A stretch of DNA of 64,000 nucleotides, from assembly GCA_041665945.1 (NCBI GenBank), contig JBAYHU010000002.1, forward strand, positions 107,350-171,349. The letters are read 5' to 3'. Of the stretch, positions 1 through 64,000 are shown piece by piece. The position numbers and the translations under genes were made by a program. The stretch comes from Candidatus Micrarchaeia archaeon (lineage in GTDB: Archaea > Micrarchaeota > Micrarchaeia > Anstonellales > Anstonellaceae). Positions within the stretch are counted from its first letter, which is position 1. Each line of letters opens with the position of its first letter. The notes beneath the pieces were generated by a model. The model had not been told where the DNA came from, did no database searches, and saw only the letters and a list, made by a program, of their open reading frames with translations.

Positions 1-1
1 C

Positions 2-151
2 GGAAGGCAGCTGATAATCGACAACGTGGGAGTCAACCTCGTATCAAGGAATGGGGAGACTGTGAGCGCGACTTTCACGCCGAAAACAGCAGGGCAGTAC
101 AATTTCCACTGCGGGATGAACATGTTCCGCGGCGTGCTGGTGGCAAGTTGA
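2..151 (+). CDS. cupredoxin-like copper-binding protein, C-terminal fragment (5' end lies outside the window)
   Basis: Frame-2 ORF runs off the left edge. It ends ...TAGQYNFHCGMNMFRGVLVAS with TGA at 149-151. The Tyr/Phe/His/Cys/Met-rich terminal strand resembles the copper-site strand of plastocyanin/halocyanin-type cupredoxins. The call is tentative. Confidence 0.3.
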   Translation, partial: GRQLIIDNVGVNLVSRNGETVSATFTPKTAGQYNFHCGMNMFRGVLVAS

Positions 152-186
152 TAGCAACTTAAACATTGCTGGAAGAAAAGACGGAT

Positions 187-687
187 ATGGAAAATTGGAA
201 GGAAGGGCTTGCGCTTGTATTCGCAAACCGCAAATACTCCGCGCTGTTCGTAGTGCTGTTCGCAGTGCTGACGCCGGTTTACGCCGTGCTGACTGACATC
301 GTAATCCTCTCGCCGCTTGCGCTCAACCCGGGCATCAGGCCACTTGAAACCGCGCTTGTTTTCTGCGTCTCGGTTCTGGCATCGCTTGGATTTACCATAG
401 CCGCTTTCCAGATTTTCGAGGCGCATTCGATTTCGAAAAAAAGCTTGGGCGGAAGCGTGCTTGGGGCTGGCGCGGGCGGGACCGTCCTTGCGACATTTGC
501 ATCCGCCTGCACGGTGTGCCAGCCGATTTGGCTTTTCTGGCTGGGGTTGGGGAGCGCCACGGCTTTCCTTGCGGATTACGGGATTTACATAATGCTTGCC
601 AGCATGGCGATACTCCTGTATTCCATTGATTCCGGATTGGCGGCGATAACGCATGGCTGCGCGGTGAAGCCGAAGAGGAAGCGCTGA
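187..687 (+). CDS. polytopic membrane protein with intramembrane CxxC motif (MerT-like / heavy-metal-handling membrane protein, tentative)
   Basis: The track ORF 166..687 starts at a TTG; the first ATG is at 187 (MENWKEG...). Several hydrophobic helices. GAGAGGTVLATFASACTVCQPIWLF resembles the Gly-rich Cys-containing first helix of MerT/CcdA-type metal or thiol transporters. It lies next to the cupredoxin-like fragment. Confidence 0.5.
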   Translation: MENWKEGLALVFANRKYSALFVVLFAVLTPVYAVLTDIVILSPLALNPGIRPLETALVFCVSVLASLGFTIAAFQIFEAHSISKKSLGGSVLGAGAGGTVLATFASACTVCQPIWLFWLGLGSATAFLADYGIYIMLASMAILLYSIDSGLAAITHGCAVKPKRKR

Positions 688-767
688 ACTGTCAATACCG
701 TATTAACAACATTTATAAATTTAAACTGCCCGAATCAAGCGATAAGCATTACCTCTGAGGCTCGGCT

Positions 768-1889
768 ATGTCCACCAAAAAGGATTACTACGAGATACTG
801 GGCGTTGCGCGCACGGCTACCAAGGACCAGATAAAGGACGCCTACCGCACGCTCGCGCTCAAGTTCCATCCCGACCGCAACAAGGACGCGGGCGCGGAGG
901 ACAGATTCAAGGAGATTTCTGAGGCATATGCCGTGCTGTCGGACAACGAGAAGAGGCAGACATATGACCAGTACGGGCACGCGGGATTCGACCAGCGCTA
1001 TTCGCAGGAGGACATATTCAGGAACGCAAATTTCGAGGACATTTTCCGCGAGTTCGGCTTTGCTGGCGCGGGCGGCTCGCCTTTCGACGACATGTTCGCA
1101 TCCGCGTTTTTCGGAGGGACGCCTCGAAGGCAGGTTGGCAGGGGGGCGGATTTGAGATACGACCTGCACATCTCGCTTGAGGAAGCCGCAAAGGGGCTTA
1201 CGCATGAAATCGCGTACAAGCGCAACCGCGCGTGCGAACGCTGCAACGGAAGCGGCGCGGAGCCGGGAAGCAAGGTCGCCACATGCAAGGCGTGCGGGGG
1301 CAGGGGGCAGGTTCGCCAAAGCAGGTCGCTTGGCGCGTTCGGAAGCTTCACAAGCGTGGTCACCTGCCCGCAATGCGCTGGCAACGGCAGGCGGCCGGAG
1401 AAAGCGTGCAAGGATTGCAAAGGGAGCGGCTCGCAGATTTACGATGAAAAGCTCGAGGTGGAAATACCCGCGGGCGTGGACACCGGCTCGCGGCTGCGCG
1501 TGGCCGGAATGGGCGAGCGCGGCCCCGCGGCAAGCGGCGACCTTTACGTTTTTGTCATGGTGAAGGAGCACCAGCTCTTCAAGCGGGAAGGGGACGACAT
1601 CCACCTTGAGACGCCAATCAGCTTTTCGCAGGCCGCGCTTGGCGCGGAAATAGAACTGCCCACTCTTTCGGGCAAGGCGAAGCTCAAGATTCCGGCAGGC
1701 ACGCAGACCGGCGCAATCTTCCGCCTGAAAGGAGAGGGCATGCCCCGCGTCCAATACAGCAGCAAGGGGGATCTGTTCGTGCACATCGTCGTCAGGACGC
1801 CCACCAACCTGTCCGACAAGCAGAAGAAAATTCTGTCGGACTTGGGCGACACTCCGAAGAAAGGCTTCTTTGATGGGATGTTTAGATGA
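768..1889 (+). CDS. dnaJ: molecular chaperone DnaJ (Hsp40)
   Basis: J-domain KDYYEILGV...HPDRN with HPD motif. Gly/Phe-rich linker. Four CxxCxGxG zinc-finger repeats. C-terminal substrate-binding domains. Confidence 0.95.
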   Translation: MSTKKDYYEILGVARTATKDQIKDAYRTLALKFHPDRNKDAGAEDRFKEISEAYAVLSDNEKRQTYDQYGHAGFDQRYSQEDIFRNANFEDIFREFGFAGAGGSPFDDMFASAFFGGTPRRQVGRGADLRYDLHISLEEAAKGLTHEIAYKRNRACERCNGSGAEPGSKVATCKACGGRGQVRQSRSLGAFGSFTSVVTCPQCAGNGRRPEKACKDCKGSGSQIYDEKLEVEIPAGVDTGSRLRVAGMGERGPAASGDLYVFVMVKEHQLFKREGDDIHLETPISFSQAALGAEIELPTLSGKAKLKIPAGTQTGAIFRLKGEGMPRVQYSSKGDLFVHIVVRTPTNLSDKQKKILSDLGDTPKKGFFDGMFR

Positions 1890-2124
1890 GCGAAGCGAAT
1901 CTAAACAGACAAGCATCCGTAGATGCTTGGATGTTCCGCTGAGTCGCAACGAAGCGGAACAGACAGCACGAAGCGCTGGATGTTTAGGTGAGTCAGACGA
2001 ACCTAAACAGATGACAATGCCGCAGCATTGGCGGATGTTCAGGTGAGCGAAGCGAATCTAAACAGACAGTGCCCGCAGGCACTGGATGTTCAGGTGAGCG
2101 TTTTGCAAAGCCGCAACTTTGCAA
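1876..2124 (+). repeat. tandem array of about 4.5 units (49-55 bp), each with two stem-loops and an ATG-TTY-Arg-TGA mini-ORF; ends in a TTGCAAAG/CTTTGCAA hairpin
   Basis: Units start at 1876, 1929, 1978, 2033 and 2084 with the conserved core GGATGTTyAGrTGAGCGAAGCGAAyCTAAACAGACA. The first stem shows compensatory change (GTTTAGAT/ATCTAAAC versus GTTCCGCT/AGCGGAAC). The second hairpin is variable but palindromic (AAGCATCcgtaGATGCTT, CAATGCcgcaGCATTG, AGTGCCcgcAGGCACT). Unit 1 overlaps the dnaJ stop codon. Confidence 0.8.
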
Positions 2125-2130
2125 GTTAGT

Positions 2131-2160
2131 GTTAAAAAATGGGAAAGTATATATACTACT
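2131..2160 (+). promoter_or_regulatory. archaeal TATA/BRE promoter for the leaderless gene starting at 2178
   Basis: AT-rich aaaaaatgggaaagtatatatactact with TATA-like gtatatata about 25 nt upstream of ATG 2178. Confidence 0.4.
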
Positions 2161-2177
2161 AGTTGCACATCAGCATC

Positions 2178-2843
2178 ATGCCCCAAGCCTCCCTGCTTTA
2201 CCGGAAAGGCTCCAGCCTACTGGTCAAGGACGGCTTTGACTGGGCCAACCCATTGAAATCGAAGATTAAAGGGCCGCTTATCCTGCATGGCACATCCAGC
2301 CTTCTCTTGGAAAACATAATGAAGCGTGGTTTGGACCGCAGGGTGCCCCTGCTTACTGCTGAAGAAAGAAAGGTTCTGGAGACTCCGCTTTCCAAAAGCC
2401 CAGTAATTCTGAACCAGAAGAGCATCTCGACCGGGAATGTCGAGCGGATAAGCCTGACATATTCGACTGGCATTGCAATATGCCATGCGAGAAAAGGGCC
2501 GGAAATATTCGAGCGCATAATGATGGCGTTTAAGTCCGGGCAAATGCCGGATTTGCCCGAATTCAGGAGCATATTTGAGAAACTTCAGGGATTTCTAGCT
2601 GGGCACAAGCCAGTTGTGCTGTTCATCGATTCCGTTAAGCTTGGCGCAAGCCGCCCGGAGGCTGACGCACCAGATACCCCCGTACTCCTCAGAAATCTTG
2701 GAAAGGATGGCTGGAGCAAATCGCAGATTCTGGAATTCATCGCGCGGGAGAAGAACCATTATTGCATAGAGCAGGATATCGCCGGAGTTCCGCCCGAAGC
2801 GATTGTGGCGGCAGAAAACGTGGAAAGATTTGCCATGAAATGA
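2178..2843 (+). CDS. hypothetical protein (GC lower than flanking genes)
   Basis: The track ORF 2163..2843 begins at a TTG; the ATG at 2178 (MPQASLLYRKG...) sits a leaderless distance from the TATA box. No recognisable motif. GC about 50% against about 58% around it. Confidence 0.6.
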   Translation: MPQASLLYRKGSSLLVKDGFDWANPLKSKIKGPLILHGTSSLLLENIMKRGLDRRVPLLTAEERKVLETPLSKSPVILNQKSISTGNVERISLTYSTGIAICHARKGPEIFERIMMAFKSGQMPDLPEFRSIFEKLQGFLAGHKPVVLFIDSVKLGASRPEADAPDTPVLLRNLGKDGWSKSQILEFIAREKNHYCIEQDIAGVPPEAIVAAENVERFAMK

Positions 2844-2888
2844 CGGCAGCAGGCACTTTGGCAAAAGAGAACTCTTTTTTATCCTTGC

Positions 2889-4508
2889 ATGCAAATCCAG
2901 CTCATGCCTGAAAACAAAACAGACGACGAAACAAAGAAATCCCTCCACTGGTCCGAGCAGCTTGCGCAGCAGATAATCGCCGAGAAGAACAAGCCATACG
3001 TGATTTCAGGCGGGCTTACCACTTCGGGGCCCACTCATTTGGGCACTGTTTGCGAATTCCTCTTCCCGCAGGCGATTGTGGACGCGCTGCGCTATTTGGG
3101 GGATGAGGCGAAATACTATTTTGTTGCGGACATTGCCGACTCGTTTGACGGAGTGCCATCTGCATTCGAGCAATACAAAGCCGTTCTTGAGCCGCACCTT
3201 GGGAAACCGCTTACTGACGTTCCGGACCCGACAGGGACAACCGCCTCGTTCGGCGATTACTTCCTTGCGGACGCGAAAGCGGCGATGGACAAGTTCGGCG
3301 TGAAGCCGGAAATAATCAGGGCAACTGACCTTTATGCAAAAGGGGCATTTGACAAATATGCGATTCTGTTTTTGAAAGAAGAAGCGCAGGTGCGCGAGAT
3401 TGTCGCAAAGTCCTCGCTTCGCGAGAAATTGCCGGACTGGTGGAGCCCGATAATGCCGACCTGCGGAAAATGCGGCAGGAACGCCACCACGCACGTGCTC
3501 AGGCACAGCGCGATGAAGGGAACCGAGAGGCTGGAGAGCAACAGCGGCGATGACATTGAATACGAATACGCTTGCGACCGCGATGTGAAATACACCAAGG
3601 GCTGCGGGCATGTTGGCAGGAACAAGATATCCGACCACAAGTACAAGCTCACTTGGAGGTTGCACTGGCCGGCATGGCAGGACCACTTCAACACCACCGC
3701 GGAGGGAGGGGGCGTGGACCACTTCACGCGCGGCGGGAGCAGGGACACGCTTGAGGTTGTTTTCAGGGACATTTTCAACAAGTCCCCGTCAATCGGCTAC
3801 AAGTTCGGGTTCATACTTTTCGAGGGAAAGAAATATTCCAAGTCAAAGGGGACGGGAATGGGCGTCTCCGAACTGATGGAGCTTCTCCCGCCCGAAGTGA
3901 TGAAGTACATGCTTCTCAAGCCGGACTTGCAGGAGAACATAGATATCGTGCCGACGGGCGTGAATCTTCTTAGGACGATTGATGATTATGAAAAGGCGAT
4001 AGTTCTTCTTGCGTCCGGCAAGATGGATGAGCTGACGCGCGCGGACCACAAGCGCGTGATGGCTGCGCGGCTCGCATCCGAGTCCGCGCAGATGGGGCGC
4101 GGCTGGAAGACGCCGTTCCTTGACCTTATACTGTACAGGAATTTGCAGTGGAGCTGGGAGAAAATCGCCGAGAAGACCGGCGATGCCGCGGCAGTGCAGA
4201 AGCTCTCGCCCTATCTTGAGGCATGGGAAAGGAGGAATTTCGTCCCCGAGGAATACGCGTTTGCCTACAAGCCGCAGAAAACGGCAGAAGGAAGCGCGGC
4301 TCGCGCGTTTTTCAGCAAGCTGAACGCATCCATGCCCGCGCTTGAAATCCACAACCTCGCTTTTGCGACTGCGAAGGAGATGAACGTCCCTCCTGCGCAG
4401 ATGTTCACCGAATGCTACACTGCGCTTCTTTCAAAGCCGAAGGGACCGAAGCTTGGCAAGCTGATTGAGGCGATGGGCGTTGAAAAAGTGAAGTCAGATG
4501 TCCTCTAA
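2889..4508 (+). CDS. lysK: class I lysyl-tRNA synthetase (archaeal type)
   Basis: HIGH-region variant (TSGPTHLGTVCEF) and KMSKS motif (KYSKSKGTG). Length of about 540 aa and the Zn-binding Cys cluster (CGKCGR...C) are typical of class I LysRS. Confidence 0.7.
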   Translation: MQIQLMPENKTDDETKKSLHWSEQLAQQIIAEKNKPYVISGGLTTSGPTHLGTVCEFLFPQAIVDALRYLGDEAKYYFVADIADSFDGVPSAFEQYKAVLEPHLGKPLTDVPDPTGTTASFGDYFLADAKAAMDKFGVKPEIIRATDLYAKGAFDKYAILFLKEEAQVREIVAKSSLREKLPDWWSPIMPTCGKCGRNATTHVLRHSAMKGTERLESNSGDDIEYEYACDRDVKYTKGCGHVGRNKISDHKYKLTWRLHWPAWQDHFNTTAEGGGVDHFTRGGSRDTLEVVFRDIFNKSPSIGYKFGFILFEGKKYSKSKGTGMGVSELMELLPPEVMKYMLLKPDLQENIDIVPTGVNLLRTIDDYEKAIVLLASGKMDELTRADHKRVMAARLASESAQMGRGWKTPFLDLILYRNLQWSWEKIAEKTGDAAAVQKLSPYLEAWERRNFVPEEYAFAYKPQKTAEGSAARAFFSKLNASMPALEIHNLAFATAKEMNVPPAQMFTECYTALLSKPKGPKLGKLIEAMGVEKVKSDVL

Positions 4509-5412
4509 AATTCGCGAAACAAACAAGAAATACTATTCATCCAAAGGCAAGAAGATTTACTCCGACTTCTCCACGTTCGCGCAGGGGAAAACGCTTGCGA
4601 AATGCAACGCGCTTGAGTTCGTGCGCGACTTTTCCGCAAGCAAATCCCCGCGGGTGGTGGTTTGCGAATACGGGATTGGCAGGGGAGACTTTGCCAAGAA
4701 TTTTCTTGACGAAGTGAAGAAGCTTGACAGGAAGCTGTATGCGAGGACAAGGTATTACCTGTTCGACTTTTCGGAAAAGATGATTGATGATGCGCGCGAG
4801 AACCTCGCCTCGCACGGGGCGGTTTGCGTTTTCGGGAAGTTCGATGCGGCGGCAGAGCAGCCGTTTTTGCAATTCGATTATTGCAGGATAAACGAGCTTC
4901 TGACCGATTTGCCGACGCTGGTTTGCCAGCTCAACAACGGAACCCTTCGCGAACTGGGAGGGAAGCCGATTGGGGATGCGTCGCCTTTTGTCGTCGAATT
5001 CCTCAAGCGCGTGGAGGACGGCAGGGCAATGCCGTTCAATTTCATTGGCGCGGAATTCCTCGCGAAGCTTTGCGCTTGCGGAAAGAAGAGCTTCAGGATT
5101 GACGTTTTCGATTACGGGTTTTATTCCTCAGATGAAGTGTTCGAGCATCCGGTTGATGAATGGAACAGGCTCATGGTGAGGGATTACGGCGGGCAGCTCA
5201 CGACGGATTTGAACGTTCCGTTCGTGCTCGCCCACCTTTCAGCCGCAGGCATAATCGCGAAAGCGGAGAAGCAGAAGGAATACTGCGAAAAAGTGCTTGG
5301 GAAAAAGCTTGCTCTTGCGGAACTGAAAAGCGGGCTGGACTACGTGCCTGTGAAAAAGGGCGACGCGATTTCGGAGGACGACGGGTTTTATCATTTGCGG
5401 CTGGGGAAGTAG
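4498..5412 (+). CDS. hypothetical protein, possible Rossmann/SAM-methyltransferase-fold
   Basis: VVVCEYGIGRGDF resembles methyltransferase motif I and YLFDFSEKMIDDA resembles motif II. The call is weak. It overlaps the lysK stop by 11 nt, suggesting co-transcription. Confidence 0.5.
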   Translation: MSSKIRETNKKYYSSKGKKIYSDFSTFAQGKTLAKCNALEFVRDFSASKSPRVVVCEYGIGRGDFAKNFLDEVKKLDRKLYARTRYYLFDFSEKMIDDARENLASHGAVCVFGKFDAAAEQPFLQFDYCRINELLTDLPTLVCQLNNGTLRELGGKPIGDASPFVVEFLKRVEDGRAMPFNFIGAEFLAKLCACGKKSFRIDVFDYGFYSSDEVFEHPVDEWNRLMVRDYGGQLTTDLNVPFVLAHLSAAGIIAKAEKQKEYCEKVLGKKLALAELKSGLDYVPVKKGDAISEDDGFYHLRLGK

Positions 5413-5413
5413 C

Positions 5414-5716
5414 ATGGAATTCACGCCCAAGCAAAAGGAGAAACTGGCAAAACTTACGCCGTTCCAGAGGGCAGTCCTTTTGGAGTGCGCGAAAATCCAG
5501 AAAGGCAAGACAAGGACATATGCGCAGATTGCAAAAGCCATAGGCAAGCCCAAGGCAGTGCGCGCAGTTGGCAATGCGCTTGGGAAGAATCCGCTTGCGC
5601 CGCTCATCCCCTGCCACAGGGTAGTAAAGTCAGATGGCAGCGTGGGCGGATACTCCGCAAAGGGCGGAAGCAGGAAAAAGACGCAGCTTCTGATGCGCGA
5701 GCGCACGAAGATTTAA
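5414..5716 (+). CDS. ogt: methylated-DNA--protein-cysteine methyltransferase (Ogt/MGMT), DNA-binding catalytic domain only
   Basis: Active-site PCHRVV with helix-turn-helix (TYAQIAKAIGKPKAVRAVGNA). About 100 aa, i.e. a stand-alone C-terminal MGMT domain. Confidence 0.8.
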   Translation: MEFTPKQKEKLAKLTPFQRAVLLECAKIQKGKTRTYAQIAKAIGKPKAVRAVGNALGKNPLAPLIPCHRVVKSDGSVGGYSAKGGSRKKTQLLMRERTKI

Positions 5717-5742
5717 AACCACACCTATAGATATTTTTACAC

Positions 5743-6585
5743 ATGCTTGCAGCGCCCAAAACAGTGCACCCCCCATTCCTGAAACTGGATAATCGCGAGA
5801 AGAAGGCACTGTTTGTATACGAGTTTGATAAGTATCACCAGTATAAGATAAATATTGAATGCTACTCTGGGGAGTTTTATCGCTTGAAATTTCCCGGCGT
5901 GACGGCATTCGCCCAGGCGCCGTCCATAAAAGAGAATATTGTTCGCATACTCCCGTTGATTGGGGAGATAAACCGGAACCTTCCACAAAATTCAAGGACA
6001 AACTTGCTCGTTTTTTACAGTGCGCCCGGAGTGTTCATGACAGAACTTTCGTATAACAAAGAGTTCCGTTGCATCTATGGGTTCGAAGAAGCATTGGAAT
6101 TTTCGGACTATTCCCGCCCGGCCATTTTTCATGAGCAGGCCCACGCCGCCTATTGGCACCTCGTTGTGCCCTCCCAAGAGAATCTGGTATCCTTGAATCA
6201 GCTGTACCGGAGATTCCATGCCGCGTTATTTGTTCCGTATGATAAATGCGCCCTTGTGCAGATGCTTTCGGAAAACAGCTATGCGAACATTCGGGACTAC
6301 AACGAGCTGTTCGGGCATCCATATACCAACTTAAATGAGAATTTTGCAAGCAATGAACTTTTTGCAAGCACTTCCACCATCCTGAGGTTTTTCCACTTGG
6401 AATTCTTTGGCCGGCTTGCCAGGAAAGACAAAGACGTTTCTGGCCTGCTTTATGAAATAGCGGCCGGAGTTGTGCAGGCGTGGGGCAGCGCCAAAATTTT
6501 TGCGGATGAAGTCTACTGGAAGCTCGGCCTTCCGGTTCCTGCTGGAAAGGAGTCGCTTCTTCTGAAAGAACGCAGGAACATTTAA
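5743..6585 (+). CDS. hypothetical protein with HExxH zinc-metallopeptidase-like motif
   Basis: FHEQAHAAYWH (HExxH with a downstream His). GC visibly lower than neighbours. No other recognisable domain. Confidence 0.45.
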   Translation: MLAAPKTVHPPFLKLDNREKKALFVYEFDKYHQYKINIECYSGEFYRLKFPGVTAFAQAPSIKENIVRILPLIGEINRNLPQNSRTNLLVFYSAPGVFMTELSYNKEFRCIYGFEEALEFSDYSRPAIFHEQAHAAYWHLVVPSQENLVSLNQLYRRFHAALFVPYDKCALVQMLSENSYANIRDYNELFGHPYTNLNENFASNELFASTSTILRFFHLEFFGRLARKDKDVSGLLYEIAAGVVQAWGSAKIFADEVYWKLGLPVPAGKESLLLKERRNI

Positions 6586-6775
6586 ATACACTTATATACA
6601 CTTAATTGACTTGCGTGGGAGATAAATTATTAAACAGGAAAGGAATATCTCAGGCACTCTCTTACTACAGGTTCCGCGTTTCCGCGCTGTGCGGGCGGTG
6701 CCAAAAGGGTGTTTACTGCCCAATTTCGCTCGCGCGAAATGGGCGTGAACTTCGGGAGTTCACTGAGGTGTCATT

Positions 6776-7309
6776 ATGGGATTAAGACCAGCAAGAACTT
6801 GCAGAACGCTTGAAAAGGCCGCGTGGGCGAGATACTCGAAGAAGAAGCCCCGCAAGAGCTTCGTCAAGGCGCTTCCCCACCTGTCGCTTCTCGTATACGA
6901 GATGGGCAACCAGAAGCAGCACTTCGACTTCGTGTTCAACTTCGTGGCAAAGCACGACGTGCAGCTGCGCGACAACACGCTCGAGGCGGCAAGGCAGGCG
7001 GCGAATAGGTACCTCGAAAAGGTCATCCCCAACTTGTATTTCTTCAAGGTGCGCGTGTTTCCCCACAACGTCATCAGGGAAAACCGCATGATTGCGGGCG
7101 CAGGCGCCGACCGTCTGCAGAAGGGAATGAGGCAGGCATACGGAAGGCCGATGGACCGCGCGGCGAGAGTGCACGCGGAACAGCCGGTGTTCACGGTTTA
7201 CGTCGCGAAGGAGAATACCTCGCACATCGCTGAGGCGTTCAGAAGGGCGCGGCGCAAGATGTCCGGCAAATACACGATTGTTCAAAGCGAATACAAGATG
7301 AGAAAGTAG
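6776..7309 (+). CDS. rpl10e: 50S ribosomal protein L10e (uL16)
   Basis: N-terminal MGLRPARTCR...YSKKKPRKSF matches archaeal/eukaryotic L10e. SD gaggtg lies 6 nt upstream. Confidence 0.9.
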   Translation: MGLRPARTCRTLEKAAWARYSKKKPRKSFVKALPHLSLLVYEMGNQKQHFDFVFNFVAKHDVQLRDNTLEAARQAANRYLEKVIPNLYFFKVRVFPHNVIRENRMIAGAGADRLQKGMRQAYGRPMDRAARVHAEQPVFTVYVAKENTSHIAEAFRRARRKMSGKYTIVQSEYKMRK

Positions 7310-7322
7310 GGAGGGCAGCATT

Positions 7323-9521
7323 ATGGACGCGGACGGCAGCATAAGGACGCAATTCGATGATTTGGTCGCGGGCATAAAGCGTGCCGGCGGAAATCCGATA
7401 AGCGCCGCGGAGCTTTCGTCCGCTACAGGGCTCTCCCCAGCCAGCGTAATGAAATGGCTGACTCTGCTTGAAAAGCAAAAGCGCGTCCACATCGTGAACC
7501 GCCTCTCGGGAGTATACGTCCACTGGGCAGGCGAACCGGAAAAAATCAAGCCTCTTGCCCACGGGACCGTGGATGCGGCGGCGGGAATCCGTTCGACTTC
7601 AGACATCGACATAGCGCGCGGGCACGAGGAGGAAGCGAAGCGGAAGCTCGCGTCCGAGTCAGAAGGCGAAAAAACAAGGCAGGCAGATGCCGCAGCCCCA
7701 AGCGAGGAGGAGCTCGCGATGCTCCGCCACAGGGAAGTCATAGTCTCAGCCGGCTCGGAGCTTGCGGATGTCGGCGAAAAAATCGAGAAAATCGGCACGC
7801 TCATTTCAGAACTCAAGAGAAGGAAGGCAAGCGCGCGCAGGGAAGCAGCGCAATCCAGGGCAGCGGAAGTTCGGGCAAAGCCAACCGCGCCCACGATGAC
7901 AGTCATAACAAACGACACGCCGGACGCAGGGGCATCGTCCCTTGAAGAGCTGTCCCACGCGGAAAAAACCGCAAAGCCCAGCATGGACGTGTTCGGGACT
8001 CCTGATACCGAGGAGCTGATTGGCGAGATTGCAGAGGAAAAGGCTGAGCCGGAAGCGGCTAAAAAAATCGAGCCCAATGTAAAGCCCAAGGCGCGGGAAA
8101 TAAAAATCGAGGAGCAGGTCGCGCAGGTTGAAGAGCAGGCGCAGCCAATCAACCCCGAGCTTGAGGAGCCTACGCAGCTTTCAATCCAGGAAAACGGGAT
8201 TCAAATCATGCCGATTCTTCCGAAGAGGAAGGTCAGGATACGGAAAATCACGAGGATGGAACCTGTCCAGCCCACTTCAGTTTCACTCCAGTTTTCCGAG
8301 AAGATGGCAAGGCACGTCAGGAAAATAATGGGGCAGACGCAGGAAATCGAGAAGCTCAAGATGGAGAAGGAGAAGCTTCTCGCCGAGCACTACATGCCAA
8401 TGCAGCGCAGGCTCGAGGTTGAAATCGAGACCATTTCCGACCGCGTGCTTCGCATGGAGAAGAACATTCTTGCAATACAGGAGCGCGCAAGCGAATTGCC
8501 CAACAGAGTGCAGAATGTCGAGAAGCTGCAAATTTCAACTATCAAGGCGCACGCGGAAATGAGGCGCGCGCACGACGAGGCAGGGGCGCTTGTGGAGGAA
8601 GCCACGCGCCAGCTTGCGGAAGAGCGCGAAAAGATGTCCATGATGGTGGAGCAGAGCAGACAGGAGCTTGCCGAGCACCGCGCGAAGTCCGAGGAGCTTT
8701 CACACACTATTGAGAAAATCAACAGGATGGAAGAGGAAGCTGCGAACCTCGTTATTTCGGCGAGGGGCGCGCTTGCAGAGCAGGCTGAGAGGCTTGCCAT
8801 TGCCGAAGTCAACGCGCAGGAACTCACGGCGCTCAAGACAGAGATTGCCGAGGGAGTTGCAACAGCCAAGCGCGAAATGGGCGCGGCAAAGGGAGTGCTC
8901 ACTGGCTTGGAAAAGCAGATGTCCCAGATGCGCCAGATTGAAATCTGGGCAAACTCGGTGAGGCAGGAATACGAGAAGAAGATGGTGGACATTGACGATT
9001 ACATCAGGAACGGCAACAACGAGTTCGAGACATTGCGCGAGTCGGTCGAGGCGAATTTCGTGCGCAGGTATCTGCGCGAGCTTCGCCAGCTGACAGATTC
9101 TTACACCTTCGAGCTCAACCAGGTGAAAAACGCCGAGGGCAACATAGACCAGCGCATAAATGAGGAGAAGAAGAAGCTGGAAGACCTGCTTGAAGAGGGC
9201 AGGAAAATCGCCTACCTTTACGAAATGCAGTCCCGCGAAATCGAGGGCGGGGACAGGTTCGAGAAGCATGGCGAGGAATTCCGCACGCTGTCCGAGATAT
9301 CGGCGTCCCGCACGCAGCTTGAGCAGATGATTGCGCAGGTCGTGGGCAACAGAAGCGGGCACGAGACGAAGGAAAACGAGGTCATTGATATTCCAAGGCC
9401 GAAGACAATCGCCTCCCGCAGGCACTTCGCAAAGGCGAAGGCAAAAAGCAAGCCCGCTGCAAAGGCAAAACCCAAGCAGAAGAAATCCGGCAAGGCAAAG
9501 AAAGCAGGGCGGAAGAAGTAG
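7323..9521 (+). CDS. long coiled-coil protein with N-terminal winged-helix domain and C-terminal Lys/Ala-rich basic tail
   Basis: N-terminal SAAELSSATGLSPASVMKWLTLLEKQKRVHIV is winged-helix-like. More than 500 aa of E/K/R/A/Q-rich heptad-like sequence follows. The C-terminus is AKAKAKSKPAAKAKPKQKKSGKAKKAGRKK. It lies between rpl10e and rpl1 where L11 would be expected. Confidence 0.6.
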   Translation: MDADGSIRTQFDDLVAGIKRAGGNPISAAELSSATGLSPASVMKWLTLLEKQKRVHIVNRLSGVYVHWAGEPEKIKPLAHGTVDAAAGIRSTSDIDIARGHEEEAKRKLASESEGEKTRQADAAAPSEEELAMLRHREVIVSAGSELADVGEKIEKIGTLISELKRRKASARREAAQSRAAEVRAKPTAPTMTVITNDTPDAGASSLEELSHAEKTAKPSMDVFGTPDTEELIGEIAEEKAEPEAAKKIEPNVKPKAREIKIEEQVAQVEEQAQPINPELEEPTQLSIQENGIQIMPILPKRKVRIRKITRMEPVQPTSVSLQFSEKMARHVRKIMGQTQEIEKLKMEKEKLLAEHYMPMQRRLEVEIETISDRVLRMEKNILAIQERASELPNRVQNVEKLQISTIKAHAEMRRAHDEAGALVEEATRQLAEEREKMSMMVEQSRQELAEHRAKSEELSHTIEKINRMEEEAANLVISARGALAEQAERLAIAEVNAQELTALKTEIAEGVATAKREMGAAKGVLTGLEKQMSQMRQIEIWANSVRQEYEKKMVDIDDYIRNGNNEFETLRESVEANFVRRYLRELRQLTDSYTFELNQVKNAEGNIDQRINEEKKKLEDLLEEGRKIAYLYEMQSREIEGGDRFEKHGEEFRTLSEISASRTQLEQMIAQVVGNRSGHETKENEVIDIPRPKTIASRRHFAKAKAKSKPAAKAKPKQKKSGKAKKAGRKK

Positions 9522-9533
9522 AGTGGTGCGGGC

Positions 9534-10067
9534 ATGCTGATGAAAAAACAGCCTAGCAACGGGAATGGCTCCGCCGTGAAAAATGCGCTTGGCTCCAAGC
9601 CCCTGCTCAGGGAGCTTTCGCCCGAAACCCTGCTCAAAATCGACAGGTTCGCAATCGGGTTCGTGGAAACCGTGAAGAAAAAAGATTACGATGGGATGGA
9701 TGAGAGAGTATCCGACCTGTTCGAGATACTCAAAGGCGTGGCTGCGCAGAACAAGGGCTTTGAATTCGATTTTGCCAAAACCGTCCATCACTTCTTTAGG
9801 GCGCCAAACCCAGGGATAATCGGGATTGACATTACCCGGAAAGGCAAGCAGTTTTCCTACGTGGTGATAACGTACTCCGAAGAGCGAACGTACTCGGAAG
9901 AGCGCAAATCTCTAAGCATCAGCGCTTATTGCGATGGCGGGATTGAACCGGCGCGCCCCCGCGCCTATTCCACTGCGAGCGAGATTTCCGAAAAGATGCA
10001 GGCGCTCGCCACGAACATCCTCAACCTGAAGAAAGGCGACAGCCCCCTCATGATGAATGTCGAATAG
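9534..10067 (+). CDS. hypothetical protein
   Basis: 177-aa ORF with coding-like codon bias. Contains an internal YSEER TYSEER direct repeat. No recognised motif. Confidence 0.5.
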   Translation: MLMKKQPSNGNGSAVKNALGSKPLLRELSPETLLKIDRFAIGFVETVKKKDYDGMDERVSDLFEILKGVAAQNKGFEFDFAKTVHHFFRAPNPGIIGIDITRKGKQFSYVVITYSEERTYSEERKSLSISAYCDGGIEPARPRAYSTASEISEKMQALATNILNLKKGDSPLMMNVE

Positions 10068-10170
10068 GCGCGCCCTTCGGAACGTTTTAAAACATTTCCA
10101 TTCATATCCGACGCTACAGACGGCTTTTCCCGCCGTTTACCATTCGTAAAAGCGAATGGGAGGGAATTTG

Positions 10171-10806
10171 ATGGTTGACAAACAGAAAGTAGTAAACGCC
10201 ATAACGAAGGCGCTGGAAGACAAAGGCAAGCGCAAGTTTTCCCAGTCCGTGGAGTTCATCGTTAACTTCCGCGGCATCGACTTCGCCAAGGCAGAAAACC
10301 GCCTGAACCTCGACATCCTCCTTCCGAAAGGCAAGGGCAAGGAACAGAAGGTCATGGTCTTCGCAGACGGGCAAATCGCCCTCGACGCGAAGAACGCTGG
10401 CGCGAACGAAGTAATCGACAACGCCGGCATCCTCAAGATGGCGCAGGACCGCAAGAAGGTCAAGATGATTGCAAAGCAGCACGAGTTCATCGCCCAGCCC
10501 AACATGATGGTGAACGTCGGAAAGTCGCTTGGTCAGGTGCTCGGCGCGAAGGGAAAGCTCCCCCGCCCGATTACAGGCCAGACGAAGGACGCCGTGGACG
10601 CGGCAAAGCGCCGTGTGCGCCTCGCATCCAAGGGCAAGTACCTGCCTGTCGCGCAGTGCGTGATTGGCTCCGAATCGATGAACGCGGACGAGCTTGCGGA
10701 GAACTTCGCAGCCGTCTACGAGAAGGTTGCCGCGAAAGTGCTTGAGCCGAACATCAAGTCGGTGTATGTCAAGCTCTCGATGGGCAAGCCTGTCAAGGTC
10801 GCATAA
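10171..10806 (+). CDS. rpl1: 50S ribosomal protein L1 (uL1)
   Basis: MVDKQKVVNAITKA...FSQSVEFIVNFRGID is typical of L1. GGAGGG SD lies 7 nt upstream of ATG 10171 (the track ORF starts earlier at 10156). Confidence 0.9.
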   Translation: MVDKQKVVNAITKALEDKGKRKFSQSVEFIVNFRGIDFAKAENRLNLDILLPKGKGKEQKVMVFADGQIALDAKNAGANEVIDNAGILKMAQDRKKVKMIAKQHEFIAQPNMMVNVGKSLGQVLGAKGKLPRPITGQTKDAVDAAKRRVRLASKGKYLPVAQCVIGSESMNADELAENFAAVYEKVAAKVLEPNIKSVYVKLSMGKPVKVA

Positions 10807-10814
10807 GGGTGTTT

Positions 10815-11756
10815 ATGATGACAAGGAAGAAAATCAAGGCAACCGTGAAGCGCAAGGAAAGCCCGATGCTCCACGCGAAGAAGGAGAAGGTCGAGGAAAT
10901 TCACAAGCACGCGGGCAAGTTCCCGGTAATCGCGCTTCTGAACATCCGCAACCTCCCTGACCGCATCTTGCAGTCTTCGAAGAAGAAGCTGCGCGGCAGC
11001 GCTGAATTCTCGGTCGCGAAAAACAGCGTCATTGCGCGCGCGCTTGAGAAGTCCGGCAAGGGCGATCTCGCCAAGGCAATGGACTTCCCGACCTCGCTCG
11101 TGTTCACTACGCACACGCCCTATGAGCTTTTCAAGTTCTTCAAGGACAACAAGGTGAAAGTCGCCGCAAAGCCAGGGATGATAGCCCCGTTCGACATCAT
11201 CGTCCCTGAAGGCGAAACCGACCTTATGCCCGGGCCTGCGCTCTCCGAATTGAAGAACGCCGGCATCAACGCCCAGATAAAGGGCGGCAAGATTATCGTG
11301 GCAAAGGACTCGACCGTTGTGAAGAAGGGCGCCAAAATAAGCGACAATGTTTGCAAGGCGCTCCAGAAGCTCAACATTCTCCCGTTCGACGCGATGGTGA
11401 ACATGGTGGCTGCCTACGACGGCAAATTCACCTACACCGCAAGCGCACTGGACATCGATGAAACGCAGCTGCACGCGGACCTCGTGGAATGCCTGTCGCA
11501 GTCTTTCAACGTGTCATTCAATGCATCTTTCCCGACATCGCAGAACATCGAAGCCCTCCTGTCACAGGCGGTATCGCAGGGCAGGAACATGGCGGTAAAC
11601 GGCTGCATCTACTCGGAGGCTTCAACCGAGTTGCTTCTGGTGCAGGCTGTCCTTCTGGGGAGCACGCTCTCCGGCAAGGTCGGGAATCTCGAATCAGGCT
11701 CAAGCGCAACGCCGGCCGCTTCTACCGGCGCAGCGCCAACTGAACAGAAACAGTAG
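10815..11756 (+). CDS. rplP0: 50S ribosomal protein P0 (uL10)
   Basis: Archaeal acidic ribosomal protein P0 architecture. The C-terminal Ala/Ser/Gly-rich stalk tail ends in a short hydrophilic peptide. Confidence 0.85.
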   Translation: MMTRKKIKATVKRKESPMLHAKKEKVEEIHKHAGKFPVIALLNIRNLPDRILQSSKKKLRGSAEFSVAKNSVIARALEKSGKGDLAKAMDFPTSLVFTTHTPYELFKFFKDNKVKVAAKPGMIAPFDIIVPEGETDLMPGPALSELKNAGINAQIKGGKIIVAKDSTVVKKGAKISDNVCKALQKLNILPFDAMVNMVAAYDGKFTYTASALDIDETQLHADLVECLSQSFNVSFNASFPTSQNIEALLSQAVSQGRNMAVNGCIYSEASTELLLVQAVLLGSTLSGKVGNLESGSSATPAASTGAAPTEQKQ

Positions 11757-11767
11757 GAGGTAATGCT

Positions 11768-12073
11768 ATGAAAATTGACTCGTATCTGCACGCGGCTCTC
11801 GTCCTCAAGGGCGCAGAGAAGGAAATCACGAAGGAGAGCCTTGTGGCTGTCCTCAAGGCAGCCGGCGCCCCCGTCGAGGAGGCAAAGGCACAGGTCCTTG
11901 CGGAGGCTGTCAAGGGCGTCGACTTCGCCGAGCTTTTGAAGGCGGCAGTGGCACCGGTTGCAGCAGCGCCGGCGGCAGCAGCCCCGTCTGAGCACAAGAA
12001 GGAAGAGAAGAAGGAAGACCCTGCGAAGACCGAAGCGGCAGCCGCTGAGGGACTCGCGTCGCTCTTTGGCTAA
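11768..12073 (+). CDS. rpl12: 50S ribosomal stalk protein P1 (aL12)
   Basis: MKIDSYLHAALVL..., an Ala/Pro hinge, and the C-terminal EEKKEDPAKTEAAAAEGLASLFG. GGAGGT SD upstream. Confidence 0.9.
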   Translation: MKIDSYLHAALVLKGAEKEITKESLVAVLKAAGAPVEEAKAQVLAEAVKGVDFAELLKAAVAPVAAAPAAAAPSEHKKEEKKEDPAKTEAAAAEGLASLFG

Positions 12074-12100
12074 ATAGGCCTGAAAACTTTTTTCTCTCGG

Positions 12101-12200
12101 AAGACTGCGGCAGCAGTCTTACGCGCCTAAGGCAACTGCAACAGCAGTTGTCTGCGAGGTAGAGCCCGAAGGGCTCTACAACGTAGAGCCGCAGGCTCTA
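12101..12200 (+). repeat. array of four consecutive perfect stem-loops followed by an oligo-T tract (intrinsic terminator region)
   Basis: AAGACTGCggcaGCAGTCTT (12101-12120), CAACTGCaacaGCAGTTG (12133-12150), GTAGAGCCCgaaGGGCTCTAC (12159-12179) and TAGAGCCgcaGGCTCTA (12184-12200). The hairpin pairs differ by compensatory substitutions. The T-rich run 12207-12240 serves the convergent genes. Confidence 0.7.
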
Positions 12201-12232
12201 AGCGCGTTTTAATTTCTTTTTTTATTGTTTTT

Positions 12233-13108
12233 TTATTCTTTAGAATCCGTGAGCGGAAGCCTTTCTTCCTGCGTTGGCATGATACCGTAGAATGAGCCGG
12301 TCCTGCGAGGGGTTTTCGCCCCGATTTCGACGTCCCCTCCGGTGCTCCAGCGAAGCCCGACCGCCTCTTCGGGGTTTAGGTTGCCGATTTCAATGCCCCT
12401 GCTGCCAAGCTGCTCAAAAAGATTGGAAAGCGTGGCTTGCAATCCGAGGTTCTTGGTTTCCCTTGTCAGTTTGTCAAGCTGCTCAAAGCAATCGTCCACT
12501 ATCTTTTGAGTTTCGCCGTCGCCCGTTTCTTTCGCCTTTTCGCGAATCTGCGCGAGCTTGGTGAGGGTAAACTGCATGCAGGCGGCCATTTCCCCGCCGC
12601 TCACGCCGTTTTCAGACACGTACGTGTGCAATTCGTACGCCGGAAGGGCGATTCCCTTGCCGTCTTCCTGAAACTCGATGGGAACCGGAGTGATTCTTGT
12701 GAGCAGGTCGGAACCCAGGTGCCCGTTCGGATAATGCGTGATGTCGAGGCGGCCGTAGACCTCGGAATTGAAATAAAGCGGAGGGGGCGTCTTGAAATCC
12801 CTTGTTTTGGACTGCTCGATGATTTTCGAGTAGTTTTCAGGGCTTGTTGCGTCCGCCTTCTTCCATTTCGCCTCGAAGTAAAAATACGAGCCAGCTGCCA
12901 CGACAGGGGTGAACGCGAAGACGGCAGCCACCGCAACACCTGCAAACGGAAGGATGCCCTGCCCCTCGCAGCCGGCGAGCATGGAAAGCGAGGCAATGCC
13001 CGTGCCTGCGAGGAATTTTTTGAAAAAGCGGGATTTTGAAGCGCAGGGCTGGGACGCGGGAATTCCGCTATCGACCTGTCTGGGGATTTTTTTGTTATGC
13101 ATGGGCAT
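12233..13108 (-). CDS. hypothetical lipoprotein (signal peptide with lipobox LAGC)
   Basis: N-terminal basic region, hydrophobic stretch, and LAGC|EGQ lipobox. The rest has no known domain. Confidence 0.55.
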   Translation of the reverse strand: MPMHNKKIPRQVDSGIPASQPCASKSRFFKKFLAGTGIASLSMLAGCEGQGILPFAGVAVAAVFAFTPVVAAGSYFYFEAKWKKADATSPENYSKIIEQSKTRDFKTPPPLYFNSEVYGRLDITHYPNGHLGSDLLTRITPVPIEFQEDGKGIALPAYELHTYVSENGVSGGEMAACMQFTLTKLAQIREKAKETGDGETQKIVDDCFEQLDKLTRETKNLGLQATLSNLFEQLGSRGIEIGNLNPEEAVGLRWSTGGDVEIGAKTPRRTGSFYGIMPTQEERLPLTDSKE

Positions 13109-13119
13109 TCCCGCCTAAC

Positions 13120-13734
13120 TTAACGCCAGAGTATCTTCGCAGGCGTGCCGTTCCTTTGCGCCACTGCATCAGTTATTGTCCTGTAATAGGGCTTGGGCGA
13201 GTCGTTGCCGAATGAATTGGTGAACCTGCGCCCGCCTGTTGCCTCGCCCCACGTCTTGAAGCGGACGTTCGGGATTTCAGGCGCGTCCCTGCCGGGCTTG
13301 TTTTCGCTCCGCCAGTTGGAATTGGTTTTTGCCATTCCGGGGACATCGTGCCATGACTTGTATGTGTCGGCAGAGTGCTTTTTCGCGTCCGGCTTTTCAA
13401 CCCATGAGAGGGTTTTGGCTTTCTCCTGCGGTTTGGGCGAAGCTTCGATGAATATCGGCTCGGAGTTTTCCGCCGCTTCTGCTTCAAGGCGGGCGAGTTT
13501 CTCGACTGCGGCATTGTGCTCGGCAATGCGCGCCGCCTTGGCGTGGTTGCGCAGTATGTCGCCCACGCAGCCGGTGAATGAAACCGCGAGCATCCCGACC
13601 AGAAAGAGAATGGAATTTTCCGAAATCTCGCCGTTTTTCGTGAAGGGGGAGCAGCCAGTCTGGAGGAGTGAAGAACCCATTGCAAGGGGAAGAAGGGCGC
13701 TTGTTTTCGCTTTTGCCAGCAGGGAAGTCGTCAT
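13120..13734 (-). CDS. hypothetical membrane-anchored or lipoprotein-like protein
   Basis: N-terminal LLPLAMGSSLLQTGC lipobox-like signal and a second hydrophobic segment. The C-terminal part is Lys/Pro-rich. Confidence 0.5.
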   Translation of the reverse strand: MTTSLLAKAKTSALLPLAMGSSLLQTGCSPFTKNGEISENSILFLVGMLAVSFTGCVGDILRNHAKAARIAEHNAAVEKLARLEAEAAENSEPIFIEASPKPQEKAKTLSWVEKPDAKKHSADTYKSWHDVPGMAKTNSNWRSENKPGRDAPEIPNVRFKTWGEATGGRRFTNSFGNDSPKPYYRTITDAVAQRNGTPAKILWR

Positions 13735-13907
13735 GATATACTATTAATAGCGACATATTTATATATATGCCCGACGTCGGGATGCCGGGATTCGCGGCGC
13801 CATGCACCGGCACCACCGGCACGTTGCCCCTTGTCCCGCTTTATATATGAAAAATAGCGCAAGCAGTGAGCCGGGGAAGCGCCCTGGCGGAAAAAAAGGT
13901 GGCGACC

Positions 13908-14099
13908 ATGAAAATCAACATAGACGAACTGACCTACGAGGAAATCAAGGAAGTGGTGGACAGGCTGCGCGAGATGAAGATTGAAACCATCATACGGAAA
14001 TCCGGCCCCAGCGTCATTCTCCAGACCGAGCAGGGGCCTGTGCAGATTGCCGAAGATGAGGCGACCGAAATATACGGCGTGCCCGCCATGATGTTCTGA
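13908..14099 (+). CDS. small hypothetical protein (63 aa)
   Basis: ATG 13908 preceded by a GGTGG SD (the track ORF starts upstream at 13866). MKINIDELTYEEIKEVVDRLREMKIE... has coding-like codon bias. There are divergent TATA boxes at about 13765 and 13840. Confidence 0.4.
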   Translation: MKINIDELTYEEIKEVVDRLREMKIETIIRKSGPSVILQTEQGPVQIAEDEATEIYGVPAMMF

Positions 14100-14180
14100 C
14101 TTGTATGCCCTTTTAGTGTAAGTTTAATAATAGTTTAGTGCTATAAAAATGCACAGATTGGCTTGCATGGGGGCGAAAAG

Positions 14181-14426
14181 ATGGATGTGAACCTGCATCT
14201 TGAAGGAGAAACTGCAAATTACATAGAGGCGCTCGTGAAAAGGGGGCTTGCCGCCAACAAGACGGAGGCAATACGGCTCAGCATAGTGCGCTCCATGGAA
14301 AGGGAGCCGGAGGGCGAGGCAGGGAGATTCAGCCAGGCAATAATCGAGAAGGCGTGGAACGGGCCGAAAGACAAGGAAGCCGGAAATTTCTACAGGCAGA
14401 GGTATTTGCGTGGCAAAAAGGCGTGA
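14181..14426 (+). CDS. ribbon-helix-helix (CopG/RHH) antitoxin
   Basis: MDVNLHLEGETANYIEALVKRGLAANKTEAIRLSI has the beta-strand plus two helices of RHH antitoxins. TATA ctataaaaa lies about 30 nt upstream. The 3' end overlaps the toxin gene by 17 nt. Confidence 0.65.
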   Translation: MDVNLHLEGETANYIEALVKRGLAANKTEAIRLSIVRSMEREPEGEAGRFSQAIIEKAWNGPKDKEAGNFYRQRYLRGKKA

Positions 14427-14736
14427 AGTCGTCCTCGCGGAAATCTTCTTTTCCGATGCCCCGGACAGCAAAACCCGCCCTTGCATCGTCCTTTCGGACG
14501 GAGCGTATTGCGATGGCAAGTATTCCGTTGTCGCCATGATAACGAGCGAATGCGACGAGCATTGCCTGCCGATAAGCGAAAATGACGCCGGTTGCCGATT
14601 TTATGGGGGAAGCGGAGTGCGGTTCAACTGCATGGCAAGGATAGGGGCTGCGCAGCTCGAGCGGCGCATAGGGAAGGTTGCGCCGGAATTCTATTCGCGG
14701 CTCGTCGGCAGGATAAACGGAATCATCGGAAAATGA
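14410..14736 (+). CDS. mazF: PemK/MazF-family endoribonuclease toxin
   Basis: RREVVLAEIFFSDAPDSKTRPCIVLSD...VVAMITSE...RIGKVAPEFYSRLVGRINGIIG matches the MazF/PemK fold signature. It overlaps the upstream RHH gene. Confidence 0.7.
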   Translation: MAKRREVVLAEIFFSDAPDSKTRPCIVLSDGAYCDGKYSVVAMITSECDEHCLPISENDAGCRFYGGSGVRFNCMARIGAAQLERRIGKVAPEFYSRLVGRINGIIGK

Positions 14737-14783
14737 ACAGAGGGAAAAGCAAGCAATAAAAGCCCAGAGCAGGAAGTTTTTGC

Positions 14784-15374
14784 ATGGCAGAGGAAAACAG
14801 GATTGAAGAGGATGCTCCTGAAGAGGAGCGAGAGGAGAAAGAAGATGGAAAGCGGACAATCGCCGCGAGCCGCAGCGAGGGGCGAGCTGTGCCCGAAGGG
14901 CACACAATAGCATCAAGGGGCATTCCCTCCAAGGATTCGCTTTACCTCCCTCCGCACAATTCCCCGGAGCTTCGCGCATTCCAGGACGGGAATGAGGGGA
15001 TAACGCGGAACATCTGGAACCTTGAGGAGATAGCGAACTTTGTTTTCCCCAAGAAATACCAGGCGAAATACAACGAGATAGCCGTGGCGTTCCTCAAGCT
15101 CGCGCTTGACAGGGGCACGCTGTCCGGCGACGACATAGGGCATTTCGTTTCGCAGAACGGGATATCCAAGGCGACATTCTACAACAGGGTGCTGCCTCGC
15201 CTCAAGAGAATCGGGATGCTGAAGGTGGAGAGGCAGACCATAATCGCGCTTGAGAGCAAGAGGAAATTCCGCCCCATGACAATCACGCTTTCGAAAACCT
15301 TCGGGAACTACCTGATGAAGATAGGCGACTCGTGGCTCGCGCTTGTGGATGACGCGCGCAGCAAGAAGAAATAG
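14784..15374 (+). CDS. hypothetical protein with acidic N-terminus and winged-helix-like C-terminal half (putative regulator)
   Basis: Glu-rich N-terminus, then NEIAVAFLKLALDRGTLSGDDIGHFVSQNGISKATFYNRVLPRLKRIGMLK, which is HTH-like. Leaderless promoter spacing. Confidence 0.5.
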   Translation: MAEENRIEEDAPEEEREEKEDGKRTIAASRSEGRAVPEGHTIASRGIPSKDSLYLPPHNSPELRAFQDGNEGITRNIWNLEEIANFVFPKKYQAKYNEIAVAFLKLALDRGTLSGDDIGHFVSQNGISKATFYNRVLPRLKRIGMLKVERQTIIALESKRKFRPMTITLSKTFGNYLMKIGDSWLALVDDARSKKK

Positions 15375-15429
15375 ACGGGCGCTCTAGCACAGCTATCCAT
15401 TTTAAACCATTCTGCATAGATTGAATCTC

Positions 15430-16137
15430 ATGCTCGTCGCAGACAAAACCGGGGGGAAACAGGGCGCCATATTCACAACGCAGGTCCTCGGGGAAAATAA
15501 ACTCTCTCTAATCAAGACTGCCGACGATACACGAAGGAAACGCTTTATGTCCGATGGCAGTTCCAGATTGACATCAGGGACAGTGCCATACTGGGCCAAT
15601 TGCACGTCACCCCATGGGCGAGCCAAAAGAACCATAGAGCCCCTTGTGGACAAAATTTACGGCGGGGAAATACTCGAGATAGGATGTTCCACGGGATTGT
15701 CGACCAGAGAAATCGCCACTCTTTTTCCGGATTCGAAGATAACCGCAATAGACAACCGGGAGGATGCAATCGAAGTCGCTATGCGCCAAAACCTATCGCT
15801 TGTGAAAAACAGGGGGGTTGAATTTGTGCTTGCAGACGGATACTTCCTTGCGGAGTGGTTTGGGAACAGGCTCTTTGGCACGATAATGGCGATGAACAAC
15901 ATCCTCTTCAACTTAGATTCGTTTCCGGAAAATGACCTTGCCTGCGTCATGCATAATCTTGTGAGGGGACTGAAAACCGGCGGCTCGTTGCTTTTTTCGA
16001 AGGAAGAGTTCAGCGTGCTATTTCGAAAGGAGGAACGCCGCCTGATGCTCCTTAGCACCACTGCCAAGCTTTCCTCAGATTATAAGAGCATAAACAGGCT
16101 GATGGAAGTCGCAAACAAACCGGCTATTCGTCCTTGA
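15430..16137 (+). CDS. class I SAM-dependent methyltransferase
   Basis: Motif I EILEIGCSTG, motif II ITAIDNRED, plus FVLADG and LKTGGSLLF. ATG 15430 sits at leaderless distance from TATA attttaaacc (the track ORF starts at a TTG, 15421). Confidence 0.65.
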   Translation: MLVADKTGGKQGAIFTTQVLGENKLSLIKTADDTRRKRFMSDGSSRLTSGTVPYWANCTSPHGRAKRTIEPLVDKIYGGEILEIGCSTGLSTREIATLFPDSKITAIDNREDAIEVAMRQNLSLVKNRGVEFVLADGYFLAEWFGNRLFGTIMAMNNILFNLDSFPENDLACVMHNLVRGLKTGGSLLFSKEEFSVLFRKEERRLMLLSTTAKLSSDYKSINRLMEVANKPAIRP

Positions 16138-16951
16138 TGTCGTAGAACACTTCGGCTTCGGGATAGACCTTGATTCCCACGCCTTCCACGAACTCGAAGG
16201 GGCAGAGCCTGTCCGAGAATTTCGCACCCCTCATTTTCAGCACTTCAAGCGCGCGGTAGCGGCTTCCCTGCAATCGCGGGTGGTGCATTACAATCACGCC
16301 GTCCGAGAGGTATTCCATTCCTGCGGTGGCGCGGTCGGCGTTGGTGGGCGTGCCTTCAGCCGAAAGAAGCGCGGTGCATTCCCATTTCCGCAGAATGTCG
16401 AACAGGAGAATCTCAGCCTCGCGCGCCTTGTATTGCGAGTCGAAAAGGACGGTGTAGGAAGTGAGCGAGTCTATTGCGAGGCGCTTTGCCCCAAGCGAGG
16501 TTATGGTGTCAAGTATGAGCCCGCCGCCCTCGTCAACGAGCTTTTTTATCTCGTGCGGGCGGTAGCTTATCTGGGTGAAAAGCCCCTGCTTTTCAAGCGC
16601 GTTGAAGTCGAATCCGAAGCTTGCCATGTGCCTGACTACCGAATCGTGGGACTCTTCGAATGACAGAAGCACGCCCGGCTCGCCGTTTTCAACCGCGCCG
16701 TTGTTCAGGAACTGCGCGAGGAAAGTGGTCTTGCCGCAGCCCGCCCCGCCCATGACAAGGGTGGTGCTCGCGACCTCGAAGCCGCCCCCGAGAAGGGAGT
16801 CCAGCCCGGGGATTCCCGATGGGACGCGCCTGTCCTGGGGCGCCCTTGATTGCACCGGAAATGGCGCCCTGCTGTTGAATGAACTGCCCGGCTGCGCCCT
16901 TTTTATGGGCCGCACGGTCGGCTTCAGTCTTGGCTCCTCCTCATCCGGCAT
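16124..16951 (-). CDS. KaiC-like RecA-superfamily ATPase (intact Walker A)
   Basis: GIPGLDSLLGGGFEVASTTLVMGGAGCGKTTFLAQFL (Walker A) and LILDTITSL (Walker B-like). The single KaiC/RadA-like domain starts at ATG 16949-16951; the longer track ORF carries a low-complexity N-terminal extension. Confidence 0.7.
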   Translation of the reverse strand: MPDEEEPRLKPTVRPIKRAQPGSSFNSRAPFPVQSRAPQDRRVPSGIPGLDSLLGGGFEVASTTLVMGGAGCGKTTFLAQFLNNGAVENGEPGVLLSFEESHDSVVRHMASFGFDFNALEKQGLFTQISYRPHEIKKLVDEGGGLILDTITSLGAKRLAIDSLTSYTVLFDSQYKAREAEILLFDILRKWECTALLSAEGTPTNADRATAGMEYLSDGVIVMHHPRLQGSRYRALEVLKMRGAKFSDRLCPFEFVEGVGIKVYPEAEVFYDIKDE

Positions 16952-17039
16952 GTTTTCCCTCGTAGAGAGTAACCCAAGAACTTTTATAAACATGCGAGCC
17001 GCTATTTCTCGTCGAAAAGAACGATTCTGCGTGATTGCC

Positions 17040-17741
17040 ATGCCATCCGACCTGCTAATGCCCACCGGGATAAAAACCCTTGACAAGATGCTGGGCGGAG
17101 GGCTGCCTGTCGCCGGAAACGTCCTTCTGCTTGGCGACCCGCTGTGCGGGAAAAAGCCCCTGATGATGCAGTTCATCTACGAGGGGCTGCAGATGAACAT
17201 CCCCGGCATATTCGTGCTCACCGATTTCGGCTATCTCGAGTGGAAGGAGATGATGGACAGCTCCAAGTGGGACGTGTCGGAATACGAGAAAAACGGGCTT
17301 TTGCAGATAATCGACTGCTATTCCAAGACGTTCGACGCGTCGCTGCAGGACGAGGGGATTGTTGCCTACACAAGCGGCGGGGCGGACCTGTCGGAAATCT
17401 CCATGCAGCTCACGGGATTGCAGGGGCAGATAATGCAGATTGCCGACAACCACCGGCTCAGCTTCCATTCGCTCTCCTCGCTTCTTGAGACCAACCCGCC
17501 GGAGTCTGTTTACCGCTTCCTGCAATTCATCACCGGCAAGTTCCGCCGCGCAGGCGCGACCGCCATGTACGCCCTTGAAAAGGGCATGCACGACGAGAAG
17601 CAGGAGAAGATGGTGGAGCACCTCATGGACTGCGTGATAGAATTCCACGAGGATGAGGTGCGCGTGCGCGGGCTTCCGGGAGTGCCGACCGCATGGCACA
17701 AGTACGAGATGGGCGAGAAGGGGCTGTATATCGCGCCGTAA
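17040..17741 (+). CDS. KaiC-like ATPase paralog with degenerate Walker A (likely non-catalytic partner)
   Basis: GIKTLDKMLGGGLPVAGNVLLLGDPLCGKKPLMMQF has the KaiC fold signature, but GK is followed by K rather than S/T. ATG 17040 lies divergent to the other KaiC-like gene; the track ORF starts far upstream inside that gene. Confidence 0.6.
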   Translation: MPSDLLMPTGIKTLDKMLGGGLPVAGNVLLLGDPLCGKKPLMMQFIYEGLQMNIPGIFVLTDFGYLEWKEMMDSSKWDVSEYEKNGLLQIIDCYSKTFDASLQDEGIVAYTSGGADLSEISMQLTGLQGQIMQIADNHRLSFHSLSSLLETNPPESVYRFLQFITGKFRRAGATAMYALEKGMHDEKQEKMVEHLMDCVIEFHEDEVRVRGLPGVPTAWHKYEMGEKGLYIAP

Positions 17742-17759
17742 TGGCGGGCGGTTGTTTTC

Positions 17760-18020
17760 ATGGCGGATTATCTTGGCATCGTCGGGCTTGTTCTCATACT
17801 TGCGGGATGGACGATAGAGCTTATCAACGCAATCAGGGCGGGAAAATCGCAGGTGCCGCTTTCGTTTGCCGTGCTTTACGCAGCTGGAAGCGGGCTTCTT
17901 GCGTGGCACAGCCTTGAAATAGGAGACATGGTCTTTCTTGTGCTCAACGCGGCAGCGACGCTTGTTGCTGTTGTGAACATCGTTTTCTGCCTCTTTGCAA
18001 AGGGGAAGAAAAAGAGGTGA
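17760..18020 (+). CDS. small membrane protein (86 aa, 2-3 TM helices)
   Basis: Hydrophobic helices and a KGKKKR tail. Sits immediately downstream of the degenerate KaiC-like gene and is followed by a hairpin. Confidence 0.5.
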   Translation: MADYLGIVGLVLILAGWTIELINAIRAGKSQVPLSFAVLYAAGSGLLAWHSLEIGDMVFLVLNAAATLVAVVNIVFCLFAKGKKKR

Positions 18021-18046
18021 GGGCGGGCGTTTCGCCCCCTGCCCTC
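18019..18046 (+). terminator. GC-rich two-part stem-loop immediately after the stop codon
   Basis: GAGGGCGGGCGtttCGCCCCctGCCCTC. Confidence 0.4.
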
Positions 18047-18243
18047 GACGCAGGTTCCCTTACAAACCTATATAAGCATTTCTTTTCTTATAGCAAGCAC
18101 TTCTGTTCTTCTATCTCATAAAACTGTTATTTGAAGTAGGAGACAATTTTTTCAAAAACAGGAAGACCTGACAGTTTAGGCGACAGGAATTTCAGGGATA
18201 ATCGCGGCGGAATCAGATTCCGGCGCGGCAACGAGGGATTTCT

Positions 18244-18888
18244 ATGGCGACTCCAGAACGCAATGATGCCAAGGACAAGACGCTTTCCACCGGAACGACT
18301 ACCGTGGGGCTTGTCTGCAGCGACGGCATAGTGATGGCGTCCGACCGCAGGGCGACCATGGGATTCTTCATCGCCAACAAGGACATCCAGAAGGTTTACC
18401 AGATTGACGACAACATTTCCATGACGATTGCGGGGGGCGTGGGCGACGCTCAGGCGCTTATCCGCATGATGCAAGCTGAAACTTCGCTTTACAAGTTCAA
18501 GCACGGCAGGATGATTTCCGTGAAGGCGGCGGCATCACTTTTGTCGAACCTGCTCCACAACTACCGCTTCTACCCCTTCTACGTCCAGCTGATAATCGGA
18601 GGGTATGACGGCGAAAAGGCGGAAATATACAGCCTCGACGCCATGGGCGGGCTGACCAGCGAGAAATACGTCTCCACCGGCTCGGGCTCACCGATTGCGT
18701 ACGGGCTTCTTGAGGAGCTTTACAAGGACGGCGGCTCGGTCAAGGACAACCTCCGCGCGGCTGGCAAGGCGATTGCCGCGGCCATGAAGCGCGACGCGGC
18801 GACCGGCGAGCACGTGGATTTGATATCGATTACGAAAACAGGATTCAAGAGATACGAGAGGGCAGAAGTGGAAAAGATGCTCCAGTAG
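18244..18888 (+). CDS. psmB: proteasome subunit beta
   Basis: Propeptide then TTTVGL (catalytic Thr1 context) and GGVGDAQAL. Length and pattern match the archaeal 20S beta subunit. Confidence 0.9.
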   Translation: MATPERNDAKDKTLSTGTTTVGLVCSDGIVMASDRRATMGFFIANKDIQKVYQIDDNISMTIAGGVGDAQALIRMMQAETSLYKFKHGRMISVKAAASLLSNLLHNYRFYPFYVQLIIGGYDGEKAEIYSLDAMGGLTSEKYVSTGSGSPIAYGLLEELYKDGGSVKDNLRAAGKAIAAAMKRDAATGEHVDLISITKTGFKRYERAEVEKMLQ

Positions 18889-18948
18889 CTTTAGTCTTTC
18901 TTAACCAGGCGAAGCAAGGCATACTGCATACATCATAGAGGCGACTAT

Positions 18949-20844
18949 TTGGAATTGAAAGAAATCGAGAAGAAACTGCACGAGCTTGTGCCCAGCGAAT
19001 GCCTCATGACAAAGGTGGAGGCAGAGGGGCTTGACATTGTCATTTACCTCAAGGACATCAACGCTTTCTACGCGAACGACCAGCTAATCAAGAAGATTGC
19101 AGGCACCATCCGCAAGAGAATCCTTGTGAAGACCGACCCCTCGGCGCTCATGGCGCAGGACGAGGCAGTGAAGATAATCAAGGAGGTCGTACCCATAGAG
19201 GCCGGAGTCTCGTCCGTGAGCTTCAACCCCGAATTCTGCGAAGTCAACATCGAGTCGCTCAAGCCCGGGCTTGTAATCGGCAAGGGCGGGATGACACTCA
19301 AGACAATCATACAAAGGACGAAGTGGGCTCCGAACATACTCAGAACGCCCACCATGCCATCCTCCACCATAAAGGGAGTGCGGGCGACCATGCTCAAGGA
19401 AGCGGCGAGCAGGAAGAAGTTCTTAAACGCGCTTGGCAAGAAAATCTGCGCCCCGCAAACGGAAAAAAGCGACTGGGTAAAAGTGACCGCGCTTGGCGGC
19501 TTTTACGAGGTCGGCAGGAGCTGCGCGCTTGTGCAGACTCCTCACAGCAACGTGCTTGTGGACTGCGGCATAAACCCCGAAACTTTCGAGCCGTCCAAAG
19601 CTTATCCTTACCTTAACGCCATGAATTTGGAGCTTGACAAGATAGACGCGGTCATCCTCACGCACGCGCACATGGACCACTGCGGCTTCATACCATACCT
19701 TTACGCTTACGGATACGACGGGCCGGTGTACTGCACCACGCCCACGCGCGACCTTGCGATGCTTTTGCAGATGGACTACATCGCGATTGCGAACAAGAAC
19801 TCCAAGTACCCGCCGCCTTACGGCATCAAGGACATACAAAAGGAGCTTTCGCACATGGTCACTGTCGATTACGGCGAAGTGATTGACATCACGCCGGAAA
19901 TCAAGCTCACGTTCTACAACGCGGGGCACATCCTCGGTTCCGCCATGGTGCATTTGCACATAGGCGACGGATTGCACAACCTCGTGTTCTCGGGAGACAT
20001 CAAGTACGGATTCACGCGCCTCTTCGACCAGGCGAACACGAACTTCCCGAGGGTGGAAACGCTCTTCCTAGACTCCACGTATGGAGGCAGGAACGACATC
20101 CAGCCCAACAGGTTCGATTCCGACAAGCGCCTGATGGACATGGCTGTGCAGGTGCTGCAGCGCGGAGGCAAGGTCCTCATCCCGACGTTCTCGGTCGGCC
20201 GCTCGCAGGAAATCATGCTTGTAATGGAGGAATACGCCTCGCGCAACAAGGACTTCAACTGGCCGGTCTACATAGACGGCATGATTCTTGAGGCGTCGGC
20301 AATACACACCGCCTACCCCGAATACCTGAGGCACAACCTCCAGAGGCGCATACTTTCAAACGACTCGCCCTTCGAGTCGCCAATCTTTGAGCCGGTGAAG
20401 AAGGACCGCAAGGAAATCGCGGAAGGCGGGCCTGCAGTGATAATCGCGCCCTCGGGCATGTTGTCCGGCGGGCCTTCGGTGGAATACCTCAGGCTTCTTG
20501 CCGAGGACCCGAAAAGCGCGCTTTTCTTCGTGGGATACCAATCCTCGCTCTCGCTTGGCAGGAAACTGCAGAGGGGGATGAGGGAAATCGCCACCGTGGA
20601 TGATGAGGGCAGGGCGACATCGCTCAAGGTCAACATGCAGATTGAGACCGTGGAGGGCTATTCCGGGCACTCGGACAGGCACCAGCTCCTCTCCATGCTC
20701 AAGAACATGCGCCCCAAGCCCGAGCGGGTTTTCACGCTCCATGGCGACGAAAAGAAATGCGAGGATCTCTCGCACACCATCGCCAAGCTCATGCGCATCG
20801 AATCTCGCGCGCCGATGGACTTGGACACCATTAGGCTCAAGTAA
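18949..20844 (+). CDS. aCPSF1 (archaeal beta-CASP/MBL ribonuclease with N-terminal KH domains; FttA)
   Basis: N-terminal KH repeats (LVIGKGGMTLKTI), metallo-beta-lactamase motif HAHMDHCG, and beta-CASP region. About 630 aa. The track start codon is TTG. Confidence 0.9.
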   Translation: MELKEIEKKLHELVPSECLMTKVEAEGLDIVIYLKDINAFYANDQLIKKIAGTIRKRILVKTDPSALMAQDEAVKIIKEVVPIEAGVSSVSFNPEFCEVNIESLKPGLVIGKGGMTLKTIIQRTKWAPNILRTPTMPSSTIKGVRATMLKEAASRKKFLNALGKKICAPQTEKSDWVKVTALGGFYEVGRSCALVQTPHSNVLVDCGINPETFEPSKAYPYLNAMNLELDKIDAVILTHAHMDHCGFIPYLYAYGYDGPVYCTTPTRDLAMLLQMDYIAIANKNSKYPPPYGIKDIQKELSHMVTVDYGEVIDITPEIKLTFYNAGHILGSAMVHLHIGDGLHNLVFSGDIKYGFTRLFDQANTNFPRVETLFLDSTYGGRNDIQPNRFDSDKRLMDMAVQVLQRGGKVLIPTFSVGRSQEIMLVMEEYASRNKDFNWPVYIDGMILEASAIHTAYPEYLRHNLQRRILSNDSPFESPIFEPVKKDRKEIAEGGPAVIIAPSGMLSGGPSVEYLRLLAEDPKSALFFVGYQSSLSLGRKLQRGMREIATVDDEGRATSLKVNMQIETVEGYSGHSDRHQLLSMLKNMRPKPERVFTLHGDEKKCEDLSHTIAKLMRIESRAPMDLDTIRLK

Positions 20845-20903
20845 AGAAGGGGCAATCGTGGCGGAAGAAGCAGATACTCCTTAATCCGAAGGCTGTGAAT
20901 TTG

Positions 20904-22706
20904 TTATTGCTTCGGAGGCAGCTTGGGCGGCACTATGGGCTTGGGAGCTGCTTTCGGAGGAGTTTGCGGCTGCGCAGGGGCTTGCTGCATTGGAGGCTGC
21001 GCCGGCTGCACGGGTTTCTCCTGCGCGGGCGGCTGCGCCTGCGTTTGCTGTTGCGACTGCTGCAAAGCAACGGGCTTTTCCTGCACCGGGGGCTGTTGCA
21101 TCTGCGAAGGGGAACGGAAATCCGGCTGCTTGGCTGGCTGGGATTGCTTGGGCTGCCAGAGGGGCTGCGATGAAGACTCCTTTTGCTGTGGCTGGAAAGA
21201 AGGCTGGTCGTCGCCGGGCTTTTCCCTGCGCGCGGGCAGTATCCTCGATATCAGGCTCTTTTTCGGCTCCTGAAGCGAAATGTCGATTGCCTGCTGGTCC
21301 TGCTGGGGCTGATTTTCGCTTCCTGGCAGGACAGGCGCAGGGCGCCTTGTCTGCTGCGTGGAGCGGTAAAGCATGCGCAGGTAGTTGAGTATGAAGCTGA
21401 AGGAGCCTCCCAAGTTGTTTTTCGCGAAAAACACCACGCCGGCGAGGATGGCTATCCCGATTGCGACAAGCGCCCAGAGGAAAAAGTCCTCGGTCTGCTT
21501 CTTCGTGTCAGGCGGGAGCGTCGTGGAAGTCTGCCCGCTTGGCACCGGCACCGCATACTCGAGCCCGACCGACGCCTCGGCAACATCGTACTTGTTGGAT
21601 GCCTTGACCGAGATGATGGTATTGGACTGTATGCACGGGCGCACGAAGAGCATTCCCTGCTCGTCCGTGCTTGCCGTCATGTTCGTGGTAGTTTTGCCGT
21701 CGCTGCTCGTGAACACGACCTGCAGGGGCAGTTGCTTTCGCGGGTCGGAGATTTTTGCCGTGACGCGGTAGCAGTTCTCCCCTTCCCGGACCGGCGCAAG
21801 TGGCTCGATTGTGAGGAGGTGGGGGAGCTTTATCGTGTCCGGCATGGAGCCCTCCGGCACATAGGCGATGTTGAGCTGGTGCTCGTCCACGACCATGGTC
21901 ATATTGATTGAGATTCCGACGAACGCGTCGAAGCTCGCAGCGCCGTTGCCATCCGTGGTCGCAGTCTGCTGCCGCCCGCGGTAATAGTAAGTGATTGGCT
22001 GGTTGGCGAACGGCTCCCCGTCGGGCGAGAAGAATGTCAGCGGGGAAATGATGCGCGTCGCCTGCTGGGGGCCCTGGTTGTTTTCAGGAGACCAGCTGTC
22101 CGAGATAATGACATTTATCGAGCGGCGCCCGTCCTTGTCCGCGCTCGCGCTGTCGCTGTAAAAAAGCTTGCGGTTCTCGCCGGAAATCACGTATCCGGAA
22201 AATCTCAGCCCCGTGGGCACGCGCAGTATCGCAACGCCGTTCAGGAAAGGCTCGATTACCGGCGAGCCGTATATGGAAACCTGCGAGCCCGGAGGGAGGT
22301 TTTCGGGCGGGACCGCCTTCACGGTGACGTTTTCGAGCTTGAAGGGGATGGTGAGGCGCAGGTTCTTCTGCCCGGCGTTGTCCACCTCGAATTGCGAGTT
22401 GCTTCCCGCCCAGTAGTATGTCGAGATGCTCACGGAATAGGATTTTTTCTCCTGCGACTGCGGGACTGAATTGGAAAGCAGCACGGAGAACGAGCCTTCC
22501 TCGTTTGTCTGCCCCTGCTCGCGCCCGTCGGCAGTTGAGTCGGGCAGCGCCTTTTGATAAAGTATTGTGACCGACGCGTATTTGACGGGCATGCCATTCA
22601 TGTCCACGACCGTTATGTTGAGCGCCTGGCTCCAGAGGGCTGACACCGGCTGCGCTGCCAGAAGCAGGAAGAGCGCGAAGATTGCGAATGAACTTGCTCT
22701 CCTCAT
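20904..22706 (-). CDS. large secreted/surface protein with C-terminal TM anchor and Pro/Gln-rich cytoplasmic tail
   Basis: Signal peptide MRRASSFAIFALFLLLAAQPVSA. Beta-rich extracellular domains. TM helix FFLWALVAIGIAILAGVVFF. A tail of more than 150 aa rich in P/Q/K. The ATG at 22704-22706 overlaps the stop of the upstream mini-gene. Confidence 0.7.
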   Translation of the reverse strand: MRRASSFAIFALFLLLAAQPVSALWSQALNITVVDMNGMPVKYASVTILYQKALPDSTADGREQGQTNEEGSFSVLLSNSVPQSQEKKSYSVSISTYYWAGSNSQFEVDNAGQKNLRLTIPFKLENVTVKAVPPENLPPGSQVSIYGSPVIEPFLNGVAILRVPTGLRFSGYVISGENRKLFYSDSASADKDGRRSINVIISDSWSPENNQGPQQATRIISPLTFFSPDGEPFANQPITYYYRGRQQTATTDGNGAASFDAFVGISINMTMVVDEHQLNIAYVPEGSMPDTIKLPHLLTIEPLAPVREGENCYRVTAKISDPRKQLPLQVVFTSSDGKTTTNMTASTDEQGMLFVRPCIQSNTIISVKASNKYDVAEASVGLEYAVPVPSGQTSTTLPPDTKKQTEDFFLWALVAIGIAILAGVVFFAKNNLGGSFSFILNYLRMLYRSTQQTRRPAPVLPGSENQPQQDQQAIDISLQEPKKSLISRILPARREKPGDDQPSFQPQQKESSSQPLWQPKQSQPAKQPDFRSPSQMQQPPVQEKPVALQQSQQQTQAQPPAQEKPVQPAQPPMQQAPAQPQTPPKAAPKPIVPPKLPPKQ

Positions 22707-22858
22707 CAATCCTCACCCGTAGTTTCGAAGACCGGCGGGAAATCCTTTACCAGCTTCAGCCTTGCCCCGCAGTCAGGGCAAATCATTATTTCCCCGACCT
22801 GAAGCCCGGGCTCAAGCGCGATGTGGAACGTGCATGCCGGGCACTCAGATATTGCCAT
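22706..22858 (-). CDS. LysW-like zinc-ribbon small protein (50 aa), below the 60-aa ORF-track cutoff
   Basis: MAISECPACTFHIALEPGLQVGEIMICPDCGARLKLVKDFPPVFETTGED has a CPxC...CPDCGA zinc ribbon with a short acidic C-terminus, like the LysW/ArgW amino-group carrier proteins. Its stop TGA shares the A with the ATG of the surface-protein gene. A TATA-like tttaaaa lies upstream. Confidence 0.55.
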   Translation of the reverse strand: MAISECPACTFHIALEPGLQVGEIMICPDCGARLKLVKDFPPVFETTGED

Positions 22859-22920
22859 GTTATCGCACGTCCTTCGGCGGCTATGGTTTTAAAGGTTGCA
22901 CAGGCGGTGGCGGCGGGAAA

Positions 22921-24216
22921 TCAGGGCTTTACCCTTACCCTGTCCCTCGGGAAGAGCACCGCCTCGCGGATGTTGTGCAAGCCGCAGATTTTCATTGTGA
23001 AGCGGTCAAGCCCGATGGACCAGCCGGCATGCGGCGGGGCGCCGACGCGGAACGCGTTTATGTAGAACTCGAAGTCCGCGGGGTTCAGCCCCCTAGCCTT
23101 GAGCTGCTCAATCAGCACTTCGGGCCTGTGGACACGCTGCGCGCCCGAGGAAATTTCCAATCCCTCGTAATTCAGGTCGTAAGCGTGGCAGATTTTCGGG
23201 TTGGATTCGTCGGGCTGCGAGTAGAACGCGCGCACAGCGGTCGGCCACTCGGTGATGAAATAGGTGGAGTAGCCGAGCACTTCGGTGAGCTTCGCCTCTG
23301 TTTCGCGCGAGAAGTCCTCGCCCCAAACGAATGTGACGCCGGCGGCGTTGAGCTTGTCCACAAGCTCGGTGTAGGTGTGGCGCGGGATTGATGCCGGAAC
23401 GGCAAGCTCGCGGTTGAGGGTTTTGAGTTCAGCCGCGCAATTTTCCTTCACGCGGGAGAGCACGTGGAGAACGACTGCTTCAAGCGCGTCGATGGCATCC
23501 TTGGGCGTGGCAAAGCCAAGCTCCAAGTCCATCTGCGTCGCCTCGTTCAAATGCGTGAGCGTGTTGTGCTTCTCGGCGCGGAAAACTGGCACGGTCATGA
23601 ACACCTTGTCCATGCCGCCGATTACCGCGAGCTGCTTGTAAAGCTGCGGGGACTGCACAAGATATGCCTCCTTCTCGAAGTATTGCACCTTGAACAGGTC
23701 TGCGCCGCCCTCTGTCGCGGCTTCCACGATTGTGGGAGGGTGGAGCTCCACTGCGCCAAGCATGCGGCATTTTTCGCGGAATGCCTGCGCTATTTCAGAG
23801 CGGATGCGGAATATGGCGGCAGTGTTCGCCGTGCGCATGTCGACATAGCGGTAGTCGAGCCGCACTTCGAGGTCCGCCGGCACCTTGCCAGTCACTTCGA
23901 ATGGCACCTTGGTTGTGATTGGATTCAGAACGGTGAAACTCGTGGGAAGGAGTTCGCAGCCCGCTTCAGCCATCTTGCTTGCGACCACTTTGCCAGTAAC
24001 CGTTACCACTGTTTCTTTCGGCTGGGACATTGCCGCAAGAACAGCATCGGGCTCGCGCCCGTTCTTCGCCGTAACCTGTATGATGCCGCTCCTGTCGCGC
24101 ACCTGCACGAACTTGAGCTTGCCCAAGTCGCGCACCTCGTGCACCCAGCCTGCAATCGTTATTTCCTTTTCAAGAAGGCTTTTCGCCTCGGATATGTAAT
24201 GTGTCCTGTACATCAT
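22921..24216 (-). CDS. aspS: aspartyl-tRNA synthetase (class IIb, archaeal type; AsnRS not excluded)
   Basis: N-terminal OB fold, QSPQLYKQ, class II motifs and the C-terminal GAPPHAGWSIGLDRFTMKICGLHNIREAVLFPRD. Confidence 0.8.
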   Translation of the reverse strand: MMYRTHYISEAKSLLEKEITIAGWVHEVRDLGKLKFVQVRDRSGIIQVTAKNGREPDAVLAAMSQPKETVVTVTGKVVASKMAEAGCELLPTSFTVLNPITTKVPFEVTGKVPADLEVRLDYRYVDMRTANTAAIFRIRSEIAQAFREKCRMLGAVELHPPTIVEAATEGGADLFKVQYFEKEAYLVQSPQLYKQLAVIGGMDKVFMTVPVFRAEKHNTLTHLNEATQMDLELGFATPKDAIDALEAVVLHVLSRVKENCAAELKTLNRELAVPASIPRHTYTELVDKLNAAGVTFVWGEDFSRETEAKLTEVLGYSTYFITEWPTAVRAFYSQPDESNPKICHAYDLNYEGLEISSGAQRVHRPEVLIEQLKARGLNPADFEFYINAFRVGAPPHAGWSIGLDRFTMKICGLHNIREAVLFPRDRVRVKP

Positions 24217-24222
24217 AACACC

Positions 24223-24735
24223 TCATTCGAATACAAGCTGCACCTCGTGCCCGATGAGCGAGCGCAGCGCCTTTTCAAGAGTGGGGATGTCAATCGGGAG
24301 GTGCGCGATTTCGCTTTTCGCGATGCGCACCTTCGTGATTTCCCTGCCCTCGTGGAATACCTGGTTGATGCCCAGCAGGCGCGTGGGCATGATGACGTCG
24401 GCGACCGATTTTTTCACGTCCCCGCCGACTTCGGCTATGCGCACCTTGCGCCCGAGCGCGGATGAGAGTTCGGAGACGATTTTGCCGTCCTTGCCGATGA
24501 GCAACCCGGCTTCGCCGCGGGTGAGCACAAGGACCGCACGCCCCAAGTCGAGCGACTTGAAGAACGACGCATTGGAAATGTTGTACCGCTCGTTTATCCT
24601 GTACAGTATGCGCGCGATTTCCCAGTCCAGTTCGGATATCTTTCCCTCGAAGATGCTTCTGCGGGTGGCGTCGGACAGCTCTCCGCGCCTCAGGTCTTCA
24701 TCGGGGATGGGGGTCTTCATCCTATCACCTATCAC
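24223..24735 (-). CDS. KH-domain RNA-binding protein (archaeal NusA-like)
   Basis: LLIGKDGKIVSELSSALGRKVRIAEV KH motif and a second KH-like segment. About 170 aa. Confidence 0.5.
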   Translation of the reverse strand: MIGDRMKTPIPDEDLRRGELSDATRRSIFEGKISELDWEIARILYRINERYNISNASFFKSLDLGRAVLVLTRGEAGLLIGKDGKIVSELSSALGRKVRIAEVGGDVKKSVADVIMPTRLLGINQVFHEGREITKVRIAKSEIAHLPIDIPTLEKALRSLIGHEVQLVFE

Positions 24736-24764
24736 GGCAGAAGCAGTCGGGGAGAGTGCCTTGC

Positions 24765-25106
24765 TTACTTGATTAGCTTGATTTCGATTACCGAGACTTT
24801 CGTCTTGCTTCCGTCTTCGGAGTCAAGTTCCTCGGTGCGGATTACGATTCCGTCGAGCTTGGCTTCCGGCAGGAAGCGGTTGCGGACAATCTCGGCGACG
24901 TCCACGGCGCGGGAAATCGACTTGCCCCTCGCCTTGATGTAAACTTCGGAAAGCCCGCTGTTGAACTGCGTCACAACTGCCAGCACGTAGCCCATGACGC
25001 TTTTCTTCCCTATGTAAATGACGTTCGGATCCTTGCGCTCGCGCGGCGCGATTTCGGAGTCATTCGTAATGGTTCCAGTCTGTGGAATAGTTGTGGTCTC
25101 GTCCAT
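24765..25106 (-). CDS. albA: DNA/RNA-binding protein Alba
   Basis: [51 protein letters not shown] is nearly canonical Alba. It has a short N-terminal extension. Confidence 0.9.
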
Positions 25107-25126
25107 GCAGGCACCTCCTGTAATGG

Positions 25127-26119
25127 CTATCTCCTCCCCCTTCTGTATTCTGCCACTAACTTGTCTAAGTCCATTTTTCGCTCGCCCAAATTATATAAAC
25201 CCACGTCATGGGAGGTGGCTTTCTGGGAGGGGGGCGGCAAGGGGGCGGAAACGTGCTGTTTTTTGGGGATTGTGGCGGATTTTGCGGGGTTTTGCTTCTG
25301 GGGATTGGATTGCTTGGCGGGGACGTGCGGGTTTTGGGTTTTATGCTGCGGGTTTTGGGGCTTGTCCACCCTGTTTTTCCCGTGCAAGCCGATTTTTTCA
25401 AGCGCGAGATTCAGCTTGAAGCGAAGCTTGCGAAGCTCGGAGTCGTGAAACACGGACTGGCGCACGCCGTTTTCAAGCAGGCGCACCCTGTTTTCAAGCT
25501 GCTGTTTTTCGTTTTCGAGCCGCGTTGCGAGCATGCGAAGATGCGCGTTCTCGCGGGCAAGCGCTGAAACGCGGGCGCGGAGCTCTTCAGAGGAAAGGGA
25601 GCGCTGCAGAGTGTCCTGCTTTTGAGATGGAGAGGATGACTCGGCTGGCGCGGATTTACCAAGCTCCAAAAACGCGTCTTTCACCTTGTAGCCCTTGAGT
25701 ATGAGGTGCTTCACGCGGTCCCTGTCCTCCCGCGGGACGTCATCAATGGCGTCTATCTGGCGCAGTTTGTTGGCGTGCGCGCGGAAAGCGAAAACCGCGG
25801 CAGTGTATGCGTCGCGCTCGTGGTTGTTTTCCACGCCTGAGCCGCGGGCAATCTGCCGCTTGTCATCCTCGCAGATGTTGTGCGGGGGCGAGTGCAGGCG
25901 GCAGGAGAAGTATGACGCGATTTTCTGCGCGAACTCGGGGGCAGGGGAAACGTCGCATGCGATAAGCGAGGGCGTGCCGCTTTTCTCTATGAAGGAAACC
26001 GCCTCGGAAATCCCGCCGCCTGAAAAGGAGCCTGTGGTGATTTTTTCGCCTGAAAGGGAGAGGATTGCGACGCCTATCGTGGCGCCCGGGTCCAATCCGA
26101 CGACTATGTGCCTGTGCAA
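25127..26119 (-). CDS. hypothetical protein: RNase-H-like N-terminal domain (DUF460-like), coiled-coil, basic Pro/Gln-rich tail
   Basis: [23 protein letters not shown] resembles YqgF/RuvC-like folds. A central heptad region ([30 protein letters not shown]). C-terminal [12 protein letters not shown] repeats. Confidence 0.5.
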
Positions 26120-26229
26120 TCATTCACCACGATTGCTCAGAGGGAACATGTTTTTGAGCGTATTGTTCCAAGCTCCGATTAATATACGTTTATATACTTA
26201 TTGCAACATTAAAAAAGCAGGTGGTATTC

Positions 26230-26616
26230 ATGCAGAACCTGAAGGGAAAGCTCGTACAAAGCTGGAATATTTGCATTGACGGAAAGGATGGAAACACTGT
26301 CAACGCCAAGGTCACAAAGACGATGCCCGTATTCGGAAAAATGGCAGTGGAGGTAAGGGGCATTGAGCTTCCGCTCGTAGTCTCCAAAAGAGATGTCAAT
26401 GATTTCAGGAAGTCGGAACTGTACGATGGAAGCAGGGGGAAAGCGTCCGAAGACATGGCAAAAAAAATAGACTTCGCATACCAGCTTGCTTACGAAGACG
26501 GACTAAGTTCGTATGAGGGAGTCGAAGCGCTCAAGTTTGCCAGCACGCACTTCTTCAAAGGCAAAACTGACATGGCAACCTACTTGCAGGCAAAACTGAT
26601 GGACGCAATGGTCTGA
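26230..26616 (+). CDS. hypothetical protein
   Basis: First ATG of the track ORF 26221..26616. TATA tttatata lies upstream. No motif recognised. Confidence 0.45.
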   Translation: MQNLKGKLVQSWNICIDGKDGNTVNAKVTKTMPVFGKMAVEVRGIELPLVVSKRDVNDFRKSELYDGSRGKASEDMAKKIDFAYQLAYEDGLSSYEGVEALKFASTHFFKGKTDMATYLQAKLMDAMV

Positions 26617-26624
26617 GGCTGCGC

Positions 26625-27881
26625 TCACTCGCCGGATTTTGAGTCGAGCTTCTGCTTGGTGAGCGCCTGGTGCAGGACGAGGTGCGTCTTTCTCTCGACG
26701 TTTTCCTTGACGACTATCCCCGCGTCAATCCAGCAGGAGTCGCCTATCATCTTGCCCGGCATCACGGAAGTCAGCACGCCCATCTTCACGTTGTCGCCGA
26801 TTATCGCGCCCAGCTTGTTGCGGTTGGTGTCGATTATAACGTCGTTGACGACCGCCTTGATATTGCCCGCGTCGAAGCGGTAGTTCGCGATTTGCGTCGC
26901 CGCCCCGAAGTTGCAGTTCGAGCCGATTATGGAATCGCCGACGTATGTCAGGTGCTTGGCGTTCACGTGGTCGAATACTATGCTGTTTTTTATCGTGGTG
27001 GAGTCGCCTATGCCGCAGTTCTTGCCGATGGAGGTAGTGCCGCGGATGTAGGCGTGCGGGCCCACGTAGGAGCCTGCCCCGATGTAGACGTTGCCCTCGA
27101 TTACCGAGTCGTGTATCTCCGCTCCCTTCTCCATAATCAGCTTGCCGCGCACAGTCACGTTCTCGAGTTTTTCGCGCTTTTCGGGAAGCTTTGAGAGCAG
27201 GAATTCGTTCGCGGAGAAAAGCTGCCATGGCATGCCCATGTCAAGCCAGTAGTCGTTTATTTCCACGGCTTTCGCCCCGATGAGAAGGTCGGTGATTTCG
27301 TATTCTCCGCGCGGGGACTTTTTCAGCGCTTTTATTTTCTTGAACACGGTTGGCTCGAAAACGTAAAGCGAGCAGTTTGCGAGGTTGGATTTCGGCTTTC
27401 CCGCCTTTTCCTCGAAGGATGAGATGTTCCCGCCCTTGAGAATGGCTGTGCCGTATTCGCGCGCGTCCTCCACGGGATGAAGCGCGGCAGTCACTTCGCC
27501 TTCCGCCTTTTCCCCGAGTTTTTTGAGCGCGGACGCCTCGGTTATGATGTCGCCGGCAACTCCGAAGAAAGTTTCGGTGGCGAATTGTTCCGCGTAGCCG
27601 AAAGCCGCCGCGGTTCCGTAGCTGTCGCCCTGCTCGATGAATGTGAGTTTCATGCCCGGAATGGGGTTTGCGGCGAAGTAGTCGGTGATTGCCTCTTTCT
27701 TGTACTTGACCACGATTGCCGCGTCGTTCACTCCCGCGGACTTGAGATTCTCAAGCACGTGCTGGAGTATGGGCTTGCCCGCAAGCTGTATCATGCATTT
27801 CGGGCGCGTGTAGGTGAGCGGGCGCAGGCGCTTGCCCTCCCCTGCAGCCAAAACCACTGCTTTGCGTATTTGGTTTGCCAT
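26625..27881 (-). CDS. glmU: bifunctional sugar-1-phosphate nucleotidyltransferase / acetyltransferase (GlmU-like)
   Basis: N-terminal AVVLAAGEGKRLRPLTYTRPKCM nucleotidyltransferase motif. C-terminal left-handed beta-helix hexapeptide repeats. Start placed at MANQIRK (the track ORF extends to 27923 and would overlap the divergent gene). Confidence 0.8.
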   Translation of the reverse strand: MANQIRKAVVLAAGEGKRLRPLTYTRPKCMIQLAGKPILQHVLENLKSAGVNDAAIVVKYKKEAITDYFAANPIPGMKLTFIEQGDSYGTAAAFGYAEQFATETFFGVAGDIITEASALKKLGEKAEGEVTAALHPVEDAREYGTAILKGGNISSFEEKAGKPKSNLANCSLYVFEPTVFKKIKALKKSPRGEYEITDLLIGAKAVEINDYWLDMGMPWQLFSANEFLLSKLPEKREKLENVTVRGKLIMEKGAEIHDSVIEGNVYIGAGSYVGPHAYIRGTTSIGKNCGIGDSTTIKNSIVFDHVNAKHLTYVGDSIIGSNCNFGAATQIANYRFDAGNIKAVVNDVIIDTNRNKLGAIIGDNVKMGVLTSVMPGKMIGDSCWIDAGIVVKENVERKTHLVLHQALTKQKLDSKSGE

Positions 27882-27944
27882 GGAGGAATTTGAGGACGAG
27901 GAGTTTATTAAGTTTGTTTGCAAGACGTTGAACGGGGTGCTGCC

Positions 27945-28793
27945 ATGGGCAAAGTTGACGTCATTTCATCCATTTTCGAATCGTTCGAGCTTATCAGGGA
28001 ACATTACAAGGAAGTCGCAGTCCCGCTGCTTGTCCTCATACTGCTTTCCGGAATCGGGCACTTCGGCGGCTCGTCGTTTTCCAACAATTATGGCCAGAAC
28101 GGAGCCGAGCCGTTTGAAGGTGCTGGGCTTGCCAACGCGATGATGGGCGACAACGGCGGCGTGCTCGCGCTGGGCGGATTCCTGCTTCTGTTAATCGCAG
28201 CAGTTATACTGATGTTCCTCGCAGTCATGGTAATCTCCGAGGCGACCACGTTCTACATATACGAGCATTTCTATGCGATACTCAACAAGAAGAAAATCAA
28301 GGCAAAATGGACCGAGCGGTTCGGCAGGCTGGCGGGCAAATCAATTGTCCTTATCCTGTTCAGGCTCGCGATTTTCGCTGCAGTGTTCATGCTGCCCCTC
28401 CTGCAGTTTTGGAACATTGTTTCAACGCTTGAGGCGATGTCGGTTGCCGGGATAATCGGCGCGCTTTTCTCAATCGCCTTCGCGCTTGTCGCTGGCATAG
28501 TCATGTTCGTGATTGTGAGTTTCGCGCTCACTCCGCTGTGGGTCTATTATGTGATGGACGGGAAAGGGCTTTTCGACTCGGCGGGAAAATCGGTGAACCT
28601 CGTTGTCGGCAACCCGGCATCGTTTATGCTGATGGCGTTCGTATTCGGCCTTCTCGGAATCGGGATGGCATGCACGATAATGATTTCAACGTGCTGCTGC
28701 CTCTCGTGGCTTGTCTCGCCAATATTGAGCGTGGGCTTCAGCATGCTCTACGGAGTGACGCTGATGAAGGTCAAGCTCGCGATTGAGAAGTGA
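27945..28793 (+). CDS. hypothetical polytopic membrane protein
   Basis: Multiple hydrophobic helices. First ATG of the track ORF 27918..28793. Confidence 0.5.
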   Translation: MGKVDVISSIFESFELIREHYKEVAVPLLVLILLSGIGHFGGSSFSNNYGQNGAEPFEGAGLANAMMGDNGGVLALGGFLLLLIAAVILMFLAVMVISEATTFYIYEHFYAILNKKKIKAKWTERFGRLAGKSIVLILFRLAIFAAVFMLPLLQFWNIVSTLEAMSVAGIIGALFSIAFALVAGIVMFVIVSFALTPLWVYYVMDGKGLFDSAGKSVNLVVGNPASFMLMAFVFGLLGIGMACTIMISTCCCLSWLVSPILSVGFSMLYGVTLMKVKLAIEK

Positions 28794-28843
28794 GGGGCGC
28801 GCCTTTTCTTTTTTTATTTTTCGGACTTAGCCCGCGGCAGGCG

Positions 28844-30181
28844 CTACTTTGCCTTGTCGATTTCCTGCACGATGATGTTCTCCGCGCGCTGGGCGACTTC
28901 CGTGAGCCGCTTTTGCGTGCGGGCTTCGCAGGTAAGGCGGATTGCCGGCTCGGTGCCGGACGCGCGGATGAGCATCCAGCCGTCGTCAAAATCGTAGCGC
29001 AGCCCGTCCACCGTGGAGAGCTTGCCCTCAAGCTGCGGGCGGGCGCCGATTGCGTGCATTATCGCGTCTTTTTTGCCCGCGAGGCACTTGTATTTGCGCC
29101 TGTCCATGCTGTAGGTTTTGATCGAGGATGCAAGCGTGGAGAGCTTGCCGCCTGTTGCGAATATTTCAGCAATGACAAGCGCGGAGAGTATGCCCTCGGC
29201 GCATGGCGTTGCCGAGGGGAAGACGTATTCCCCGCACGGCTCGCCGCCGAATATGGCGCCCTGCTTTTTCACTTCCTCGGCAACGTGAAGGCTTCCGACC
29301 GGCGTTATAGACACCGTTCCGCCGAGAGACTCGACTGTTTCGCGGACGGTAAGGGATGCTTCGACCGTGCTAATCACCCTCTTGTTGCCGTCCTTTGCCT
29401 TTGCGATGAAGTGCTTGCAGAACATGGCAAGCTGGACATCAAGGGGCAGGGCATTGCCTTTTTCGTCAATCGCGATTGCGCGGTCGCCGTCCCCGTCGAA
29501 CGCTATGCCGAAGTCGCACTTCTCCTTTTTCACCGCCTTTGCCGCCTCGGCAAGAGTGGAGGGGTTGGGCTCGAGGTTGCGCTTGAAGTCCCCCGGCTTG
29601 TCGCAGTAGTGGCGCACCACCACGCAGCCCGCGGCTTCGAGAAGCTCCGGGCCGACCCGGTATGCCGCGGCATTGCCCGCGTCCACTAGGACCTTGGGCG
29701 CCACGGACTTTACCAGGGCGGAATCGGCTTTTGACAGGAGGTAGCCGATGTATTCGTGGGAATAGTCCTTCTCGGAGAGCTGCCCCGCGGACTTCCACTC
29801 GGATATTCTCTCCCCGGCGGCAACCGCCTGCTCGATTTCCTTTTCCTGAGGCTTCGCGTATTCCATGCCGTGCGAGAAGAGCTTGATGCCGTTGTATTCC
29901 GGCGGGTTGTGCGAGGCGGTTATCATGGCGCCGTCGCACTTTTCCTTCATGCACGCGTATGCGAGAAGCGGGGTGGGCGCGACGCCTATGTCAATCACGC
30001 TGCAGCCCGCAGACATGGCGCCTGCTGCGAGCGATTTTGCGAGTATGGGCGAGGTGGAGCGCGTGTCGCGCGCGAGTATGAGCTTCTTGCCCCTCAAGCC
30101 AACGGCATTGCCCACCTTGCGGGCGAGTTCTGGCGTGACGTCGGAGCCGTACAGCCCCCGGATTCCTGATGTTCCAAACAT
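28844..30181 (-). CDS. glmM: phosphoglucosamine mutase / phosphomannomutase
   Basis: MFGTSGIRG and the active-site ITASHNPPEYNGIK. Four alpha-D-phosphohexomutase domains. Confidence 0.85.
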   Translation of the reverse strand: MFGTSGIRGLYGSDVTPELARKVGNAVGLRGKKLILARDTRSTSPILAKSLAAGAMSAGCSVIDIGVAPTPLLAYACMKEKCDGAMITASHNPPEYNGIKLFSHGMEYAKPQEKEIEQAVAAGERISEWKSAGQLSEKDYSHEYIGYLLSKADSALVKSVAPKVLVDAGNAAAYRVGPELLEAAGCVVVRHYCDKPGDFKRNLEPNPSTLAEAAKAVKKEKCDFGIAFDGDGDRAIAIDEKGNALPLDVQLAMFCKHFIAKAKDGNKRVISTVEASLTVRETVESLGGTVSITPVGSLHVAEEVKKQGAIFGGEPCGEYVFPSATPCAEGILSALVIAEIFATGGKLSTLASSIKTYSMDRRKYKCLAGKKDAIMHAIGARPQLEGKLSTVDGLRYDFDDGWMLIRASGTEPAIRLTCEARTQKRLTEVAQRAENIIVQEIDKAK

Positions 30182-30233
30182 GACATGATTCGCTTGAATA
30201 GGTTTTTAAATTCTTGATATGTGAAGTTCGACT

Positions 30234-30413
30234 ATGAGCGTAGACAGGATATCGGTTTCAGGGCCCCAGTCATCGGCGGGCATACTCGGCATCAGCTCGA
30301 ACACCAACCTCGGCGGGCTCAAGTTCAACCCAAGGGGAGTGGCGCTGTTCGCGGCGGCATTCATAATAGTGGTCAAGATAATCGACATAATCGTGGCGAC
30401 GAAGACCATCTGA
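30234..30413 (+). CDS. Sec61-beta/SecG-like tail-anchored membrane protein (59 aa), below the ORF-track cutoff
   Basis: MSVDRISVSGPQSSAGILGISSNTNLGGLKFNPRGVALFAAAFIIVVKIIDIIVATKTI, with strong G/C third-position codon bias matching real genes. TATA tttttaaa lies about 25 nt upstream (leaderless). The antisense track ORF 30206..30409 is judged spurious. Confidence 0.5.
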   Translation: MSVDRISVSGPQSSAGILGISSNTNLGGLKFNPRGVALFAAAFIIVVKIIDIIVATKTI

Positions 30414-30445
30414 TTGTGGAGAACAGCCAGGATTTTATTTCACGC

Positions 30446-30808
30446 TTAGCGCAGCAACCCGAACAGGCGGCGCATCTTGGCGGAAGCCGTTATTTGCTCA
30501 GCCTTGGGTGATTTGAAGGCAGCGTCGTTTTCAAAGCCCGGCAGCGGATTGACGACGTATATGTGGGTGCAGCAAACTGCAACATCGTTTCCTTTGGAGT
30601 CGCGATAGGAGACGTTCGGTTTTCCCTTGAACCATGATTCCACAAGATACAGCTTGGCTCCGGGGTATTTCAGCGCCCTCGCGTTCGCCTTTTCGAAGTT
30701 CATGATGCTGAAAGAGCCGATTATCTTTGCCGCGGGATTGTTGTTTTGCATGACGACGCCGGCTTTCACCGAGTATCCCGCATTTTCCTGCTGTTTCGTA
30801 TGCTGCAT
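30446..30808 (-). CDS. hypothetical protein
   Basis: Track ORF 30446..30817. First ATG (MQHTKQQ...) is at 30808. No motif. Confidence 0.4.
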   Translation of the reverse strand: MQHTKQQENAGYSVKAGVVMQNNNPAAKIIGSFSIMNFEKANARALKYPGAKLYLVESWFKGKPNVSYRDSKGNDVAVCCTHIYVVNPLPGFENDAAFKSPKAEQITASAKMRRLFGLLR

Positions 30809-30888
30809 GAATATCACCAGAGCTTACTCTGGCGAGAAATCATTATTAACCATTCTATAACTTTTAATACCACGATTCTTCCGCCGTC

Positions 30889-32001
30889 TTACTTTCCAAG
30901 AAGCTTTGCCGCCTTGTCCGCCACTTTCTTCACGTTTCTTTCCCCGCAGATGGCAAGCACGTCCAGCCGCGGCTTTTGCATCCTCGAAAGCGAGCGCACA
31001 AGCTCGGATGCGCGGGAAAGCGGAATTTCGCTTCCGTCCTCGCGAGACATCTTTATCTGCGTCTGCGAAGAGAGGCGCGGCACGTCAAGAAGCACGTCGC
31101 AGCCGCACGCATCTGAAAGCTCGGATTCCATCGCGCCTATTTTCCCCTTGAAGCCCGAAAGCGGGAATGAATATGCCTTTTTGTAGAGCCTGCGCTCTGC
31201 GAGCCCTTTTGCATATGCGCCGCCGGTCTTTGAGCCTTGGAGGATTTCGAGCATTTTCGCGTCGGACAAGCCGCTTGCCGCCTGCGCGTCAAGGGTTCCG
31301 TCCTCAAGCGCGAGGCGCATGGATTGCTGGAGCATGCGGGAGGCTATGCGCACTGTCTTGTGGAGATAGACCGTGGAGAACATTGTGAAGCGCGCGACTA
31401 ACAGGCTTTCAGCCGCGGGAAGCCCGCGCTCGGCAAGGTAGAGCCTGCCGCCTGAGAGGAGAAGCGAGGCACAGAGCCATTCCGAGTCAATCGCTCCGTA
31501 AGCAACGCCGGTGTAATGCGAGTCACGCAGGAGGTAGTCCATCCTGTCCGCGCCTATGTCCGAGGATATTATCTCCCCCATGCGGGTGTGCGGGAGTTTC
31601 GCGATTTTCTTGGGGGAATATTGCTCCGAGAGGATGTCGCGGATTTCGCCGGACATTATCATCCCTTCGCCGACCTTCTCGTGGTTGCCTATGAATTTGG
31701 AAAGGACTGCCTCGCCTTCGTGCGAGAATGCTGTGTGCCCGACGTCGTGCAGAAGGGCGGCTGCGCGGACTTCCCCTGCCTCATCCTTTCCAAGCCCCAT
31801 TTCCCTGCAAATCCTGTCTGCAAGAGCGAGGGTGCCGATTGAGTGCTCGAAGCGCGTGTGGTTCGCGCCCGGATAGACGAGATACGCCATGGCGAGCTGG
31901 CGTATGCCGCGAAGGCGCTGCATCTGCCGGGAGTCGAGCAGCTTCTCCTCCAAATCGGAGAGCTGCACTGTTCCGTGCAATGGGTCGCGTATTCGAAGCA
32001 T
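30889..32001 (-). CDS. HD-domain metal-dependent phosphohydrolase (dNTP triphosphohydrolase-like)
   Basis: NHTRFEHSIGT...LLHDVGHTAFSH HD motif. About 370 aa. Confidence 0.8.
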   Translation of the reverse strand: MLRIRDPLHGTVQLSDLEEKLLDSRQMQRLRGIRQLAMAYLVYPGANHTRFEHSIGTLALADRICREMGLGKDEAGEVRAAALLHDVGHTAFSHEGEAVLSKFIGNHEKVGEGMIMSGEIRDILSEQYSPKKIAKLPHTRMGEIISSDIGADRMDYLLRDSHYTGVAYGAIDSEWLCASLLLSGGRLYLAERGLPAAESLLVARFTMFSTVYLHKTVRIASRMLQQSMRLALEDGTLDAQAASGLSDAKMLEILQGSKTGGAYAKGLAERRLYKKAYSFPLSGFKGKIGAMESELSDACGCDVLLDVPRLSSQTQIKMSREDGSEIPLSRASELVRSLSRMQKPRLDVLAICGERNVKKVADKAAKLLGK

Positions 32002-32015
32002 AAAACCATCTGCAA

Positions 32016-32813
32016 CTATGCCTTTGTGAATTTGCCCCTGTGCTTTTCCATTGCCTCGCCCTCTTCGCAGAGGTGGAGGAGGACTGCGCGGCAGCCGTCA
32101 GGGGGCATGCCCGCCTCTTCGGCTATTTCCTCGGTGGTCTTTTCGGACTTTGACAATGCGAGCAGCACCTTCTTTTCCCATTCCTCGTAGTACGCCCGCC
32201 TCACGAAATAGTATTTCATGTCGAATGCGCGCGTTCCCCTCACTTCGCCGGACTTTATCTTTTCTGAAAACGCGTTGCCGAACCCCCGCGCGTCGGTTTC
32301 GTTTTCAAGCACCATCCAGCCGAATGATTCGAGGTGCGCGACAGAGGAAACCGAAATCGGGGATGACGGCGCTGAGGGGGCGGGGGATTGCGATGATGGC
32401 TCCCGCACCGCGTTGAACGTCGCGTCCGGGACATTGTAGACTCCTTCGGGATATTTCTGGCTGTGCAGGATGTCGACTATCCTCTTTTTTACAAGCAAAT
32501 CAAGCTCGTCCTTTTCGCCCCTTGAAAACGTCTTTGCCACTTCGGACAGGCTGCGCTTCTCGAAGCGGATGGAAAGAAGCTTTCTCACAAGCTCCTTTTC
32601 CTTTTCGGAAAACTGCGAGCCGGCTGCTGCGCCGCCCGCGCCTGCACCCTGCGATTGGGCGGGCTTCCCCGCTATCGCGCCTTTTATCGTGAGAAGGTAG
32701 ATTCCGTCCTTCAGGGGGAAAATCTCAAGCGAGGAGGAGGCGGCAATGTCTGCGGGCAGCGCGCCTGCAAGCAGAAGCCCGTCCCTTGTTTTTGATGCCT
32801 TGATTTCAGCCAA
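32016..32813 (-). CDS. hypothetical protein with low-complexity Ala/Gly/Ser/Pro regions
   Basis: No known motif. A possible winged helix at the C-terminus. Confidence 0.45.
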   Translation of the reverse strand: MAEIKASKTRDGLLLAGALPADIAASSSLEIFPLKDGIYLLTIKGAIAGKPAQSQGAGAGGAAAGSQFSEKEKELVRKLLSIRFEKRSLSEVAKTFSRGEKDELDLLVKKRIVDILHSQKYPEGVYNVPDATFNAVREPSSQSPAPSAPSSPISVSSVAHLESFGWMVLENETDARGFGNAFSEKIKSGEVRGTRAFDMKYYFVRRAYYEEWEKKVLLALSKSEKTTEEIAEEAGMPPDGCRAVLLHLCEEGEAMEKHRGKFTKA

Positions 32814-32828
32814 ATGCCCACCCGCGGA

Positions 32829-33443
32829 TTATGATTTCACCAGTTTCTTCTGCTTCACCTTGCCGTCCGGCTTGTCCTCGGAAAACACCAGCGCCTGGAA
32901 GCTGCTTATCTTCGCCGAGGGGGACTTCCACATGTTGCGCGGCAGTCCCGCCTTTTCGCAGAGGTGCCCGAGGAATTCCGTTTCGTTCCAGTTCCACTCG
33001 ATTGGCACCTGCGGAAGGAGAAGCCCGGATGCGTAGCCGTATTCGATAATGAGCCCGTCCCGCCCCACCTTTATCTTCTTGGGGTAATCTTCAGGGGATG
33101 CGGCTTTCACGGTTTCCGGAACGGTAAGCACGCTCACTTCCACCGTTGTCTTGTCAAGCTCGGATTTCGACATCGGGGGGAAGCGGGGGTCCTCGAACGC
33201 CGCGTGGAGCGCGTTTTCCGCGACCGAAAGCGAGAGTTCCTTTATGGGAAGAGGGTAGCCTATGCAGCCGCGCAATTCGTGCGAGGGGAACGATTCCAGC
33301 GTCACGAAAACGCCGCGTTTCTCGCCCAAAACGCCGTCTTTCCTCTCGGGCATGAGCCGCTTTCCCGCGGCAAAGTAGTGCTCGATTGAACGGCGGGCAA
33401 GGGACACGAGGTACGCGCCCTGCTCCAGAGTCACTTCGCCCAT
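32829..33443 (-). CDS. AMMECR1-domain protein
   Basis: LRGCIGYPLP motif and length of about 200 aa. Confidence 0.85.
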   Translation of the reverse strand: MGEVTLEQGAYLVSLARRSIEHYFAAGKRLMPERKDGVLGEKRGVFVTLESFPSHELRGCIGYPLPIKELSLSVAENALHAAFEDPRFPPMSKSELDKTTVEVSVLTVPETVKAASPEDYPKKIKVGRDGLIIEYGYASGLLLPQVPIEWNWNETEFLGHLCEKAGLPRNMWKSPSAKISSFQALVFSEDKPDGKVKQKKLVKS

Positions 33444-33564
33444 ATTACCATCACACGAAGCTAACCTTCCACATTCAGATTTGGGGCAGGCAGGTTTAAA
33501 ATTGGCTATTGCCGTCGGTGGGGAGAGGGGGGCGAAGAACGAATTTTAACTTAACCGCGCCAAA

Positions 33565-34086
33565 ATGGTGCGTATGGATTTTATTGAGGAAATCGTGCGG
33601 GTGAAAAAACCGGCGTTGCGCCTGAACGACAACCTCAGGGAGCAGTATTCGGCAATAGCGTTCAAGTTCGGCTATTTCGAGGCGCAATACCCCTGCTGGC
33701 TCTACTTCATGAGGAAGGACGGGCAGACCGCGGCATTCGAGCTGCAGTTCGGCAATGTCTCCGAGTTCAAGACCTCGCTTGAGAGGCTCAACAAGTCCAA
33801 CGCGCAGATATGCTTTTTCATCACCAGCTCGCGCGCGCACACCATGCGCCTTGAGGCCGTGCGCGGCTTGCTGCTCCGCAATTTCCAGATAAAGGAGCAG
33901 AAATTCGTGATAATGGACATCGAGAACGGAAGGTGCCTGCGCGTGAATTTCGAGTGGGACGAGTTCGAGCGGGGGATAGATGCGGATTCCCAGCAGGGCA
34001 TGATAGAGAAGGAAAAGCCGCTATTCCGCGAGGTGCGCCGCAAGAAAATCTACGGCAGGCGCGGCGAGCACAAGGAACAGGACTGA
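33565..34086 (+). CDS. hypothetical protein
   Basis: 173-aa ORF, coding-like. No motif. Confidence 0.45.
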   Translation: MVRMDFIEEIVRVKKPALRLNDNLREQYSAIAFKFGYFEAQYPCWLYFMRKDGQTAAFELQFGNVSEFKTSLERLNKSNAQICFFITSSRAHTMRLEAVRGLLLRNFQIKEQKFVIMDIENGRCLRVNFEWDEFERGIDADSQQGMIEKEKPLFREVRRKKIYGRRGEHKEQD

Positions 34087-34283
34087 TGCCGCAGGGCGGA
34101 AGTGGCGGCGCGCGGAAGCCGCCCCTATGGCAAGGAACAGGGCGGGCTGCGCTTCGGCAACAGGGCTGGTGGGCTACTCTCCGGCTTTTGGCAGGCGGGA
34201 TTTCGTCTTACATGGTTTCCCACCAAATACAAAGATTTATATACCATTACCGCCATAAAAACAGTGTTATCAGGGGGTTGAAT

Positions 34284-35819
34284 ATGAATAAATTCGCATT
34301 CGTGCTGGGCATTGTTTTCCTCTTCGCAGCGGCGGCAGCCGAAAACTACACGCAGTCATTCACCGTGGATGACTGGCTGAAGGTAACGCGCTTTGCCGAA
34401 ACTTCGGAGAGCAGCGGCTGCACTTCGGTGACCGACTCCTGCTCTGACACTGGCGCGCTTCTTCCCAGCTACATGGGCGGCGTGTCGGGCGCATTCACCT
34501 CGGTAACGCTCACTTTCGAGAACATGGGCTCAAGCGACAGGCAGGAAGTCCAGCTGTCCGAAAGCCTCTCCTACATACCGGACGGGGCAAAGGTCGTATT
34601 CGACCCCCAGCCCGCATACACTGACGGAAGGACCGCCACTTGGACTGCGCAGACCATGAAAGCCGGCGCAAAGATGGCGATGCATTACACTTACACGGCA
34701 AAGAGCAGCGCGGATGATTTCGCGAGCGCCATAAACACGCAGGTCAAGGCGAAATCCACCGCGATTTCATTCACCGCGCCGAGGTCGGCAAAGGTCGGCG
34801 AGCGCGTCCCGATATTCGCGATGACTCCCGAGGGCGCGCCGCTTTCAGGAGCGAAAGTCACAATCACATATCCTGACGGGACAATCCAGCAGGTGAAGAC
34901 CGACTCAAAGGGGAGCGCGTCGTTCGTTGCCGCGAAGGAAGGGTTCTACACCTATTCCATCGAGGGGTACTCGATGACGAAACTCTCCTCGACTGAAACC
35001 GCGCCAGCCGAAATTCCGGCAGCTGCGGCAGCAGCCGTGGCATCTGACGGGCTCTTCTCATCCATCTCAGGAATCCTGCCCGCGCTTGCGGCGATATTCG
35101 TGATTGCCGTGGTGGCGCTCATTGCATACAACTTCTTCACCTCGAGAAAAGAGGAGGAGGAATACGTTGCGGCACCGCCCCAGCAGCCGGCGGGCAGCAA
35201 CCCATCAGCCCAGCGCCCGGTGCCCGAGCCTCCTCAGGCGCCCCACGCGTATTCGAATTCGGGCGCGCAGGGAGTGGCAACTTACAGCCAGCAATACACT
35301 TTCGGTTCGCAGAAGAAAGCTGATGCCCCCAAGCCAGCCCCGGTTGCTTCGCAGCCGCAATCAGCGGAAGGCAAAACATACGGCAGCCGCGAGCAGTCGC
35401 CCGCGATGAGGCCTGTGATTGTGCCACCGCACATGCTAAACAGGCAGGCGGAGAAGTATTCTGAGAGCACCTCGTCAGACGAGGACGTGGAGAACGAGCT
35501 TGCCTCGCTTGAAAGGAAGGCGCGCGAGGAGGGCGAAGGCGCCACGCACGAGCAGGAAATCGAGAACGCGATATCCGAGCTCGAAGCCATACGCCAGAAG
35601 CTGCGCGAGCGCAAGGAGCAGATGGACTCACTTGAGAGCCGCCTGTCCGGCTCGAAAAAAAAGGAATCCGAAGAGGAGGCAGAAGCCGATTCGGACGAGC
35701 CTGACGAGCCGACCGCCTCGAGGAAGGCGCCTGCAAGAAGGGCGGCTCCTGCGCCGAGGGTGCTTCCGCCCAAGGGCAAGAAGCTCAAATTCGCGACGCA
35801 CGGCATAAGGCGCAAGTAG
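34284..35819 (+). CDS. secreted/surface protein with C-terminal TM anchor and charged coiled-coil cytoplasmic tail
   Basis: Signal peptide MNKFAFVLGIVFLFAAAAA after a GGGGG SD and TATA tttatata. TM LPALAAIFVIAVVALIAYNFF. Acidic/basic tail. The track ORF 33933..35819 carries a spurious N-terminal extension. Confidence 0.65.
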   Translation: MNKFAFVLGIVFLFAAAAAENYTQSFTVDDWLKVTRFAETSESSGCTSVTDSCSDTGALLPSYMGGVSGAFTSVTLTFENMGSSDRQEVQLSESLSYIPDGAKVVFDPQPAYTDGRTATWTAQTMKAGAKMAMHYTYTAKSSADDFASAINTQVKAKSTAISFTAPRSAKVGERVPIFAMTPEGAPLSGAKVTITYPDGTIQQVKTDSKGSASFVAAKEGFYTYSIEGYSMTKLSSTETAPAEIPAAAAAAVASDGLFSSISGILPALAAIFVIAVVALIAYNFFTSRKEEEEYVAAPPQQPAGSNPSAQRPVPEPPQAPHAYSNSGAQGVATYSQQYTFGSQKKADAPKPAPVASQPQSAEGKTYGSREQSPAMRPVIVPPHMLNRQAEKYSESTSSDEDVENELASLERKAREEGEGATHEQEIENAISELEAIRQKLRERKEQMDSLESRLSGSKKKESEEEAEADSDEPDEPTASRKAPARRAAPAPRVLPPKGKKLKFATHGIRRK

Positions 35820-35891
35820 TTTTTTGTTTTTCCCTTTCTTTTTTCCGCCTTTCTTTTCTTTCCTGTTCTTTTCCTTGCTTTATTGGAGACC

Positions 35892-36539
35892 TTAGTTGCA
35901 GGAAAGAGAATTCCCAGTCAGCGGGGATGCCTGCCCGTCAGGAAGGCAGGGGCCGAAGCCCGTGCCGCATTTGTCGCAGGTCGCATACCCGAACGAACAT
36001 GAGTTGTAGGCGCAGCCAATCCTTGTTCCGGGAGCGCATTTCTTGCTTGGAAGCACGCATCCGCCCCACCCGCCGTTGAAGCAGGTGCTTTTGCCGGCGC
36101 AGCCGTCGCGCTCGCAGGATTTTATCTCTCCGTCCAAGCATTCAGGCCGCACCACCTGCACGGGGACTGAAACAGTGCAGTTCCCGCCGGAAGCGGTTAT
36201 CGAGTGGTTGCCGGCAGGGAGGGCGAATGAGAATTCCTGCCCGGACGTCCCTTCGCATATCTCGTTTCCGTCGGCTGAAATCGTGAAGTTCCCGCAGGTG
36301 GAATACGCCTTGAATTTCGCGTCCTGCCCTTCAAGCAGGAGCCGTGATTCGACAATCAGGCGGATTTCACCGGCTTCCTCCTGCAGGGGCTGGGAGGGCG
36401 AGAAATAGCGGAATGCTGCAAGCGACGCGAAAAGCACGATTCCCGCGCACGCGAGGACCGTTGCAACCACGTAAAGCCTCGACTTCGCGCTGCCGTCGTC
36501 TTCTGGAAGGCTGACATTTATCGGGGGTTTGCTGCGCAT
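35892..36539 (-). CDS. membrane-anchored Cys-rich secreted protein
   Basis: N-terminal TM helix, then about 20 Cys in Gly-rich context, suggesting a disulfide-rich extracellular domain. Confidence 0.5.
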   Translation of the reverse strand: MRSKPPINVSLPEDDGSAKSRLYVVATVLACAGIVLFASLAAFRYFSPSQPLQEEAGEIRLIVESRLLLEGQDAKFKAYSTCGNFTISADGNEICEGTSGQEFSFALPAGNHSITASGGNCTVSVPVQVVRPECLDGEIKSCERDGCAGKSTCFNGGWGGCVLPSKKCAPGTRIGCAYNSCSFGYATCDKCGTGFGPCLPDGQASPLTGNSLSCN

Positions 36540-36543
36540 CGCA

Positions 36544-37455
36544 TCACTGGTAAAGTATCTTCGGGGCTATTGCGCCGCGAAGAAGCGTGCCTATTGCCTC
36601 TGAGGATAGCGAGCCGAATATGCCACGCTTCCCGCCGGACGATGAAAGGGCGCACAGGCGCGGCTCGTCGGATTCGATTCCGCCCATTTTCGCAGCCTGT
36701 TTTATTGCGTCTTTCCTGTTGCCAAGCGAATCGACCAGCCCTATTTTCTCAGCCTGCCTGCCGGTCAGTATGCGCGCGTCAAGGATTGTCTTGAAGCCCG
36801 CCATGTCGAGGCGCGAGCCCCTGCCCTCTAAGACTGCGGACTTGAAGTCCTCGAAGCTTTCATCCACTATGCTTTGGAAAACCGCACGCTCCTCCTCGGT
36901 CATGGGGCGGGACGCCGTTCCCATGTCCTTCATGCTGCCCGACTTTACCGAAGTCTCGTTGTAGCCGAGTTTCGCGAACAATCCGGACATGTCGGAAAGC
37001 GTGGCGCGCGCGCCGATGTTGCCAGTGAGCGACAGCGGGTTTGCCACTATGTAGTCCGTCCCTGCCGCGACATAGTAGCCGCCGGATGCCGCCATTTCGT
37101 TTATGTAGGCGACTTTCGACTTGTTGACTGCGCGCAGCGCGTCATAAATCCTGCGGGAGGCGACAGCCGAGCCGCCGGGCGAGTCGATGATTACAAGGAT
37201 GGACTTTATGTCCGGGCGGTTTGCCGCGGACTCTATTTCCTCAGCGATTGTGTCGCCGCCCTTTATTTCGTCTGAAAACAGGGTGGAGGGCGTATCGTCG
37301 CTCACTATCTCGCCTTTTATCTCGACCACGCCCACGCAGCCCGCCATGGGAAGCGCTGCGAATGCGTAGATTGCGACTATTGCAAGCGCGAAAACGAACA
37401 ATCCGCCGATAAGAATCGGGAGGTAATTCTGCCCGTCTGTTTTTTTGAAAGCCAT
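36544..37455 (-). CDS. sppA: signal peptide peptidase SppA (S49 family)
   Basis: N-terminal TM helix and the ClpP-fold motifs ILVIIDSPGGSAVAS and EMAASGGYYVAAG. Confidence 0.85.
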   Translation of the reverse strand: MAFKKTDGQNYLPILIGGLFVFALAIVAIYAFAALPMAGCVGVVEIKGEIVSDDTPSTLFSDEIKGGDTIAEEIESAANRPDIKSILVIIDSPGGSAVASRRIYDALRAVNKSKVAYINEMAASGGYYVAAGTDYIVANPLSLTGNIGARATLSDMSGLFAKLGYNETSVKSGSMKDMGTASRPMTEEERAVFQSIVDESFEDFKSAVLEGRGSRLDMAGFKTILDARILTGRQAEKIGLVDSLGNRKDAIKQAAKMGGIESDEPRLCALSSSGGKRGIFGSLSSEAIGTLLRGAIAPKILYQ

Positions 37456-37534
37456 TCCATCCCCTCTCGCACAGGGGATAAAGTATGTTCAAACGTTAAT
37501 AAACTTGCTCTCATGTAAATTAGCGTTGGTCCGC

Positions 37535-38071
37535 ATGGACGTTTTGCAGATGATGGCGCAGGCAGTGATATTCATCCTTCCCTCTTATTTTGCGAACTCC
37601 ATACCCGTTCTTCTGGGAGGGGGCGCCGCAATCGACGGGGGCAGGAAATTTTCCGACGGAAACAGGCTTTTCGGCGACGGAAAGACAATCCGCGGGTTTT
37701 TCGCGGGCATTTTTGCGGCATTGCTTGTCGGCTCGATTCAGGCGGTTTTCCTGCCGGGCACCGCGTGGGACATCTACGGCGGGAATCCGCACACTTACGT
37801 TTATGCGGGGCTCCTGCTCGGCACCGGCACCATGATTGGCGACCTGGCGGGAAGCTTCATCAAAAGGAGGCAGGGAGTCGCGCGAGGGAAGCAGTCGGTC
37901 ATCCTCGACCAGCTCACTTTCCTTTTTGTCGCGCTCGCATTCGCATATCCGATTGCCTCGCGCATGATTACAATTGAGGCAGTTGTTTTCCTGTTCATAC
38001 TCACTTATTTCGCGCACGTCGCAGCGAACGTGCTTGCGCACAAGTGGGGCTTGAAGAAAGTGCCGTGGTAA
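37535..38071 (+). CDS. carS: CDP-archaeol synthase
   Basis: PVLLGGGAAIDGGRKFSDGNRLFGDGKTIRGF is the CarS/DUF46 signature. The internal ATG at 37535 was chosen because the track start at 37445 would overlap sppA. Confidence 0.75.
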   Translation: MDVLQMMAQAVIFILPSYFANSIPVLLGGGAAIDGGRKFSDGNRLFGDGKTIRGFFAGIFAALLVGSIQAVFLPGTAWDIYGGNPHTYVYAGLLLGTGTMIGDLAGSFIKRRQGVARGKQSVILDQLTFLFVALAFAYPIASRMITIEAVVFLFILTYFAHVAANVLAHKWGLKKVPW

Positions 38072-38072
38072 G

Positions 38073-38729
38073 TCAGCATATGTTTCGGTAAGTGATGCAT
38101 CTTAGTTTGTCCAAGAAATCGACGAATTCGATTGCACGGGATACTTCCAGAAAAGCCACTGAGACTGCGACCAAACCATGGTACATCAGATGGTCTGATT
38201 GGCTGTGCATGATGTCGAGGCACATGGCGCCATCGCACATGACCCTCTCGAGTTCGTCGCCAAAGGTCTTCAAAAAAACCGCAAGCCGTTCCTTGTCCAC
38301 TCCGGAAAAAAGCGCGATTGCCTCGTCTTTCCTGTCCTCGAATTTTTGCTTAACAAAATCGTTCATGCTTTTGCGCTCGTAAGGGGTTTCTTCCATCGCA
38401 ATGATGGAAAGCAGGAAATCCCTGAATTTTTTGGAGAATGCCGGGTCGATTTCGGATATCGTTTCCGCCTTGAAGCAGAGGAGCACCATCTCGTGTTTGG
38501 TCACTTTGTTGAAATTCGATTGGTTTGCTTTTACTTCATTTGCGACTTGCGAGGACTGGCTTTTGGAAGACAGAAAAAATGCGTAATCCTTGAATGGCAT
38601 CTTTCGGATAGTTTCCAACTGCGCAGGGTATTTGGCCTGCAGGAATCTGGAATACTTGCCTGAAACCGATAGTGTCAGGGCTGGCCTTTTAACTATGGCT
38701 TCTTTGGCAGTCCAGGCTTTGCGCTCCAT
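38073..38729 (-). CDS. hypothetical protein (low-GC gene)
   Basis: 218 aa with no motif. GC about 47%, clearly below the flanking genes. Confidence 0.45.
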   Translation of the reverse strand: MERKAWTAKEAIVKRPALTLSVSGKYSRFLQAKYPAQLETIRKMPFKDYAFFLSSKSQSSQVANEVKANQSNFNKVTKHEMVLLCFKAETISEIDPAFSKKFRDFLLSIIAMEETPYERKSMNDFVKQKFEDRKDEAIALFSGVDKERLAVFLKTFGDELERVMCDGAMCLDIMHSQSDHLMYHGLVAVSVAFLEVSRAIEFVDFLDKLRCITYRNIC

Positions 38730-38772
38730 GAATATCCAGCTATTCAGAAAAGAAGTGGTTATAAATGTATTT

Positions 38773-39171
38773 TCAAAACAAGACGGTTCCCTTCTCGCCG
38801 TCCACTTGAAGTTCCATCCCGTCTTTCAGCGCAAAAAGCGCGCCTTTTTCCAGCTTGTCCACCATGGGGATTTTCGAGATGATTGCGCCCACGGCAATTA
38901 TCGGCTCTGCCTCTGCGTTGATTATTGCCGCAGGCGCGACTCCGTTTTTCTTGAGCTGGAGCATAACATAGGAGCCGACCGTGGAGCCCTTGCCGCGGGG
39001 GAAAATAAGCACCCTGCCTGCCACGCACTTGCCCTCAATTGCGTGCCCTGCCTCGACAACCATCCCCGTTTTCGGGTCAATGCCGCCGAGGAATGAAATA
39101 GCGTCTTTTGAGACAAGCGCAATGCCCTTGCCGATTCCTCGCGAAATTGACCTTCCTTTTATCGTTGCCAA
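38773..39171 (-). CDS. phosphomevalonate dehydratase small subunit (aconitase-X swivel domain, DUF126)
   Basis: About 130 aa, with GRVLIFPRGKGSTVGSYVMLQL typical of the AcnX small subunit. Immediately downstream of the AcnX large-subunit gene. Confidence 0.75.
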   Translation of the reverse strand: MATIKGRSISRGIGKGIALVSKDAISFLGGIDPKTGMVVEAGHAIEGKCVAGRVLIFPRGKGSTVGSYVMLQLKKNGVAPAAIINAEAEPIIAVGAIISKIPMVDKLEKGALFALKDGMELQVDGEKGTVLF

Positions 39172-39190
39172 GCTTTCACCTGAAAAATTT

Positions 39191-40363
39191 TCACCTGAAT
39201 ATTATGTCTTCGATGTCGCCGAATATTACCTTCTGCTTCTGGAGTGTCTGGAGGTATTTTGCCGCCTTGCCCGAATTGCACGCTGTTATGTGGAATCCCA
39301 TGTCCTCAAGCGGGCAGACCACCATGCAGGTATCCGCGACCACGCGCCCGCCAGCCTGCGCTATGGTTTCGGTGAAGCCCGCCTTGTCGGCTTTTTCCTT
39401 TGTCTGCCTTGCTGTGCAAACCCATAATTCGCATGCCACCTTCTTCCCTTTCACAAGCGAGGCGACCTCGGAAATTTCATCAAGCGAGGCGTGCGGGCAG
39501 CCAATTGCCACGATTTGCGGGCGTTCAGGCAAGCCCATCTTCGCTTTCATCTCGGAGATTTCCTTTTTGCCAATCGTGATTTTTTCCGGCTTCTCCGCCA
39601 CGGAAAATTCGGGAGTTACCCCCTTCATGTTGAAAAGCGCGTTTGAGCCCCAAGCAGCCATGGAAGCGCCAAGCGCCTTGAGCCGGTCATCGCTTGCCGC
39701 CTTGATTCCCGTGAATGCGACATTCTTTCCTTTTGATGCGCCGCCCACGTATGCCCCAAGCGCGCCGAAATCCGTGGAGGAGGAAAGCGGGCATTCCACA
39801 TGCGCGGCAAAATCGCAAACCCTGTTTTCATCGAGGTGATAGCCGTATTCGGGGGTTGCCCCGCAAATCGCGGCTGCGAGTGCAGAGGGACCGCCTTCGC
39901 GGTTTGTCCGCGCCCCGAGAACTGAATTGCAGAATACTACTGCAGAGGATTCGGACCACGCCACGTGCTCGCCAACCTTCGGGCGGATGCCCACGAGGTA
40001 GGGTGTGCAGGTGCAGCTCTGCGCAATGCCCATTTTCGCGTAAGCCGCAAGCACTTCAAGCTGCTTTTCGGCAAATGCCGCAGGCACTTTCATCTCCTTC
40101 CACTGCTCGCGGTCCATGCCCGCAGGGTTGAGGAAAGATGGAACGCGCACTTTCGCCCCGTTTTTCGCCATGTCGTTCAAGTAGGAGAGGCCGGCTTCGC
40201 CTATTGTCTTGTAGGATACTCCCGCGATTTGGGCGGAAGTGATGGAAACCGTTCGCTTGGCGCCGTAAATCTTCCCGAGGGCGACTAATATTTCCATTGA
40301 CTGGCGGGCTGCCTCGCCCGATTCCCCGTCGAACATTTTTTGCTCCTGCGCACTAAGCTCCAT
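39191..40363 (-). CDS. phosphomevalonate dehydratase large subunit (aconitase X catalytic domain, DUF521)
   Basis: AcnX family features across about 390 aa. Start MELSAQEQ at 40361-40363, just after the upstream gene's stop; the track ORF carries an N-terminal extension. Confidence 0.75.
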   Translation of the reverse strand: MELSAQEQKMFDGESGEAARQSMEILVALGKIYGAKRTVSITSAQIAGVSYKTIGEAGLSYLNDMAKNGAKVRVPSFLNPAGMDREQWKEMKVPAAFAEKQLEVLAAYAKMGIAQSCTCTPYLVGIRPKVGEHVAWSESSAVVFCNSVLGARTNREGGPSALAAAICGATPEYGYHLDENRVCDFAAHVECPLSSSTDFGALGAYVGGASKGKNVAFTGIKAASDDRLKALGASMAAWGSNALFNMKGVTPEFSVAEKPEKITIGKKEISEMKAKMGLPERPQIVAIGCPHASLDEISEVASLVKGKKVACELWVCTARQTKEKADKAGFTETIAQAGGRVVADTCMVVCPLEDMGFHITACNSGKAAKYLQTLQKQKVIFGDIEDIIFR

Positions 40364-40367
40364 TGTT

Positions 40368-41933
40368 TCACTTCTTTTTCTTTCCCGGCGGGATGTTAAA
40401 TATGGATGCGTCAAGCCCGCCCTTTTTCCCAAGCTCGCCATTGATGTAGTCGAGAAGGATTTTCTTGAGCCGCGTGTAATCTTCCCTACCCACCTGCTGG
40501 TTGCAGAATGCATAGGCGAGCGCCTTGGCGTTGAAGCAGAACATCGCGTCGTTCACGTTCTCGCAGTTGTGGCAGAAGAACGAGTCCCTTGACGAGTACG
40601 AGCAGTCCACTTCGAAGCAGCCCTTCAGGCTGGTGGAATCGAACACGTTGATGCAGAATTGCGACTGCAAAATCCTGAAATAGCCGCCGAAGATGTGCTC
40701 GGATTTTATCACAGCAGAGGAATACGCGGAATATTTCGAATCCGTGGTGTCCTGCAGCTTGTAGATGACGCTCCCGCCGTAGAGGTTGGGCGTGTCCACG
40801 CACCTGTCGTGCACCCCGTCCACGAATTCGTGGGAGAACAGCGCTACTTTTGAAACGCGCGAAAGCGCCTCGCGCAGGGTGAGCTCCTCGCCGGGCTTGA
40901 TTGCGATTGGATGCTGCCTCGACGCTTCTATTCCCTCCTCGTGAGTCACCAGCCTGTCTGCGGGTATGTCCTTTATCGTGGGCAATGCGCCCACCTTGTA
41001 AGTCGGCGTGCCCTTCGCGCCCTTCACCTTTTTCACCGGAATGGCGCGAGTCAGTAGCCACTTGCCGAAGCGCCTGATGTCTTTATGCTCCTGCCCGAGC
41101 ACTATGCGGCAGGTGGAGGAAAACGCCTCCTCGATTTTCGGCGGGGGCGGGCTGTCAAACGCGATTTTCTCCTCGGGAATGCCCTTTTTGTCCCTGCCGA
41201 AATAGGCGATGTCCGCAACCGAGAAAAGCCTCTTCTTGCTGCGAAGCTCGCCCGCCATTTCGGACAGGAGCTTTTTCTTGAGGCGCAAAAACTCGTCTTT
41301 CGGAAGCTCGAGATTGCCGATTACGTTGCGCTTGGAGTGGAGGTTGAAGGCGAAGATGCAATTCGAGCATCCCACGCAGTTGAAGGAGTAGTACATGTCC
41401 GAGAGGCTGGTGCCGAAATAAGTCTCGAAGCAGCGGCTCGCCCCCACTCCGTCGCACATCCTCATGCCGAACTGCGCCTTGGGAAAGCCGCACACGCCGA
41501 ACACGTATTCCGCCTCGCGGAGCGTGGAAACGTACGCGCCGCATTTCACCTGATAGAGGCTGTGCCCGTGGAATATCGAGGACGAATCCACGCAGTTGTC
41601 CACGTCCGAAACCTCGGTGTTCCTGCCGAAGAGCTTGTTGCCGCAGAAAACCGCGCGCTCGGAAGCCGCGGAGAAAAGCGAATCGATGTCCTTTATTTCA
41701 TTGATATCAAGCGGGGGGAATTTCACCAGCGGGATTTCCTCCTGCGAGATGAATTTCCCGTCCTGCGGATAGAAGCTGTTCGAGACCATGACCGGTTTTC
41801 CCGAGACAAACGAGCGCTTCATCTGATAGGGGAACATCATTTCCTCGAAGTAGGGCGCAAAATCGCGCAGGCTGCCTATTTCCTCGCCGAAAATGACTTT
41901 CGATGTTGATTTGAATGCCTGCTCGACGTCCAT
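40368..41933 (-). CDS. uncharacterised Cys-rich protein embedded in the mevalonate operon
   Basis: About 520 aa with Cys clusters (CGFPKAQFGMRMCDGVGASRC, NCVGCSNC, FFCHNCENVNDAMFCFNAKALAYAFC). No match to a known mevalonate-pathway enzyme. Tightly packed between the UbiD-like and AcnX genes. Confidence 0.55.
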   Translation of the reverse strand: MDVEQAFKSTSKVIFGEEIGSLRDFAPYFEEMMFPYQMKRSFVSGKPVMVSNSFYPQDGKFISQEEIPLVKFPPLDINEIKDIDSLFSAASERAVFCGNKLFGRNTEVSDVDNCVDSSSIFHGHSLYQVKCGAYVSTLREAEYVFGVCGFPKAQFGMRMCDGVGASRCFETYFGTSLSDMYYSFNCVGCSNCIFAFNLHSKRNVIGNLELPKDEFLRLKKKLLSEMAGELRSKKRLFSVADIAYFGRDKKGIPEEKIAFDSPPPPKIEEAFSSTCRIVLGQEHKDIRRFGKWLLTRAIPVKKVKGAKGTPTYKVGALPTIKDIPADRLVTHEEGIEASRQHPIAIKPGEELTLREALSRVSKVALFSHEFVDGVHDRCVDTPNLYGGSVIYKLQDTTDSKYSAYSSAVIKSEHIFGGYFRILQSQFCINVFDSTSLKGCFEVDCSYSSRDSFFCHNCENVNDAMFCFNAKALAYAFCNQQVGREDYTRLKKILLDYINGELGKKGGLDASIFNIPPGKKKK

Positions 41934-41941
41934 TAACGCAC

Positions 41942-43258
41942 CTAGACGTAGTCCTCCGCGTTGACCTTCATCCATCCGGCTTTCGTGAAATTCTTCCCGT
42001 GCGCCACAAGCGGCTTTGTGGCGTCGATGCCCATCTTGGATGTCGCGTAAGTGTGCGGGTCCGCCGAGGGGTCGAGGGATGAGCCTTTTTGGTTGCTTAG
42101 GATGACGATGTCCTTGTCAGCTTGTGCACGGGTTGCGATTGCCCATTCAACAGAGGCAGGAGAATAGATGTCAATGTCATCGTCCACAATGACAACGTGC
42201 TTGAGGGACTTGTGCCCTGCGAATGCCGCGGCAATCGCCTTCTTTCCGTCGTCCTCGTTTTTCTTTTTTATGCCGACAACGGCGTGCAGCCACGAGCAGC
42301 CGCCGGGCGTGATGTTTACCCCTGTGCAGGTTGCGACCTTGTTCACTTCATTCCAGATGGTAGGCTCTCTTGGCATGCCCATGAGTATCTTGTGCTCAAG
42401 GCAGCCAGGCAAAAGCACGTGCCAGATTGGCTCCTTGCGGTGGTGCAACTTCTTGAATTCCACTATGCGCTGGCTGCGGACAACGTCGTAAGTTTCCGTG
42501 AGGTCAACGAAAGGGCCTTCATCGTGCATCTTGCTTGTGATTCGGGCTTCGAAAACGAATTCCGCATCCGCGGGCACCTCGATTCCGCTTTCGAGTTTTA
42601 CCGTGCGAAGCGGCATGAGGGAATTTGCGATTTCCATTTCGTTCTTGCCAAGCTCGACCGAGGTCGCTGCGGCAAGGAGAAAATTGATTGGAGCACCCAC
42701 GACTATTGCGACATCCAATTCTCCGCCGTTGCGGCTTATGAATTCCTCAAGATGCCTGTGGAGGATGCGCGCGACAACGCGGTTCTTGTCAAGCACCATC
42801 ATCCTGTGGAACGAGCAGTTCTGCCCCAGTTCCTTGTCCTTTGCAATCACGACCGCGGATGAGAAGTAAGCGCCGCCGTCCTTGGGCGCATGCACCGGAA
42901 TCGGGAGTTTCGTGAGGTCGACTTCCCCCGAAACTTCAAGAACCGGCGCGTCTTTCGCAGGAATAACACGCGGCTTGGATGGGTTGTTTATCGCATGGAT
43001 GAGTTTTGGCATAAGCTCGCTTTGCTTTATTCCGAAGTAATCGCAGATAAGTTCCCTCGTCGAGAAAATATTGCCTGCAACGCGCGCGCCTGAAAGTTCC
43101 GAGATTTTTTCCGAGTAAACTGGCTTTCCGTCAAGCGCGGCAAGAACGCCGGCAAGCTCAAGCTTCAGTGAAGCGGGTTTTTTCAGCTCCACGAGTTTCT
43201 TTTCCTTTTTCAATTGCGCTATGAAATCCCTGAAGCTTTTTTCATTGTCCTTTGCCAT
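41942..43258 (-). CDS. UbiD-family decarboxylase (anhydromevalonate phosphate decarboxylase-like)
   Basis: UbiD fold length and motifs. Co-located with UbiX and the AcnX subunits. ATG 43256-43258 is preceded by a GGTGG SD. Confidence 0.75.
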   Translation of the reverse strand: MAKDNEKSFRDFIAQLKKEKKLVELKKPASLKLELAGVLAALDGKPVYSEKISELSGARVAGNIFSTRELICDYFGIKQSELMPKLIHAINNPSKPRVIPAKDAPVLEVSGEVDLTKLPIPVHAPKDGGAYFSSAVVIAKDKELGQNCSFHRMMVLDKNRVVARILHRHLEEFISRNGGELDVAIVVGAPINFLLAAATSVELGKNEMEIANSLMPLRTVKLESGIEVPADAEFVFEARITSKMHDEGPFVDLTETYDVVRSQRIVEFKKLHHRKEPIWHVLLPGCLEHKILMGMPREPTIWNEVNKVATCTGVNITPGGCSWLHAVVGIKKKNEDDGKKAIAAAFAGHKSLKHVVIVDDDIDIYSPASVEWAIATRAQADKDIVILSNQKGSSLDPSADPHTYATSKMGIDATKPLVAHGKNFTKAGWMKVNAEDYV

Positions 43259-43787
43259 CTTTCCACCTTTTGAACATCTTGTTTTCAACGCCTATCTGGT
43301 CAAGCGTTTTTCCCACGACGAAATCCACCATGTCCGAAACTGTTTTCGGCTTGTGGTAAAAGCCCGGGCACGCAGGCAGGATTACTCCGCCGGCAAGCGT
43401 GATTGTCTCCATGTTTTTCAGCGCTATGTAGGAGAGAGGGGTTTCGCGAACGACGAGGACAAGCTTTTTCCTCTCCTTGAGCGCGACTTCGGAGGCGCGA
43501 GTGATTAGCGTGTTGCCAACTCCGTTGGCTATTTCGCCAAGCGTTTTGAGAGAGCAGGGGCAGATTACCACTGCGTCGGCGGCGTTTGAGCCGGATGCAA
43601 AGGGGGAGGAGAAGTCCGATTCGGAATAGTCGCATTTCGGGAGGGTTTCGCCTTCGGCTTTTGCGACTTTTTCCGCCCCGGAACTTGCCACGACTGCGAC
43701 ATCATGCTTTCCCGCGCGGAGAACCTCTGCCAGCCGCAGACCATAGGCTATGCCCGAAGCTCCGGTTATCGCCAATAAAATGCGCAT
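43242..43787 (-). CDS. ubiX: flavin prenyltransferase UbiX (prenylated-FMN synthase)
   Basis: MRILLAITGASGIAYGLRL and CPCSLKTLGEIANG. About 180 aa. Confidence 0.85.
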   Translation of the reverse strand: MRILLAITGASGIAYGLRLAEVLRAGKHDVAVVASSGAEKVAKAEGETLPKCDYSESDFSSPFASGSNAADAVVICPCSLKTLGEIANGVGNTLITRASEVALKERKKLVLVVRETPLSYIALKNMETITLAGGVILPACPGFYHKPKTVSDMVDFVVGKTLDQIGVENKMFKRWKDGKGQ

Positions 43788-43838
43788 ATTGTCCTTTCTC
43801 CTCCACCATTTTAAAGGGGTTTTGCCTATAGGGAGGAT

Positions 43839-44594
43839 ATGCAGATACTCAAGCTCGGCGGCAGCGCCATCACGAAGAAATCCGGCTATATGCAGGCAGA
43901 TAAAGTAGGCATTTCGCGGCTTGCGAAGGCGGTGTCGCTGGTGTGGCACAAGGGCTGCACCGACATGGTGCTGGTCAACGGAGCCGGCTCATTCGGGCAC
44001 GCCCCTGTCCTTCGCTTCGGCATAGGGGACGGAGTGAAAACCGAAAAGCAGAAGCTCGGCTTTTGCATCACGCACGCGGCTGTTGCGAGCCTGTCCTCGC
44101 TTGTTGTAGAGGAACTGTTGCGAAACGGCGTGCCTGCGATTGCAATCCCGCCTGCAGCGGTAATTCGGCAGAGGAACAAGCGCATCGTAAGATTCGACAC
44201 GCGCCCTGTTTTTGAGTACCTGAAAGCGGGCTACCTGCCGGTGCTTTACGGAGATATGGTGCCTGACGAAAAACTTGGCGGCTCGGTCTGCTCGGGCGAC
44301 CAGATTGTTTCATACTTGGGAAAGAAGGCGAAGCGCGTGGTTCTCGCCTCGAATGTCGAGGGGATTCTCGCGAACGGCAAGCTCGTGCCGAAAATAACGC
44401 ACAGGAATTTCGCCGAGGTAAGGGAGCACCTCGGGCAGTCGGGCTCGCCTGATGTCACGGGCGGCATGGCGGGAAAAATAGCCGAGCTTCTGAAGGTAAA
44501 GGCGCCCTGCTTCATAGTGAGCGCGCACAAGCCGGAGAGGATTCAGGCTCTGCTTCTTGGCAAAAAGGCGGTTTGCACCGAGATTAGGTTCTAG
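43839..44594 (+). CDS. ipk: isopentenyl phosphate kinase
   Basis: Amino-acid-kinase fold. MQILKLGGSAITKK and LVNGAGSFGH. Confidence 0.8.
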   Translation: MQILKLGGSAITKKSGYMQADKVGISRLAKAVSLVWHKGCTDMVLVNGAGSFGHAPVLRFGIGDGVKTEKQKLGFCITHAAVASLSSLVVEELLRNGVPAIAIPPAAVIRQRNKRIVRFDTRPVFEYLKAGYLPVLYGDMVPDEKLGGSVCSGDQIVSYLGKKAKRVVLASNVEGILANGKLVPKITHRNFAEVREHLGQSGSPDVTGGMAGKIAELLKVKAPCFIVSAHKPERIQALLLGKKAVCTEIRF

Positions 44595-44650
44595 ATTTGC
44601 AATCGCACGTGGAATAGGAGCTCCGCTAAGGAAGTAAAAAAACGTCCAAG

Positions 44651-45418
44651 CTACCTTATGTAGCTCAAATCGTGCTTGCCGTGCTCGGATGGCATGGTCA
44701 TGCCCTTTGCAGCCATTGCCTCCTTCTCCATCTTCTTGGCGAATACTTCGGATTCCTTTGCCCTCTGGTCGAGCTTCTTGGAATCCACCTTTACGTCGAC
44801 AATCTTGCAGAGGACTTCAAGCACGGACTGCGCGGATTTCGCGTCCACGAACCCGCCGTGCGTCTCGCCCATGAGGCAAAGCCCGGGCATCTTGCGGAGC
44901 TTGCCAAGCCCCAGAAGGAGCCCTGCAGCGCCGATTATCGAGCCCTTGGACTCGCCGAATATCACGCCGTATTTCTTGTAGGTTTCCACCATGGGCTTGT
45001 CGCTGACAATCCCGAAAACGCGGGGAGTGGTGTGCACCTTGCCCGTGCCGTAGCCGCCGAGCGTGATTGTCATCTTCACGCCGACTTTCTGGCAGTAGTC
45101 AAGCATCTTGCCCGTCGCCTCGTACTGCGCTTCGGAGGTGACGGCCTGCACGTCGCCAACAAGGAAAAGAAGGTCGTTTTTCTTGCCCTTCACGTGGTAA
45201 AAGCGGTTCTTTATCATGCGCATTACGCCGTTTTTCTGCATGATTACCTGGTGCGGGAAGTGCGGGGAGTAAAGATGCGCCACCTGCTTTGCGCCAAGCT
45301 CGTGAATCATGTGGTCTGCCGCGATTTTGCCGACCAAGCCGATGCCGGGCAGGCCCTCGATTAAAATCGGGTTCTTCATTTTCACTTTTGCGATTTCAAC
45401 GATGGTGGTTTTGTCCAT
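44651..45418 (-). CDS. PAC2-family proteasome assembly chaperone
   Basis: PILIEGLPGIGLVGKIAADHMI is the PAC2 signature. About 255 aa. Confidence 0.7.
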   Translation of the reverse strand: MDKTTIVEIAKVKMKNPILIEGLPGIGLVGKIAADHMIHELGAKQVAHLYSPHFPHQVIMQKNGVMRMIKNRFYHVKGKKNDLLFLVGDVQAVTSEAQYEATGKMLDYCQKVGVKMTITLGGYGTGKVHTTPRVFGIVSDKPMVETYKKYGVIFGESKGSIIGAAGLLLGLGKLRKMPGLCLMGETHGGFVDAKSAQSVLEVLCKIVDVKVDSKKLDQRAKESEVFAKKMEKEAMAAKGMTMPSEHGKHDLSYIR

Positions 45419-45423
45419 AAATA

Positions 45424-45570
45424 TCAACTTTCCCTTGCCTGCCGCCTGTATGCGGCGTATTTGTCATCTATGGAAAACCGTGCCGGGTGCGGATTTTTCG
45501 TCACTGCTCCGCAGTGCGTTGCCTTAAGCGTATAGGCGCCGCAGGCAGGGCATTTGCGCATGATTTTCAT
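45424..45570 (-). CDS. nop10: H/ACA RNP protein Nop10 (48 aa), below the ORF-track cutoff
   Basis: MKIMRKCPACGAYTLKATHCGAVTKNPHPARFSIDDKYAAYRRQARES. Conserved operon position between aIF2alpha and PAC2. Confidence 0.8.
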   Translation of the reverse strand: MKIMRKCPACGAYTLKATHCGAVTKNPHPARFSIDDKYAAYRRQARES

Positions 45571-45670
45571 CTTTTCTCCCCTGTTTTCCTTAAGTAAAGT
45601 GGATTTGCGCAGTTATATAAAGCCATGTTTTCGTCAGGCGTAAAAAAGAAGCGGAAAATGGCACGCTTGC

Positions 45671-46450
45671 TTACTTGCTTGCTTCCATTCGCGTGAATTC
45701 CATTGCCGAGTGGGACTCCTTTGCGAATGCGGTTATGGACTCGACAATGGATTCCATTGCCTTGTCAGCCGCCTTGAAGTCGTCGGCGACAACGCGTATC
45801 TGGTATTTCGGGGCGCCAAGATAGAGGATTTGCACTTCGGCGCCTTTCGGCTTTGCGAAGGATGAAAGGGCTTTCTTCACCACTTCCACGCCGTTGGGGG
45901 CGAATGATGTGAACGTGAGCATGCCGTCAAGCTCGGACTTCGCCTTCTTCATGTTCTTGGAGGCGACTTCAAGCAACGCGGCTGCGAGCCCCTTCTCAAT
46001 CTTCAGGCCCGCGACTGACTCCTCGCCCTTCTCGCCGATTGCCTCTATTGCGTCGATGATGTTGCCGTACTTGCCCGCGAGCGCGGTCCTCGCCGCCATG
46101 GACTCGTGGGTGGTGGATTTCGCGATTTTTACGGCGACTTCGAAGAGCTTCTCCGCGCGCTTCTCGCGGCGGTTGCCCTCAATTTTGAGCTTGCGCTCGG
46201 ATTCGGTGACGCGCTTTAATGAGAGGTCGATTTGGTTCTTTTCCAAGTCGAGGTGGTAGACTTTCGCCACCAGCTTCTGCCCGTCGTGGAGGAATTCGTG
46301 GATGTTTTTTATCCAGCGGGGCGCGACTTCTGAGATGTGCACGAACGCCTCGCGGGCGGCGTACTCGTCAAGCGAGCAAAACGCGCCGTAGGGCATGATT
46401 TTCTTCACTGTCACAAGGACAAGTTCATCCTGTTCGGGCATATCCGCCAT
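45671..46450 (-). CDS. eif2a: translation initiation factor 2 subunit alpha
   Basis: S1 domain (ELVLVTVKKIMPYGAFCSL) and length match aIF2alpha. Confidence 0.9.
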   Translation of the reverse strand: MADMPEQDELVLVTVKKIMPYGAFCSLDEYAAREAFVHISEVAPRWIKNIHEFLHDGQKLVAKVYHLDLEKNQIDLSLKRVTESERKLKIEGNRREKRAEKLFEVAVKIAKSTTHESMAARTALAGKYGNIIDAIEAIGEKGEESVAGLKIEKGLAAALLEVASKNMKKAKSELDGMLTFTSFAPNGVEVVKKALSSFAKPKGAEVQILYLGAPKYQIRVVADDFKAADKAMESIVESITAFAKESHSAMEFTRMEASK

Positions 46451-46517
46451 AATAAACGTCTTCCGCCGGCTTTGCCGGCTATTGCTCCGCTACCGGAGTT
46501 GCAGTATGTTTCGCTCT

Positions 46518-46682
46518 TCAGAGGATCTTGAGGACCTTGGTGCCGCCGCTCACGTTCACGCGGGAGCCGGTCGGGGACGCAAGCTCAAGCCCGCAGACAA
46601 GGCAGGAGACCTTGCGGCTCGCGTGGCCGAAGATGTTCTGCTCGTTTCCGCAGGCGCATTTCACTCTCAGGAATTTGCTCAT
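46518..46682 (-). CDS. rps27e: 30S ribosomal protein S27e (54 aa), below the ORF-track cutoff
   Basis: MSKFLRVKCACGNEQNIFGHASRKVSCLVCGLELASPTGSRVNVSGGTKVLKIL has the C4 zinc finger of eS27. Confidence 0.85.
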   Translation of the reverse strand: MSKFLRVKCACGNEQNIFGHASRKVSCLVCGLELASPTGSRVNVSGGTKVLKIL

Positions 46683-46706
46683 AAAAATACCTCGTTATAC
46701 CGAATC

Positions 46707-46988
46707 TTACGTGCTCAGTTCGAGCTTCTTCTTCGTGCGTGTCCCGATGACGCGCTCCTGCTTCTTCTTGCAGATGCTGCATTCAAGGATGATTTTCTGG
46801 CGCTTGCCCTGCTTTTTCACCGACTTTTCACCGGCGCGCTTTCCTCCGTGCCCGACGAGTTTCCTCTCGTGCTTGCGGTTTCCCATTGCGAGCGGGCGTG
46901 CCTTGCCCTTGGACGCGAGCTTCACCTTGTGGGGCGCGTGCTTGCGGCACTTGGGGCAGTATGCGTTCACTTCTTTTGGATATTTCAT
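46707..46988 (-). CDS. rpl44e: 50S ribosomal protein L44e (eL42)
   Basis: MKYPKEVNAYCPKCRKHAPHKV...ECSICKKKQ. Confidence 0.9.
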   Translation of the reverse strand: MKYPKEVNAYCPKCRKHAPHKVKLASKGKARPLAMGNRKHERKLVGHGGKRAGEKSVKKQGKRQKIILECSICKKKQERVIGTRTKKKLELST

Positions 46989-47024
46989 ATTAACACTCCT
47001 AAAACGCCTGCAATCTAAAGGGCG

Positions 47025-47642
47025 TTATTCGAGGGATTCCGCGAGCTTCCCGCGCGTGAGCCACTCGGCTTCGCTTGTCGGGAGCTGCCCCTCCTCGCCG
47101 GGCTTGAAGGGGCCCAAAGTCTCGTTATTGGGGCCCTTATACGCCGGCACCTCTTTTAGAAACCTCACTTTTTTAAGGCTGCTGGCGGGCGCAACGACGG
47201 AGGCGCCTTTTTGGGCGTCAATCGCGGCTTTCGCCCCGCTCTCCTCGCGGCGCTGGTTTGGCGTCTTTTTCTTGCTCTCGTACTGCAGAAGAAGCGTCTC
47301 AAGCCCCGATCGGGCATCCTCGATTACCGCGCAGAAGCGGTCGTAAAGCTCGTGCTCGTCCTTTGTCATCAAATCCGTGCCCGTGTGCGCTCCGCCGTTC
47401 CTTATTGCCTTGAAAAGTATCTTCTGCTGACGGATTGTCGATATTTCGCGGATTATTGCCACCGCGTTCTCGAATTCGCGCATCTGCATTACCGAGCGGC
47501 TGGATTCCATTTCAGTGAAGCGTGTCGAGAGGAAAGCCGAAATATCTGTGTAGAAGTCAGGCGGGAGCGAAACGAGGCTGGGCTGGACCTTCTCTTCCCG
47601 CGCCAAATCGCGCAATCTCTTGTAAGTAAGTTCTTCTGACAT
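47025..47642 (-). CDS. GINS subunit-like protein (Gins15/Sld5 family), tentative
   Basis: N-terminal LRDLAREEKVQPSLVSLPPDFY. C-terminal VRFLKEVPAYKGPNNETLGPFKPGEEGQLP resembles the GINS B-domain. Adjacent to the primase genes. Confidence 0.45.
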   Translation of the reverse strand: MSEELTYKRLRDLAREEKVQPSLVSLPPDFYTDISAFLSTRFTEMESSRSVMQMREFENAVAIIREISTIRQQKILFKAIRNGGAHTGTDLMTKDEHELYDRFCAVIEDARSGLETLLLQYESKKKTPNQRREESGAKAAIDAQKGASVVAPASSLKKVRFLKEVPAYKGPNNETLGPFKPGEEGQLPTSEAEWLTRGKLAESLE

Positions 47643-47728
47643 GCGCCCTCCCGTATTTTTCCTATTGAATAAGTATAAAAATCGAACTGAGCCGGCGTGA
47701 GAGGCGCACAGGAAGAGGAGTTTTTACG

Positions 47729-47947
47729 TCAGTAAGTGTCCAAATACTTCCTGTTCGGATACGGATAGAGGATGCCCTCGAAGTTGCTGCTCTGGGACGG
47801 CTTGAACCTTTCCATTTCCATCTTCACAAGTTCGGTGCGGTCCCCGGCAAGGCATGAGACGTTTCTTATCTCATCCTTGAAGGGGCGACGGAAGGGAACC
47901 AGTTTCGGCGGCGCTGTGTTTTTCACTATTTTCACCATAAAAACCAC
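47729..47947 (-). CDS. small hypothetical protein
   Basis: 72-aa track ORF between priS and the GINS-like gene. No motif. Confidence 0.25.
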   Translation of the reverse strand: MVFMVKIVKNTAPPKLVPFRRPFKDEIRNVSCLAGDRTELVKMEMERFKPSQSSNFEGILYPYPNRKYLDTY

Positions 47948-47985
47948 AAAATAATCGGCAGGATAGTTTTTATTAAACCTGCAGT

Positions 47986-49092
47986 TCAGGCGAGGATTGC
48001 GGCTTTTTTGCAGAGAAGATAGACCGCGGATGCCATCGGAAGCTCAAGCGTGAGCCCTGCTGCAAGATGCTCGGGGACAAGGTGCGGCACTTCAGGGACT
48101 TCCTCGGTTGTCTTCACCCGAAGCGTGCCGCTCGTGAAAATCTGCGCGGACTTCATCGGGTCAAAGCCCTTCAATTCGGATGCTTCCATGCGCTTTGCAG
48201 CCAAGCCGCTGCCGCCGTGTATGGAGTCGGGCATGCGGATAAGCTTTGATGTGTCCGCAGTCACGTTGGCGTCAATCCTTCCTGCGAGCGTGAGCTTCAT
48301 CTGGTCGAACTTTTCCTGCAGTTTTTTCTCGCGGTTGGTGATGCCTATGTTGTCCCAGTTGCCGTTTTCGATTGCGGACTTGAGTTTTGCCCGCTCCTCC
48401 GGCTTTTTGAGCTTGCGGGAAACGGAAAGCGCGAATTTGTCGTCGTTGAGCTTTTCGACATAGGCGCGGGCGAATTTGCCGCCATACCCCCCCTGCGAGG
48501 GATTGGGACCGAGGAATTTCTTCCCATCCGCCCAGAACAAACGGGTGAACTCCAACCCTGTGCCTGTGACATAGTCTGCCACTTCGCGCCGCGCGTCGCG
48601 GTCAAGCTCTTTTACGGCATCGGAGCGCACATGCACGTGGTAGCCGCGGCTCCCTGAGAAATTGATTGAAAGCTCGCTTTTTGAAAATCCGAAGTCGGAG
48701 AGAAGGAAGTCGTTTATGAGCTGGAGCGCCTCCTCTTTCACCTTGTCCATGCAGTGCTGGCAGGTGAATTTGCCGCAGCTGTGCCCTTCGGCGTCGAGGT
48801 CGAAAATCAGGTCTGCGCCGAGCCAATTTTTCCTCACCATGGGGCGGGCATCGGGAAATTCGTAGTAGCCGACCGAGTGCGAGACGTAAAGCGGGGCTTC
48901 GGAAACGAGCTTCGCGCGCAGCTGTTCCTCGTTTTTCACTCCGATGTGGCGGAATTCGATTTTCTTTTCCCAGCCGCCGAAGCCGAACTCGCGCTTTTCC
49001 GGGGAAACGACACTTATGCCGCCGTGCTTGTAGTGCTCGGAGAATATTTTCCTGAGGAATTTCTCTTCCGGAGATTGGAGTGTTTGGCTCAT
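47986..49092 (-). CDS. priS: DNA primase small (catalytic) subunit
   Basis: DLIFDLDAEGH and SGSRGYHVHV catalytic motifs. Confidence 0.9.
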   Translation of the reverse strand: MSQTLQSPEEKFLRKIFSEHYKHGGISVVSPEKREFGFGGWEKKIEFRHIGVKNEEQLRAKLVSEAPLYVSHSVGYYEFPDARPMVRKNWLGADLIFDLDAEGHSCGKFTCQHCMDKVKEEALQLINDFLLSDFGFSKSELSINFSGSRGYHVHVRSDAVKELDRDARREVADYVTGTGLEFTRLFWADGKKFLGPNPSQGGYGGKFARAYVEKLNDDKFALSVSRKLKKPEERAKLKSAIENGNWDNIGITNREKKLQEKFDQMKLTLAGRIDANVTADTSKLIRMPDSIHGGSGLAAKRMEASELKGFDPMKSAQIFTSGTLRVKTTEEVPEVPHLVPEHLAAGLTLELPMASAVYLLCKKAAILA

Positions 49093-50072
49093 GGCTTTTC
49101 ACTTCCCTTGTTCTCTTCTTCCATTCGCTTGAGGCGCCTGCCATGTATTTCCTGCCTGAAGTTCAGTGGCGTTCCGCAGTGGCACTCCGCTACGCACGCG
49201 CCGTAGCTGTCCATCGTCGAGCAGGAGGGCATGTTGTATTTCCTCGCGCGGATGTGCTCCACCTGATAGCGGGTTGTCTTTTCGTTGAAGTCAGGCGCGT
49301 GGCGGAAAAATTCCACGATTTTGTCTGTTGTAAGCCCGACGTTCACGAGGTAGATGGCAAGCGCCACCCTGCCGGTGTGCGGCACGTTGATGTTCAGCGC
49401 GAGCTCCTCAATCATCTTCGTAATGCACGGGGGATATCCTTCCTGCCCCACGCGGATAAGCGCTGTTTCGAGCTTGGGAAGGATTGATAGTATCCTTGCG
49501 CCAGCCGCCTTGACTTCGGGCTGGAATTCCGCCCTTATGGGAAGGGATGATTCGGTGCGCTTTTTCACAGCTTCCTCAAGAATGCGGAGCCGCTCCATTT
49601 TCTTCACGCGCACCTTGCCGCCAGATACTTCACGGTTGGAGAGCTTGTAGTCAATCGAGCGGGGGGTGTAGGCAAGATAGCCGGAAAGCGGGAGGGCATA
49701 CCACTCGCCGGACTTTTCGAATTTCACGCCGAATTCGGATGCCACTTCGTCAATGAAGGCGGGGCGGGAGGCGTCGTCGGAATTGAGGTATTCCCTTGCG
49801 CGCTTCGCCTCTGCGACGGCATAGCGGTTGATGAGATAGCGGTTGTTCGCGGAAGAGATTATCATGCGGGAAGCCGCGTAGAGCGCGAGCTCCTCTTCCA
49901 TGGTGTCGGGAAGCTCGGCAACTCGGCGTATTTTGCCGTCAAGCACCGCTTCTTTCACCCGCGCTTCCGCCTTGTCAAGGATGGAAGAAGTGAGTTCAAG
50001 CCCCTTTCCTGAAACGTATTCCTTTGCCTGGCGAGAGAAAGGGTAATGTGAGCAGAAAACCAAATCCGCCAT
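49089..50072 (-). CDS. priL: DNA primase large subunit
   Basis: C-terminal 4Fe-4S domain (CSTMDSYGACVAECHCGTP). Its stop overlaps the priS start. Start set at MADLVF (50070-50072) because the longer track ORF reads through the tRNA gene. Confidence 0.8.
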   Translation of the reverse strand: MADLVFCSHYPFSRQAKEYVSGKGLELTSSILDKAEARVKEAVLDGKIRRVAELPDTMEEELALYAASRMIISSANNRYLINRYAVAEAKRAREYLNSDDASRPAFIDEVASEFGVKFEKSGEWYALPLSGYLAYTPRSIDYKLSNREVSGGKVRVKKMERLRILEEAVKKRTESSLPIRAEFQPEVKAAGARILSILPKLETALIRVGQEGYPPCITKMIEELALNINVPHTGRVALAIYLVNVGLTTDKIVEFFRHAPDFNEKTTRYQVEHIRARKYNMPSCSTMDSYGACVAECHCGTPLNFRQEIHGRRLKRMEEENKGSEKP

Positions 50073-50222
50073 GGCGACCGGATTATTCTTTGCTTTTGTG
50101 TTTAAAAAATCAAGGTAAGGATGATACCGCTGAAGAAGTAGGAAGCCCCCGACGAGCGACAACACGAAGTGTTGTCGCGATTTTGACCCGCAGGTCAAAA
50201 CGGGGGCTCGAACCGCAGTGAG

Positions 50223-50294
50223 AGCCCCCGACGAGGATTGAACTCGTGACCTCGTGCTTACCATGCACGCGCTCTACCGCTGAGCTACAGGGGC
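50223..50294 (-). tRNA. tRNA-Thr (anticodon GGU)
   Basis: Reverse complement reads GCCCCTGTAGCTCAGCGGTAGAGCGCGTGCATGGTAAGCACGAGGTCACGAGTTCAATCCTCGTCGGGGGCT. 7-bp acceptor stem with one G-U pair. D-arm GCTC/GAGC. Anticodon stem CGTGC/GCACG with loop AUGGUAA. T-arm ACGAG/CTCGT with loop TTCAATC. No encoded CCA. Confidence 0.85.
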
Positions 50295-50383
50295 ATGGAA
50301 AATTTCCTCAGAAATTTTCCAGTATTCGAGCCGCAGCTCGAATCTGATTTACAAAATCCCGCAGGATTTTGTAAAATTGACGC

Positions 50384-52775
<2,392 letters not shown>

Positions 52776-52783
52776 GAAAGCAC

Positions 52784-53152
52784 CTATCTTAGCCTGTTTT
52801 CCTTGATTGCCTTCTCAAGGATTGCGCGAAGCTCGTCGAAGCGCGGGCGGAGCTTGTCCTCCTGCTTGGTAAGGACGGTTATGCGCATTTCGAAAAGCTC
52901 CTTCTTGCCCTTCAGGTCGGCGTTGGCGTCGGCCTTGGTGGTCTCCATAAGCAGGGGGCCGACTGCGCGGTAAATGGTGCCTTTTTCAGCCTTGCCGAGT
53001 TCCTCCTCTGCCATCTTGAGTTCCTCGACTTGGAGAGAGAGTTGCTGCCTTTGGGCGGTCACGAACTGGAGCTGCCTTTGCGTCTCCTGGAATTCGGTAA
53101 GCTGCTTCTGGAGTTCATCAGGGTTGCGGAGCGGTTCTGCCATCAATATCAC
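52784..53152 (-). CDS. pfdB: prefoldin subunit beta
   Basis: Two coiled-coil helices flanking the YRAVGPLLM beta-hairpin. About 120 aa. Confidence 0.8.
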   Translation of the reverse strand: MILMAEPLRNPDELQKQLTEFQETQRQLQFVTAQRQQLSLQVEELKMAEEELGKAEKGTIYRAVGPLLMETTKADANADLKGKKELFEMRITVLTKQEDKLRPRFDELRAILEKAIKENRLR

Positions 53153-53158
53153 CTTTGC

Positions 53159-53449
53159 TTAATCTTTTTCTATGTCTTGCTCAACAGTTTTAATGATATG
53201 CATCAGCCGGAGATAGGAATTTATCGAGGCGCGAAGCGACACAGGGTCGTCCGCCTTTATCTCCACGCGCACGGTTTTTCCGGACAGGAAAACCTTCGAG
53301 CCGCCGCGGTGCGAGAAGTCCGCCTCCTGCAATAATGCGTCATAAGCCGCTTTTGAGGAGCGGGCGGAATCGAATGTGAGGGAAAGGGACGCGGCGCCCG
53401 TTACTTTCCGGGCTTTGGTTGCCTTTTCATTTTTCATATGAAACGCCAA
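53159..53449 (-). CDS. pcc1: KEOPS subunit Pcc1-like
   Basis: About 90 aa with DPVSLRASINSYLRLMHII typical of Pcc1. Conserved position between the Brix and prefoldin-beta genes. Confidence 0.55.
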   Translation of the reverse strand: MAFHMKNEKATKARKVTGAASLSLTFDSARSSKAAYDALLQEADFSHRGGSKVFLSGKTVRVEIKADDPVSLRASINSYLRLMHIIKTVEQDIEKD

Positions 53450-53909
53450 GCGAGAGAATCTTCTTTTTGCCGACTGAAATCGAAAGCGCGCGTGCGCCAG
53501 CGGTTATCTTCGAGCCGGCTTCTTCATCCTGCGAATTGCGGGGAGACAGGAGGCGCGAGAGAACCTTTGCCTTTGCGCCGGAGATGGAAAGGCGGGAGGA
53601 CTGCGCAGTTTTTTTGGGCATCCTGCCCGCGGGCTTTGCGCTTGTGATTGAAATTGCCGGGGACAGCCAGCCCCACTCACCATCGTCAGCTATTTCCATG
53701 AAACGGATATGGGAGGGCTTGCCTGATTCGCTGTGTATCGCGCACAGGCGCGTGAAATGGAGCTTTTGCGCCCGCGTGATAAGGGAGGAAAGCGTGCGCT
53801 TGCCTCGGAATTCAACGCGGGATTCCGGCACGGCAATGCCAAACGCGAGGGCTATTGCCCTCGAAACGCGGCTGGGGTTCTTGCCGGTTGTAATCAGCAC
53901 CGGAATCAC
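53427..53909 (-). CDS. Brix-domain (Imp4-like) ribosome biogenesis protein
   Basis: VLITTGKNPSRVSRAIALAFGIAV N-terminal signature. Conserved position in the exosome superoperon. Confidence 0.55.
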   Translation of the reverse strand: MIPVLITTGKNPSRVSRAIALAFGIAVPESRVEFRGKRTLSSLITRAQKLHFTRLCAIHSESGKPSHIRFMEIADDGEWGWLSPAISITSAKPAGRMPKKTAQSSRLSISGAKAKVLSRLLSPRNSQDEEAGSKITAGARALSISVGKKKILSLGVSYEK

Positions 53910-53920
53910 GTTCGCGGCGT

Positions 53921-54058
53921 TCAGTCTGTCGAGACTTCACGCGCTACGGGCTGGCGGACCTTGCAAAGCACCCTGTGCCCGCAGTACGGGCAGCGGGTGA
54001 ACTTGGTGTCCAGCTTCTCGATTTTTTTCTTGCACTTCTGGTTTGCGCAAAGATACAT
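53921..54058 (-). CDS. rpoP: RNA polymerase subunit P (Rpo12/RpoP, 45 aa), below the ORF-track cutoff
   Basis: MYLCANQKCKKKIEKLDTKFTRCPYCGHRVLCKVRQPVAREVSTD zinc ribbon. Lies inside the longer TTG-started track ORF 53921..54151. Conserved position after L37ae. Confidence 0.7.
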   Translation of the reverse strand: MYLCANQKCKKKIEKLDTKFTRCPYCGHRVLCKVRQPVAREVSTD

Positions 54059-54068
54059 AGTACGACCT

Positions 54069-54311
54069 CTATTGCTTCTGCCTGTGCTCCTCAATCGTGC
54101 GCGCGGCGACTTCGCCCGCCGGCGTGGAAAGCGAGTACGTGCCGCCGGCAATCACCGAGCCGCAGGACTTGCACTCCCAGCGGGAGTTCCCCTGCCGCTT
54201 GACCTTCTTCTTGCCGCATGTCGGGCAGGTGAAAAGGGACTGGCGGAGCCTGTCTACCTTGTCGGCGCGCTTCCTCAGTTCCGCGCCCGATCTTACGTTC
54301 TTGTTTGACAT
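54069..54311 (-). CDS. rpl37ae: 50S ribosomal protein L37ae (eL43)
   Basis: C4 zinc ribbon FTCPTCGKKKVKR...WECKSCG. Confidence 0.85.
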   Translation of the reverse strand: MSNKNVRSGAELRKRADKVDRLRQSLFTCPTCGKKKVKRQGNSRWECKSCGSVIAGGTYSLSTPAGEVAARTIEEHRQKQ

Positions 54312-54337
54312 ATTGCATCACCGTTGAAATGTTTTTC

Positions 54338-55117
54338 CTAATCGCTCTTCAGAAGCGCCCTGAGCTCCTTGCCCTTGTCAAGGGAAATCCCGTTCAGCTC
54401 GAGAATGTCCTTCTCGGTGAACGCGCCCCAGCCGCCTTTCTGCGCCGCGCAGAGGTGCGTTTCCGTGGTCGCAAGCGTGAGCCTGCAGTCCATCCCCTTC
54501 TCCTCGTCAAGCGTCGGGTCGAGGAAAATCCTGTCGCCAAGCTTTCCGAACGTGCAGGTCGTGACCATCTCCTTAACGGGCAGCTTTCCTGCGAATTCGC
54601 CGCGGATTATCTTGCCATCCTCGATTTTCGGCATCCTCGCCGCGAGAAGCGCCGCCATTGCGGCAAGCGATGACGCGTCGATAAGGTTGCCGTCGTGGTC
54701 AAGGATGAACATGTCGATGTAAAGCGCGAGCACCTTGTCCTCCGCAATGAAAAATGACTGGAGGTCGATGATGTTTGCGCTCCTGATTCCGCGGTCCACC
54801 ACGCGCGCAAGCTCGATTGACTCGTCGGAGGGCGGGCCTGTTTCGAACAGGTGCGATGCCAGCGGAAGCAGGTCTGCCGAAGTCGACAGCACGCCCTCTG
54901 TTGGGCGGTCGGCGAAGGGCTTGGCGATGTCGAACTTGATGCCCGCCATCACCTGGCTCTTGCCGATTGACGCTATTGCCGAGCCGTCCGCGTTCTGCAG
55001 GATGCCGGGCTGCATGACAATCTTGCGGTAGTCGTACATCCCGCGGTTGTCAGCGCGCCTGCCGGCAGACAGGAATGCGAGGAGGCTGTCGCGTTTTATC
55101 TCGTTTATTGGTTCCAT
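54338..55117 (-). CDS. rrp42: exosome complex component Rrp42 (RNase PH-like, non-catalytic)
   Basis: RNase PH fold. Follows rrp41 in the conserved operon. Confidence 0.8.
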   Translation of the reverse strand: MEPINEIKRDSLLAFLSAGRRADNRGMYDYRKIVMQPGILQNADGSAIASIGKSQVMAGIKFDIAKPFADRPTEGVLSTSADLLPLASHLFETGPPSDESIELARVVDRGIRSANIIDLQSFFIAEDKVLALYIDMFILDHDGNLIDASSLAAMAALLAARMPKIEDGKIIRGEFAGKLPVKEMVTTCTFGKLGDRIFLDPTLDEEKGMDCRLTLATTETHLCAAQKGGWGAFTEKDILELNGISLDKGKELRALLKSD

Positions 55118-55138
55118 AAATACACCTTGAAAAATTCC

Positions 55139-55906
55139 TTAATCCTTCTTCTCGATCACGAGGAACCTCTCCTCGCGCGGCTCGTCGTAGACCTTGCGGA
55201 TTGCCTCGACTTGTATTTCGCGGATTTTCGCGCTTGCGCCCTTGGCGAGCTCGAAGCCGCGTGCGAGTTCCTCGGGCGTGAGCATGCCGTCCATCTGGAA
55301 CAGCAGCACATCGCCGGTGCGGGGCGAGAACGCAATCGGCATGTCGGATTCGCCGAAGTTGTCCTCCTCCTTGCCCGGGTCGACCGCCATCTGCCCGTCT
55401 ATCTTGCAGACCGCCACCGCGTTCACGAGGTCCTTCATGGGGATTCCCGCGTCTGCGAGAGCCACTGCCGCAGCAGTTACCGCAGCGCAGCGCGTTCCGC
55501 CGTCGGACTGGAGAACCTCGAGGTAAATTTCAATCTGCGTCTTGGGGAAGTTCTCGGAAATTATGACATTCTCGAACGCTTCCTTGATGACTTTTGAGAG
55601 TTCCTTTGAGCGGCGGTTCGGCCCGCTGCGTCCGTGCTCCTCCGCGCCGGAGAAGGGCGCCATGTTGTAGCGGCACTTCACGATTGCGCGGTAGAGCGAC
55701 TGGTCGTGCCTCGGAATGCACTCCGAGGGGCCGTAGACGCCCGCGAGAATCTTGTTCTTGCCCCACTCAATGTAAGCGGAGCCGTCGGCGTCGTTCAGCA
55801 CGCGCGCGACTATCTTCAGAGGGCGCACGTCTTCCACGCTTCGCCCGTCCACGCGCTTCCCGTCCTTGAGAAGCACCGGCTTGTTTGCTGCATTTCCACC
55901 CATCAT
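55139..55906 (-). CDS. rrp41: exosome complex exonuclease Rrp41 (RNase PH)
   Basis: DGRSVEDVRPLKIV... and GGTRCAAVTAAAVALADAGIPM RNase PH motifs. Confidence 0.85.
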   Translation of the reverse strand: MMGGNAANKPVLLKDGKRVDGRSVEDVRPLKIVARVLNDADGSAYIEWGKNKILAGVYGPSECIPRHDQSLYRAIVKCRYNMAPFSGAEEHGRSGPNRRSKELSKVIKEAFENVIISENFPKTQIEIYLEVLQSDGGTRCAAVTAAAVALADAGIPMKDLVNAVAVCKIDGQMAVDPGKEEDNFGESDMPIAFSPRTGDVLLFQMDGMLTPEELARGFELAKGASAKIREIQVEAIRKVYDEPREERFLVIEKKD

Positions 55907-55930
55907 ATCACCGTTTCAATTATGAATTTT

Positions 55931-56710
55931 TTACTGCCTGTTCGAGTTTCCCCTGTAGCCGCCGGAGTGCGGGCGCGAGCCGCCGCTCCTGTATCCGCCT
56001 TCGCGCGGGCCGCTGCTGCGGTATCCGCCCTCGCGCCTCTCGTGCTGCTCTTCCTGCGGAGGCATCTGCGGCTGCTGCGGAGCGCCTGCCCCTTGGTCGA
56101 TTATGATTTGGGGCTGGGACTTGAGGAATGCCGCAACGCGGTCGGTAAGACCAGTCGTGTGCGCCTGCGCCTCAATCATCTTCACAGCCTTCTCGGCAAG
56201 CGGGGCGTTTCCCTTGCCCGCAATCCATACGTAGCCGTTCCTGCCCGCGAATATGTCGCAGCCGGTCGTTGCCTTTATCATGTCAATCATCGAGTTTTTC
56301 TTGCCGATGATTCTAGGTATTTTCACGGATGACACCTTCACCAGCTTGCCCGGCGGAAGCTTCATCGCGTCGTTGAGTTCCGTCGAGCGGACCTCGTCAA
56401 TCATGGCGATTTTCGCGAAAAGCGCGTCGCCCATCACGTATCTCTCGCGGATTTCCCTCGAGGAGAGGAACGCGGGGTATGCGCAGTTCATTTGGACCGA
56501 GTAGCCGGAAAATTTGACTTCTGTCACGATTCCGACAACGTAGTCGTCGGGCAGCGGCTCATACGGGCCTTCGAGCGGCACGAGTTTCCCCTCGTGGTAA
56601 AGCCCGACCACCGTGGAGTAGGTTTTTCCGTTCGCCACGTACGCGTAACTTATCCTGTCGGGCTTGTCGGATATCATCTCGCCCGGCATCACGATTTTTC
56701 CTTCCATCAT
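55931..56710 (-). CDS. rrp4: exosome RNA-binding subunit Rrp4 (S1 + KH) with C-terminal Gly/Tyr/Arg-rich tail
   Basis: S1 and KH (RIIGKKNSMIDMIKATTGCDI) domains. Tail EGGYRSSGPREGGYRSGGSRPHSGGYRGN. Confidence 0.8.
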   Translation of the reverse strand: MMEGKIVMPGEMISDKPDRISYAYVANGKTYSTVVGLYHEGKLVPLEGPYEPLPDDYVVGIVTEVKFSGYSVQMNCAYPAFLSSREIRERYVMGDALFAKIAMIDEVRSTELNDAMKLPPGKLVKVSSVKIPRIIGKKNSMIDMIKATTGCDIFAGRNGYVWIAGKGNAPLAEKAVKMIEAQAHTTGLTDRVAAFLKSQPQIIIDQGAGAPQQPQMPPQEEQHERREGGYRSSGPREGGYRSGGSRPHSGGYRGNSNRQ

Positions 56711-56739
56711 ATCACCATTCTTTTCGAAATGCGAATGCC

Positions 56740-57432
56740 TTACTTCACGATTTTCGTCTCGGCCTGCCCTGCCGTTGCCTTGTTCAATCGCTCGTAGAAT
56801 TCCCCCTGCGCTCCGGCAGGCATCTCAACGACGACCACGAGGCTCCCGTCCCGCGTCCATTCCTCTTTTTGTATGCCGTAGCCCTTGAGCATCCCGTAGA
56901 TGCGCTGGGCGAACGACGGCGAAATCTTCGCGGCGATTTTCACGCGCTCGAACTTCATGGGGATTATCGGGCGCATCGCCTTGATGACGTCTTCTATTTG
57001 CTCGGCGACTTCCTTGAACGCGTCGATGTGCACGCGCGACTCCTCAAGCGCCTGTTCCAATCGCATCTGTGTGTGCGGGCCGCCCGTCCTCGGGTCGATG
57101 CACTCGCGCGCGAGGAAGGCGATTACCTGCTTCTTGCGCTCGGCCAGCATCTTGCGCTTCTGGTCGGTCGTCAGCTGCAAGTCCCCCTTCCTGAGAATCC
57201 GCTCGGCAATCACGTAAATGTCCGTGGTGCCGAACGCCTTTTGCAATGAAGAGGTCGTGTGCCGCTCGCCCTTGTGGAAGTTCTTGAAAACCTCCTCGAC
57301 GGTCAGCACGTTGTTGAGCTCTTTTTTCTGCCCGGTCTTGTACAATTGCGCAAGGTCAGGGTCGACCATTATCTCGTACCGCTCGCCGTTGATGTCCATG
57401 TGGGCGGTGATTGAGTTTTCGATGGTCGTCAT
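56740..57432 (-). CDS. sdo1: ribosome maturation protein Sdo1 (SBDS family)
   Basis: FYSH N-terminal domain (ERYEIMVDPDLAQLYKTG). About 230 aa. Confidence 0.85.
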   Translation of the reverse strand: MTTIENSITAHMDINGERYEIMVDPDLAQLYKTGQKKELNNVLTVEEVFKNFHKGERHTTSSLQKAFGTTDIYVIAERILRKGDLQLTTDQKRKMLAERKKQVIAFLARECIDPRTGGPHTQMRLEQALEESRVHIDAFKEVAEQIEDVIKAMRPIIPMKFERVKIAAKISPSFAQRIYGMLKGYGIQKEEWTRDGSLVVVVEMPAGAQGEFYERLNKATAGQAETKIVK

Positions 57433-57457
57433 CGCATCATCTTTTTGCGCGGCGCGC

Positions 57458-58165
57458 TTACTTGAGGTATTTCTCGACCTCTTTCTGCGTGAGAACCTTG
57501 AACTCCTTGGTCTTCATTGTCGCGACAGCGATTTCAAGCGTGTCGGGCTTGATTTGCAGGTCGCCGGACTTCTTGAGAGCCTTGATTGCAAGCGCAATCG
57601 CCTCGTCCTGCGAGAGGTTCTGCTTGTATTCCTTCTCGAAGAACTCCTCGACTTCCTTCTTGCCAGAGCCCACCGCATCCGCGAGGTAGCCCGTGAGCGC
57701 GCCTGACGGCTCTGCTTCGTAAAGCCTCGGCTCGGAGTCAACTCCGCCGACCAGAAGGGATACGCCGAACGGGCGGATTCCCCCATACTGGGTGTAGACC
57801 TGCATGAGGTCGCAAAGCTCCTTGGAAATCAATTCGACGGACGCCGGCTCGGAGTACGCGAGGCGGTGCCTCTGCGATTCAAGGCGGGCGAGGTCAACAA
57901 GGCGGCGGGCGTCGGCGATAAGACCGGATGCCGTTGCCGCGATGTGCCTGTCGATTTCGAATATCTTCTTCATGGATTCGGGAACGAGAAGCTTGGAGGG
58001 CGCGTTCTTGTACGCCATGAGAAGCACTCCGTCCTCGAAGACCATGCCGATTGCCGTTGCTCCCCTCTTGACAGCTTCCTTGGCGTATTCCACCTGGAAG
58101 AGCCGCCCGTCGGGCGAGAAAACGGTGATTGCCCGGTCATATGCCTGTTGCGCTGGAGGATACAT
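57458..58165 (-). CDS. psmA: proteasome subunit alpha
   Basis: YDRAITVFSPDGRLFQVEYA N-terminal signature. ATG 58163-58165 is preceded by a GAGGTGG SD; the track ORF extends upstream. Confidence 0.9.
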   Translation of the reverse strand: MYPPAQQAYDRAITVFSPDGRLFQVEYAKEAVKRGATAIGMVFEDGVLLMAYKNAPSKLLVPESMKKIFEIDRHIAATASGLIADARRLVDLARLESQRHRLAYSEPASVELISKELCDLMQVYTQYGGIRPFGVSLLVGGVDSEPRLYEAEPSGALTGYLADAVGSGKKEVEEFFEKEYKQNLSQDEAIALAIKALKKSGDLQIKPDTLEIAVATMKTKEFKVLTQKEVEKYLK

Positions 58166-58328
58166 AGGTTCCACCTCTACAGAGATTTTCTGCCTCATTC
58201 TTAAGAGAAGACACAATTACTAAGTCGGTCTCCTTTTTGTTTTCTTGTTTACGTCCCTATTGTCCATGGGAGGGTTTAAAAGGTTTCTTGGGAGGCGACG
58301 GGTTGGGCGTTCGACGCCGGAGGGGCGC

Positions 58329-58724
58329 TTACTTCGGCTCCTGCCGCGTGATGCCCTTCACTTTGTCAAAATCCCGGTCATAGCTGCAGATTACGCCTAT
58401 GCCGGCAAGTTTCATCGTGGCGGCGTGGAATGCGTCAGTAACCTGCAAGCCGTCTTTTATGTAATGTATGGAAGCGATGGCTGTTTTTTCATCTATTGGC
58501 AAGACTGAGAGGGCGTTGAGGGAGGAAACGTGCTTATGGGCGTCTTCGACTCCAGCTATGCCCCGCGCCTCCTGCAGAAAATAGAACACCTCGTTGATGA
58601 CAAGGGCGCTCGTGGTAGCGTGCTGCTCCCCTCTGGCGACCCTGTCCAAAAGCGCCCGGGATTTCTTCCCTTTCTCAAGCGAATCGGTATAGGCGTAGAT
58701 AAAGATATTCGCATCAATGAACAT
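58329..58724 (-). CDS. vapC: PIN-domain ribonuclease toxin VapC
   Basis: MFIDANIFIY...D...HAAT has the PIN acidic residues. It overlaps the upstream antitoxin gene. Confidence 0.75.
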   Translation of the reverse strand: MFIDANIFIYAYTDSLEKGKKSRALLDRVARGEQHATTSALVINEVFYFLQEARGIAGVEDAHKHVSSLNALSVLPIDEKTAIASIHYIKDGLQVTDAFHAATMKLAGIGVICSYDRDFDKVKGITRQEPK

Positions 58725-58965
58725 TCTTCATTACCTCTGCGACTTTCCGCTTTTCGAGCTTGGTCATGAGCTTGTCCACTTCATCGGTTGTGTAGATTGC
58801 GTGCTTCGCCCTGATTTTCTCAAGCTCCTTCACAGGATCGTACTTTTCAAGGACGATTTTCCCCCCTTCGACGTTGACATTGAGGTTTGTCCCAGGGGTT
58901 ATTTTCAGCATGTCCCGTATGTATTTGGGAATGACAATCTGCCCTCGCTCGTAGACTTCGACCAT
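58714..58965 (-). CDS. vapB: AbrB/SpoVT-type (swapped-hairpin) antitoxin VapB
   Basis: MVEVYERGQIVIPKYIRDMLKITPGTNLNVNVEGGKIVLEK is a SpoVT/AbrB-like DNA-binding domain. Start chosen at the internal ATG of track ORF 58714..59073. Confidence 0.65.
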   Translation of the reverse strand: MVEVYERGQIVIPKYIRDMLKITPGTNLNVNVEGGKIVLEKYDPVKELEKIRAKHAIYTTDEVDKLMTKLEKRKVAEVMKNVH

Positions 58966-59109
58966 GGGAATCACTAATTCATACTGGTCGGTATGAATTT
59001 TATAATGATATGCCCCGAAGCCCAAAAGCTCACCAGATGAAACTGCTTTTGCGGTGTTTAAAAGGAAAAGCAAAGCTGGATGCCGGTGAAATAAAGAGAA
59101 AGGCGGGAT

Positions 59110-60534
59110 TCAGAGCTTTTCCTTCTTGCTTGGTCTTGTGAGCCGCTTTTCGGACATCAATAAGTCGAATTGCCGCTCTGTCAGCAGCTTTTCCTCCAGA
59201 ACCACTTGTTTGATGCCCTTGCCTTCCTTTTGGGCGCGCTTGACAAGCTCGCTCATTTTCGCGTAGCCGAAATAGGGGGCGAGCGCGGTGAGCGAGATTA
59301 GGGTGGATTCGAGGTTTTTCCTGATTTTCTCGCGGTTTATCTTCAAGCCTGCGATGCAGTCCTTGCGAAGCATGGCACAGCCGTTCGCCATGAGGGTTTG
59401 CGACTCGGATAGGCAGTGGAGGATAAGCGGAGTTTGAACGTTGAGCTGGAGCTGCCCGCCGATTGTGGCGAGTTCAACCGAGCGGTCGTTGCCAAGCACG
59501 CGGTTTGCAATCATCTCGGCGCATTCCGGCACAGAGGGATTCACTTTTCCGGGCATGATGGACGAGCCGGGCTCGACTTCGGGAAGCTGGTATTCGCCAA
59601 GCGCGGTATTCGGACCGGATGACAAGAGCTTCAGGTCGTTTGAGAGCTTGTGCATGGTGAGCGCAAGGGCGCGGAGCGCGGCGGAATAGTTCGCAAAGTC
59701 GGATGCCTGCGCTGTGAGGCGGAAGAGGTTCTTGCCTTCAACAACGCGGATGCCTGTGTTTATGGCGATGCGCTTTGTTACGAGGCGCTTGTAGTTTGGA
59801 TGGGTGTTTATTCCGGAGCCAAGCGCGGTTGCGCCTATGGGCAGTTCGCGGAGCTCATCTGCGGCAGCGTTGAGGCAGGAAATGTCCTTGCGAAGAGCGG
59901 ATGAAAAAGCGGAAAGTTCGTCGCCGACTGTGAGGGGGACTGCGTCCATAAGGTGCGTCCTGCCTGCCTTTACGACCTTGGAGAATTCGCGCGCCTTCCT
60001 GTCTATTTCGCGGGCGAGCTTTTCCGCTTCTGCCACGACTTGCGGATGCTCGGAGAGAAGAGTGAGGCGGATTGCCGTGGGAATTGCGTCGTTGGAAGAC
60101 TGGGACATGTTCACCGAGTTGTTCGGGTGCACGAGCTTGTAGCTGCCCTTTTTCCCGCCAAGCAATTCTTCCGCGCGGTTGGCAAGCACTTCGTTCATGT
60201 TCATGTTGAAGGGGGTGCCTGCGCCTGCTGTGAAGGAGTCAAGAGGGAACTGGGAGGAAAAGCGGGATTTTGAGGATGGGGCTGAAGAAAACTCTTCAGC
60301 GACCTCTTTTGCCGCCCTTGCGATTGCCGAGCCGGTGCGGGTTTTGAGGGAGCCGGTTGCCACGTTCGCCTCTGCCGCGCTTTTCTTCACAAGAGCAAGC
60401 TGTCGAATGAAGGTGCGCGAGGGGCGGTGGGAAGAGATGCGGAAGTTGTTGCCTGCGCGGACTGTGAAAATGCCGAAATACGCTTCGGACGGAACTGACA
60501 CTTTGCCTATGAAATCCTCTTCAATGCGTGCCAT
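59110..60534 (-). CDS. fumarate hydratase class II / aspartate ammonia-lyase family enzyme
   Basis: GSSIMPGKVNP signature, N-terminal FumC/AspA-like region. About 470 aa. Confidence 0.8.
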   Translation of the reverse strand: MARIEEDFIGKVSVPSEAYFGIFTVRAGNNFRISSHRPSRTFIRQLALVKKSAAEANVATGSLKTRTGSAIARAAKEVAEEFSSAPSSKSRFSSQFPLDSFTAGAGTPFNMNMNEVLANRAEELLGGKKGSYKLVHPNNSVNMSQSSNDAIPTAIRLTLLSEHPQVVAEAEKLAREIDRKAREFSKVVKAGRTHLMDAVPLTVGDELSAFSSALRKDISCLNAAADELRELPIGATALGSGINTHPNYKRLVTKRIAINTGIRVVEGKNLFRLTAQASDFANYSAALRALALTMHKLSNDLKLLSSGPNTALGEYQLPEVEPGSSIMPGKVNPSVPECAEMIANRVLGNDRSVELATIGGQLQLNVQTPLILHCLSESQTLMANGCAMLRKDCIAGLKINREKIRKNLESTLISLTALAPYFGYAKMSELVKRAQKEGKGIKQVVLEEKLLTERQFDLLMSEKRLTRPSKKEKL

Positions 60535-60651
60535 CGAGATACCCCCCGATTTATTCTTGTTATAAGAATTAAAGAAGCTTTGCCGGGCGGCTTGCCCAAG
60601 CCCCTTCTGCCAGCCGGTGTTGCAGGCAAAGAAGCTTTGCCGGGCGGCTGC

Positions 60652-61443
60652 CTAAACCTGCTTGCCCTCGCCCGTGTTGTAGGAAATCATGCGGCGAATC
60701 ATGTCGCACATCTCGTAGAACTCCGGGTCGCGCTCGTGGTCGTATCTCGGGCGCGGGATGTCAATCGGGATGTCGCCAATCACCCTGCCCGGGCGCTTGG
60801 AAAGCACGATGACGCGGTCAGCCATCATCACTGCTTCTTCTATCAGGTGGGTAATCATGAGGAAGGTGTTGGTGACTGTTTTCGCGTCGTTCCAGATTTC
60901 CAGAACATCGCGGCGCAATTGGTTCGCCGTCATGGCGTCAAGCGCGGAGAAGGGCTCGTCCATGAGCAAAACGCAGGGCTCAACGGCAAGGGCGCGGGCT
61001 ATTCCCACGCGCTGCTTCATGCCGCCCGAAAGCTCGTAGGGGTAGGCGTCGGCAAAGTCGTCGAGGTCCATGAGCCGGATGTATTTGAGAACGGTGGGCT
61101 TGCGCTTTTCCTTCGGAACCCCGATGGACTGCAAGCCGAGTTCTATGTTCTCGTAAACAGTGCGCCAGGGAAGAAGCGCGAATGTCTGGAAAATCATCGC
61201 AGAGGTGCGGGGATTTGGCCCTGTGATGTCGCGCCCGCGGAAAAGCGCCTTGCCCGTTGTCGCAGTGTCAAGCCCGGCAACAATCCGGAGAAGAGTGGAC
61301 TTGCCGCAGCCGGACGGCCCCAAGACGCACACGAACTCGTGCTCGTTTATGGAAAATGAGACGTCGTCGAGGATTTTCTTCCTCATCCTGCCCTCGGAAT
61401 ATTCCCTGCCCACGTGCTTGACTTCTATTTCGGGAACGAACAT
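60652..61443 (-). CDS. ABC transporter ATP-binding protein (NitT/TauT aliphatic sulfonate/nitrate family)
   Basis: Walker A GPSGCGKST, ABC signature LSGGMKQRVGIARAL, Walker B LLMDEPFSALD. Confidence 0.9.
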   Translation of the reverse strand: MFVPEIEVKHVGREYSEGRMRKKILDDVSFSINEHEFVCVLGPSGCGKSTLLRIVAGLDTATTGKALFRGRDITGPNPRTSAMIFQTFALLPWRTVYENIELGLQSIGVPKEKRKPTVLKYIRLMDLDDFADAYPYELSGGMKQRVGIARALAVEPCVLLMDEPFSALDAMTANQLRRDVLEIWNDAKTVTNTFLMITHLIEEAVMMADRVIVLSKRPGRVIGDIPIDIPRPRYDHERDPEFYEMCDMIRRMISYNTGEGKQV

Positions 61444-61453
61444 GCCTGCACCT

Positions 61454-63202
61454 TCACACGTTTTCGAACTTGAACCGCTCCGCGTAATTGAAAAGCGGCC
61501 GCCATATCAAGTAATTCATCAGAAGCACAATCGCGCTCATGGTCGCGACAATCAGCGTTATTTCCCACGGCTCCGGGACCGCGGCAAGCGTTGCCTGGTT
61601 GAGGTACGCCCCCAGCCCCTGCACCTGGTATACTTGCCCGCCGTAATTTATATATTCGCTGACAATCAGCGCGTTCCACGCCCCGCCCCATGCCTGTATG
61701 CTTCCAAGCAGAAGCCCGGGGATTATCGCGGGGAAGACCACGGTGGAATAGAACTGCCATCCGCGCAGGTCGAACGCGCGGGACGCCTCGAGGATGTTGC
61801 CGGGAATGGACTTCACAGCCCCGACTATGTTGAAGAACAGGTACCACTGCGTGCCTGTGAGGAGCAGCAGGATTGACGCAATTTCCACGCTCATGCCTGA
61901 CCCGCCGAACATGGAAATCACCATTATCACTATGAAGGGGAAAAGCGCGAGCGCGGGAGTGGACTGCCCGATGTCAAACATGGGCATGAAAATCGCCTGG
62001 AGCTTCTTGCTTCGCGCGACCGCGATTCCCGCGACAAGCGTCCAGGCAAGGGCGATTATGTACGCCACGAAAATCCTGCTTGCGGAATAAAGCCCGAAGA
62101 GCGGGAGATTCTGCAGGTTGGGGCGCGTGTCAAGCACGTGGGCAAGGCTTTGCAAAGGGAGCACGGAGAGCGCTGCCGCCACGAAAAACGCGAGGCACGC
62201 CATGATGGTCGCGAAGAGGAACACGTAAAGCGCGATTGTGAGGAGCGTCGCCCTTGTATGCCGCTTCTTGGAGGGCACGTGCTCGAGGAAGCGGAATGTC
62301 TTGCCGTACCTCTGCTGCAGCGACACCATGAACAGGTCCAGCCTGTCGCCGTATTTCGCGTCGAGCTTGTCCACGAAATAGATGAGGTGGCGGATGGGCC
62401 CGAACTCGGAATACACCAGCGGCTGCGTGCCTTCGGACACCATGGTCTGGGTGTTGAAGTATTTGGCGAACTCGGACAGGGGCTTCCACACAAAGGAGTT
62501 GATGAAGAAAACCACGAAGACAAACACGCAGAGCCCGAGGAAAGCCGAGGGCAGGTTGCCGAGGGAGAACACCGCGCTGCCGAGGAACGAGCCTATGCCG
62601 GGGAGCACGTGCACGGACGTCCCGTAGGAGAGCATCTCCGCGGCGACGAGGAAATACCAGCCGCCGCCCCACGCGAGGATGGAGCCGGTGACAAACGAGG
62701 GGAAAATTGCGGGAAGGACAATGTGGCGCACGTAGCGCCAGCCGCGCACCCCGAATGCGTTGGAAGCCTCGCGCAGGTCGTTGGGGATGTTGCGCACCGC
62801 GCCAAGCACGGAGAATGTGACAGCCCACGCCATGCCGGTGAAGATGAGAAGGATGGAGGCAAGCTCGTAGCCAAGCTCGCCCGGAAGCGCGCCTGAGAAC
62901 ATCAGAATCACGGGGGGCAGGTAGCCAAGCACGGGAATCGATTGCAGGATGTCAAGCACGGGAAGGAGGAAAATGCGCGGGCGGCGGTAAAGCCCCGCGA
63001 TTATGCCGAATGTCAGCCCGAATATCACGACAAGGACATAAGCCGCGAGCATGCGCAGCACCGAGCGGAAGACAAAATAGGGGAGAAGCAGCACCTGCGG
63101 GTTTGCAAACACGCTGTCCCACTGCCCAAAATAAGTGAACACGACCGCCGGCGCGGCAAGAAGGGTGAGAAGGACGGCGATTATCGTCTTGAGGTTTTTC
63201 AA
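61454..63202 (-). CDS. ABC transporter permease, fused tandem BPD-type transmembrane domains
   Basis: Two repeats of the about 6-TM permease unit with EAA-like loops (EASRAFGL/EASNAFGV). About 580 aa. Confidence 0.8.
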   Translation of the reverse strand: MKNLKTIIAVLLTLLAAPAVVFTYFGQWDSVFANPQVLLLPYFVFRSVLRMLAAYVLVVIFGLTFGIIAGLYRRPRIFLLPVLDILQSIPVLGYLPPVILMFSGALPGELGYELASILLIFTGMAWAVTFSVLGAVRNIPNDLREASNAFGVRGWRYVRHIVLPAIFPSFVTGSILAWGGGWYFLVAAEMLSYGTSVHVLPGIGSFLGSAVFSLGNLPSAFLGLCVFVFVVFFINSFVWKPLSEFAKYFNTQTMVSEGTQPLVYSEFGPIRHLIYFVDKLDAKYGDRLDLFMVSLQQRYGKTFRFLEHVPSKKRHTRATLLTIALYVFLFATIMACLAFFVAAALSVLPLQSLAHVLDTRPNLQNLPLFGLYSASRIFVAYIIALAWTLVAGIAVARSKKLQAIFMPMFDIGQSTPALALFPFIVIMVISMFGGSGMSVEIASILLLLTGTQWYLFFNIVGAVKSIPGNILEASRAFDLRGWQFYSTVVFPAIIPGLLLGSIQAWGGAWNALIVSEYINYGGQVYQVQGLGAYLNQATLAAVPEPWEITLIVATMSAIVLLMNYLIWRPLFNYAERFKFENV

Positions 63203-63276
63203 CTATCGCACCCGCTGCACTTGTGTTGGAAAAATGAAAAGGAAAAATGAAAAAGAAAAAAAAGGGATGAAGGCGC

Positions 63277-63792
63277 TTAGGACGCCTTCACTGTCTTGGT
63301 GACGAGGTTCGCGCTCACCGTGCGGAGGGGGTAGTTGTCGCCATCCTCCTCGTTGTGGTAGAACACCCAAATCTTGCCTGAGAAGTCAGCGCCCGGGTTC
63401 GTCTCAAAGGGCGTGATGCCATCGACCTTTGTGCAGATGGGCTGCGTGGCGGTGGTGTTGCCGAGGTCGTAGGTGGACTGCTTGAGCATCGTCATGTTGG
63501 CGAAGTAGCCGTGCCCGGATGACGGAGCCTCGGGCGCGTTCGGGGTCTTGTCCGCCGTGCAGACCACACCCACGAGCTTGATGTTGTTCGGGTTGCCATT
63601 CGTCAGGGGGAGGAACAGATTGCCCGCCGTGTCGATGAGAGGCGCTCCGCATGTGAAGCCCACGCGCTCGAAGGAGCATCCCTGCGGGGCGGAGAACAGG
63701 TTGAGCGAAACGAGTATCGCAATCACGATGACAATGACCAAGAGAGCCCAGCCATAGGTCATCAGGTATTCCATAGCCGCTTGGGCTTTCAT
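63277..63792 (-). CDS. archaeal type IV pilin-like protein (class III signal peptide)
   Basis: KKMKAQAAMEYLMTYGWALLVIVIVIAILV is a prepilin-peptidase-type motif with a hydrophobic helix. Start ambiguous (the track ORF extends to 63834). Confidence 0.6.
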   Translation of the reverse strand: MKAQAAMEYLMTYGWALLVIVIVIAILVSLNLFSAPQGCSFERVGFTCGAPLIDTAGNLFLPLTNGNPNNIKLVGVVCTADKTPNAPEAPSSGHGYFANMTMLKQSTYDLGNTTATQPICTKVDGITPFETNPGADFSGKIWVFYHNEEDGDNYPLRTVSANLVTKTVKAS

Positions 63793-63872
63793 TTTCTTCA
63801 GAATGTTTCCAGTCAACCAAACCACCTCTATCAATCATCATTCATCCTGTCGTGTTTCCAATCAAAGGAATA

Positions 63873-64000
63873 TCATACGTAAATGTTCGAAAGCATCCCC
63901 TCAAGCAGGTAGGACGTCACGAAGAATATCACAAGCGAAACCGCGAGGAGCACAGGCACATAGGGGATGCCGTCGCGCTTGCTGCCCTTTGAAATCACGC
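63873..64000 (-). CDS. C-terminal fragment of a membrane protein (5' end lies outside the window)
   Basis: Minus-strand ORF runs off the right edge. It ends ...IPYVPVLLAVSLVIFFVTSYLLEGMLSNIYV with TGA at about 63873. Confidence 0.3.
   Translation of the reverse strand, partial: VISKGSKRDGIPYVPVLLAVSLVIFFVTSYLLEGMLSNIYV

Follow-up and report, generated by a model that had tools for sequence, protein, structure and literature searches.

MIRU elements of mycobacteria are tandem intergenic repeats of about 50 bp that reportedly (Supply et al. 1997) have tiny ORFs tied to the upstream stop codon; these ORFs stay open and in frame across the repeats, and a coupling of translation between operon genes has been ascribed to them. 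REP sequences are palindromes in the 3' UTRs of bacterial operons that classically block 3'-to-5' decay of the mRNA and weakly terminate transcription (PMC3733652). Sponge mitochondrial RHEs are short, GC-rich intergenic hairpins that are often clustered (PMC2800124). At the level of the single helix, a K-loop consists of a helix capped by tandem G·A pairs and then by a terminal loop (PMC8413462, PMC1636426), and H/ACA RNAs have a 'GA stem' (PMC4652768). Here we describe a tandem array of hairpins at the 3' end of dnaJ in a Candidatus Micrarchaeia archaeon. The array is conserved, its stems covary, its units recombine with one another and it is tied to dnaJ. It is a conserved, covariation-backed non-coding structure on a chaperone gene and is new to Rfam: a search of the window region and six related loci under an E-value threshold returned only a chance match to Yfr20 (E = 5.4), and literature searches found no description of such an element.

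The window is the whole stretch of 64,000 nucleotides of contig JBAYHU010000002.1 that was analysed. The Pfam domains DnaJ, DnaJ_CXXCXGXG and DnaJ_C were found on a protein identical to that of its dnaJ gene (contig ERZ27249449 k141_836229), and the homologues are Micrarchaeota DnaJ proteins with a C-terminus of MFR or MFG. The core GGATGTTNNNNTGAG, allowing at most one mismatch, occurs at 1876, 1929, 1978, 2033 and 2084, always on the plus strand, and nowhere else in the 64-kb window. Five units after dnaJ had been described in an earlier note, and the count of exactly five cores (1876-2100) stands against a mean of 0.79 in shuffled sequence, where five were reached in 0 of 100 shuffles. The start-to-start spacings of 53, 49, 55 and 51 nucleotides were the same when re-measured, and ATG-TTY-(AGA/CGC/AGG)-TGA was recovered in each of the five cores, the first of which overlaps the final dnaJ codons. 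Tandem Repeats Finder did not pick up the array. A full unit consists of a hairpin A and a hairpin B. Hairpin A has a 9-bp stem built from ATG-TTY-Arg-T of dnaJ, with tandem G·A mismatches and a mini-hairpin as its cap. Hairpin B, short, GC-rich and private to each unit, is located between GA-C and G-GA. The features are as follows, with matches to a covariance model (R1) that was built from 23 units.

768..1889, plus strand: dnaJ coding sequence, 373 aa (ORF list; Pfam)
1878-1889, plus strand: ATG TTT AGA TGA, the final three dnaJ codons and stop, which form the 5' arm of hairpin 1
1876..1928, plus strand: unit 1, covariance-model match of 54.5 bits
1879-1907, plus strand: unit 1 hairpin A, TGTTTAGAT-GA-GCGAAGC-GA-ATCTAAACA, flanked by G-GA and GA-C
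1910-1929, plus strand: unit 1 hairpin B, CAAGCATC-CGTA-GATGCTTG, perfect over 8 bp
1929..1977, plus strand: unit 2, with core, stem and covariance-model match
1932-1961, plus strand: unit 2 hairpin A, TGTTCCGCT-GA-GTCGCAAC-GA-AGCGGAACA
1964-1978, plus strand: unit 2 hairpin B, with one mismatch
1978..2032, plus strand: unit 3, with core, stem and covariance-model match; orthologue of unit 2 of locus L043
1981-2009, plus strand: unit 3 hairpin A, TGTTTAGGT-GA-GTCAGAC-GA-ACCTAAACA, followed by AGAT
2013-2032, plus strand: unit 3 hairpin B, GACAATGC-CGCA-GCATTGGC, with one A·G mismatch
2033..2083, plus strand: unit 4, a chimera with the 5' arm of unit 5 and the loop and 3' arm of unit 1
2067-2084, plus strand: unit 4 hairpin B, CAGTGCC-CGCA-GGCACTG, perfect over 7 bp
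2084..2100, plus strand: unit 5, a terminal half unit GGATGTTCAGGTGAGCG that retains ATG TTC AGG TGA and lacks the 3' arm
2101..2124, plus strand: a TTTT run and then an 8-bp hairpin, TTGCAAAG-CCGCAA-CTTTGCAA, which is not a repeat unit

These measurements refine the description in the earlier note, in which every core carried an 8-bp stem and was followed by a second, perfect hairpin. The core stem is perfect in units 1 to 3, where it extends to 9 bp (TGTTTAGAT/ATCTAAACA, TGTTCCGCT/AGCGGAACA and TGTTTAGGT/ACCTAAACA), but in the unit 4 stem one position is a C·A mismatch and another a G·U pair, since this unit joins a 5' arm of unit 5 type to a loop and 3' arm of unit 1 type, and unit 5 has no 3' arm. 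The second hairpin is perfect in units 1 (8 bp) and 4 (7 bp), but has one mismatch in each of units 2 and 3, and the fifth core, as a half unit, has none. What folds at 2103-2124, after the TTTT, is a hairpin of another kind that resembles a terminator; the cores run from 1876 to 2100. Oligo-T is the archaeal terminator. In an intrinsic terminator a U-run directly follows a GC-rich hairpin; here a T-run occurs only after the end of the array (TTTT at 2101; T5-6 in other genomes) and is missing from interior units, and judged by its sequence the TTTT with its hairpin at 2101..2124 is likely the end of the dnaJ transcript.

Like REP/BIME, the array is composed of short, imperfect tandem palindromes just after a stop codon, in variable copy number. 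However, REP form one family at hundreds of dispersed sites and have a GTAG/CGTC head and a cognate RAYT transposase, whereas the array occupies a single locus in archaea, its units start with GGAT and end with AGAC, and it uses the last codons of its own gene as a stem arm together with unit-specific hairpins. Dispersal of the REP/BIME kind was rejected, as the core lies only at dnaJ in 64 kb and the covariance model is essentially confined to dnaJ in 243 kb, and no Y1 transposase was found among the called genes of the loci. The array shares with MIRU the tandem intergenic units of about 50 bp and the tiny ORFs linked to an upstream stop; in contrast to MIRU, its unit lengths are not multiples of three, its frames span three codons and the AUG lies in a stem. 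It resembles sponge mitochondrial RHEs in its short, GC-rich, clustered intergenic hairpins, but those are dispersed selfish families sharing sequence, whereas hairpin B sequences are private and the array as a whole stays anchored at a single gene from genome to genome. Accretion of att sites, as in genomic islands and CIMEs at the ends of tRNA or protein genes, also yields repeated gene termini whose differences leave the gene intact, and att and attC sites likewise form hairpins, with AAC/GTT ends and variable downstream genes. Unlike these, the copies in the array are 49-55 bp apart, with no cargo (one exception), no integrase and no fit to the consensus. A CRISPR array, with repeats of 23-50 nt and unique, non-palindromic spacers of about 26-72 nt, was rejected, the 'spacers' here being hairpins of 13-20 nt common to several genomes, with no cas genes in the loci.

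The same array was found in 15 dnaJ loci, all of them within the Candidatus Micrarchaeia clade, in sizes of 1.5 to 5.5 units (with the arm in up to six copies). Its conservation at the 3' end of dnaJ in relatives counts in favor of the earlier note. It starts within the dnaJ stop region at every one of the 15 loci, extends from the stop codon to the T-run in all genomes that have it, nearly always ends in a half unit like unit 5 of the window, and keeps with dnaJ whether the next gene is lysS or a convergent gene. When 243 kb (the window and the related loci) were searched with the covariance model, matches were limited to arrays at the dnaJ 3' end, except for a weak one after dnaK and the split-off fragment of locus L027. 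In scans of whole collections, 2 of 24 matches in genomes and 7 of 11 in metagenomes were true, all in Micrarchaeia and starting at the dnaJ stop, and the remainder were chance; five matches in viral contigs were also chance, with neither stems nor arrays. Absence from close relatives had been put forward as an argument against the array, and it is in part what we found: the nearest relatives by DnaJ, two in number with 92% and 80% identity, lack it. It was also absent from 6 of the 11 loci sampled via the protein. These absences indicate that the array is dispensable, which speaks against a role in the 3' UTR.

Next, we considered whether the structure is under selection. The array region folds at -108 kcal/mol (z = -6.5 versus shuffled sequence), and its reverse strand folds about equally well (z = -7.2) because the units are palindromes. 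In the alignment, 91.9% of stem cells are paired, compared with 80.8% in shuffles and 24-42% when partners were slid, and changes on both sides of a pair were counted in 37 cells versus 14.0 expected, a number reached in 0 of 500 shuffles. RNAalifold independently finds the 9-bp stem. The earlier claim that the stem arms co-vary is thus borne out, and this covariation indicates that the structure is selected, although, strong as it is, it is confined to three synonymous stem positions: six of the pairs never vary and three are saturated. Hairpin B is also compensated, with T-A replaced by C-G between unit 3 of the window and its orthologue, L043 unit 2. Fourfold sites of dnaJ in array-bearing genomes are only 0.37-0.69 identical, and the flank just beyond the array is unrelated, yet arms of orthologous units are identical between those genomes. 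Identical arms next to nearly saturated fourfold sites imply that the array is under selection. As for the strand, the equal folding of the reverse strand weighs against an RNA role, and the stems contain about as many G·U pairs (9) as A·C mismatches (7), so the choice rests on which of them are conserved across genomes. The U·G wobble of the ACCTGGAC-type unit is retained in three genomes (L028, L009 and L045), and the AGAU variant yields a G·U closing pair; we count these conserved wobble and closing pairs in favor of folding of the sense strand, to which they appear to point.

In its basic form, a module is a helix that ends in two tandem G·A mismatches, on top of which sits a short hairpin or loop. 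Outside the coding sequence, conservation of the 3' GA dinucleotides is complete or reaches at least 90%, even though a TC in their place, by complementarity, would lengthen the perfect stem; this indicates that the G·A motif itself is selected. The pattern 5'-U-GA-(5-8 nt)-GA-A-3' is present in 23 of 23 aligned units except for TAA variants, with a loop predicted to form 1-2 bp. With a K-loop it has in common the helix, the two tandem G·A pairs (5'-UGA...GAA-3') and a loop of 5-8 nt directly after them, and 9 bp plus two G·A layers recall the H/ACA 'GA stem'. It differs from K-turns and K-loops in the predicted closure of its loop by 1-2 Watson-Crick pairs and in the pair beside the G·A pairs, which is U-A instead of U·U. 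The G·A-capped helices may, going by this likeness, be K-loop-like sites for an L7Ae-type protein. Several named RNAs were rejected, box C/D, H/ACA and SECIS (like CRISPR above) on visual comparison with the table of units. A K-turn, with its 3-nt bulge between a canonical stem and tandem sheared G·A pairs, does not fit, since each of the two G·A motifs forms a symmetric 2x2 internal loop and has no bulge. Of box C/D sRNAs (RUGAUGA/CUGA, 50-60 nt) only the unit length is matched, as GGAUGU and NUGA lie 3-4 nt apart, there is no guide spacing of about 12 nt and Rfam gave no match. An H/ACA sRNA would need an internal-loop pseudouridylation pocket, a lower stem and an ACA box at 14-15 nt, none of which is seen; the flanks instead fold on themselves as hairpins, and the ACA is part of the stem. 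A SECIS element, a 3' UTR hairpin whose G·A quartet recodes an in-frame UGA, is rejected because the dnaJ stop is TGA, TAA or TAG depending on the genome, with no Rfam SECIS match.

Units are exchanged. Chimeric units were identified in the window (unit 4), L009 (unit 2), L027 (unit 2), L028 (unit 5) and L029 (unit 1), hairpin B families reappear in other orders across genomes, and the entire first unit differs between the closely related L009 and L027, for which fourfold identity is 0.86. Modules alternate head to tail, and the array grows, shrinks and reshuffles via unequal recombination or gene conversion, with exchange between the conserved cores GGATGTT and AACAGAC. Every main unit type was found in the dnaJ-terminal position in some genome. 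Among the roles proposed earlier, a template for duplication of the dnaJ 3' end comes close to the data, in which units exchange with the dnaJ-terminal position.

From these sequence comparisons, we give about even credence to the reading that the array is a lineage-specific, cis-acting structured element of the dnaJ 3' UTR in one Candidatus Micrarchaeia clade. In such an element the last codons of dnaJ (UGUUYMGNU) would pair with a downstream inverted copy to form the hairpin A helix. The stacked hairpins would most likely protect the 3' end of dnaJ mRNA from 3'-to-5' decay, as REP/BIME do in bacteria, and/or help to define this end ahead of the T-run. We infer that RNA, not DNA, is the functional form, and likewise a stabilizer or terminator role and the binding of a protein. 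We know of no need for hairpins in archaeal termination, which weighs against the terminator role.

The strongest competitor places the array at the level of DNA. Fold-back or template switching, or an enzyme that recognizes hairpins, would repeatedly add an inverted copy, then a private hairpin, then the last 13-15 nt of the gene once more in direct orientation, and molecular drive (gene conversion plus palindrome correction) would maintain them, with coding constraint on the first copy as an anchor and little or no RNA function. We regard this as a tentative possibility. It draws on the only other direct-inverted-direct arrangement in the window:

50222-50294, minus strand: tRNA-Thr, the sole find of a tRNA/tmRNA scan of the window

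Here the layout is the same. A hairpin at 50201-50230, one arm of which is the acceptor 3' strand of the tRNA, is followed by two private hairpins and then by 13 nt that repeat the tRNA 3' end exactly (50144-50156 = 50223-50235). The hairpin has the same G·A-capped architecture, and since its GA lies on the strand antisense to the tRNA, a DNA-level feature fits it better than an RNA, which counts against the 3' UTR reading. At 12159-12200, a 9-nt arm alternates between direct, inverted, direct and inverted. The loops are of the GNA or GCGAAGC type, which makes very stable DNA mini-hairpins and so also favors DNA, and in L036, L043 and L046 the first core equals the last while the inner cores differ, as after insertion of a block with target duplication. 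CGCA/GAA loops are all on the plus strand regardless of gene orientation (9 versus 0), which would suit a DNA mechanism linked to replication, but they fall into only four clusters, and four of one polarity are not significant (about 1 in 8); the asymmetry is not seen in the related loci L044-L046. Palindrome correction, moreover, would turn the GA/GA mismatches into Watson-Crick pairs, and these are conserved in nearly all units. Conservation of the arms and hairpin B stems despite near-saturated synonymous sites requires either selection or a very high rate of conversion. Units are not dispersed in the window or in the 243 kb of window and related loci, no candidate enzyme was found, and the GC skew of the window has no clear switch point.

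A further and rather doubtful reading, suggested by the two sequence layouts at dnaJ and tRNA-Thr, is a gene-end-copying process in some DPANN archaea. Just after a gene, it would produce an inverted copy of the last ~9 nt, followed by one or two private hairpins and by the last 13-15 nt in direct orientation, ending at, or within 1 nt of, the functional 3' end. The copies might be kept as functional spare termini or as sites of recombination in folded form, and those of dnaJ might be kept as ORFs of three codons that are translated. If true, this would represent either a hairpin element of a new kind, mobile or propagating itself, or a novel role for mini-ORFs within a 3' UTR.

We consider it improbable that the units are folded sites of the att or attC kind, with the dnaJ 3' end as an integration hotspot and the copies of its terminus as the part of an att site that restores the gene. 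Genes after dnaJ are indeed highly variable and unrelated, in the window (2163-2843) as in L037, L038, L043, L044, L047 (AbiEii) and L050, and in L027 an insert of ~600 bp with an ORF splits the array, leaving units on both flanks. The stop codon marks the exact end of the repeated core, much as an att core terminates together with the 3' end of its target gene; the duplicate at tRNA-Thr stops at most 1 nt from the tRNA end, and the AAC...GTT ends, unpaired GA spacer and variable stem recall the attC layout. However, a second core copy flanks a cargo gene in L027 only: across all loci, ATGTTY-Arg-stop cores beyond inserted genes amount to this split array and a chance match at 38080 in the window. 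No integrase lies beside any array, the cores do not match the RYYYAAC/GTTRRRY consensus, the units abut without cassettes between them, viral contigs gave no true matches, and the genes inserted downstream of dnaJ have no mobile-element or integrase signature (Pfam, PHROGs). An integron attC array in particular was rejected, as only AAC...GTT is common to both and the loci have neither cassettes nor an integrase.

Finally, the Met-Phe-Arg-stop frame has to be explained. The earlier observation that each unit spells it with synonymous variation only is true across 15 genomes. The exact ATG-Phe-Arg-stop is found in 27 of 34 downstream units, and the Phe, Arg and stop codons of the 21 interior full units are free of nonsynonymous change. 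All six Arg and all three stop codons are used, and the neighboring Ser codons AGC and AGT never. Stops are retained where the G·A motif is lost (TAG-type units; L046 unit 2, with TAA in a GTAA loop; L029 unit 2, with TAA), and 10 of 13 partnerless terminal half units retain the frame. All this would suit translation of the interior mini-ORFs, for instance by reinitiation after the dnaJ stop, with selection on the translation or on the tripeptide. The half units also weigh against the 3' UTR reading, in that exchange accounts for them only if conversion is frequent. On the other side, the mini-ORF start is buried, with UG of the AUG inside the 9-bp stem and A in a G·A motif, and no Shine-Dalgarno-like sequence lies upstream. 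The start is lost in two well-formed interior units (GTG in L043 unit 2 and L045 unit 2) and in a degenerate one (ATT in L045 unit 3). In a lineage whose DnaJ ends in MFG (L040), the downstream unit 2 reads ATG TTC GGG TGA, or MFG-stop, which indicates that units track dnaJ and not a fixed peptide. We know of no function for such a tripeptide. Mini-ORF translation is thus unlikely, and we place it a shade below even the att-like sites.

Constraint on the mini-peptide, as proposed in the earlier note, is in fact unneeded, as the A of ATG and the GA of TGA sit in G·A motifs whose 3' partners are equally conserved. GA plus 9 bp plus GA would by itself spell A-UG...U-GA and so put the frame into every unit. 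Units would repeatedly be shifted to the dnaJ-terminal position, where only synonymous variants would survive; that each main unit type is dnaJ-terminal in some genome means that such a coding filter can act. Six invariant and three saturated pairs are unlike a purely structural element, so a filter of this kind, via unit exchange, is needed. Most simply, the Met-Phe-Arg-stop pattern is genuine but a by-product, not a function.

How the 3' ends of mRNA are built and protected in DPANN archaea is a matter on which very little is known, and the array as a structured 3' UTR element would bear on it. Its interest would rise considerably should L7Ae bind the G·A-capped helices, or should the parallel at tRNA-Thr stem from real gene-end copying. 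By shuttling to and from the end of an ORF, the units make a non-coding array evolve like a coding one. The array would therefore be a natural case of coding constraint leaking into non-coding repeats, in which synonymous-only variation becomes a trap for the inference of translated mini-ORFs.

Within the window, DnaJ is encoded by a 373-aa ORF (768-1889), and the pattern GGATGTTNNNNTGAG is matched at only five sites (1876, 1929, 1978, 2033, 2084). By chance a mean of 0.79 is expected from 100 shuffles, of which not one gave five. All five cores read ATG-TTY-(AGA/CGC/AGG)-TGA, the first being the real dnaJ end, and start-to-start spacings are 53, 49, 55 and 51. This confirms an earlier note, which had reported five Met-Phe-Arg-stop cores after dnaJ at these spacings. 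The units are numbered U1 to U5 in order, and each full unit combines a hairpin A, whose 5' arm is made from those codons, with a private hairpin B.

U1, U2 and U3 of the window array, hairpin A: 9-bp stems, all perfect
U4 of the window array, hairpin A: stem with a single C·A mismatch plus a G·U pair
Hairpin B: perfect in U1 and U4, one mismatch each in U2 and U3
U5: half unit, then TTTT and a hairpin (2103-2124) unrelated to the units

Hence the unit-specific second hairpin, claimed to be perfect, is so in only two units, and the array, claimed to reach 2124, keeps its five cores but not its last hairpin. The array region is structured, with a folding energy of -108 kcal/mol (z = -6.5); its reverse strand folds comparably (z = -7.2).

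The unit follows the formula G-GA-[UGUUYMGNU]-GA-[mini-hairpin or 5-8 nt loop]-GA-[ANCKRAACA]-GA-C, then hairpin B. Each unit contains two copies of a building block in which a helix leads through two tandem G·A mismatches into a small hairpin: once as hairpin A, with the 9-bp R/R' helix as its outer part, and once with an outer AACA/UGUU helix from neighbouring units and hairpin B inside. The A of ATG and the GA of TGA each provide the 5' half of one G·A motif, and the nine nucleotides between them form the stem, so that a four-codon frame arises automatically from GA, 9 bp and GA.

In an alignment of 23 units, 91.9% of cells were paired, compared with 80.8% after shuffling and 24-42% with slid partners. 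Double-sided changes were found in 37 cells against 14.0 expected, a value reached by none of 500 shuffles, and RNAalifold recovered the hairpin A stem; the covariation previously claimed for the stem is thereby borne out. Only three pairs vary (columns 8-29, 9-28 and 11-26), the last showing all four Watson-Crick types, and the other six are invariant or nearly so. As the 3' non-coding GA dinucleotides are conserved equally to the 5' coding ones, the G·A mismatches are selected in their own right. Window U3 and its orthologue, unit 2 of the related locus L043, have identical arms with a rare AGAT variant common to both, and their hairpins B differ by a compensated T-A to C-G change. Identity at fourfold-degenerate dnaJ sites between array-bearing genomes is only 0.37-0.69, and the sequence directly 3' of the last unit is unrelated among genomes. 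Purifying selection thus acts on the array.

When 185,579 species genomes were scanned, 2 of the 24 matches were genuine, both in Micrarchaeia MAGs at the dnaJ stop. With a stricter two-unit pattern, JGI metagenomes gave 11 matches: 4 by chance and 7 genuine arrays, each of them at the dnaJ stop. The identical DnaJ is also encoded on a 239-kb contig from an ENA metagenome, together with archaeal ribosomal genes, and the DnaJ homologues are Candidatus Micrarchaeota/Micrarchaeia proteins, mostly ending in Met-Phe-Arg (MFR) or Met-Phe-Gly (MFG). Absence from close relatives, which the earlier note held to count against the element, was seen in the two closest (92% and 80% identity) and in 6 of 11 homologues sampled by protein overall, but the other 5 carry the array (P0005, P0008, P0011, P0014, P0017). 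In array-less relatives the downstream region is rearranged, and in L038 no more than a vestigial hairpin is left. The proposed search for further cores located them only at dnaJ in the window, and 15 arrays with 49 units in total (from 1 full and 1 half to 5 full and 1 half). A covariance model from the 23 units, run on 243 kb, found nothing beyond dnaJ arrays except a fragment split off in locus L027 and a weak match downstream of dnaK. The array is linked to dnaJ whether lysS or a convergent gene comes next, indicating that it belongs to dnaJ.

Rfam gave no match for the window region and six related loci, and literature searches found no description of the element, which is a previously undescribed variant of extragenic palindrome arrays. 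None of C/D RNA, H/ACA RNA, CRISPR array, integron array or SECIS element fits it. Bacterial REP/BIME 3' UTR stabilisers would be its closest analogues in mode of action, but the dnaJ element is not dispersed across the window and the related loci and lacks their GTAG/CGTC head, so it falls outside that class. A K-loop is described as a helix with tandem G·A pairs that lead into a loop (PMC8413462, PMC1636426). In sequence the dnaJ units resemble that description and may bind an L7Ae-type protein; they lack the bulge of a K-turn.

The reading we favour, with about even confidence, is a structured 3' UTR array that would stabilise and/or help terminate the dnaJ transcript, built of K-loop-like G·A-capped helices possibly bound by an L7Ae-type protein, with copy number shifting through recombination between units. 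Its structure, conservation, dnaJ linkage and recombination are established by the data; we infer an RNA-level role because the array sits between stop and T-run, because U·G wobbles are conserved on the sense strand, and because a hairpin at dnaK matches.

L001 (same contig) 2399-2440, ~7.6 kb before the window begins: hairpin directly after the dnaK (HSP70) stop

Its apex, ATTTGAAT-GA-GCAAGGC-GA-ATTCAAAT, has the dnaJ-unit design (helix, tandem GA, mini-hairpin) and sits in a long terminator-like hairpin followed by a T-run; no such hairpin follows dnaK in L044. The helix-GA-mini-hairpin-GA motif, at L001 2404-2428 here, also occurs at 14860-14885 and 50201-50230 in the window.

A DNA-level process copying palindromes, with little RNA function, is a less probable account, to which we would give perhaps half the credence. 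Its main argument is a tRNA-Thr locus that mirrors the dnaJ layout.

50222-50294, minus strand: tRNA-Thr
12101-12200, 14860-14904, 50156-50230 and 50296-50375: clusters of perfect hairpins with CGCA/GAA/GCA loops in common

The tRNA-Thr 3' end is duplicated exactly over 13 nt (AGCCCCCGACGAG, at 50144-50156 and 50223-50235), and one arm of the hairpin at 50201-50230, CGGGGGCTC-GA-AC CGCA GT-GA-GAGCCCCCG, is its acceptor 3' strand. Two private perfect hairpins lie beyond (50156-50178, 50181-50200). The direct-inverted-direct layout is that of dnaJ, but with the GA antisense to the tRNA; among the loose ends, this resemblance is the most intriguing. Perfect hairpins with stems of at least 7 bp number 50 in the window versus 31 in shuffles. 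Among the other three clusters, one lies in the purA 3' region and one is convergent intergenic after the ribosomal P1/L12 gene; at 12159-12200, one 8-9-nt arm alternates direct, inverted, direct, inverted. CGCA and GAA loops are all on the plus strand whatever the gene orientation (9 vs 0, in four clusters). Tandem Repeats Finder reported 60571-60683 (57-nt x 2, 78% matches) and 55973-56036 (30-nt x 2.1).

An att-like recombination hotspot at the dnaJ end is improbable. The dnaJ-lysS space holds differing, mostly unannotatable genes by genome (window 2163-2843, L037, L038, L043, L044, L047, L050), including an AbiEii toxin in L047 and, in the window, a 226-aa ORF with no Pfam or PHROG match. 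In L027, a ~600-bp insertion (190-790), with a minus-strand ORF and its own TATA-like box, splits the array into units at 87-190 and 813-890; the remaining cargo genes have no core copies flanking them. Just upstream of lysS, CTCTTTTTTATCC is conserved (window 2866-2888, L003, L033, L040, L045, L046) and may double as the T-run terminator of the upstream transcript and the lysS TATA/BRE region.

ATG-Phe-Arg-stop is exact in 27 of 34 downstream units; two have a GTG start, and one reads MFG-stop in a lineage whose DnaJ ends MFG. The other four are defective (MLR-stop, MFC-stop, a 1-nt frameshift, ATT), and each either ends its array or belongs to a decaying one. In the 21 interior full units the Phe, Arg and stop codons are free of nonsynonymous change, while all six Arg and all three stop codons are used over all units and Ser AGC/AGT is absent. 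The three synonymous sites are exactly the three variable stem pairs, indicating a coding-type constraint imprinted on the whole unit family. The synonymous-only variation behind the suggested mini-peptide constraint therefore stands, but the constraint need not act directly on interior copies, because structure already fixes A-TG and T-GA, units recombine, every main unit type (AGA, AGG, CGC, CGC-TAG, CGT, GGA) is dnaJ-terminal in some genome, and a downstream copy mirrors the dnaJ change to MFG. Window U4 is a chimera whose 5' arm is that of U5 and whose loop and 3' arm are those of U1, and similar chimeras with uncompensated arms occur elsewhere (L009 U2, L027 U2, L028 U5, L029 U1). The entire first unit also differs between L009 and L027 despite 0.86 fourfold identity of dnaJ, a swap that likewise makes direct constraint unnecessary. 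In L028 (3885-3898), DnaJ ends Met-Phe-Lys (AAG) with one stem pair broken and the next two units still AGG; the coding copy seems to have undergone a nonsynonymous change without compensation.

The mini-ORF is thus probably a by-product of structure and exchange with the coding copy, not a functional ORF. Some room for direct selection is left by terminal half units, which have nothing to pair with yet retain the frame, and by units that lost the G·A motif yet keep a stop as TAG or TAA; translation is nevertheless the least probable reading, as the AUG is paired, a Shine-Dalgarno sequence is absent and ATG is lost from some well-formed units. The array is a genuine element, conserved and under selection, and a gene terminus here unusually overlaps a repeated RNA or DNA structure.

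Follow-up and report, generated by a model that had tools for sequence, protein, structure and literature searches.

A divergent pair of KaiC-family paralogs, one predicted to be active and one degenerate, as a candidate regulatory switch in Micrarchaeota

A leading part in archaeal signaling is ascribed to KaiC-like ATPases, yet almost none has a defined partner or output. The locus described here raises the question of what an apparently intact KaiC-like ATPase does together with a divergently encoded paralog that has lost its catalytic motifs. It lies in a 64-kb stretch of a contig from a Micrarchaeota archaeon (the window) and represents a clean minimal case, in which an active and a dead paralog are locked together across a class of ultra-small DPANN archaea, with a shared bidirectional promoter that has a single TATA box and an exceptionally conserved putative DNA-binding neighbor. 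A preliminary description had placed the two genes, with a small membrane protein, in an accessory patch as a candidate signaling or defense module. The open reading frames, coordinates, and motifs were re-examined and are as it had claimed. The features of the locus, in which the genes are designated A to D, are as follows.

14784–15374, plus strand: gene D, 196 amino acids, convergent with A, with an acidic disordered N-terminal tail and a very conserved core
15421–16137, plus strand: class I SAM methyltransferase (Methyltransf_25, E 6e-10)
16124–16951, minus strand: gene A, single-domain KaiC-family ATPase of 275 amino acids (PF06745, 173.7 bits, E 5e-51)
16952–17039: divergent spacer of 88 bp common to A and B
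16977–16995, plus strand: core promoter element AGAACTTTTATAAACATGC, found once in the window, a palindromic TATA box with conserved orientation-specific flanks
17040–17741, plus strand: gene B, KaiC-fold pseudo-ATPase (iKaiC/DUF7504 type) of 233 amino acids (PF06745, 89.1 bits; PF24336, 54.5 bits)
17760–18020, plus strand: gene C, LAB_N-like membrane protein of 86 amino acids with about three transmembrane segments (LAB_N, PF07578, 27.6 bits versus 26.7)
18019–18046, plus strand: GC-rich hairpin after C, 11 pairs with a bulge (−25.5 kcal/mol, z = −1.76)

A KaiC-type ATPase and its degenerate paralog

Both proteins are KaiC-like and one of them is catalytically degenerate, in agreement with the preliminary description; each passes the PF06745 cutoff of 26.6 bits, and they are paralogs of one another (35% identity over 106 residues by BLASTP, hhalign probability 99.2%). 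An active ATPase of the KaiC/RecA type was taken to have a Walker A GK[ST], a Glu pair after β2, a Walker B Asp, and a trans-acting K-x-R-G. Gene A has all four, in the family-conserved motifs GGAGCGKTT (Walker A), SFEES, AIDSLT, and LKMRG, and is predicted from them to be a catalytically complete ATPase. Its best solved relative is KaiC 8zn5 (E 3e-62), and its N-terminal tail, of about 40 residues, is basic and Pro-rich. It should be noted that, in the gene calls for the source contig, A begins at 16993 and has 289 amino acids; the start at 16951 is supported because the N termini of family members agree and because a start at 16993 would place the conserved TATA box inside the coding sequence. 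The long forms of A carry N-terminal low-complexity extensions. Other DPANN lineages have A-like KaiC genes but no B alongside them, and A is therefore presumably able to work alone.

Several other assignments of A were considered and rejected. As a circadian KaiC it falls short of both cutoffs (145.6 bits versus 408 for NF006799 and 91.9 versus 546 for TIGR02655), it has one domain, and kaiB and kaiA were not found among its neighbors; as ArlH/FlaH (NF052589) it reaches 37.1 bits, with a cutoff of 215, and arl context was not found around it. The RadA and RadB models give 22.7 and 20 bits versus cutoffs of 259–361 and 172–278, respectively, and KaiC_arch_3 (TIGR03880) gives 136.2 versus 249.45.

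Gene B does not have the motifs of an active ATPase. In its P-loop, GDPLCGKKP, the Walker A Thr is replaced by Lys; LTDF stands in place of the catalytic Glu pair (EE to DF); and in FHSLSS the Walker B Asp has become His. The three altered motifs are kept in about 85 of 91 homologs, and the consensus variants of the family, G[DE]P[LM]CGKKP, LTD[FY], and FHSLSS, are strongly conserved. The Gly-Lys of the P-loop is retained; lacking the Mg-coordinating Thr, the Glu pair, and the Walker B Asp, B is therefore predicted to bind nucleotide or phosphate at most and to be incapable of hydrolysis. The AF2 model of B (pLDDT 93.3) is a full KaiC-like domain, whose closest solved fold is PH0284 (2dr3, TM 0.8). 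B also passes the cutoff for DUF7504 (PF24336, 54.5 bits versus 27) and has a superfamily signature, GxxxxGK[EKD], (L/T)TD, SxST, and E.GMH.E, in common with 238 cluster representatives at E ≤ 1e-30. Inactivated KaiC domains (iKaiC) are a described class in archaeal signaling (PMC5847659).

The preliminary description had named a RadB or ArlH identity of B as an outcome that would speak against its proposal, and B is neither: the ArlH model (NF052589) gives 34.1 bits, far below its cutoff of 215, and neither the RadA nor the RadB NCBIfam model matches. With thermo_KaiC_1 (TIGR03877), B scores 74.9 bits versus a cutoff of 307.25, and it therefore lies outside the PH0284 family. A match to PAXNEB (Elp4, PF05625) reaches 31.9 bits for the whole protein, with a cutoff of 28, the best stretch being the 27 residues from 4 to 30 and none passing alone. 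A remodeled metal site in B (Cys36, Cys93, His143, and Asp62/92) was also rejected; Cys36 is not special, because A carries the same P-loop Cys (GCGK), and Asp92 is common to KaiC.

B-like genes without A are found in Thermoplasmatota and in some Micrarchaeota, and members of the wider B-like family have the domain joined to signaling parts, or encoded in a cluster with them, among these a small GTPase, Roadblock/LC7, MEDS, and STAND NTPases. One cluster (L066) holds B-like and A-like genes with a GTPase and Roadblock, and a distant protein (P0396) combines a B-like domain with a STAND NTPase and an HD-CE domain in one fusion.

The degenerate member of the pair is under the same constraint as A and is evolving as slowly: pairwise identities have a median of 0.58 among B proteins and of 0.59 among A proteins, and the two distance matrices correlate with r = 0.84. 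The Arg that precedes the Gly in the VRVRG sequence of B is kept in 32 of the 34 B proteins linked to an A gene, whereas most B-like proteins without an A partner carry Gln, Ser, or Leu at the same position; the equivalence of this residue to an Arg finger is putative and ambiguous, as hhalign puts the gap elsewhere.

A shared promoter and a conserved neighbor

The comparison set consisted of those Micrarchaeota loci, about 35 in number, at which B has an identity of 45% or more. At every such locus (35/35) an A-family gene lies directly upstream of B and is divergent from it, and the neighborhood conservation proposed as a check in the preliminary description thus takes the form of strict synteny. 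The genes beyond the pair are reshuffled between loci, while the A/B arrangement is kept throughout, down to 45% identity. The pair is vertically conserved and has a fixed position beside genes for a proteasome β subunit, aCPSF1, an M50 peptidase, and ribosomal genes; on the source contig, the neighbors of A are the methyltransferase, the proteasome β subunit, and aCPSF1. The stretch is core genome, a housekeeping setting and not a defense island.

The 88-bp spacer contains the TATA-like ttttataaa noted in the preliminary description, and its role as a shared promoter region is supported by the conservation of the core and its flanks in relatives, in which the spacers are about 47–145 bp at most loci, longer at a few, and have the same core motif. 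The palindromic TATA core, TTTATAAA (16983–16990), has only two occurrences in the window and is conserved in relatives; GAACNTTTATAAANNTGC is present once per locus in 14 relatives, always within the A/B spacer and in one orientation only. The distance of the TATA box to an in-frame start codon (ATG) of A is 22–24 nt at 17 of 22 loci, and that to the start codon of B is 41–67 nt at 18 of 22; these spacings fit a leaderless or short-leader transcript for A and an SD-led transcript for B. The divergent adjacency and the shared promoter are proof of co-regulation, not of complex formation. A scan for sigma-70 promoters and intrinsic terminators is uninformative for an archaeon, and the only Rfam match in positions 13500–18500, a sub-threshold riboswitch-like one inside the coding sequence of A, was treated as noise.

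The surroundings had been described as an accessory patch made up of an RHH-MazF pair, a winged helix-turn-helix (wHTH) protein, and a methyltransferase. For the wHTH gene this view has to be reversed, since D is present at 29 of the 35 A/B loci, with 3 of the 6 loci without it being on truncated contigs, and is a third conserved partner of A and B. It is better conserved than either of them and carries an invariant SKATFYNRVLPRL block; there are 653 homologs, with identities of 60–94% among the matches listed (120 of 653). As for the label “wHTH protein,” D itself has no Pfam match, but weak matches to the TrmB wHTH are found in 13 of 33 homologs (best E 0.0074) and to an ArnR1-like WHD in 7 of 33, and a PDB profile search with D returned only the wHTH protein 2pg4 (E 1.2). 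These sub-threshold matches suggest that the core of D is probably a winged helix.

The other members of the supposed patch are local insertions. The methyltransferase sits between D and A, sharing 14 nt with the 3′ end of A; in most relatives the stop codons of D and A are separated by a few to a few tens of nucleotides, with no gene between them, and neither the methyltransferase nor the toxin-antitoxin (TA)-like genes were found at the relatives' loci. The methyltransferase is thus a lineage-specific insertion outside the module. Of the RHH-MazF pair, a TA-like pair is indeed nearby, but the toxin falls below the Pfam cutoff (PemK, 20.7 versus 23.1).

Gene C is a real open reading frame. 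Its LAB_N match is marginal, and the homologs in relatives have the same weak match. The membrane protein had been included in the module, but it follows B at only 8 of the 35 loci and is therefore a facultative neighbor rather than a core component. The GC hairpin reported after C exists and is followed by a T-rich tract at about 18082–18092, but it is statistically modest (z = −1.76).

A candidate switch and its alternatives

The reading that we favor, with modest confidence, is that A and B are vertically inherited, co-expressed KaiC paralogs that act as one nucleotide-dependent regulatory switch in Micrarchaeota. It draws on the observed homology, motif status, fold, synteny, promoter conservation, and equal evolutionary rates, from which we infer a physical interaction of A with B, coupling to D, and a regulatory (signaling) role. 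A single palindromic TATA box would drive both genes and, being shared, would tie together the expression of A, from a leaderless or short-leader mRNA, and that of B, from an SD-led one. A would be the sole catalytic subunit and is likened to the CI domain of KaiC, an ATPase. B, keeping the ring-forming KaiC fold, would assemble with A in mixed or stacked rings, would modulate A or serve as an adaptor, and may supply its retained Arg finger to the active site of A. A heteromeric ring is plausible, with indirect support from the strict synteny, the matched evolutionary rates, and the putative Arg finger kept in A-linked B proteins; a search for natural A-B fusions found none. As its output or target, the switch would most likely have D, with its acidic disordered tail and probable winged-helix DNA-binding domain. 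The retention of the pair, its shared promoter, and the putative DNA-binding neighbor across the relatives examined therefore points to a probable core regulatory switch rather than a defense island.

A more elaborate form of this proposal is speculative and rather unlikely in its full detail. The A/B/D triad would be the lineage-defining minimal KaiC-type regulatory circuit of Micrarchaeota, in which A and B form a heteromeric ring (e.g. A3B3, with every second site hydrolyzing), B senses nucleotide without hydrolyzing it and gives an Arg finger, the ring controls D via the disordered tail, and D may be a global regulator of these reduced genomes. If this were true, a heterohexameric KaiC would be described for the first time, as a prokaryotic analog of the Elp456 and Rad51-paralog rings. 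The locus gives testable predictions about the regulation of a KaiC-type motor by a pseudo-ATPase paralog and about the targets of the switch.

The membership of A and B in the RecA superfamily and the NCBI name of B, “RAD55 family ATPase,” are also consistent with a role as mediators of recombination or repair, in which these would be RadA paralogs of the aRadC or Rad55-Rad57 type, an active and an inactive protein pairing as a heterodimer that assists RadA on DNA, with D as a DNA-binding accessory. In Sulfolobus, the KaiC-like proteins RadC1 and RadC2 have DNA-damage phenotypes, the KaiC-like RadA paralog SSO2452 is a detectable structural relative, and the divergent neighbor in a distant B-like subgroup (L005–L008) is an Mre11-like phosphoesterase (Mre11_Sulfo, 88.9 bits over its full length, cutoff 500). 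However, that subgroup is without A, and A lies far nearer to KaiC (E 3e-62), with SSO2452 at 1e-17 and the RadA/RadB models at about 20 bits versus 259–361. In the A/B loci with called genes that were examined, none of radA, rad50, herA, or nurA is near the pair, and the partners of the wider B-like family (GTPase, Roadblock, STAND) are parts of signaling systems. A repair function is on these grounds fairly unlikely.

The occurrence of A-like genes without B in other DPANN, and of B-like genes without A in Thermoplasmatota and some Micrarchaeota, would also be expected if the two proteins were co-regulated but independent, for example with A as a KaiC-like ATPase forming homohexamers and B as an adaptor or scaffold on its own, the synteny reflecting no more than a shared promoter in a compact genome; the search for A-B fusions, which found none, is in accord with this. 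Against it are the retention of the arrangement at 35 of 35 loci while the surroundings reshuffle, the matched evolutionary rates, and the presence of the putative Arg finger in A-linked B proteins only, and independence of the two proteins appears distinctly unlikely. The defense role raised in the preliminary description, with the pair forming an anti-virus or conflict module with the TA-like pair and the methyltransferase, is very improbable. In its favor are P0396, with its STAND NTPase and HD-CE fusion, a weak PADLOC match of the methyltransferase to mad2 (39 bits), and the TA-like pair nearby; but PADLOC matched none of B, C, and D, and its match to A is marginal (mad8, 15.9 bits), a PHROGs scan of C, D, and two small upstream open reading frames gave no match, the methyltransferase and TA-like genes are absent from the relatives' loci, and vertical conservation in a housekeeping setting is the opposite of the patchiness of defense islands.

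Comparison with known systems

A aligns over its full length with both CI and CII of cyanobacterial KaiC, best with 8zn5, a designed variant whose CI domain is about 40% identical (E 3e-62). Common to both proteins are the motifs Walker A, EE, Walker B, and K-x-R-G, and in the phospho-site region A is like CI (EY versus ST in CII). However, A has a single domain, kaiA and kaiB are not nearby, and the NCBIfam scores are 92–146 bits versus 408–546; evidence of a clock was not found. The best match of B in sequence and fold is PH0284 (UPF0273) of Pyrococcus horikoshii, a KaiC-like protein with one domain that forms hexamers (2dr3; E 1e-14, TM 0.80, full-length), but PH0284 has an intact GxxGxGKT P-loop and B reaches 74.9 bits with a cutoff of 307. 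ArlH (FlaH), which binds ATP, autophosphorylates, and is a partner of the archaellum ATPase ArlI, resembles the present proteins in being a single-domain KaiC-like protein; it works by nucleotide-dependent oligomerization and interaction. A and B score 37 and 34 bits versus a cutoff of 215 with its model, and arl genes are not found on either side of the pair in the window.

In eukaryotes, Elp4/5/6 and Rad51 paralogs such as Rad55-Rad57 form hetero-oligomers in which the paralogs have the RecA/KaiC fold and degenerate nucleotide sites. B has a weak PAXNEB match (31.9 bits), but this covers 27 N-terminal residues only, and no link to Elp3 or to recombination genes was seen. With respect to output, the KaiC-like protein CirA of Haloferax volcanii has been proposed to tune the transcription factor CsmR via an unstructured tail (PMC13286277). 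D likewise has a disordered tail beside a probable wHTH domain; CirA and CsmR, however, belong to another lineage, have no inactive paralog partner, and are not described as encoded by adjacent genes, and the mechanism of CirA is itself unproven.

No description of the triad, consisting of an active KaiC, an iKaiC of the GKKP/FHS type, and D, with a shared palindromic TATA box, was found in the literature, and it appears to be restricted to Micrarchaeota. In 2017, Makarova, Galperin, and Koonin reportedly proposed in mBio that archaeal KaiC-like ATPases and iKaiC domains are hubs of signal transduction. The Micrarchaeota locus resembles such hubs in that an active single-domain KaiC ATPase is encoded with an inactivated homolog, that the B-like domain recurs with GTPase, Roadblock, MEDS, and STAND components, and that the pair has a probable transcription factor as its partner.

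Gene pair A/B and its shared promoter

The three genes A, B and C proposed in the preliminary description were recovered as open reading frames at its coordinates, and gene D emerged as a conserved partner from the clustering of all neighbor ORFs.

Genes of the A/B locus in the window
14163-14736, plus strand: overlapping RHH-like ORF (87 aa) and PemK/MazF-like ORF (108 aa with GTG as start codon)
14784-15374, plus strand: gene D, 196 aa, convergent with A
15421-16137, plus strand: class I SAM methyltransferase between D and A, with a 14-nt overlap with the 3' end of A
16124-16951, minus strand: gene A, 275 aa, KaiC family (Pfam PF06745, 173.7 bits across the whole length)
17040-17741, plus strand: gene B, 233 aa, divergent KaiC fold (PF06745, 89.1 bits; DUF7504, 54.5 bits)
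17760-18020, plus strand: gene C, 86 aa, small membrane protein, marginal match to LAB_N

The products of A and B are paralogs (BLASTP identity of 35% over 106 aa; hhalign probability 99.2%), and the proposal of a KaiC-like pair with one degenerate member holds. The best solved relatives of A are KaiC proteins (8zn5, E 3e-62), and comparison with KaiC indicates that its phospho-site region is CI-domain-like. A has the full set of KaiC/RecA-type ATPase catalytic elements, all of them kept among 111 family members: the Walker A motif (GGAGCGKTT), the Glu pair (SFEES), the Walker B motif (AIDSLT), and the K-x-R-G that acts in trans (LKMRG). The N-terminal tail of A (residues 1-40 in the window) is variable and of low complexity, with one to six copies of a basic, PxPRK-like Pro repeat (PVPRK in the A family, VRPIKRA in the window) that lengthen some orthologs (the related proteins P0133, P0141, and P0144) to 345-473 aa. 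An Rfam NiCo-AnGGAG riboswitch-like match within the A coding sequence (16830-16924, minus strand; 25 bits, well under the gathering score, 64.5) is almost certainly due to chance.

The corresponding motifs are altered in B, with Lys in place of the Walker A Thr (GDPLCGKKP), Asp-Phe in place of the Glu pair (LTDF), and His in place of the Walker B Asp (FHSLSS). The variant P-loop, G-x-P-[LM]-C-G-K-K-[PIL], is kept in about 85 of 91 homologs, and Lys38, Asp62, Asp92, His143, Ser144, and Ser146 are invariant in an alignment of 24 sequences reaching down to 28% identity. Over 26 loci, B and A have nearly equal median pairwise identities (0.58 and 0.59, respectively), and their distance matrices are correlated (r = 0.84). 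The confident AlphaFold2 model of B (pLDDT 93.3) consists of one complete KaiC-like domain; among solved structures, it is nearest in fold to hexameric PH0284 (TM 0.80) and then to the KaiC CI domain, PH0186, and SSO2452. B is a conserved pseudo-enzyme, as opposed to a decaying copy; because the Gly-Lys of its P-loop survives, binding of phosphate or nucleotide without hydrolysis is plausible. Assignment of B to a characterized family, ArlH or RadB, is rejected, since the ArlH model reaches 34 bits where 215 are required and the RadB model does not match at all.

The 88-bp spacer between A and B holds the sequence AGAACTTTTATAAACATGC (16977-16995), found nowhere else in the window. The palindrome at its core, TTTATAAA, is perfect and has only two occurrences in the 64 kb. 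With its conserved, orientation-specific flanks (GAACNTTTATAAANNTGC), this TATA element occurs exactly once per locus and always in the A/B spacer in 14 relatives, which supports the common promoter region that had been suggested. In 17 of the 22 loci in which the TATA box is exact, it is separated by 22-24 nt from an in-frame ATG of A; the TATA center is then ∼26 nt upstream of the start, at the canonical archaeal distance, and a leaderless A mRNA is implied in these loci. The distance of 32 nt in the window implies a leader of ∼9 nt. In 18 of the 22 loci, the box is 41-67 nt from the ATG of B, which usually has a Shine-Dalgarno-like GTGA(T) motif ahead of it. Transcription of A and B therefore very probably depends on one and the same symmetric TATA box. 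Gene calling on the source contig gave A a start at ATG 16993 (289 aa), which is probably wrong because the conserved element would then fall inside the coding sequence; a start at 16951 matches both the family N termini and the promoter.

Genomic setting and neighboring genes

A Candidatus Micrarchaeia metagenome-assembled genome encodes a protein with 100% identity to B, on a 239-kb contig that carries ribosomal proteins L1, L10, and P1 upstream of the locus and the proteasome β subunit, aCPSF1, AspRS, and Alba downstream; the setting is core genome and no island. In a sample of 75 related loci, with every ORF scored against A and B profiles, an A-family gene (370-440 bits) is directly upstream of and divergent from B at every Micrarchaeota locus where B is at least 45% identical to that of the window (∼35 distinct loci, the window among them). 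The synteny for which the preliminary description had asked is thus present. The A-like genes of Diapherotrites and of another DPANN genome have no B neighbor, and the pairing appears to be specific to Micrarchaeota.

The environment had been described as an accessory patch that included a winged-helix protein, D. This applies to the toxin-antitoxin-like pair and the methyltransferase, which are missing from the loci of relatives (the latter being absent from the D-A position in most) and are local insertions. The MazF-like ORF reaches 20.7 bits against PemK, short of the cutoff (23.1); gene calling on the source contig shortens the RHH- and MazF-like genes to 81 and 66 aa, and the pair is possibly a degenerate toxin-antitoxin module. 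A weak PADLOC mad2 match of the methyltransferase (39 bits) probably reflects the shared SAM-binding fold. D, however, is not accessory: 29 of 35 loci have it in convergent orientation to A, and truncated contigs account for three of the six that lack it. In most relatives no gene separates D from A, and their stop codons are a few to a few tens of nucleotides apart. D is extremely conserved in Micrarchaeota, and its median pairwise identity, 0.67, exceeds those of A and B; 653 homologs were found (60-94% identity among the 120 matches listed), with long invariant blocks that include SKATFYNRVLPRL and FGNY..KIGDSWL. D has an acidic, disordered N-terminal tail and received no family assignment. 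Weak TrmB winged-helix matches in 13 of 33 homologs, ArnR1-like WHD matches in 7 of 33, and a single PDB profile match, to the wHTH protein 2pg4 (E 1.2), suggest that D is probably a DNA-binding protein with a putative TrmB-like winged helix. In 15 of the 35 loci (L001, L002, and ∼13 others), a co-directional M50 (site-2 protease) gene is the next gene upstream of D, and an HTH_3/HVO_2718_N gene lies farther upstream; this arrangement is absent from the window.

Gene C, which had been counted as part of the module, is found after B in no more than 8 of 35 loci and is therefore a facultative neighbor; the GC hairpin noted 3' of it is present and is statistically modest. The revised list of parts comprises A, B, the shared promoter, and D, and excludes the membrane protein.

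Wider family of B

A B-family profile search of 1.84 billion cluster representatives yielded 238 relatives at E ≤ 1e-30. Their common signature (GxxxxGK[EKD], (L/T)TD, SxST, E.GMH.E) indicates that P-loop degeneracy is ancient in this branch. Many are long proteins in which the B-like domain is C-terminal, behind Zn-ribbon/HhH, MEDS, tandem inactivated KaiC (iKaiC), or STAND-NTPase and HD-CE domains. One protein, P0396 (1257 aa), has it behind HD-CE and an nSTAND1 NTPase, a type of architecture typical of conflict or signaling systems. A conserved gene cluster occurs in Thermoplasmatota and, with an A-like active KaiC added, in one Micrarchaeia genome.

Gene clusters that include B-like genes
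L049-L065 and L072 (Thermoplasmatota; e.g. L054, 4419-6726): Roadblock/LC7 (∼137 aa), iKaiC-small-GTPase fusion (∼390 aa), and, last, B-like iKaiC (∼240 aa)
L066 (Micrarchaeia), 4772-8091: co-directional iKaiC-GTPase fusion, B-like gene, Roadblock/LC7, and A-like active KaiC

The Thermoplasmatota fusion joins a Walker-A-less KaiC-like domain to an Arf/Ras-type small GTPase, and T2SSF genes (type-IV-pilus or archaellum platform) are often upstream of the cluster. The L066 cluster links the GTPase/Roadblock system to the combination of A and B. These and the other partners of B-like domains point to signaling, in agreement with the notion, as outlined in PMC5847659, that KaiC and iKaiC domains are archaeal signaling hubs. 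In four distant loci that have no A (L005-L008), B-like genes of 31-38% identity are divergent from an Mre11-like phosphoesterase (Mre11_Sulfo, 88.9 bits against a cutoff of 500; e.g. L005, 4623-6798). The next genes there encode HisRS, an MJ0538-family protein, and another active KaiC-like protein; the MJ0538-plus-KaiC pair is also present in L003.

Proposed function of the A/B pair

The observation underlying the preliminary description is confirmed and its interpretation is partly right. The favored account is that A and B are co-expressed from one TATA box and together make up a KaiC-type nucleotide switch, in which A would be the ATP-hydrolyzing partner and B a non-hydrolyzing subunit or adaptor. 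Of 34 A-linked B proteins, 32 retain the Arg preceding Gly in the VRVRG sequence of B, whereas most B-like proteins that have no A partner carry Gln, Ser, or Leu at this position. Equated with the K-x-R-G finger of KaiC, this Arg would support assembly through a ring interface, but hhalign positions the gap in the hairpin differently, which makes the equivalence uncertain.

That A and B have independent functions and merely a promoter in common is quite improbable in view of their matched evolutionary rates and perfect synteny. That they are a recombination-mediator pair of the aRadC or Rad55-57 type is kept alive by the Mre11-like neighbor in the distant A-less subgroup; it is nevertheless unlikely, as A is far closer to KaiC than to RadA, RadB, or SSO2452 and repair genes are absent beside the pair in the examined loci with called genes. 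The defense role entertained in the preliminary description is highly improbable, given that PADLOC gives no meaningful match for any module protein and that the distribution is core-like and vertical.

In the proposed A/B switch, D would be the likely output or target. A precedent is the CirA/CsmR system of Haloferax volcanii, for which it has been proposed that the KaiC-like CirA targets the transcription factor CsmR through the latter's unstructured tail (PMC13286277); it may be speculated that the basic tail of A and the acidic tail of D are complementary. The locus offers a clean system for studying the partnership between a KaiC motor and its pseudo-ATPase paralog and, rather than constituting a new category, is a well-delimited addition to the archaeal KaiC/iKaiC systems.

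Follow-up and report, generated by a model that had tools for sequence, protein, structure and literature searches.

LysW and ArgW are amino-group carriers in which the gamma-carboxyl of the terminal Glu of EDWGE carries the substrate, and to our knowledge the LysW fold has so far been known only in this metabolic role. A ribbon of the same kind is encoded by Micrarchaeota, tiny symbiotic archaea, and was analyzed here in a 64-kb window (the whole stretch of DNA studied) from a Candidatus Micrarchaeia archaeon. The carriers (PF21344, TIGR01206, NF041070), with structures from Thermus thermophilus (3wwl/3wwn/5eio), Thermococcus kodakarensis (5k2m), and Sulfolobus tokodaii (3vpb), are acidic and about 50 aa long, as is the ribbon, and have the CPxC...CPxCG zinc ribbon and the strand order in common with it. 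Unlike LysW, the ribbon has the family-specific invariant residues MA[IV]SECPxCT[FY]H and PP[VI]F, lacks both the flexible acidic arm of about 10 residues and the invariant C-terminal EDWGE, and is coded always beside a surface-protein gene and never beside LysX/Z/Y/J/K. ZitP and MJ0042-type ribbons (PDB 2nb9; PF13719) are cytoplasmic two-knuckle ribbons tied functionally to a protein that crosses the membrane once and has an extracytoplasmic domain, and the ZitP ribbon is a protein-protein docking module. It is, however, the N-terminal part of a type II protein, whereas the Micrarchaeota ribbon is encoded by a gene of its own, next to that of a type I protein, and the two ribbons are only marginally similar (Foldseek E 0.54, TM 0.55; Pfam E of 0.004, short of the cut-off). 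Haloferax HVO_0758 and HVO_2753 and Halobacterium Brz are free-standing single C4 zinc ribbons of 50-60 aa, often overlooked or misnamed, like the ribbon described here, but they represent different ribbon families with no conserved linkage to a surface-protein gene and with no significant sequence match to it (E of 0.02-0.5, well short of the cut-offs). The S-layer of Sulfolobales has a membrane-anchored stalk, SlaB (PDB 8qox_B), which has a Sec signal peptide, a string of beta-sandwiches, and a single C-terminal membrane helix, similar to the product of the gene that follows the ribbon.

The ORF of the ribbon exists on the minus strand (Table 1), and its translation, MAISECPACTFHIALEPGLQVGEIMICPDCGARLKLVKDFPPVFETTGED, matches exactly the peptide given in a preliminary description of this DNA. 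There the gene was called unannotated, which is correct for the ORF track then used but not for the public record, as the identical protein is in GenBank under AC No. MFA6489428.1 ([quoted passage not shown]) on a 239-kb contig, where it adjoins the hypothetical protein of 600 aa. No mention of this ribbon family was found in the literature on LysW with Micrarchaeota or under "LysW-like". The zinc ligands are C6, C9, C27, and C30, unchanged across the family, in which M1, E5, P7, H12, P28, and P41 are invariant as well. The protein is acidic with pI 4.4; family members have pI of 4.2-4.9 and a net charge of -3 to -7. Among the small ORFs of the window, a LysW-like or CxxC...CxxC pattern was otherwise found only in those for DnaJ and ribosomal protein L37ae. 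An Rfam scan of positions 20700..23100 revealed no RNA family, and a scan for sigma-70 promoters and terminators gave no output that would be meaningful for an archaeon.

Table 1. Features of the ribbon gene and the surface-protein gene in the window
Feature	Position	Strand	Description
LysW-fold zinc-ribbon gene, 50 aa	22706..22858	-	ATG 22858-22856, TGA 22708-22706
Surface-protein gene, 600 aa	20904..22706	-	GenBank MFA6489427.1 (hypothetical); encodes a type I membrane protein
Signal peptide, aa 1-24	22635..22706	-	MRRASSFAIFALFLLLAAQPVSA, then LW after the predicted cleavage site; hydrophobic segment 6-24
Ectodomain, aa 25-385	21552..22634	-	Four tandem Ig-like beta-sandwich domains in the AF2 model
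Single transmembrane helix, aa 408-426	21429..21485	-	Hydropathy (window protein and 26 orthologues); model helix 402-452
Cytoplasmic juxtamembrane motif, aa 433-446	21369..21410	-	GGSFSFILNYLRML; candidate docking site of the ribbon
Cytoplasmic tail, aa 455-600	20907..21344	-	Q/P-rich, low complexity; mean column conservation 0.11
Stop/start overlap of the two genes	22704..22708	-	TGATG, 1 nt overlap, read from the sequence
Shine-Dalgarno-like GGTGAGG	22711..22717	-	5-11 nt before the downstream ATG; coded by the Gly-Glu-Asp tail codons of the ribbon
TATA-like box TTTAAAA	22887..22893	-	35 nt upstream of the ribbon ATG; putative promoter element

The resemblance to LysW noticed in the preliminary description is statistically real. 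In a profile search the ribbon reached 40.3 bits against Pfam PF21344 (LysW), with a gathering score of 27, and it matched LysW chains from PDB with E values of 6e-6 and 1.5e-5. When the ribbon family was aligned to 11 canonical LysW in hhalign, the probability was 99.2% and E 8e-20. The AF2 model of the ribbon has a pLDDT of 85, and the best six matches to it in Foldseek are all LysW chains (TM 0.79-0.85, rmsd 1.1-2.4); it superposes on 5eio_C, 3wwn_B, and 3wwl with TM of 0.82-0.85 and rmsd of 1.1-1.6 A. The ribbon is a homologue of the LysW globular domain in both sequence and fold.

Tight coupling of the ribbon to the downstream secreted protein was proposed earlier and proved to be conserved across Micrarchaeota, as the two genes are separated by -4 to +12 nt in all 35 distinct loci with room for both, all of them from this phylum. 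The downstream ORF begins with ATG at 22706-22704, so one base is indeed common to the ribbon stop and this start, but the motif is TGATG and not the 4-nt ATGA described previously; ATGA overlaps are present in four orthologous loci (L010, L021, L023, and L024). A match of at least 4 nt to AGGAGGTGATC was found at -16..-3 in 32/35 orthologous junctions (background 23%), and a 5-mer match in 16/35 (background 5.6%). An A/T-rich box (TTTAAAA, CTAAT[AT]TAAATG, CTTAAAG, TTTTAAGC) precedes the ribbon by about 25-40 nt in nearly all 36 orthologous loci when counted by eye, while a narrow regular expression matched only 13/36. In the window, the position of the TATA-like box suggests that the two genes are transcribed from a promoter of their own, with a very short leader. 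With both genes on the same strand and overlapping or only a few nt apart, a Shine-Dalgarno sequence inside the first gene and the box in front of it, the ribbon and its partner are predicted to be a translationally coupled two-gene operon. The pairing holds also in the reverse direction, with the ribbon upstream of the partner in 3/3 independent look-ups started from the partner protein. Homologue searches with the full partner protein and with a seven-sequence profile without the low-complexity tail recovered at least 5-6 proteins each, and in tblastn over the 447 kb of DNA fetched every partner homologue had the ribbon directly upstream. Genes upstream of the pair vary by lineage (AspRS, FtsX, CSD, ApbE), and hence the two genes move together. 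Because AspRS, the NusA-like KH protein, and Alba are encoded upstream only in close relatives, a functional link to these genes was considered and rejected. A programmed frameshift joining both ORFs was rejected as well, because spacing and relative frame vary among orthologues.

From the N- to the C-terminus, the partner comprises a signal peptide, an ectodomain of four Ig-like domains, a single membrane helix, and a tail on the cytoplasmic side. The hydrophobic segment at residues 6-24 is present in nearly all orthologues. The AF2 model of the partner has a mean pLDDT of 72, with strand-only blocks at residues 22-120, 124-200, 218-293, and 299-382, and matches adhesins, pilins, complement MG domains, and SlaB in Foldseek; Pfam matches are weak (Big_1, MG4, CarboxypepD_reg). 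Past the membrane helix, conservation on the cytoplasmic side is limited to the motif R-[PF]-[IV]-x-[EN]-Y-[LV]-[RH] and the basic cluster behind it, with Y442 invariant and R444 nearly so, and this segment ranks fifth by conservation among the 12-aa windows of the protein. The low-complexity tail behind it is not conserved and is 37-174 aa long in orthologues. With its signal peptide, tandem beta-sandwich ectodomain, and C-terminal membrane anchor, the partner has a SlaB-like architecture, but it matches SlaB only as a generic Ig array (Foldseek rank 17, TM 0.20) and, unlike SlaB, has no coiled-coil stalk in the model and carries a conserved motif in its cytoplasmic tail. No S_layer_N gene was found in the 64-kb window, and no SlaA-like gene adjoins the partner. 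It was suggested that the S-layer protein of Micrarchaeum may need a membrane-anchored stalk (bioRxiv 10.1101/2021.04.28.441871). An S-layer stalk may be considered by analogy, on the basis of the general architecture, the low-TM SlaB match, and this published suggestion.

The explanation that we favor, by a small measure over all others together, is that the ribbon is a cytoplasmic, LysW-derived non-carrier that serves as an intracellular subunit or adaptor of the surface protein coded in the same operon. The ribbon would descend from a LysW amino-group carrier that lost the EDWGE attachment arm and, with it, the capacity to carry amino acids. Its gene comes first in the predicted operon, which would have a separate promoter and occurs throughout Micrarchaeota, and with the ribosome-binding site of the partner gene within the last ribbon codons, the two proteins would be made together. 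Like the LysW globular domain, which docks electrostatically on its enzymes, the ribbon would likely act as a protein-binding module, and its target may be the basic juxtamembrane motif of the partner (R-P/F-I-x-E-Y-L-R and the basic cluster) on the cytoplasmic side. The envelope protein that it would serve could be a SlaB-type stalk of the S-layer or an adhesin for host contact. The 30 residues past the membrane helix carry a charge of +2 to +11, opposite to that of the ribbon; by the positive-inside rule any membrane protein would be positively charged at this place, and for that reason the complementarity weighs little. Adjacent genes are evidence of co-expression and not of interaction. 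Between lineages, ribbon sequences share 70-84% identity, similarly to AspRS, FttA, and PsmB (76-87%), and partner sequences only 31-49%; because the ribbon is far more conserved than the surface protein as a whole, its main partner could be another, more conserved cytoplasmic component.

A conservation as high as that of information-processing proteins would fit also a small regulator of the zinc-finger type, similar to haloarchaeal Brz or other zinc-finger micro-proteins, with nucleic acid or the transcription/translation machinery as its binding target and with expression of the surface-protein gene or other genes under its control. Small single-domain zinc-ribbon proteins are often regulatory in archaea, the ribbon follows Alba, the NusA-like KH protein, and AspRS in part of the lineage, and one homologue is recorded in JGI as [quoted passage not shown]. 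However, the strong acidity of the family is unfavorable to nucleic-acid binding, members of the fold family are known to dock on other proteins (LysW complexes 3wwn, 5eio, 5k2m, 3vpb), the link to the surface protein is conserved while the information-gene neighborhood is not, and matches to Brz, HVO_0758, RNAP subunit P, and the TFIIB ribbon are all far below cut-offs, so that a regulatory role appears rather improbable. Translational coupling, which places the ribbon where the partner is synthesized, and the strict pairing would be expected as well of a dedicated cytoplasmic chaperone or targeting factor, bound transiently to the signal peptide or tail of the nascent surface protein in export and membrane insertion. 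The ribbon has no similarity to known export chaperones, though, and the conserved cytoplasmic motif fits a stable complex equally well; a chaperone is considered just as improbable as a regulator.

Much less probable is a working LysW/ArgW carrier, with an acidic C-terminal residue loaded by LysX/ArgX encoded elsewhere and an incidental link to the surface protein, even if the homology to LysW is clear. The preliminary description aligned the protein with such carriers, but membership in their family does not agree with the equivalog models, the cut-offs of which were missed by about half (28.5 bits with a cut-off of 53.2 for TIGR01206, and 28.7 bits with a cut-off of 75 for NF041070). DWGE ends all 11 canonical LysW among the matches and no member of the ribbon family, and the hhalign alignment stops just short of it. 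The C-terminus, ...GED in the window, is variable rather than conserved in orthologues: the last residue in 36 ribbon genes is E in 22 and D in 8, as a carrier could have it, but G in 4, Q in 1, and R in 1. After the conserved PPVFE strand there are only 4-8 variable residues, and the acidic tail, read previously as a feature of LysW, is better explained by codons that form the Shine-Dalgarno sequence of the next gene. The noted lack of LysX/LysZ/LysY neighbors extends to the whole 64-kb window, where no LysX/ArgX (ATP-grasp), LysZ, LysY, LysJ, or LysK gene was found, and no carrier-pathway gene is present in the annotated flanks of nine related loci (L001, L002, L006-L010, L032, and L033). 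The only AA_kinase of the window (43839..44594) was rejected as LysZ, being an isopentenyl phosphate kinase (199 bits vs. 120). The strict operon linkage to the surface protein in 35/35 loci also speaks against a carrier. The lysA gene belongs to the DAP route, which does not use LysW. Where Micrarchaeota were reported to make lysine, lysA is the marker gene; an ArgW-type arginine route elsewhere in the genome is nevertheless conceivable, because Anstonellales and some other orders of Micrarchaeota were reported to synthesize almost every amino acid (PMC12892359). The database name "LysW" is probably wrong, as the protein has no attachment tail and is coded always ahead of one surface-protein gene. 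A sister group of the ribbon (P0020, P0025, P0037, and P0050) may be a different, perhaps carrier-like, branch: the metagenome scan with it yielded one contig (L034) and otherwise mostly main-family loci, and on this contig the partner gene is missing and an M20-peptidase-like ORF is adjacent.

Homologues of the ribbon were found in 13 clusters and 20 genome loci, with further loci in metagenomes. The preliminary description would have been contradicted by orthologues without the small ORF or without amino acid conservation; the orthologues keep the ORF, and the median dN/dS of 36 distinct genes is 0.18, which means purifying selection. Although the ORF is short, overlaps the start of the next gene, and has a Shine-Dalgarno sequence inside its tail, an ORF that arose by chance or a leader peptide without a function, the translation of which merely opens the downstream ribosome-binding site, has a negligible probability and is refuted by the selection pattern, with amino acid conservation of 64-98% over the 13 clusters, saturated synonymous sites (median pS 0.68 vs. 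median pN 0.26), a confident fold prediction, and invariant zinc ligands. The ORF is a genuine gene, far beyond chance.

The family is named "lysine biosynthesis protein LysW" in DPANN genomes in both GenBank and IMG. This label is unsupported and can inflate the inferred biosynthetic capacity where host dependence is judged from such calls. If the favored explanation of an intracellular subunit or adaptor is true, this would be the first LysW-type ribbon working outside amino acid metabolism, and it would show how a carrier protein can shrink to a docking domain. A more specific version, in which the LysW fold was exapted in Micrarchaeota as a cytoplasmic subunit docked on the basic juxtamembrane motif of a SlaB-like stalk or host-contact adhesin, making a minimal trans-membrane link between surface and cytoplasm of these episymbiotic cells for anchoring, assembly control, or contact signaling, is put forward only tentatively and is, on balance, unlikely. 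The partner itself is a conserved, single-copy, membrane-anchored Ig-array protein of Micrarchaeota. We know of no S-layer anchor or host-contact protein identified in these archaea, and the cassette of two genes, with its cytoplasmic handle, offers a concrete candidate, open to test, for the S-layer stalk or anchor.

The ORF on the minus strand of the window codes for exactly the 50-aa peptide of the preliminary description, and it is a real gene (the ribbon gene). It was called unannotated there, which is true of the ORF track used at that time and not of the public record: GenBank protein MFA6489428.1, named 'MAG: lysine biosynthesis protein LysW [Candidatus Micrarchaeia archaeon]', is identical to it. 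The sequence does not support this name. MFA6489427.1 ('hypothetical protein WCT52_01990') is identical to the 600-aa surface protein coded directly downstream (the partner), and both are on one 239,346-bp contig of archaeal DNA. Word-indexed search revealed 13 clusters of ribbon homologues, 50-64 aa long and 64-98% identical. When each species was represented by one genome, a scan gave 20 loci, which lie without exception in MAGs of Micrarchaeota, Micrarchaeia or Anstonellaceae; a metagenome scan added further ones. A comparison of 36 distinct genes showed saturated synonymous sites (median pS 0.68) against a median pN of 0.26, and a median dN/dS of 0.18, so the small ORF is kept in orthologous loci as a conserved protein. 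The four Zn cysteines are among the invariant residues, as are M1, E5, P7, H12, P28, and P41. No Rfam family overlapping the ribbon region was found.

The globular domain of the ribbon is homologous to LysW, the amino-group carrier protein, and shares its zinc-ribbon fold. Pfam PF21344 (Zn_ribbon_LysW) scored 40.3 bits (gathering score 27), the ribbon-family profile matched PDB LysW chains of T. thermophilus and T. kodakarensis (E 6e-6 and 1.5e-5), and profile-profile comparison with 11 canonical LysW gave 99.2% probability and E 8e-20. The six best PDB matches to the AlphaFold model (pLDDT 85) in structure superposition were all LysW chains, with TM 0.82-0.85 and rmsd 1.1-1.6 A to those of Thermus. 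The proposed alignment with LysW/ArgW carriers thus holds for the fold, but the features making LysW a carrier are absent. NCBIfam equivalog models reached 28.5 and 28.7 bits, below their cut-offs of 53.2 and 75. Among the 150 best representatives, [ED]DWGE is the C-terminus of all canonical LysW, while the ribbon family ends in the alignment exactly where this motif would start, with only 4-8 variable residues after the conserved PPVFE strand. The last residue is not conserved in orthologues: E (22), D (8), G (4), Q (1), or R (1). In the library HMM search, values better than 1e-10 were reached by only seven 50%-identity representatives, and canonical LysW came at about 1e-6; the family therefore forms a narrow branch of its own, a LysW homologue without carrier arm, tied to a cell-envelope protein.

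Other LysW-like ribbons were also recovered. A sister group (MAVSECPKCAAHIIS...SAEEEE; representatives P0020, P0025, and P0050) has a single recovered contig, the high-GC L034, which carries no surface-protein gene; an ORF convergent with its ribbon is M20 peptidase-like by eye. This group is perhaps another kind of LysW relative and might be carrier-like. Many non-canonical ribbons in the representative library (P0018, P0019, P0021, P0024, P0027, P0086, P0106, P0131) have no obvious known function; among them are tandem double and triple ribbons and a protein of 1715 aa that contains 15 ribbon-like stretches, and some end in ...EEEK, not EDWGE.

Pfam scans of all plausible ORFs of the 64-kb window detected no gene for LysX/ArgX (ATP-grasp/RimK), LysY (semialdehyde dehydrogenase), LysJ (class-III aminotransferase), or LysK (M20 peptidase), in agreement with the first reading of the neighbourhood as free of LysX, LysZ, and LysY types. 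Carrier-pathway genes were not found in the annotated flanks of related loci either. The sole amino-acid-kinase fold of the window was rejected as LysZ (NF040647, 199 bits vs 120; LysZ model, 27 vs 194); it is an isopentenyl phosphate kinase grouped with other mevalonate and lipid genes. The gene lysA codes for the last enzyme of the DAP route and is its marker; LysW is not used in that route. In a survey of 163 Micrarchaeota genomes, amino-acid biosynthesis was mostly incomplete, and lysine synthesis, where traced, was followed via lysA (PMC12892359).

The adjacency of the ribbon and partner genes (the cassette) points to co-expression. The stop/start overlap noticed earlier exists, as TGATG with one shared base; the four-base ATGA reported for it occurs in some orthologues instead. 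The pairing with a surface protein was borne out at all 35 distinct loci with enough downstream sequence, where a partner homologue (blastp E 1e-15 to 1e-60) lies at -4 to +12 nt. Reverse look-up from three partner homologues found a 50-aa PF21344 gene directly upstream in 3/3. According to tblastn of all 447 kb of fetched DNA, no partner homologue lacks a ribbon just upstream, and no locus has more than one partner. The gene upstream of the cassette varies by lineage (AspRS, FtsX, cold-shock protein, or an ApbE-containing divergent block). As A/T-rich boxes similar to that before the ribbon ATG are seen by eye in nearly all orthologous loci, the sequence suggests that the cassette is transcribed as a unit by itself, in which the first gene is near-leaderless and the second is led by an SD. 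The convergent FttA/aCPSF1 and proteasome beta genes adjoin the cassette also in distant lineages (L001, L007, L032); one relative has a Na+/H+ exchanger gene inserted between them.

The last ribbon codons, GGT GAG GAT in the window and AAG GAG GAA, GGC GAA GAG, and similar in others, form Shine-Dalgarno-like purine runs 3-16 nt before the partner ATG. Matches to AGGAGGTGATC of at least 4 nt were present at 32/35 junctions (background 23%) and 5-mer matches at 16/35 (background 5.6%). The Gly/Lys-Glu-Glu/Asp ending is therefore fixed, at least partly, by the ribosome-binding site of the partner, which explains why the tail is acidic and not conserved in detail. The acidity described earlier is real, but it is better explained in this way than as a LysW feature.

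Coordinates of features in the window and on contig L034 (sister group)
Feature	Position	Strand	Remark
Ribbon gene	22706..22858	-	50-aa translation
Ribbon stop TGA	22708-22706	-	last base common to partner ATG
Partner start ATG	22706-22704	-	600-aa ORF, end at 20904
TATA-like box TTTAAAA	22893-22887	-	A/T-rich, about 25-40 nt before ribbon ATG
Proteasome beta	18244..18888	+	
FttA/aCPSF1	18949..20844	+	
Second surface-type protein	33933..35819	+	
CDP-archaeol synthase CarS	37445..38071	+	
AcnX swivel-domain/DUF126 protein	38773..39171	-	
Cysteine-rich protein	40368..41975	-	535 aa
UbiD-family decarboxylase	41942..43288	-	
Isopentenyl phosphate kinase	43839..44594	+	NF040647 199 bits
DnaJ	768..1889	+	
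Rejected ORF	735..1949	-	404 aa, Arg/Ala-rich
Prefoldin beta	52784..53152	-	just upstream of information-processing run
Information-processing run	53159..58216	-	
PIN-domain + MazE-like pair	58329..59073	-	adjoins information-processing run
L034 sister-group ribbon	819..1016	+	
L034 M20 peptidase-like ORF	1035..1748	-	

All 27 complete partner orthologues are built alike: an N-terminal signal peptide precedes an ectodomain of some 380 aa, a single membrane helix lies near residue 410-445, and the tail on the cytoplasmic side measures 37-174 aa. Four beta-sandwich domains are seen in the AF2 model (mean pLDDT 72), together with a long membrane-crossing helix. Foldseek matched tandem Ig-like arrays of adhesins, Gram-positive pilins, and complement MG domains, with SlaB, the Sulfolobus S-layer stalk, at rank 17; because global TM was low in all matches, the modelled likeness is only generic. 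A study of the S-layer of Ca. Micrarchaeum harzensis found no clear membrane anchor in the S-layer protein and suggested that a membrane-anchored stalk protein may be needed (bioRxiv 10.1101/2021.04.28.441871). By rough estimate, the length of the four-Ig ectodomain with its Thr/Pro-rich linker plausibly fits such a stalk, which is a lead and not a result. Within the cytoplasmic tail, where mean column conservation is 0.11, only a juxtamembrane motif is conserved: R-[PF]-[IV]-x-[EN]-Y-[LV]-[RH] with a basic cluster after it. Over the entire protein, this motif ranks fifth in conservation among 12-residue windows. Net charge over the 30 residues after the helix is +2 to +11; that of the ribbon is -3 to -7 (pI 4.2-4.9).

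The second surface-type protein of the window, with its true start likely inside the ORF at MNKFAF..., combines a signal peptide and a beta-rich ectodomain with a single membrane helix and a long cytoplasmic tail that is charged and of low complexity. Pfam gave no match, and the protein was ruled out as a partner paralogue since neither an upstream zinc-ribbon gene nor an EYLR-type motif is present. The clustered lipid and mevalonate genes (37445..44594) may represent the archaeal modified mevalonate route, and are of note, since lipid biosynthesis is said to be missing in many DPANN. Directly downstream of the UbiD-family gene, with slight overlap, lies that of a cysteine-rich protein without Pfam or NCBIfam match. 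The information-processing run codes for Pcc1, L37ae, a Rrp4-like KH protein, SBDS, proteasome alpha, and two RNase PH-type subunits (exosome Rrp41/Rrp42-like). The longest ORF in its region, on the minus strand, is a shadow of what appears to be DnaJ (J-domain start MSTKKDYYEILGV..., CxxC zinc-finger repeats).

Taken together, the best-supported reading is that the ribbon would be a LysW-derived docking domain working with the partner on the cytoplasmic side, where it would most likely bind the conserved basic juxtamembrane motif. We propose a likeness to LysW, whose acidic globular domain docks on its enzymes in complexes 3wwn, 5eio, 5k2m, and 3vpb, all fold matches of the ribbon model. Identity between lineages is 70-84% for ribbons, on a par with AspRS, FttA, and the proteasome beta subunit, but 31-49% for partners. 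This gap is compatible with a fast-evolving exposed ectodomain, and equally with another, conserved cytoplasmic partner of the ribbon. A nucleic-acid-binding regulator is a poor candidate, as the ribbon is an acidic protein of LysW fold.

We found no published account of a LysW-fold ribbon that is coupled with a surface protein and conserved throughout Micrarchaeota. The corrected LysW annotation matters for metabolic inference in DPANN, and the cassette, a putative docking domain with its surface protein, is a concrete candidate for a module of the envelope or of host contact, a function we infer.
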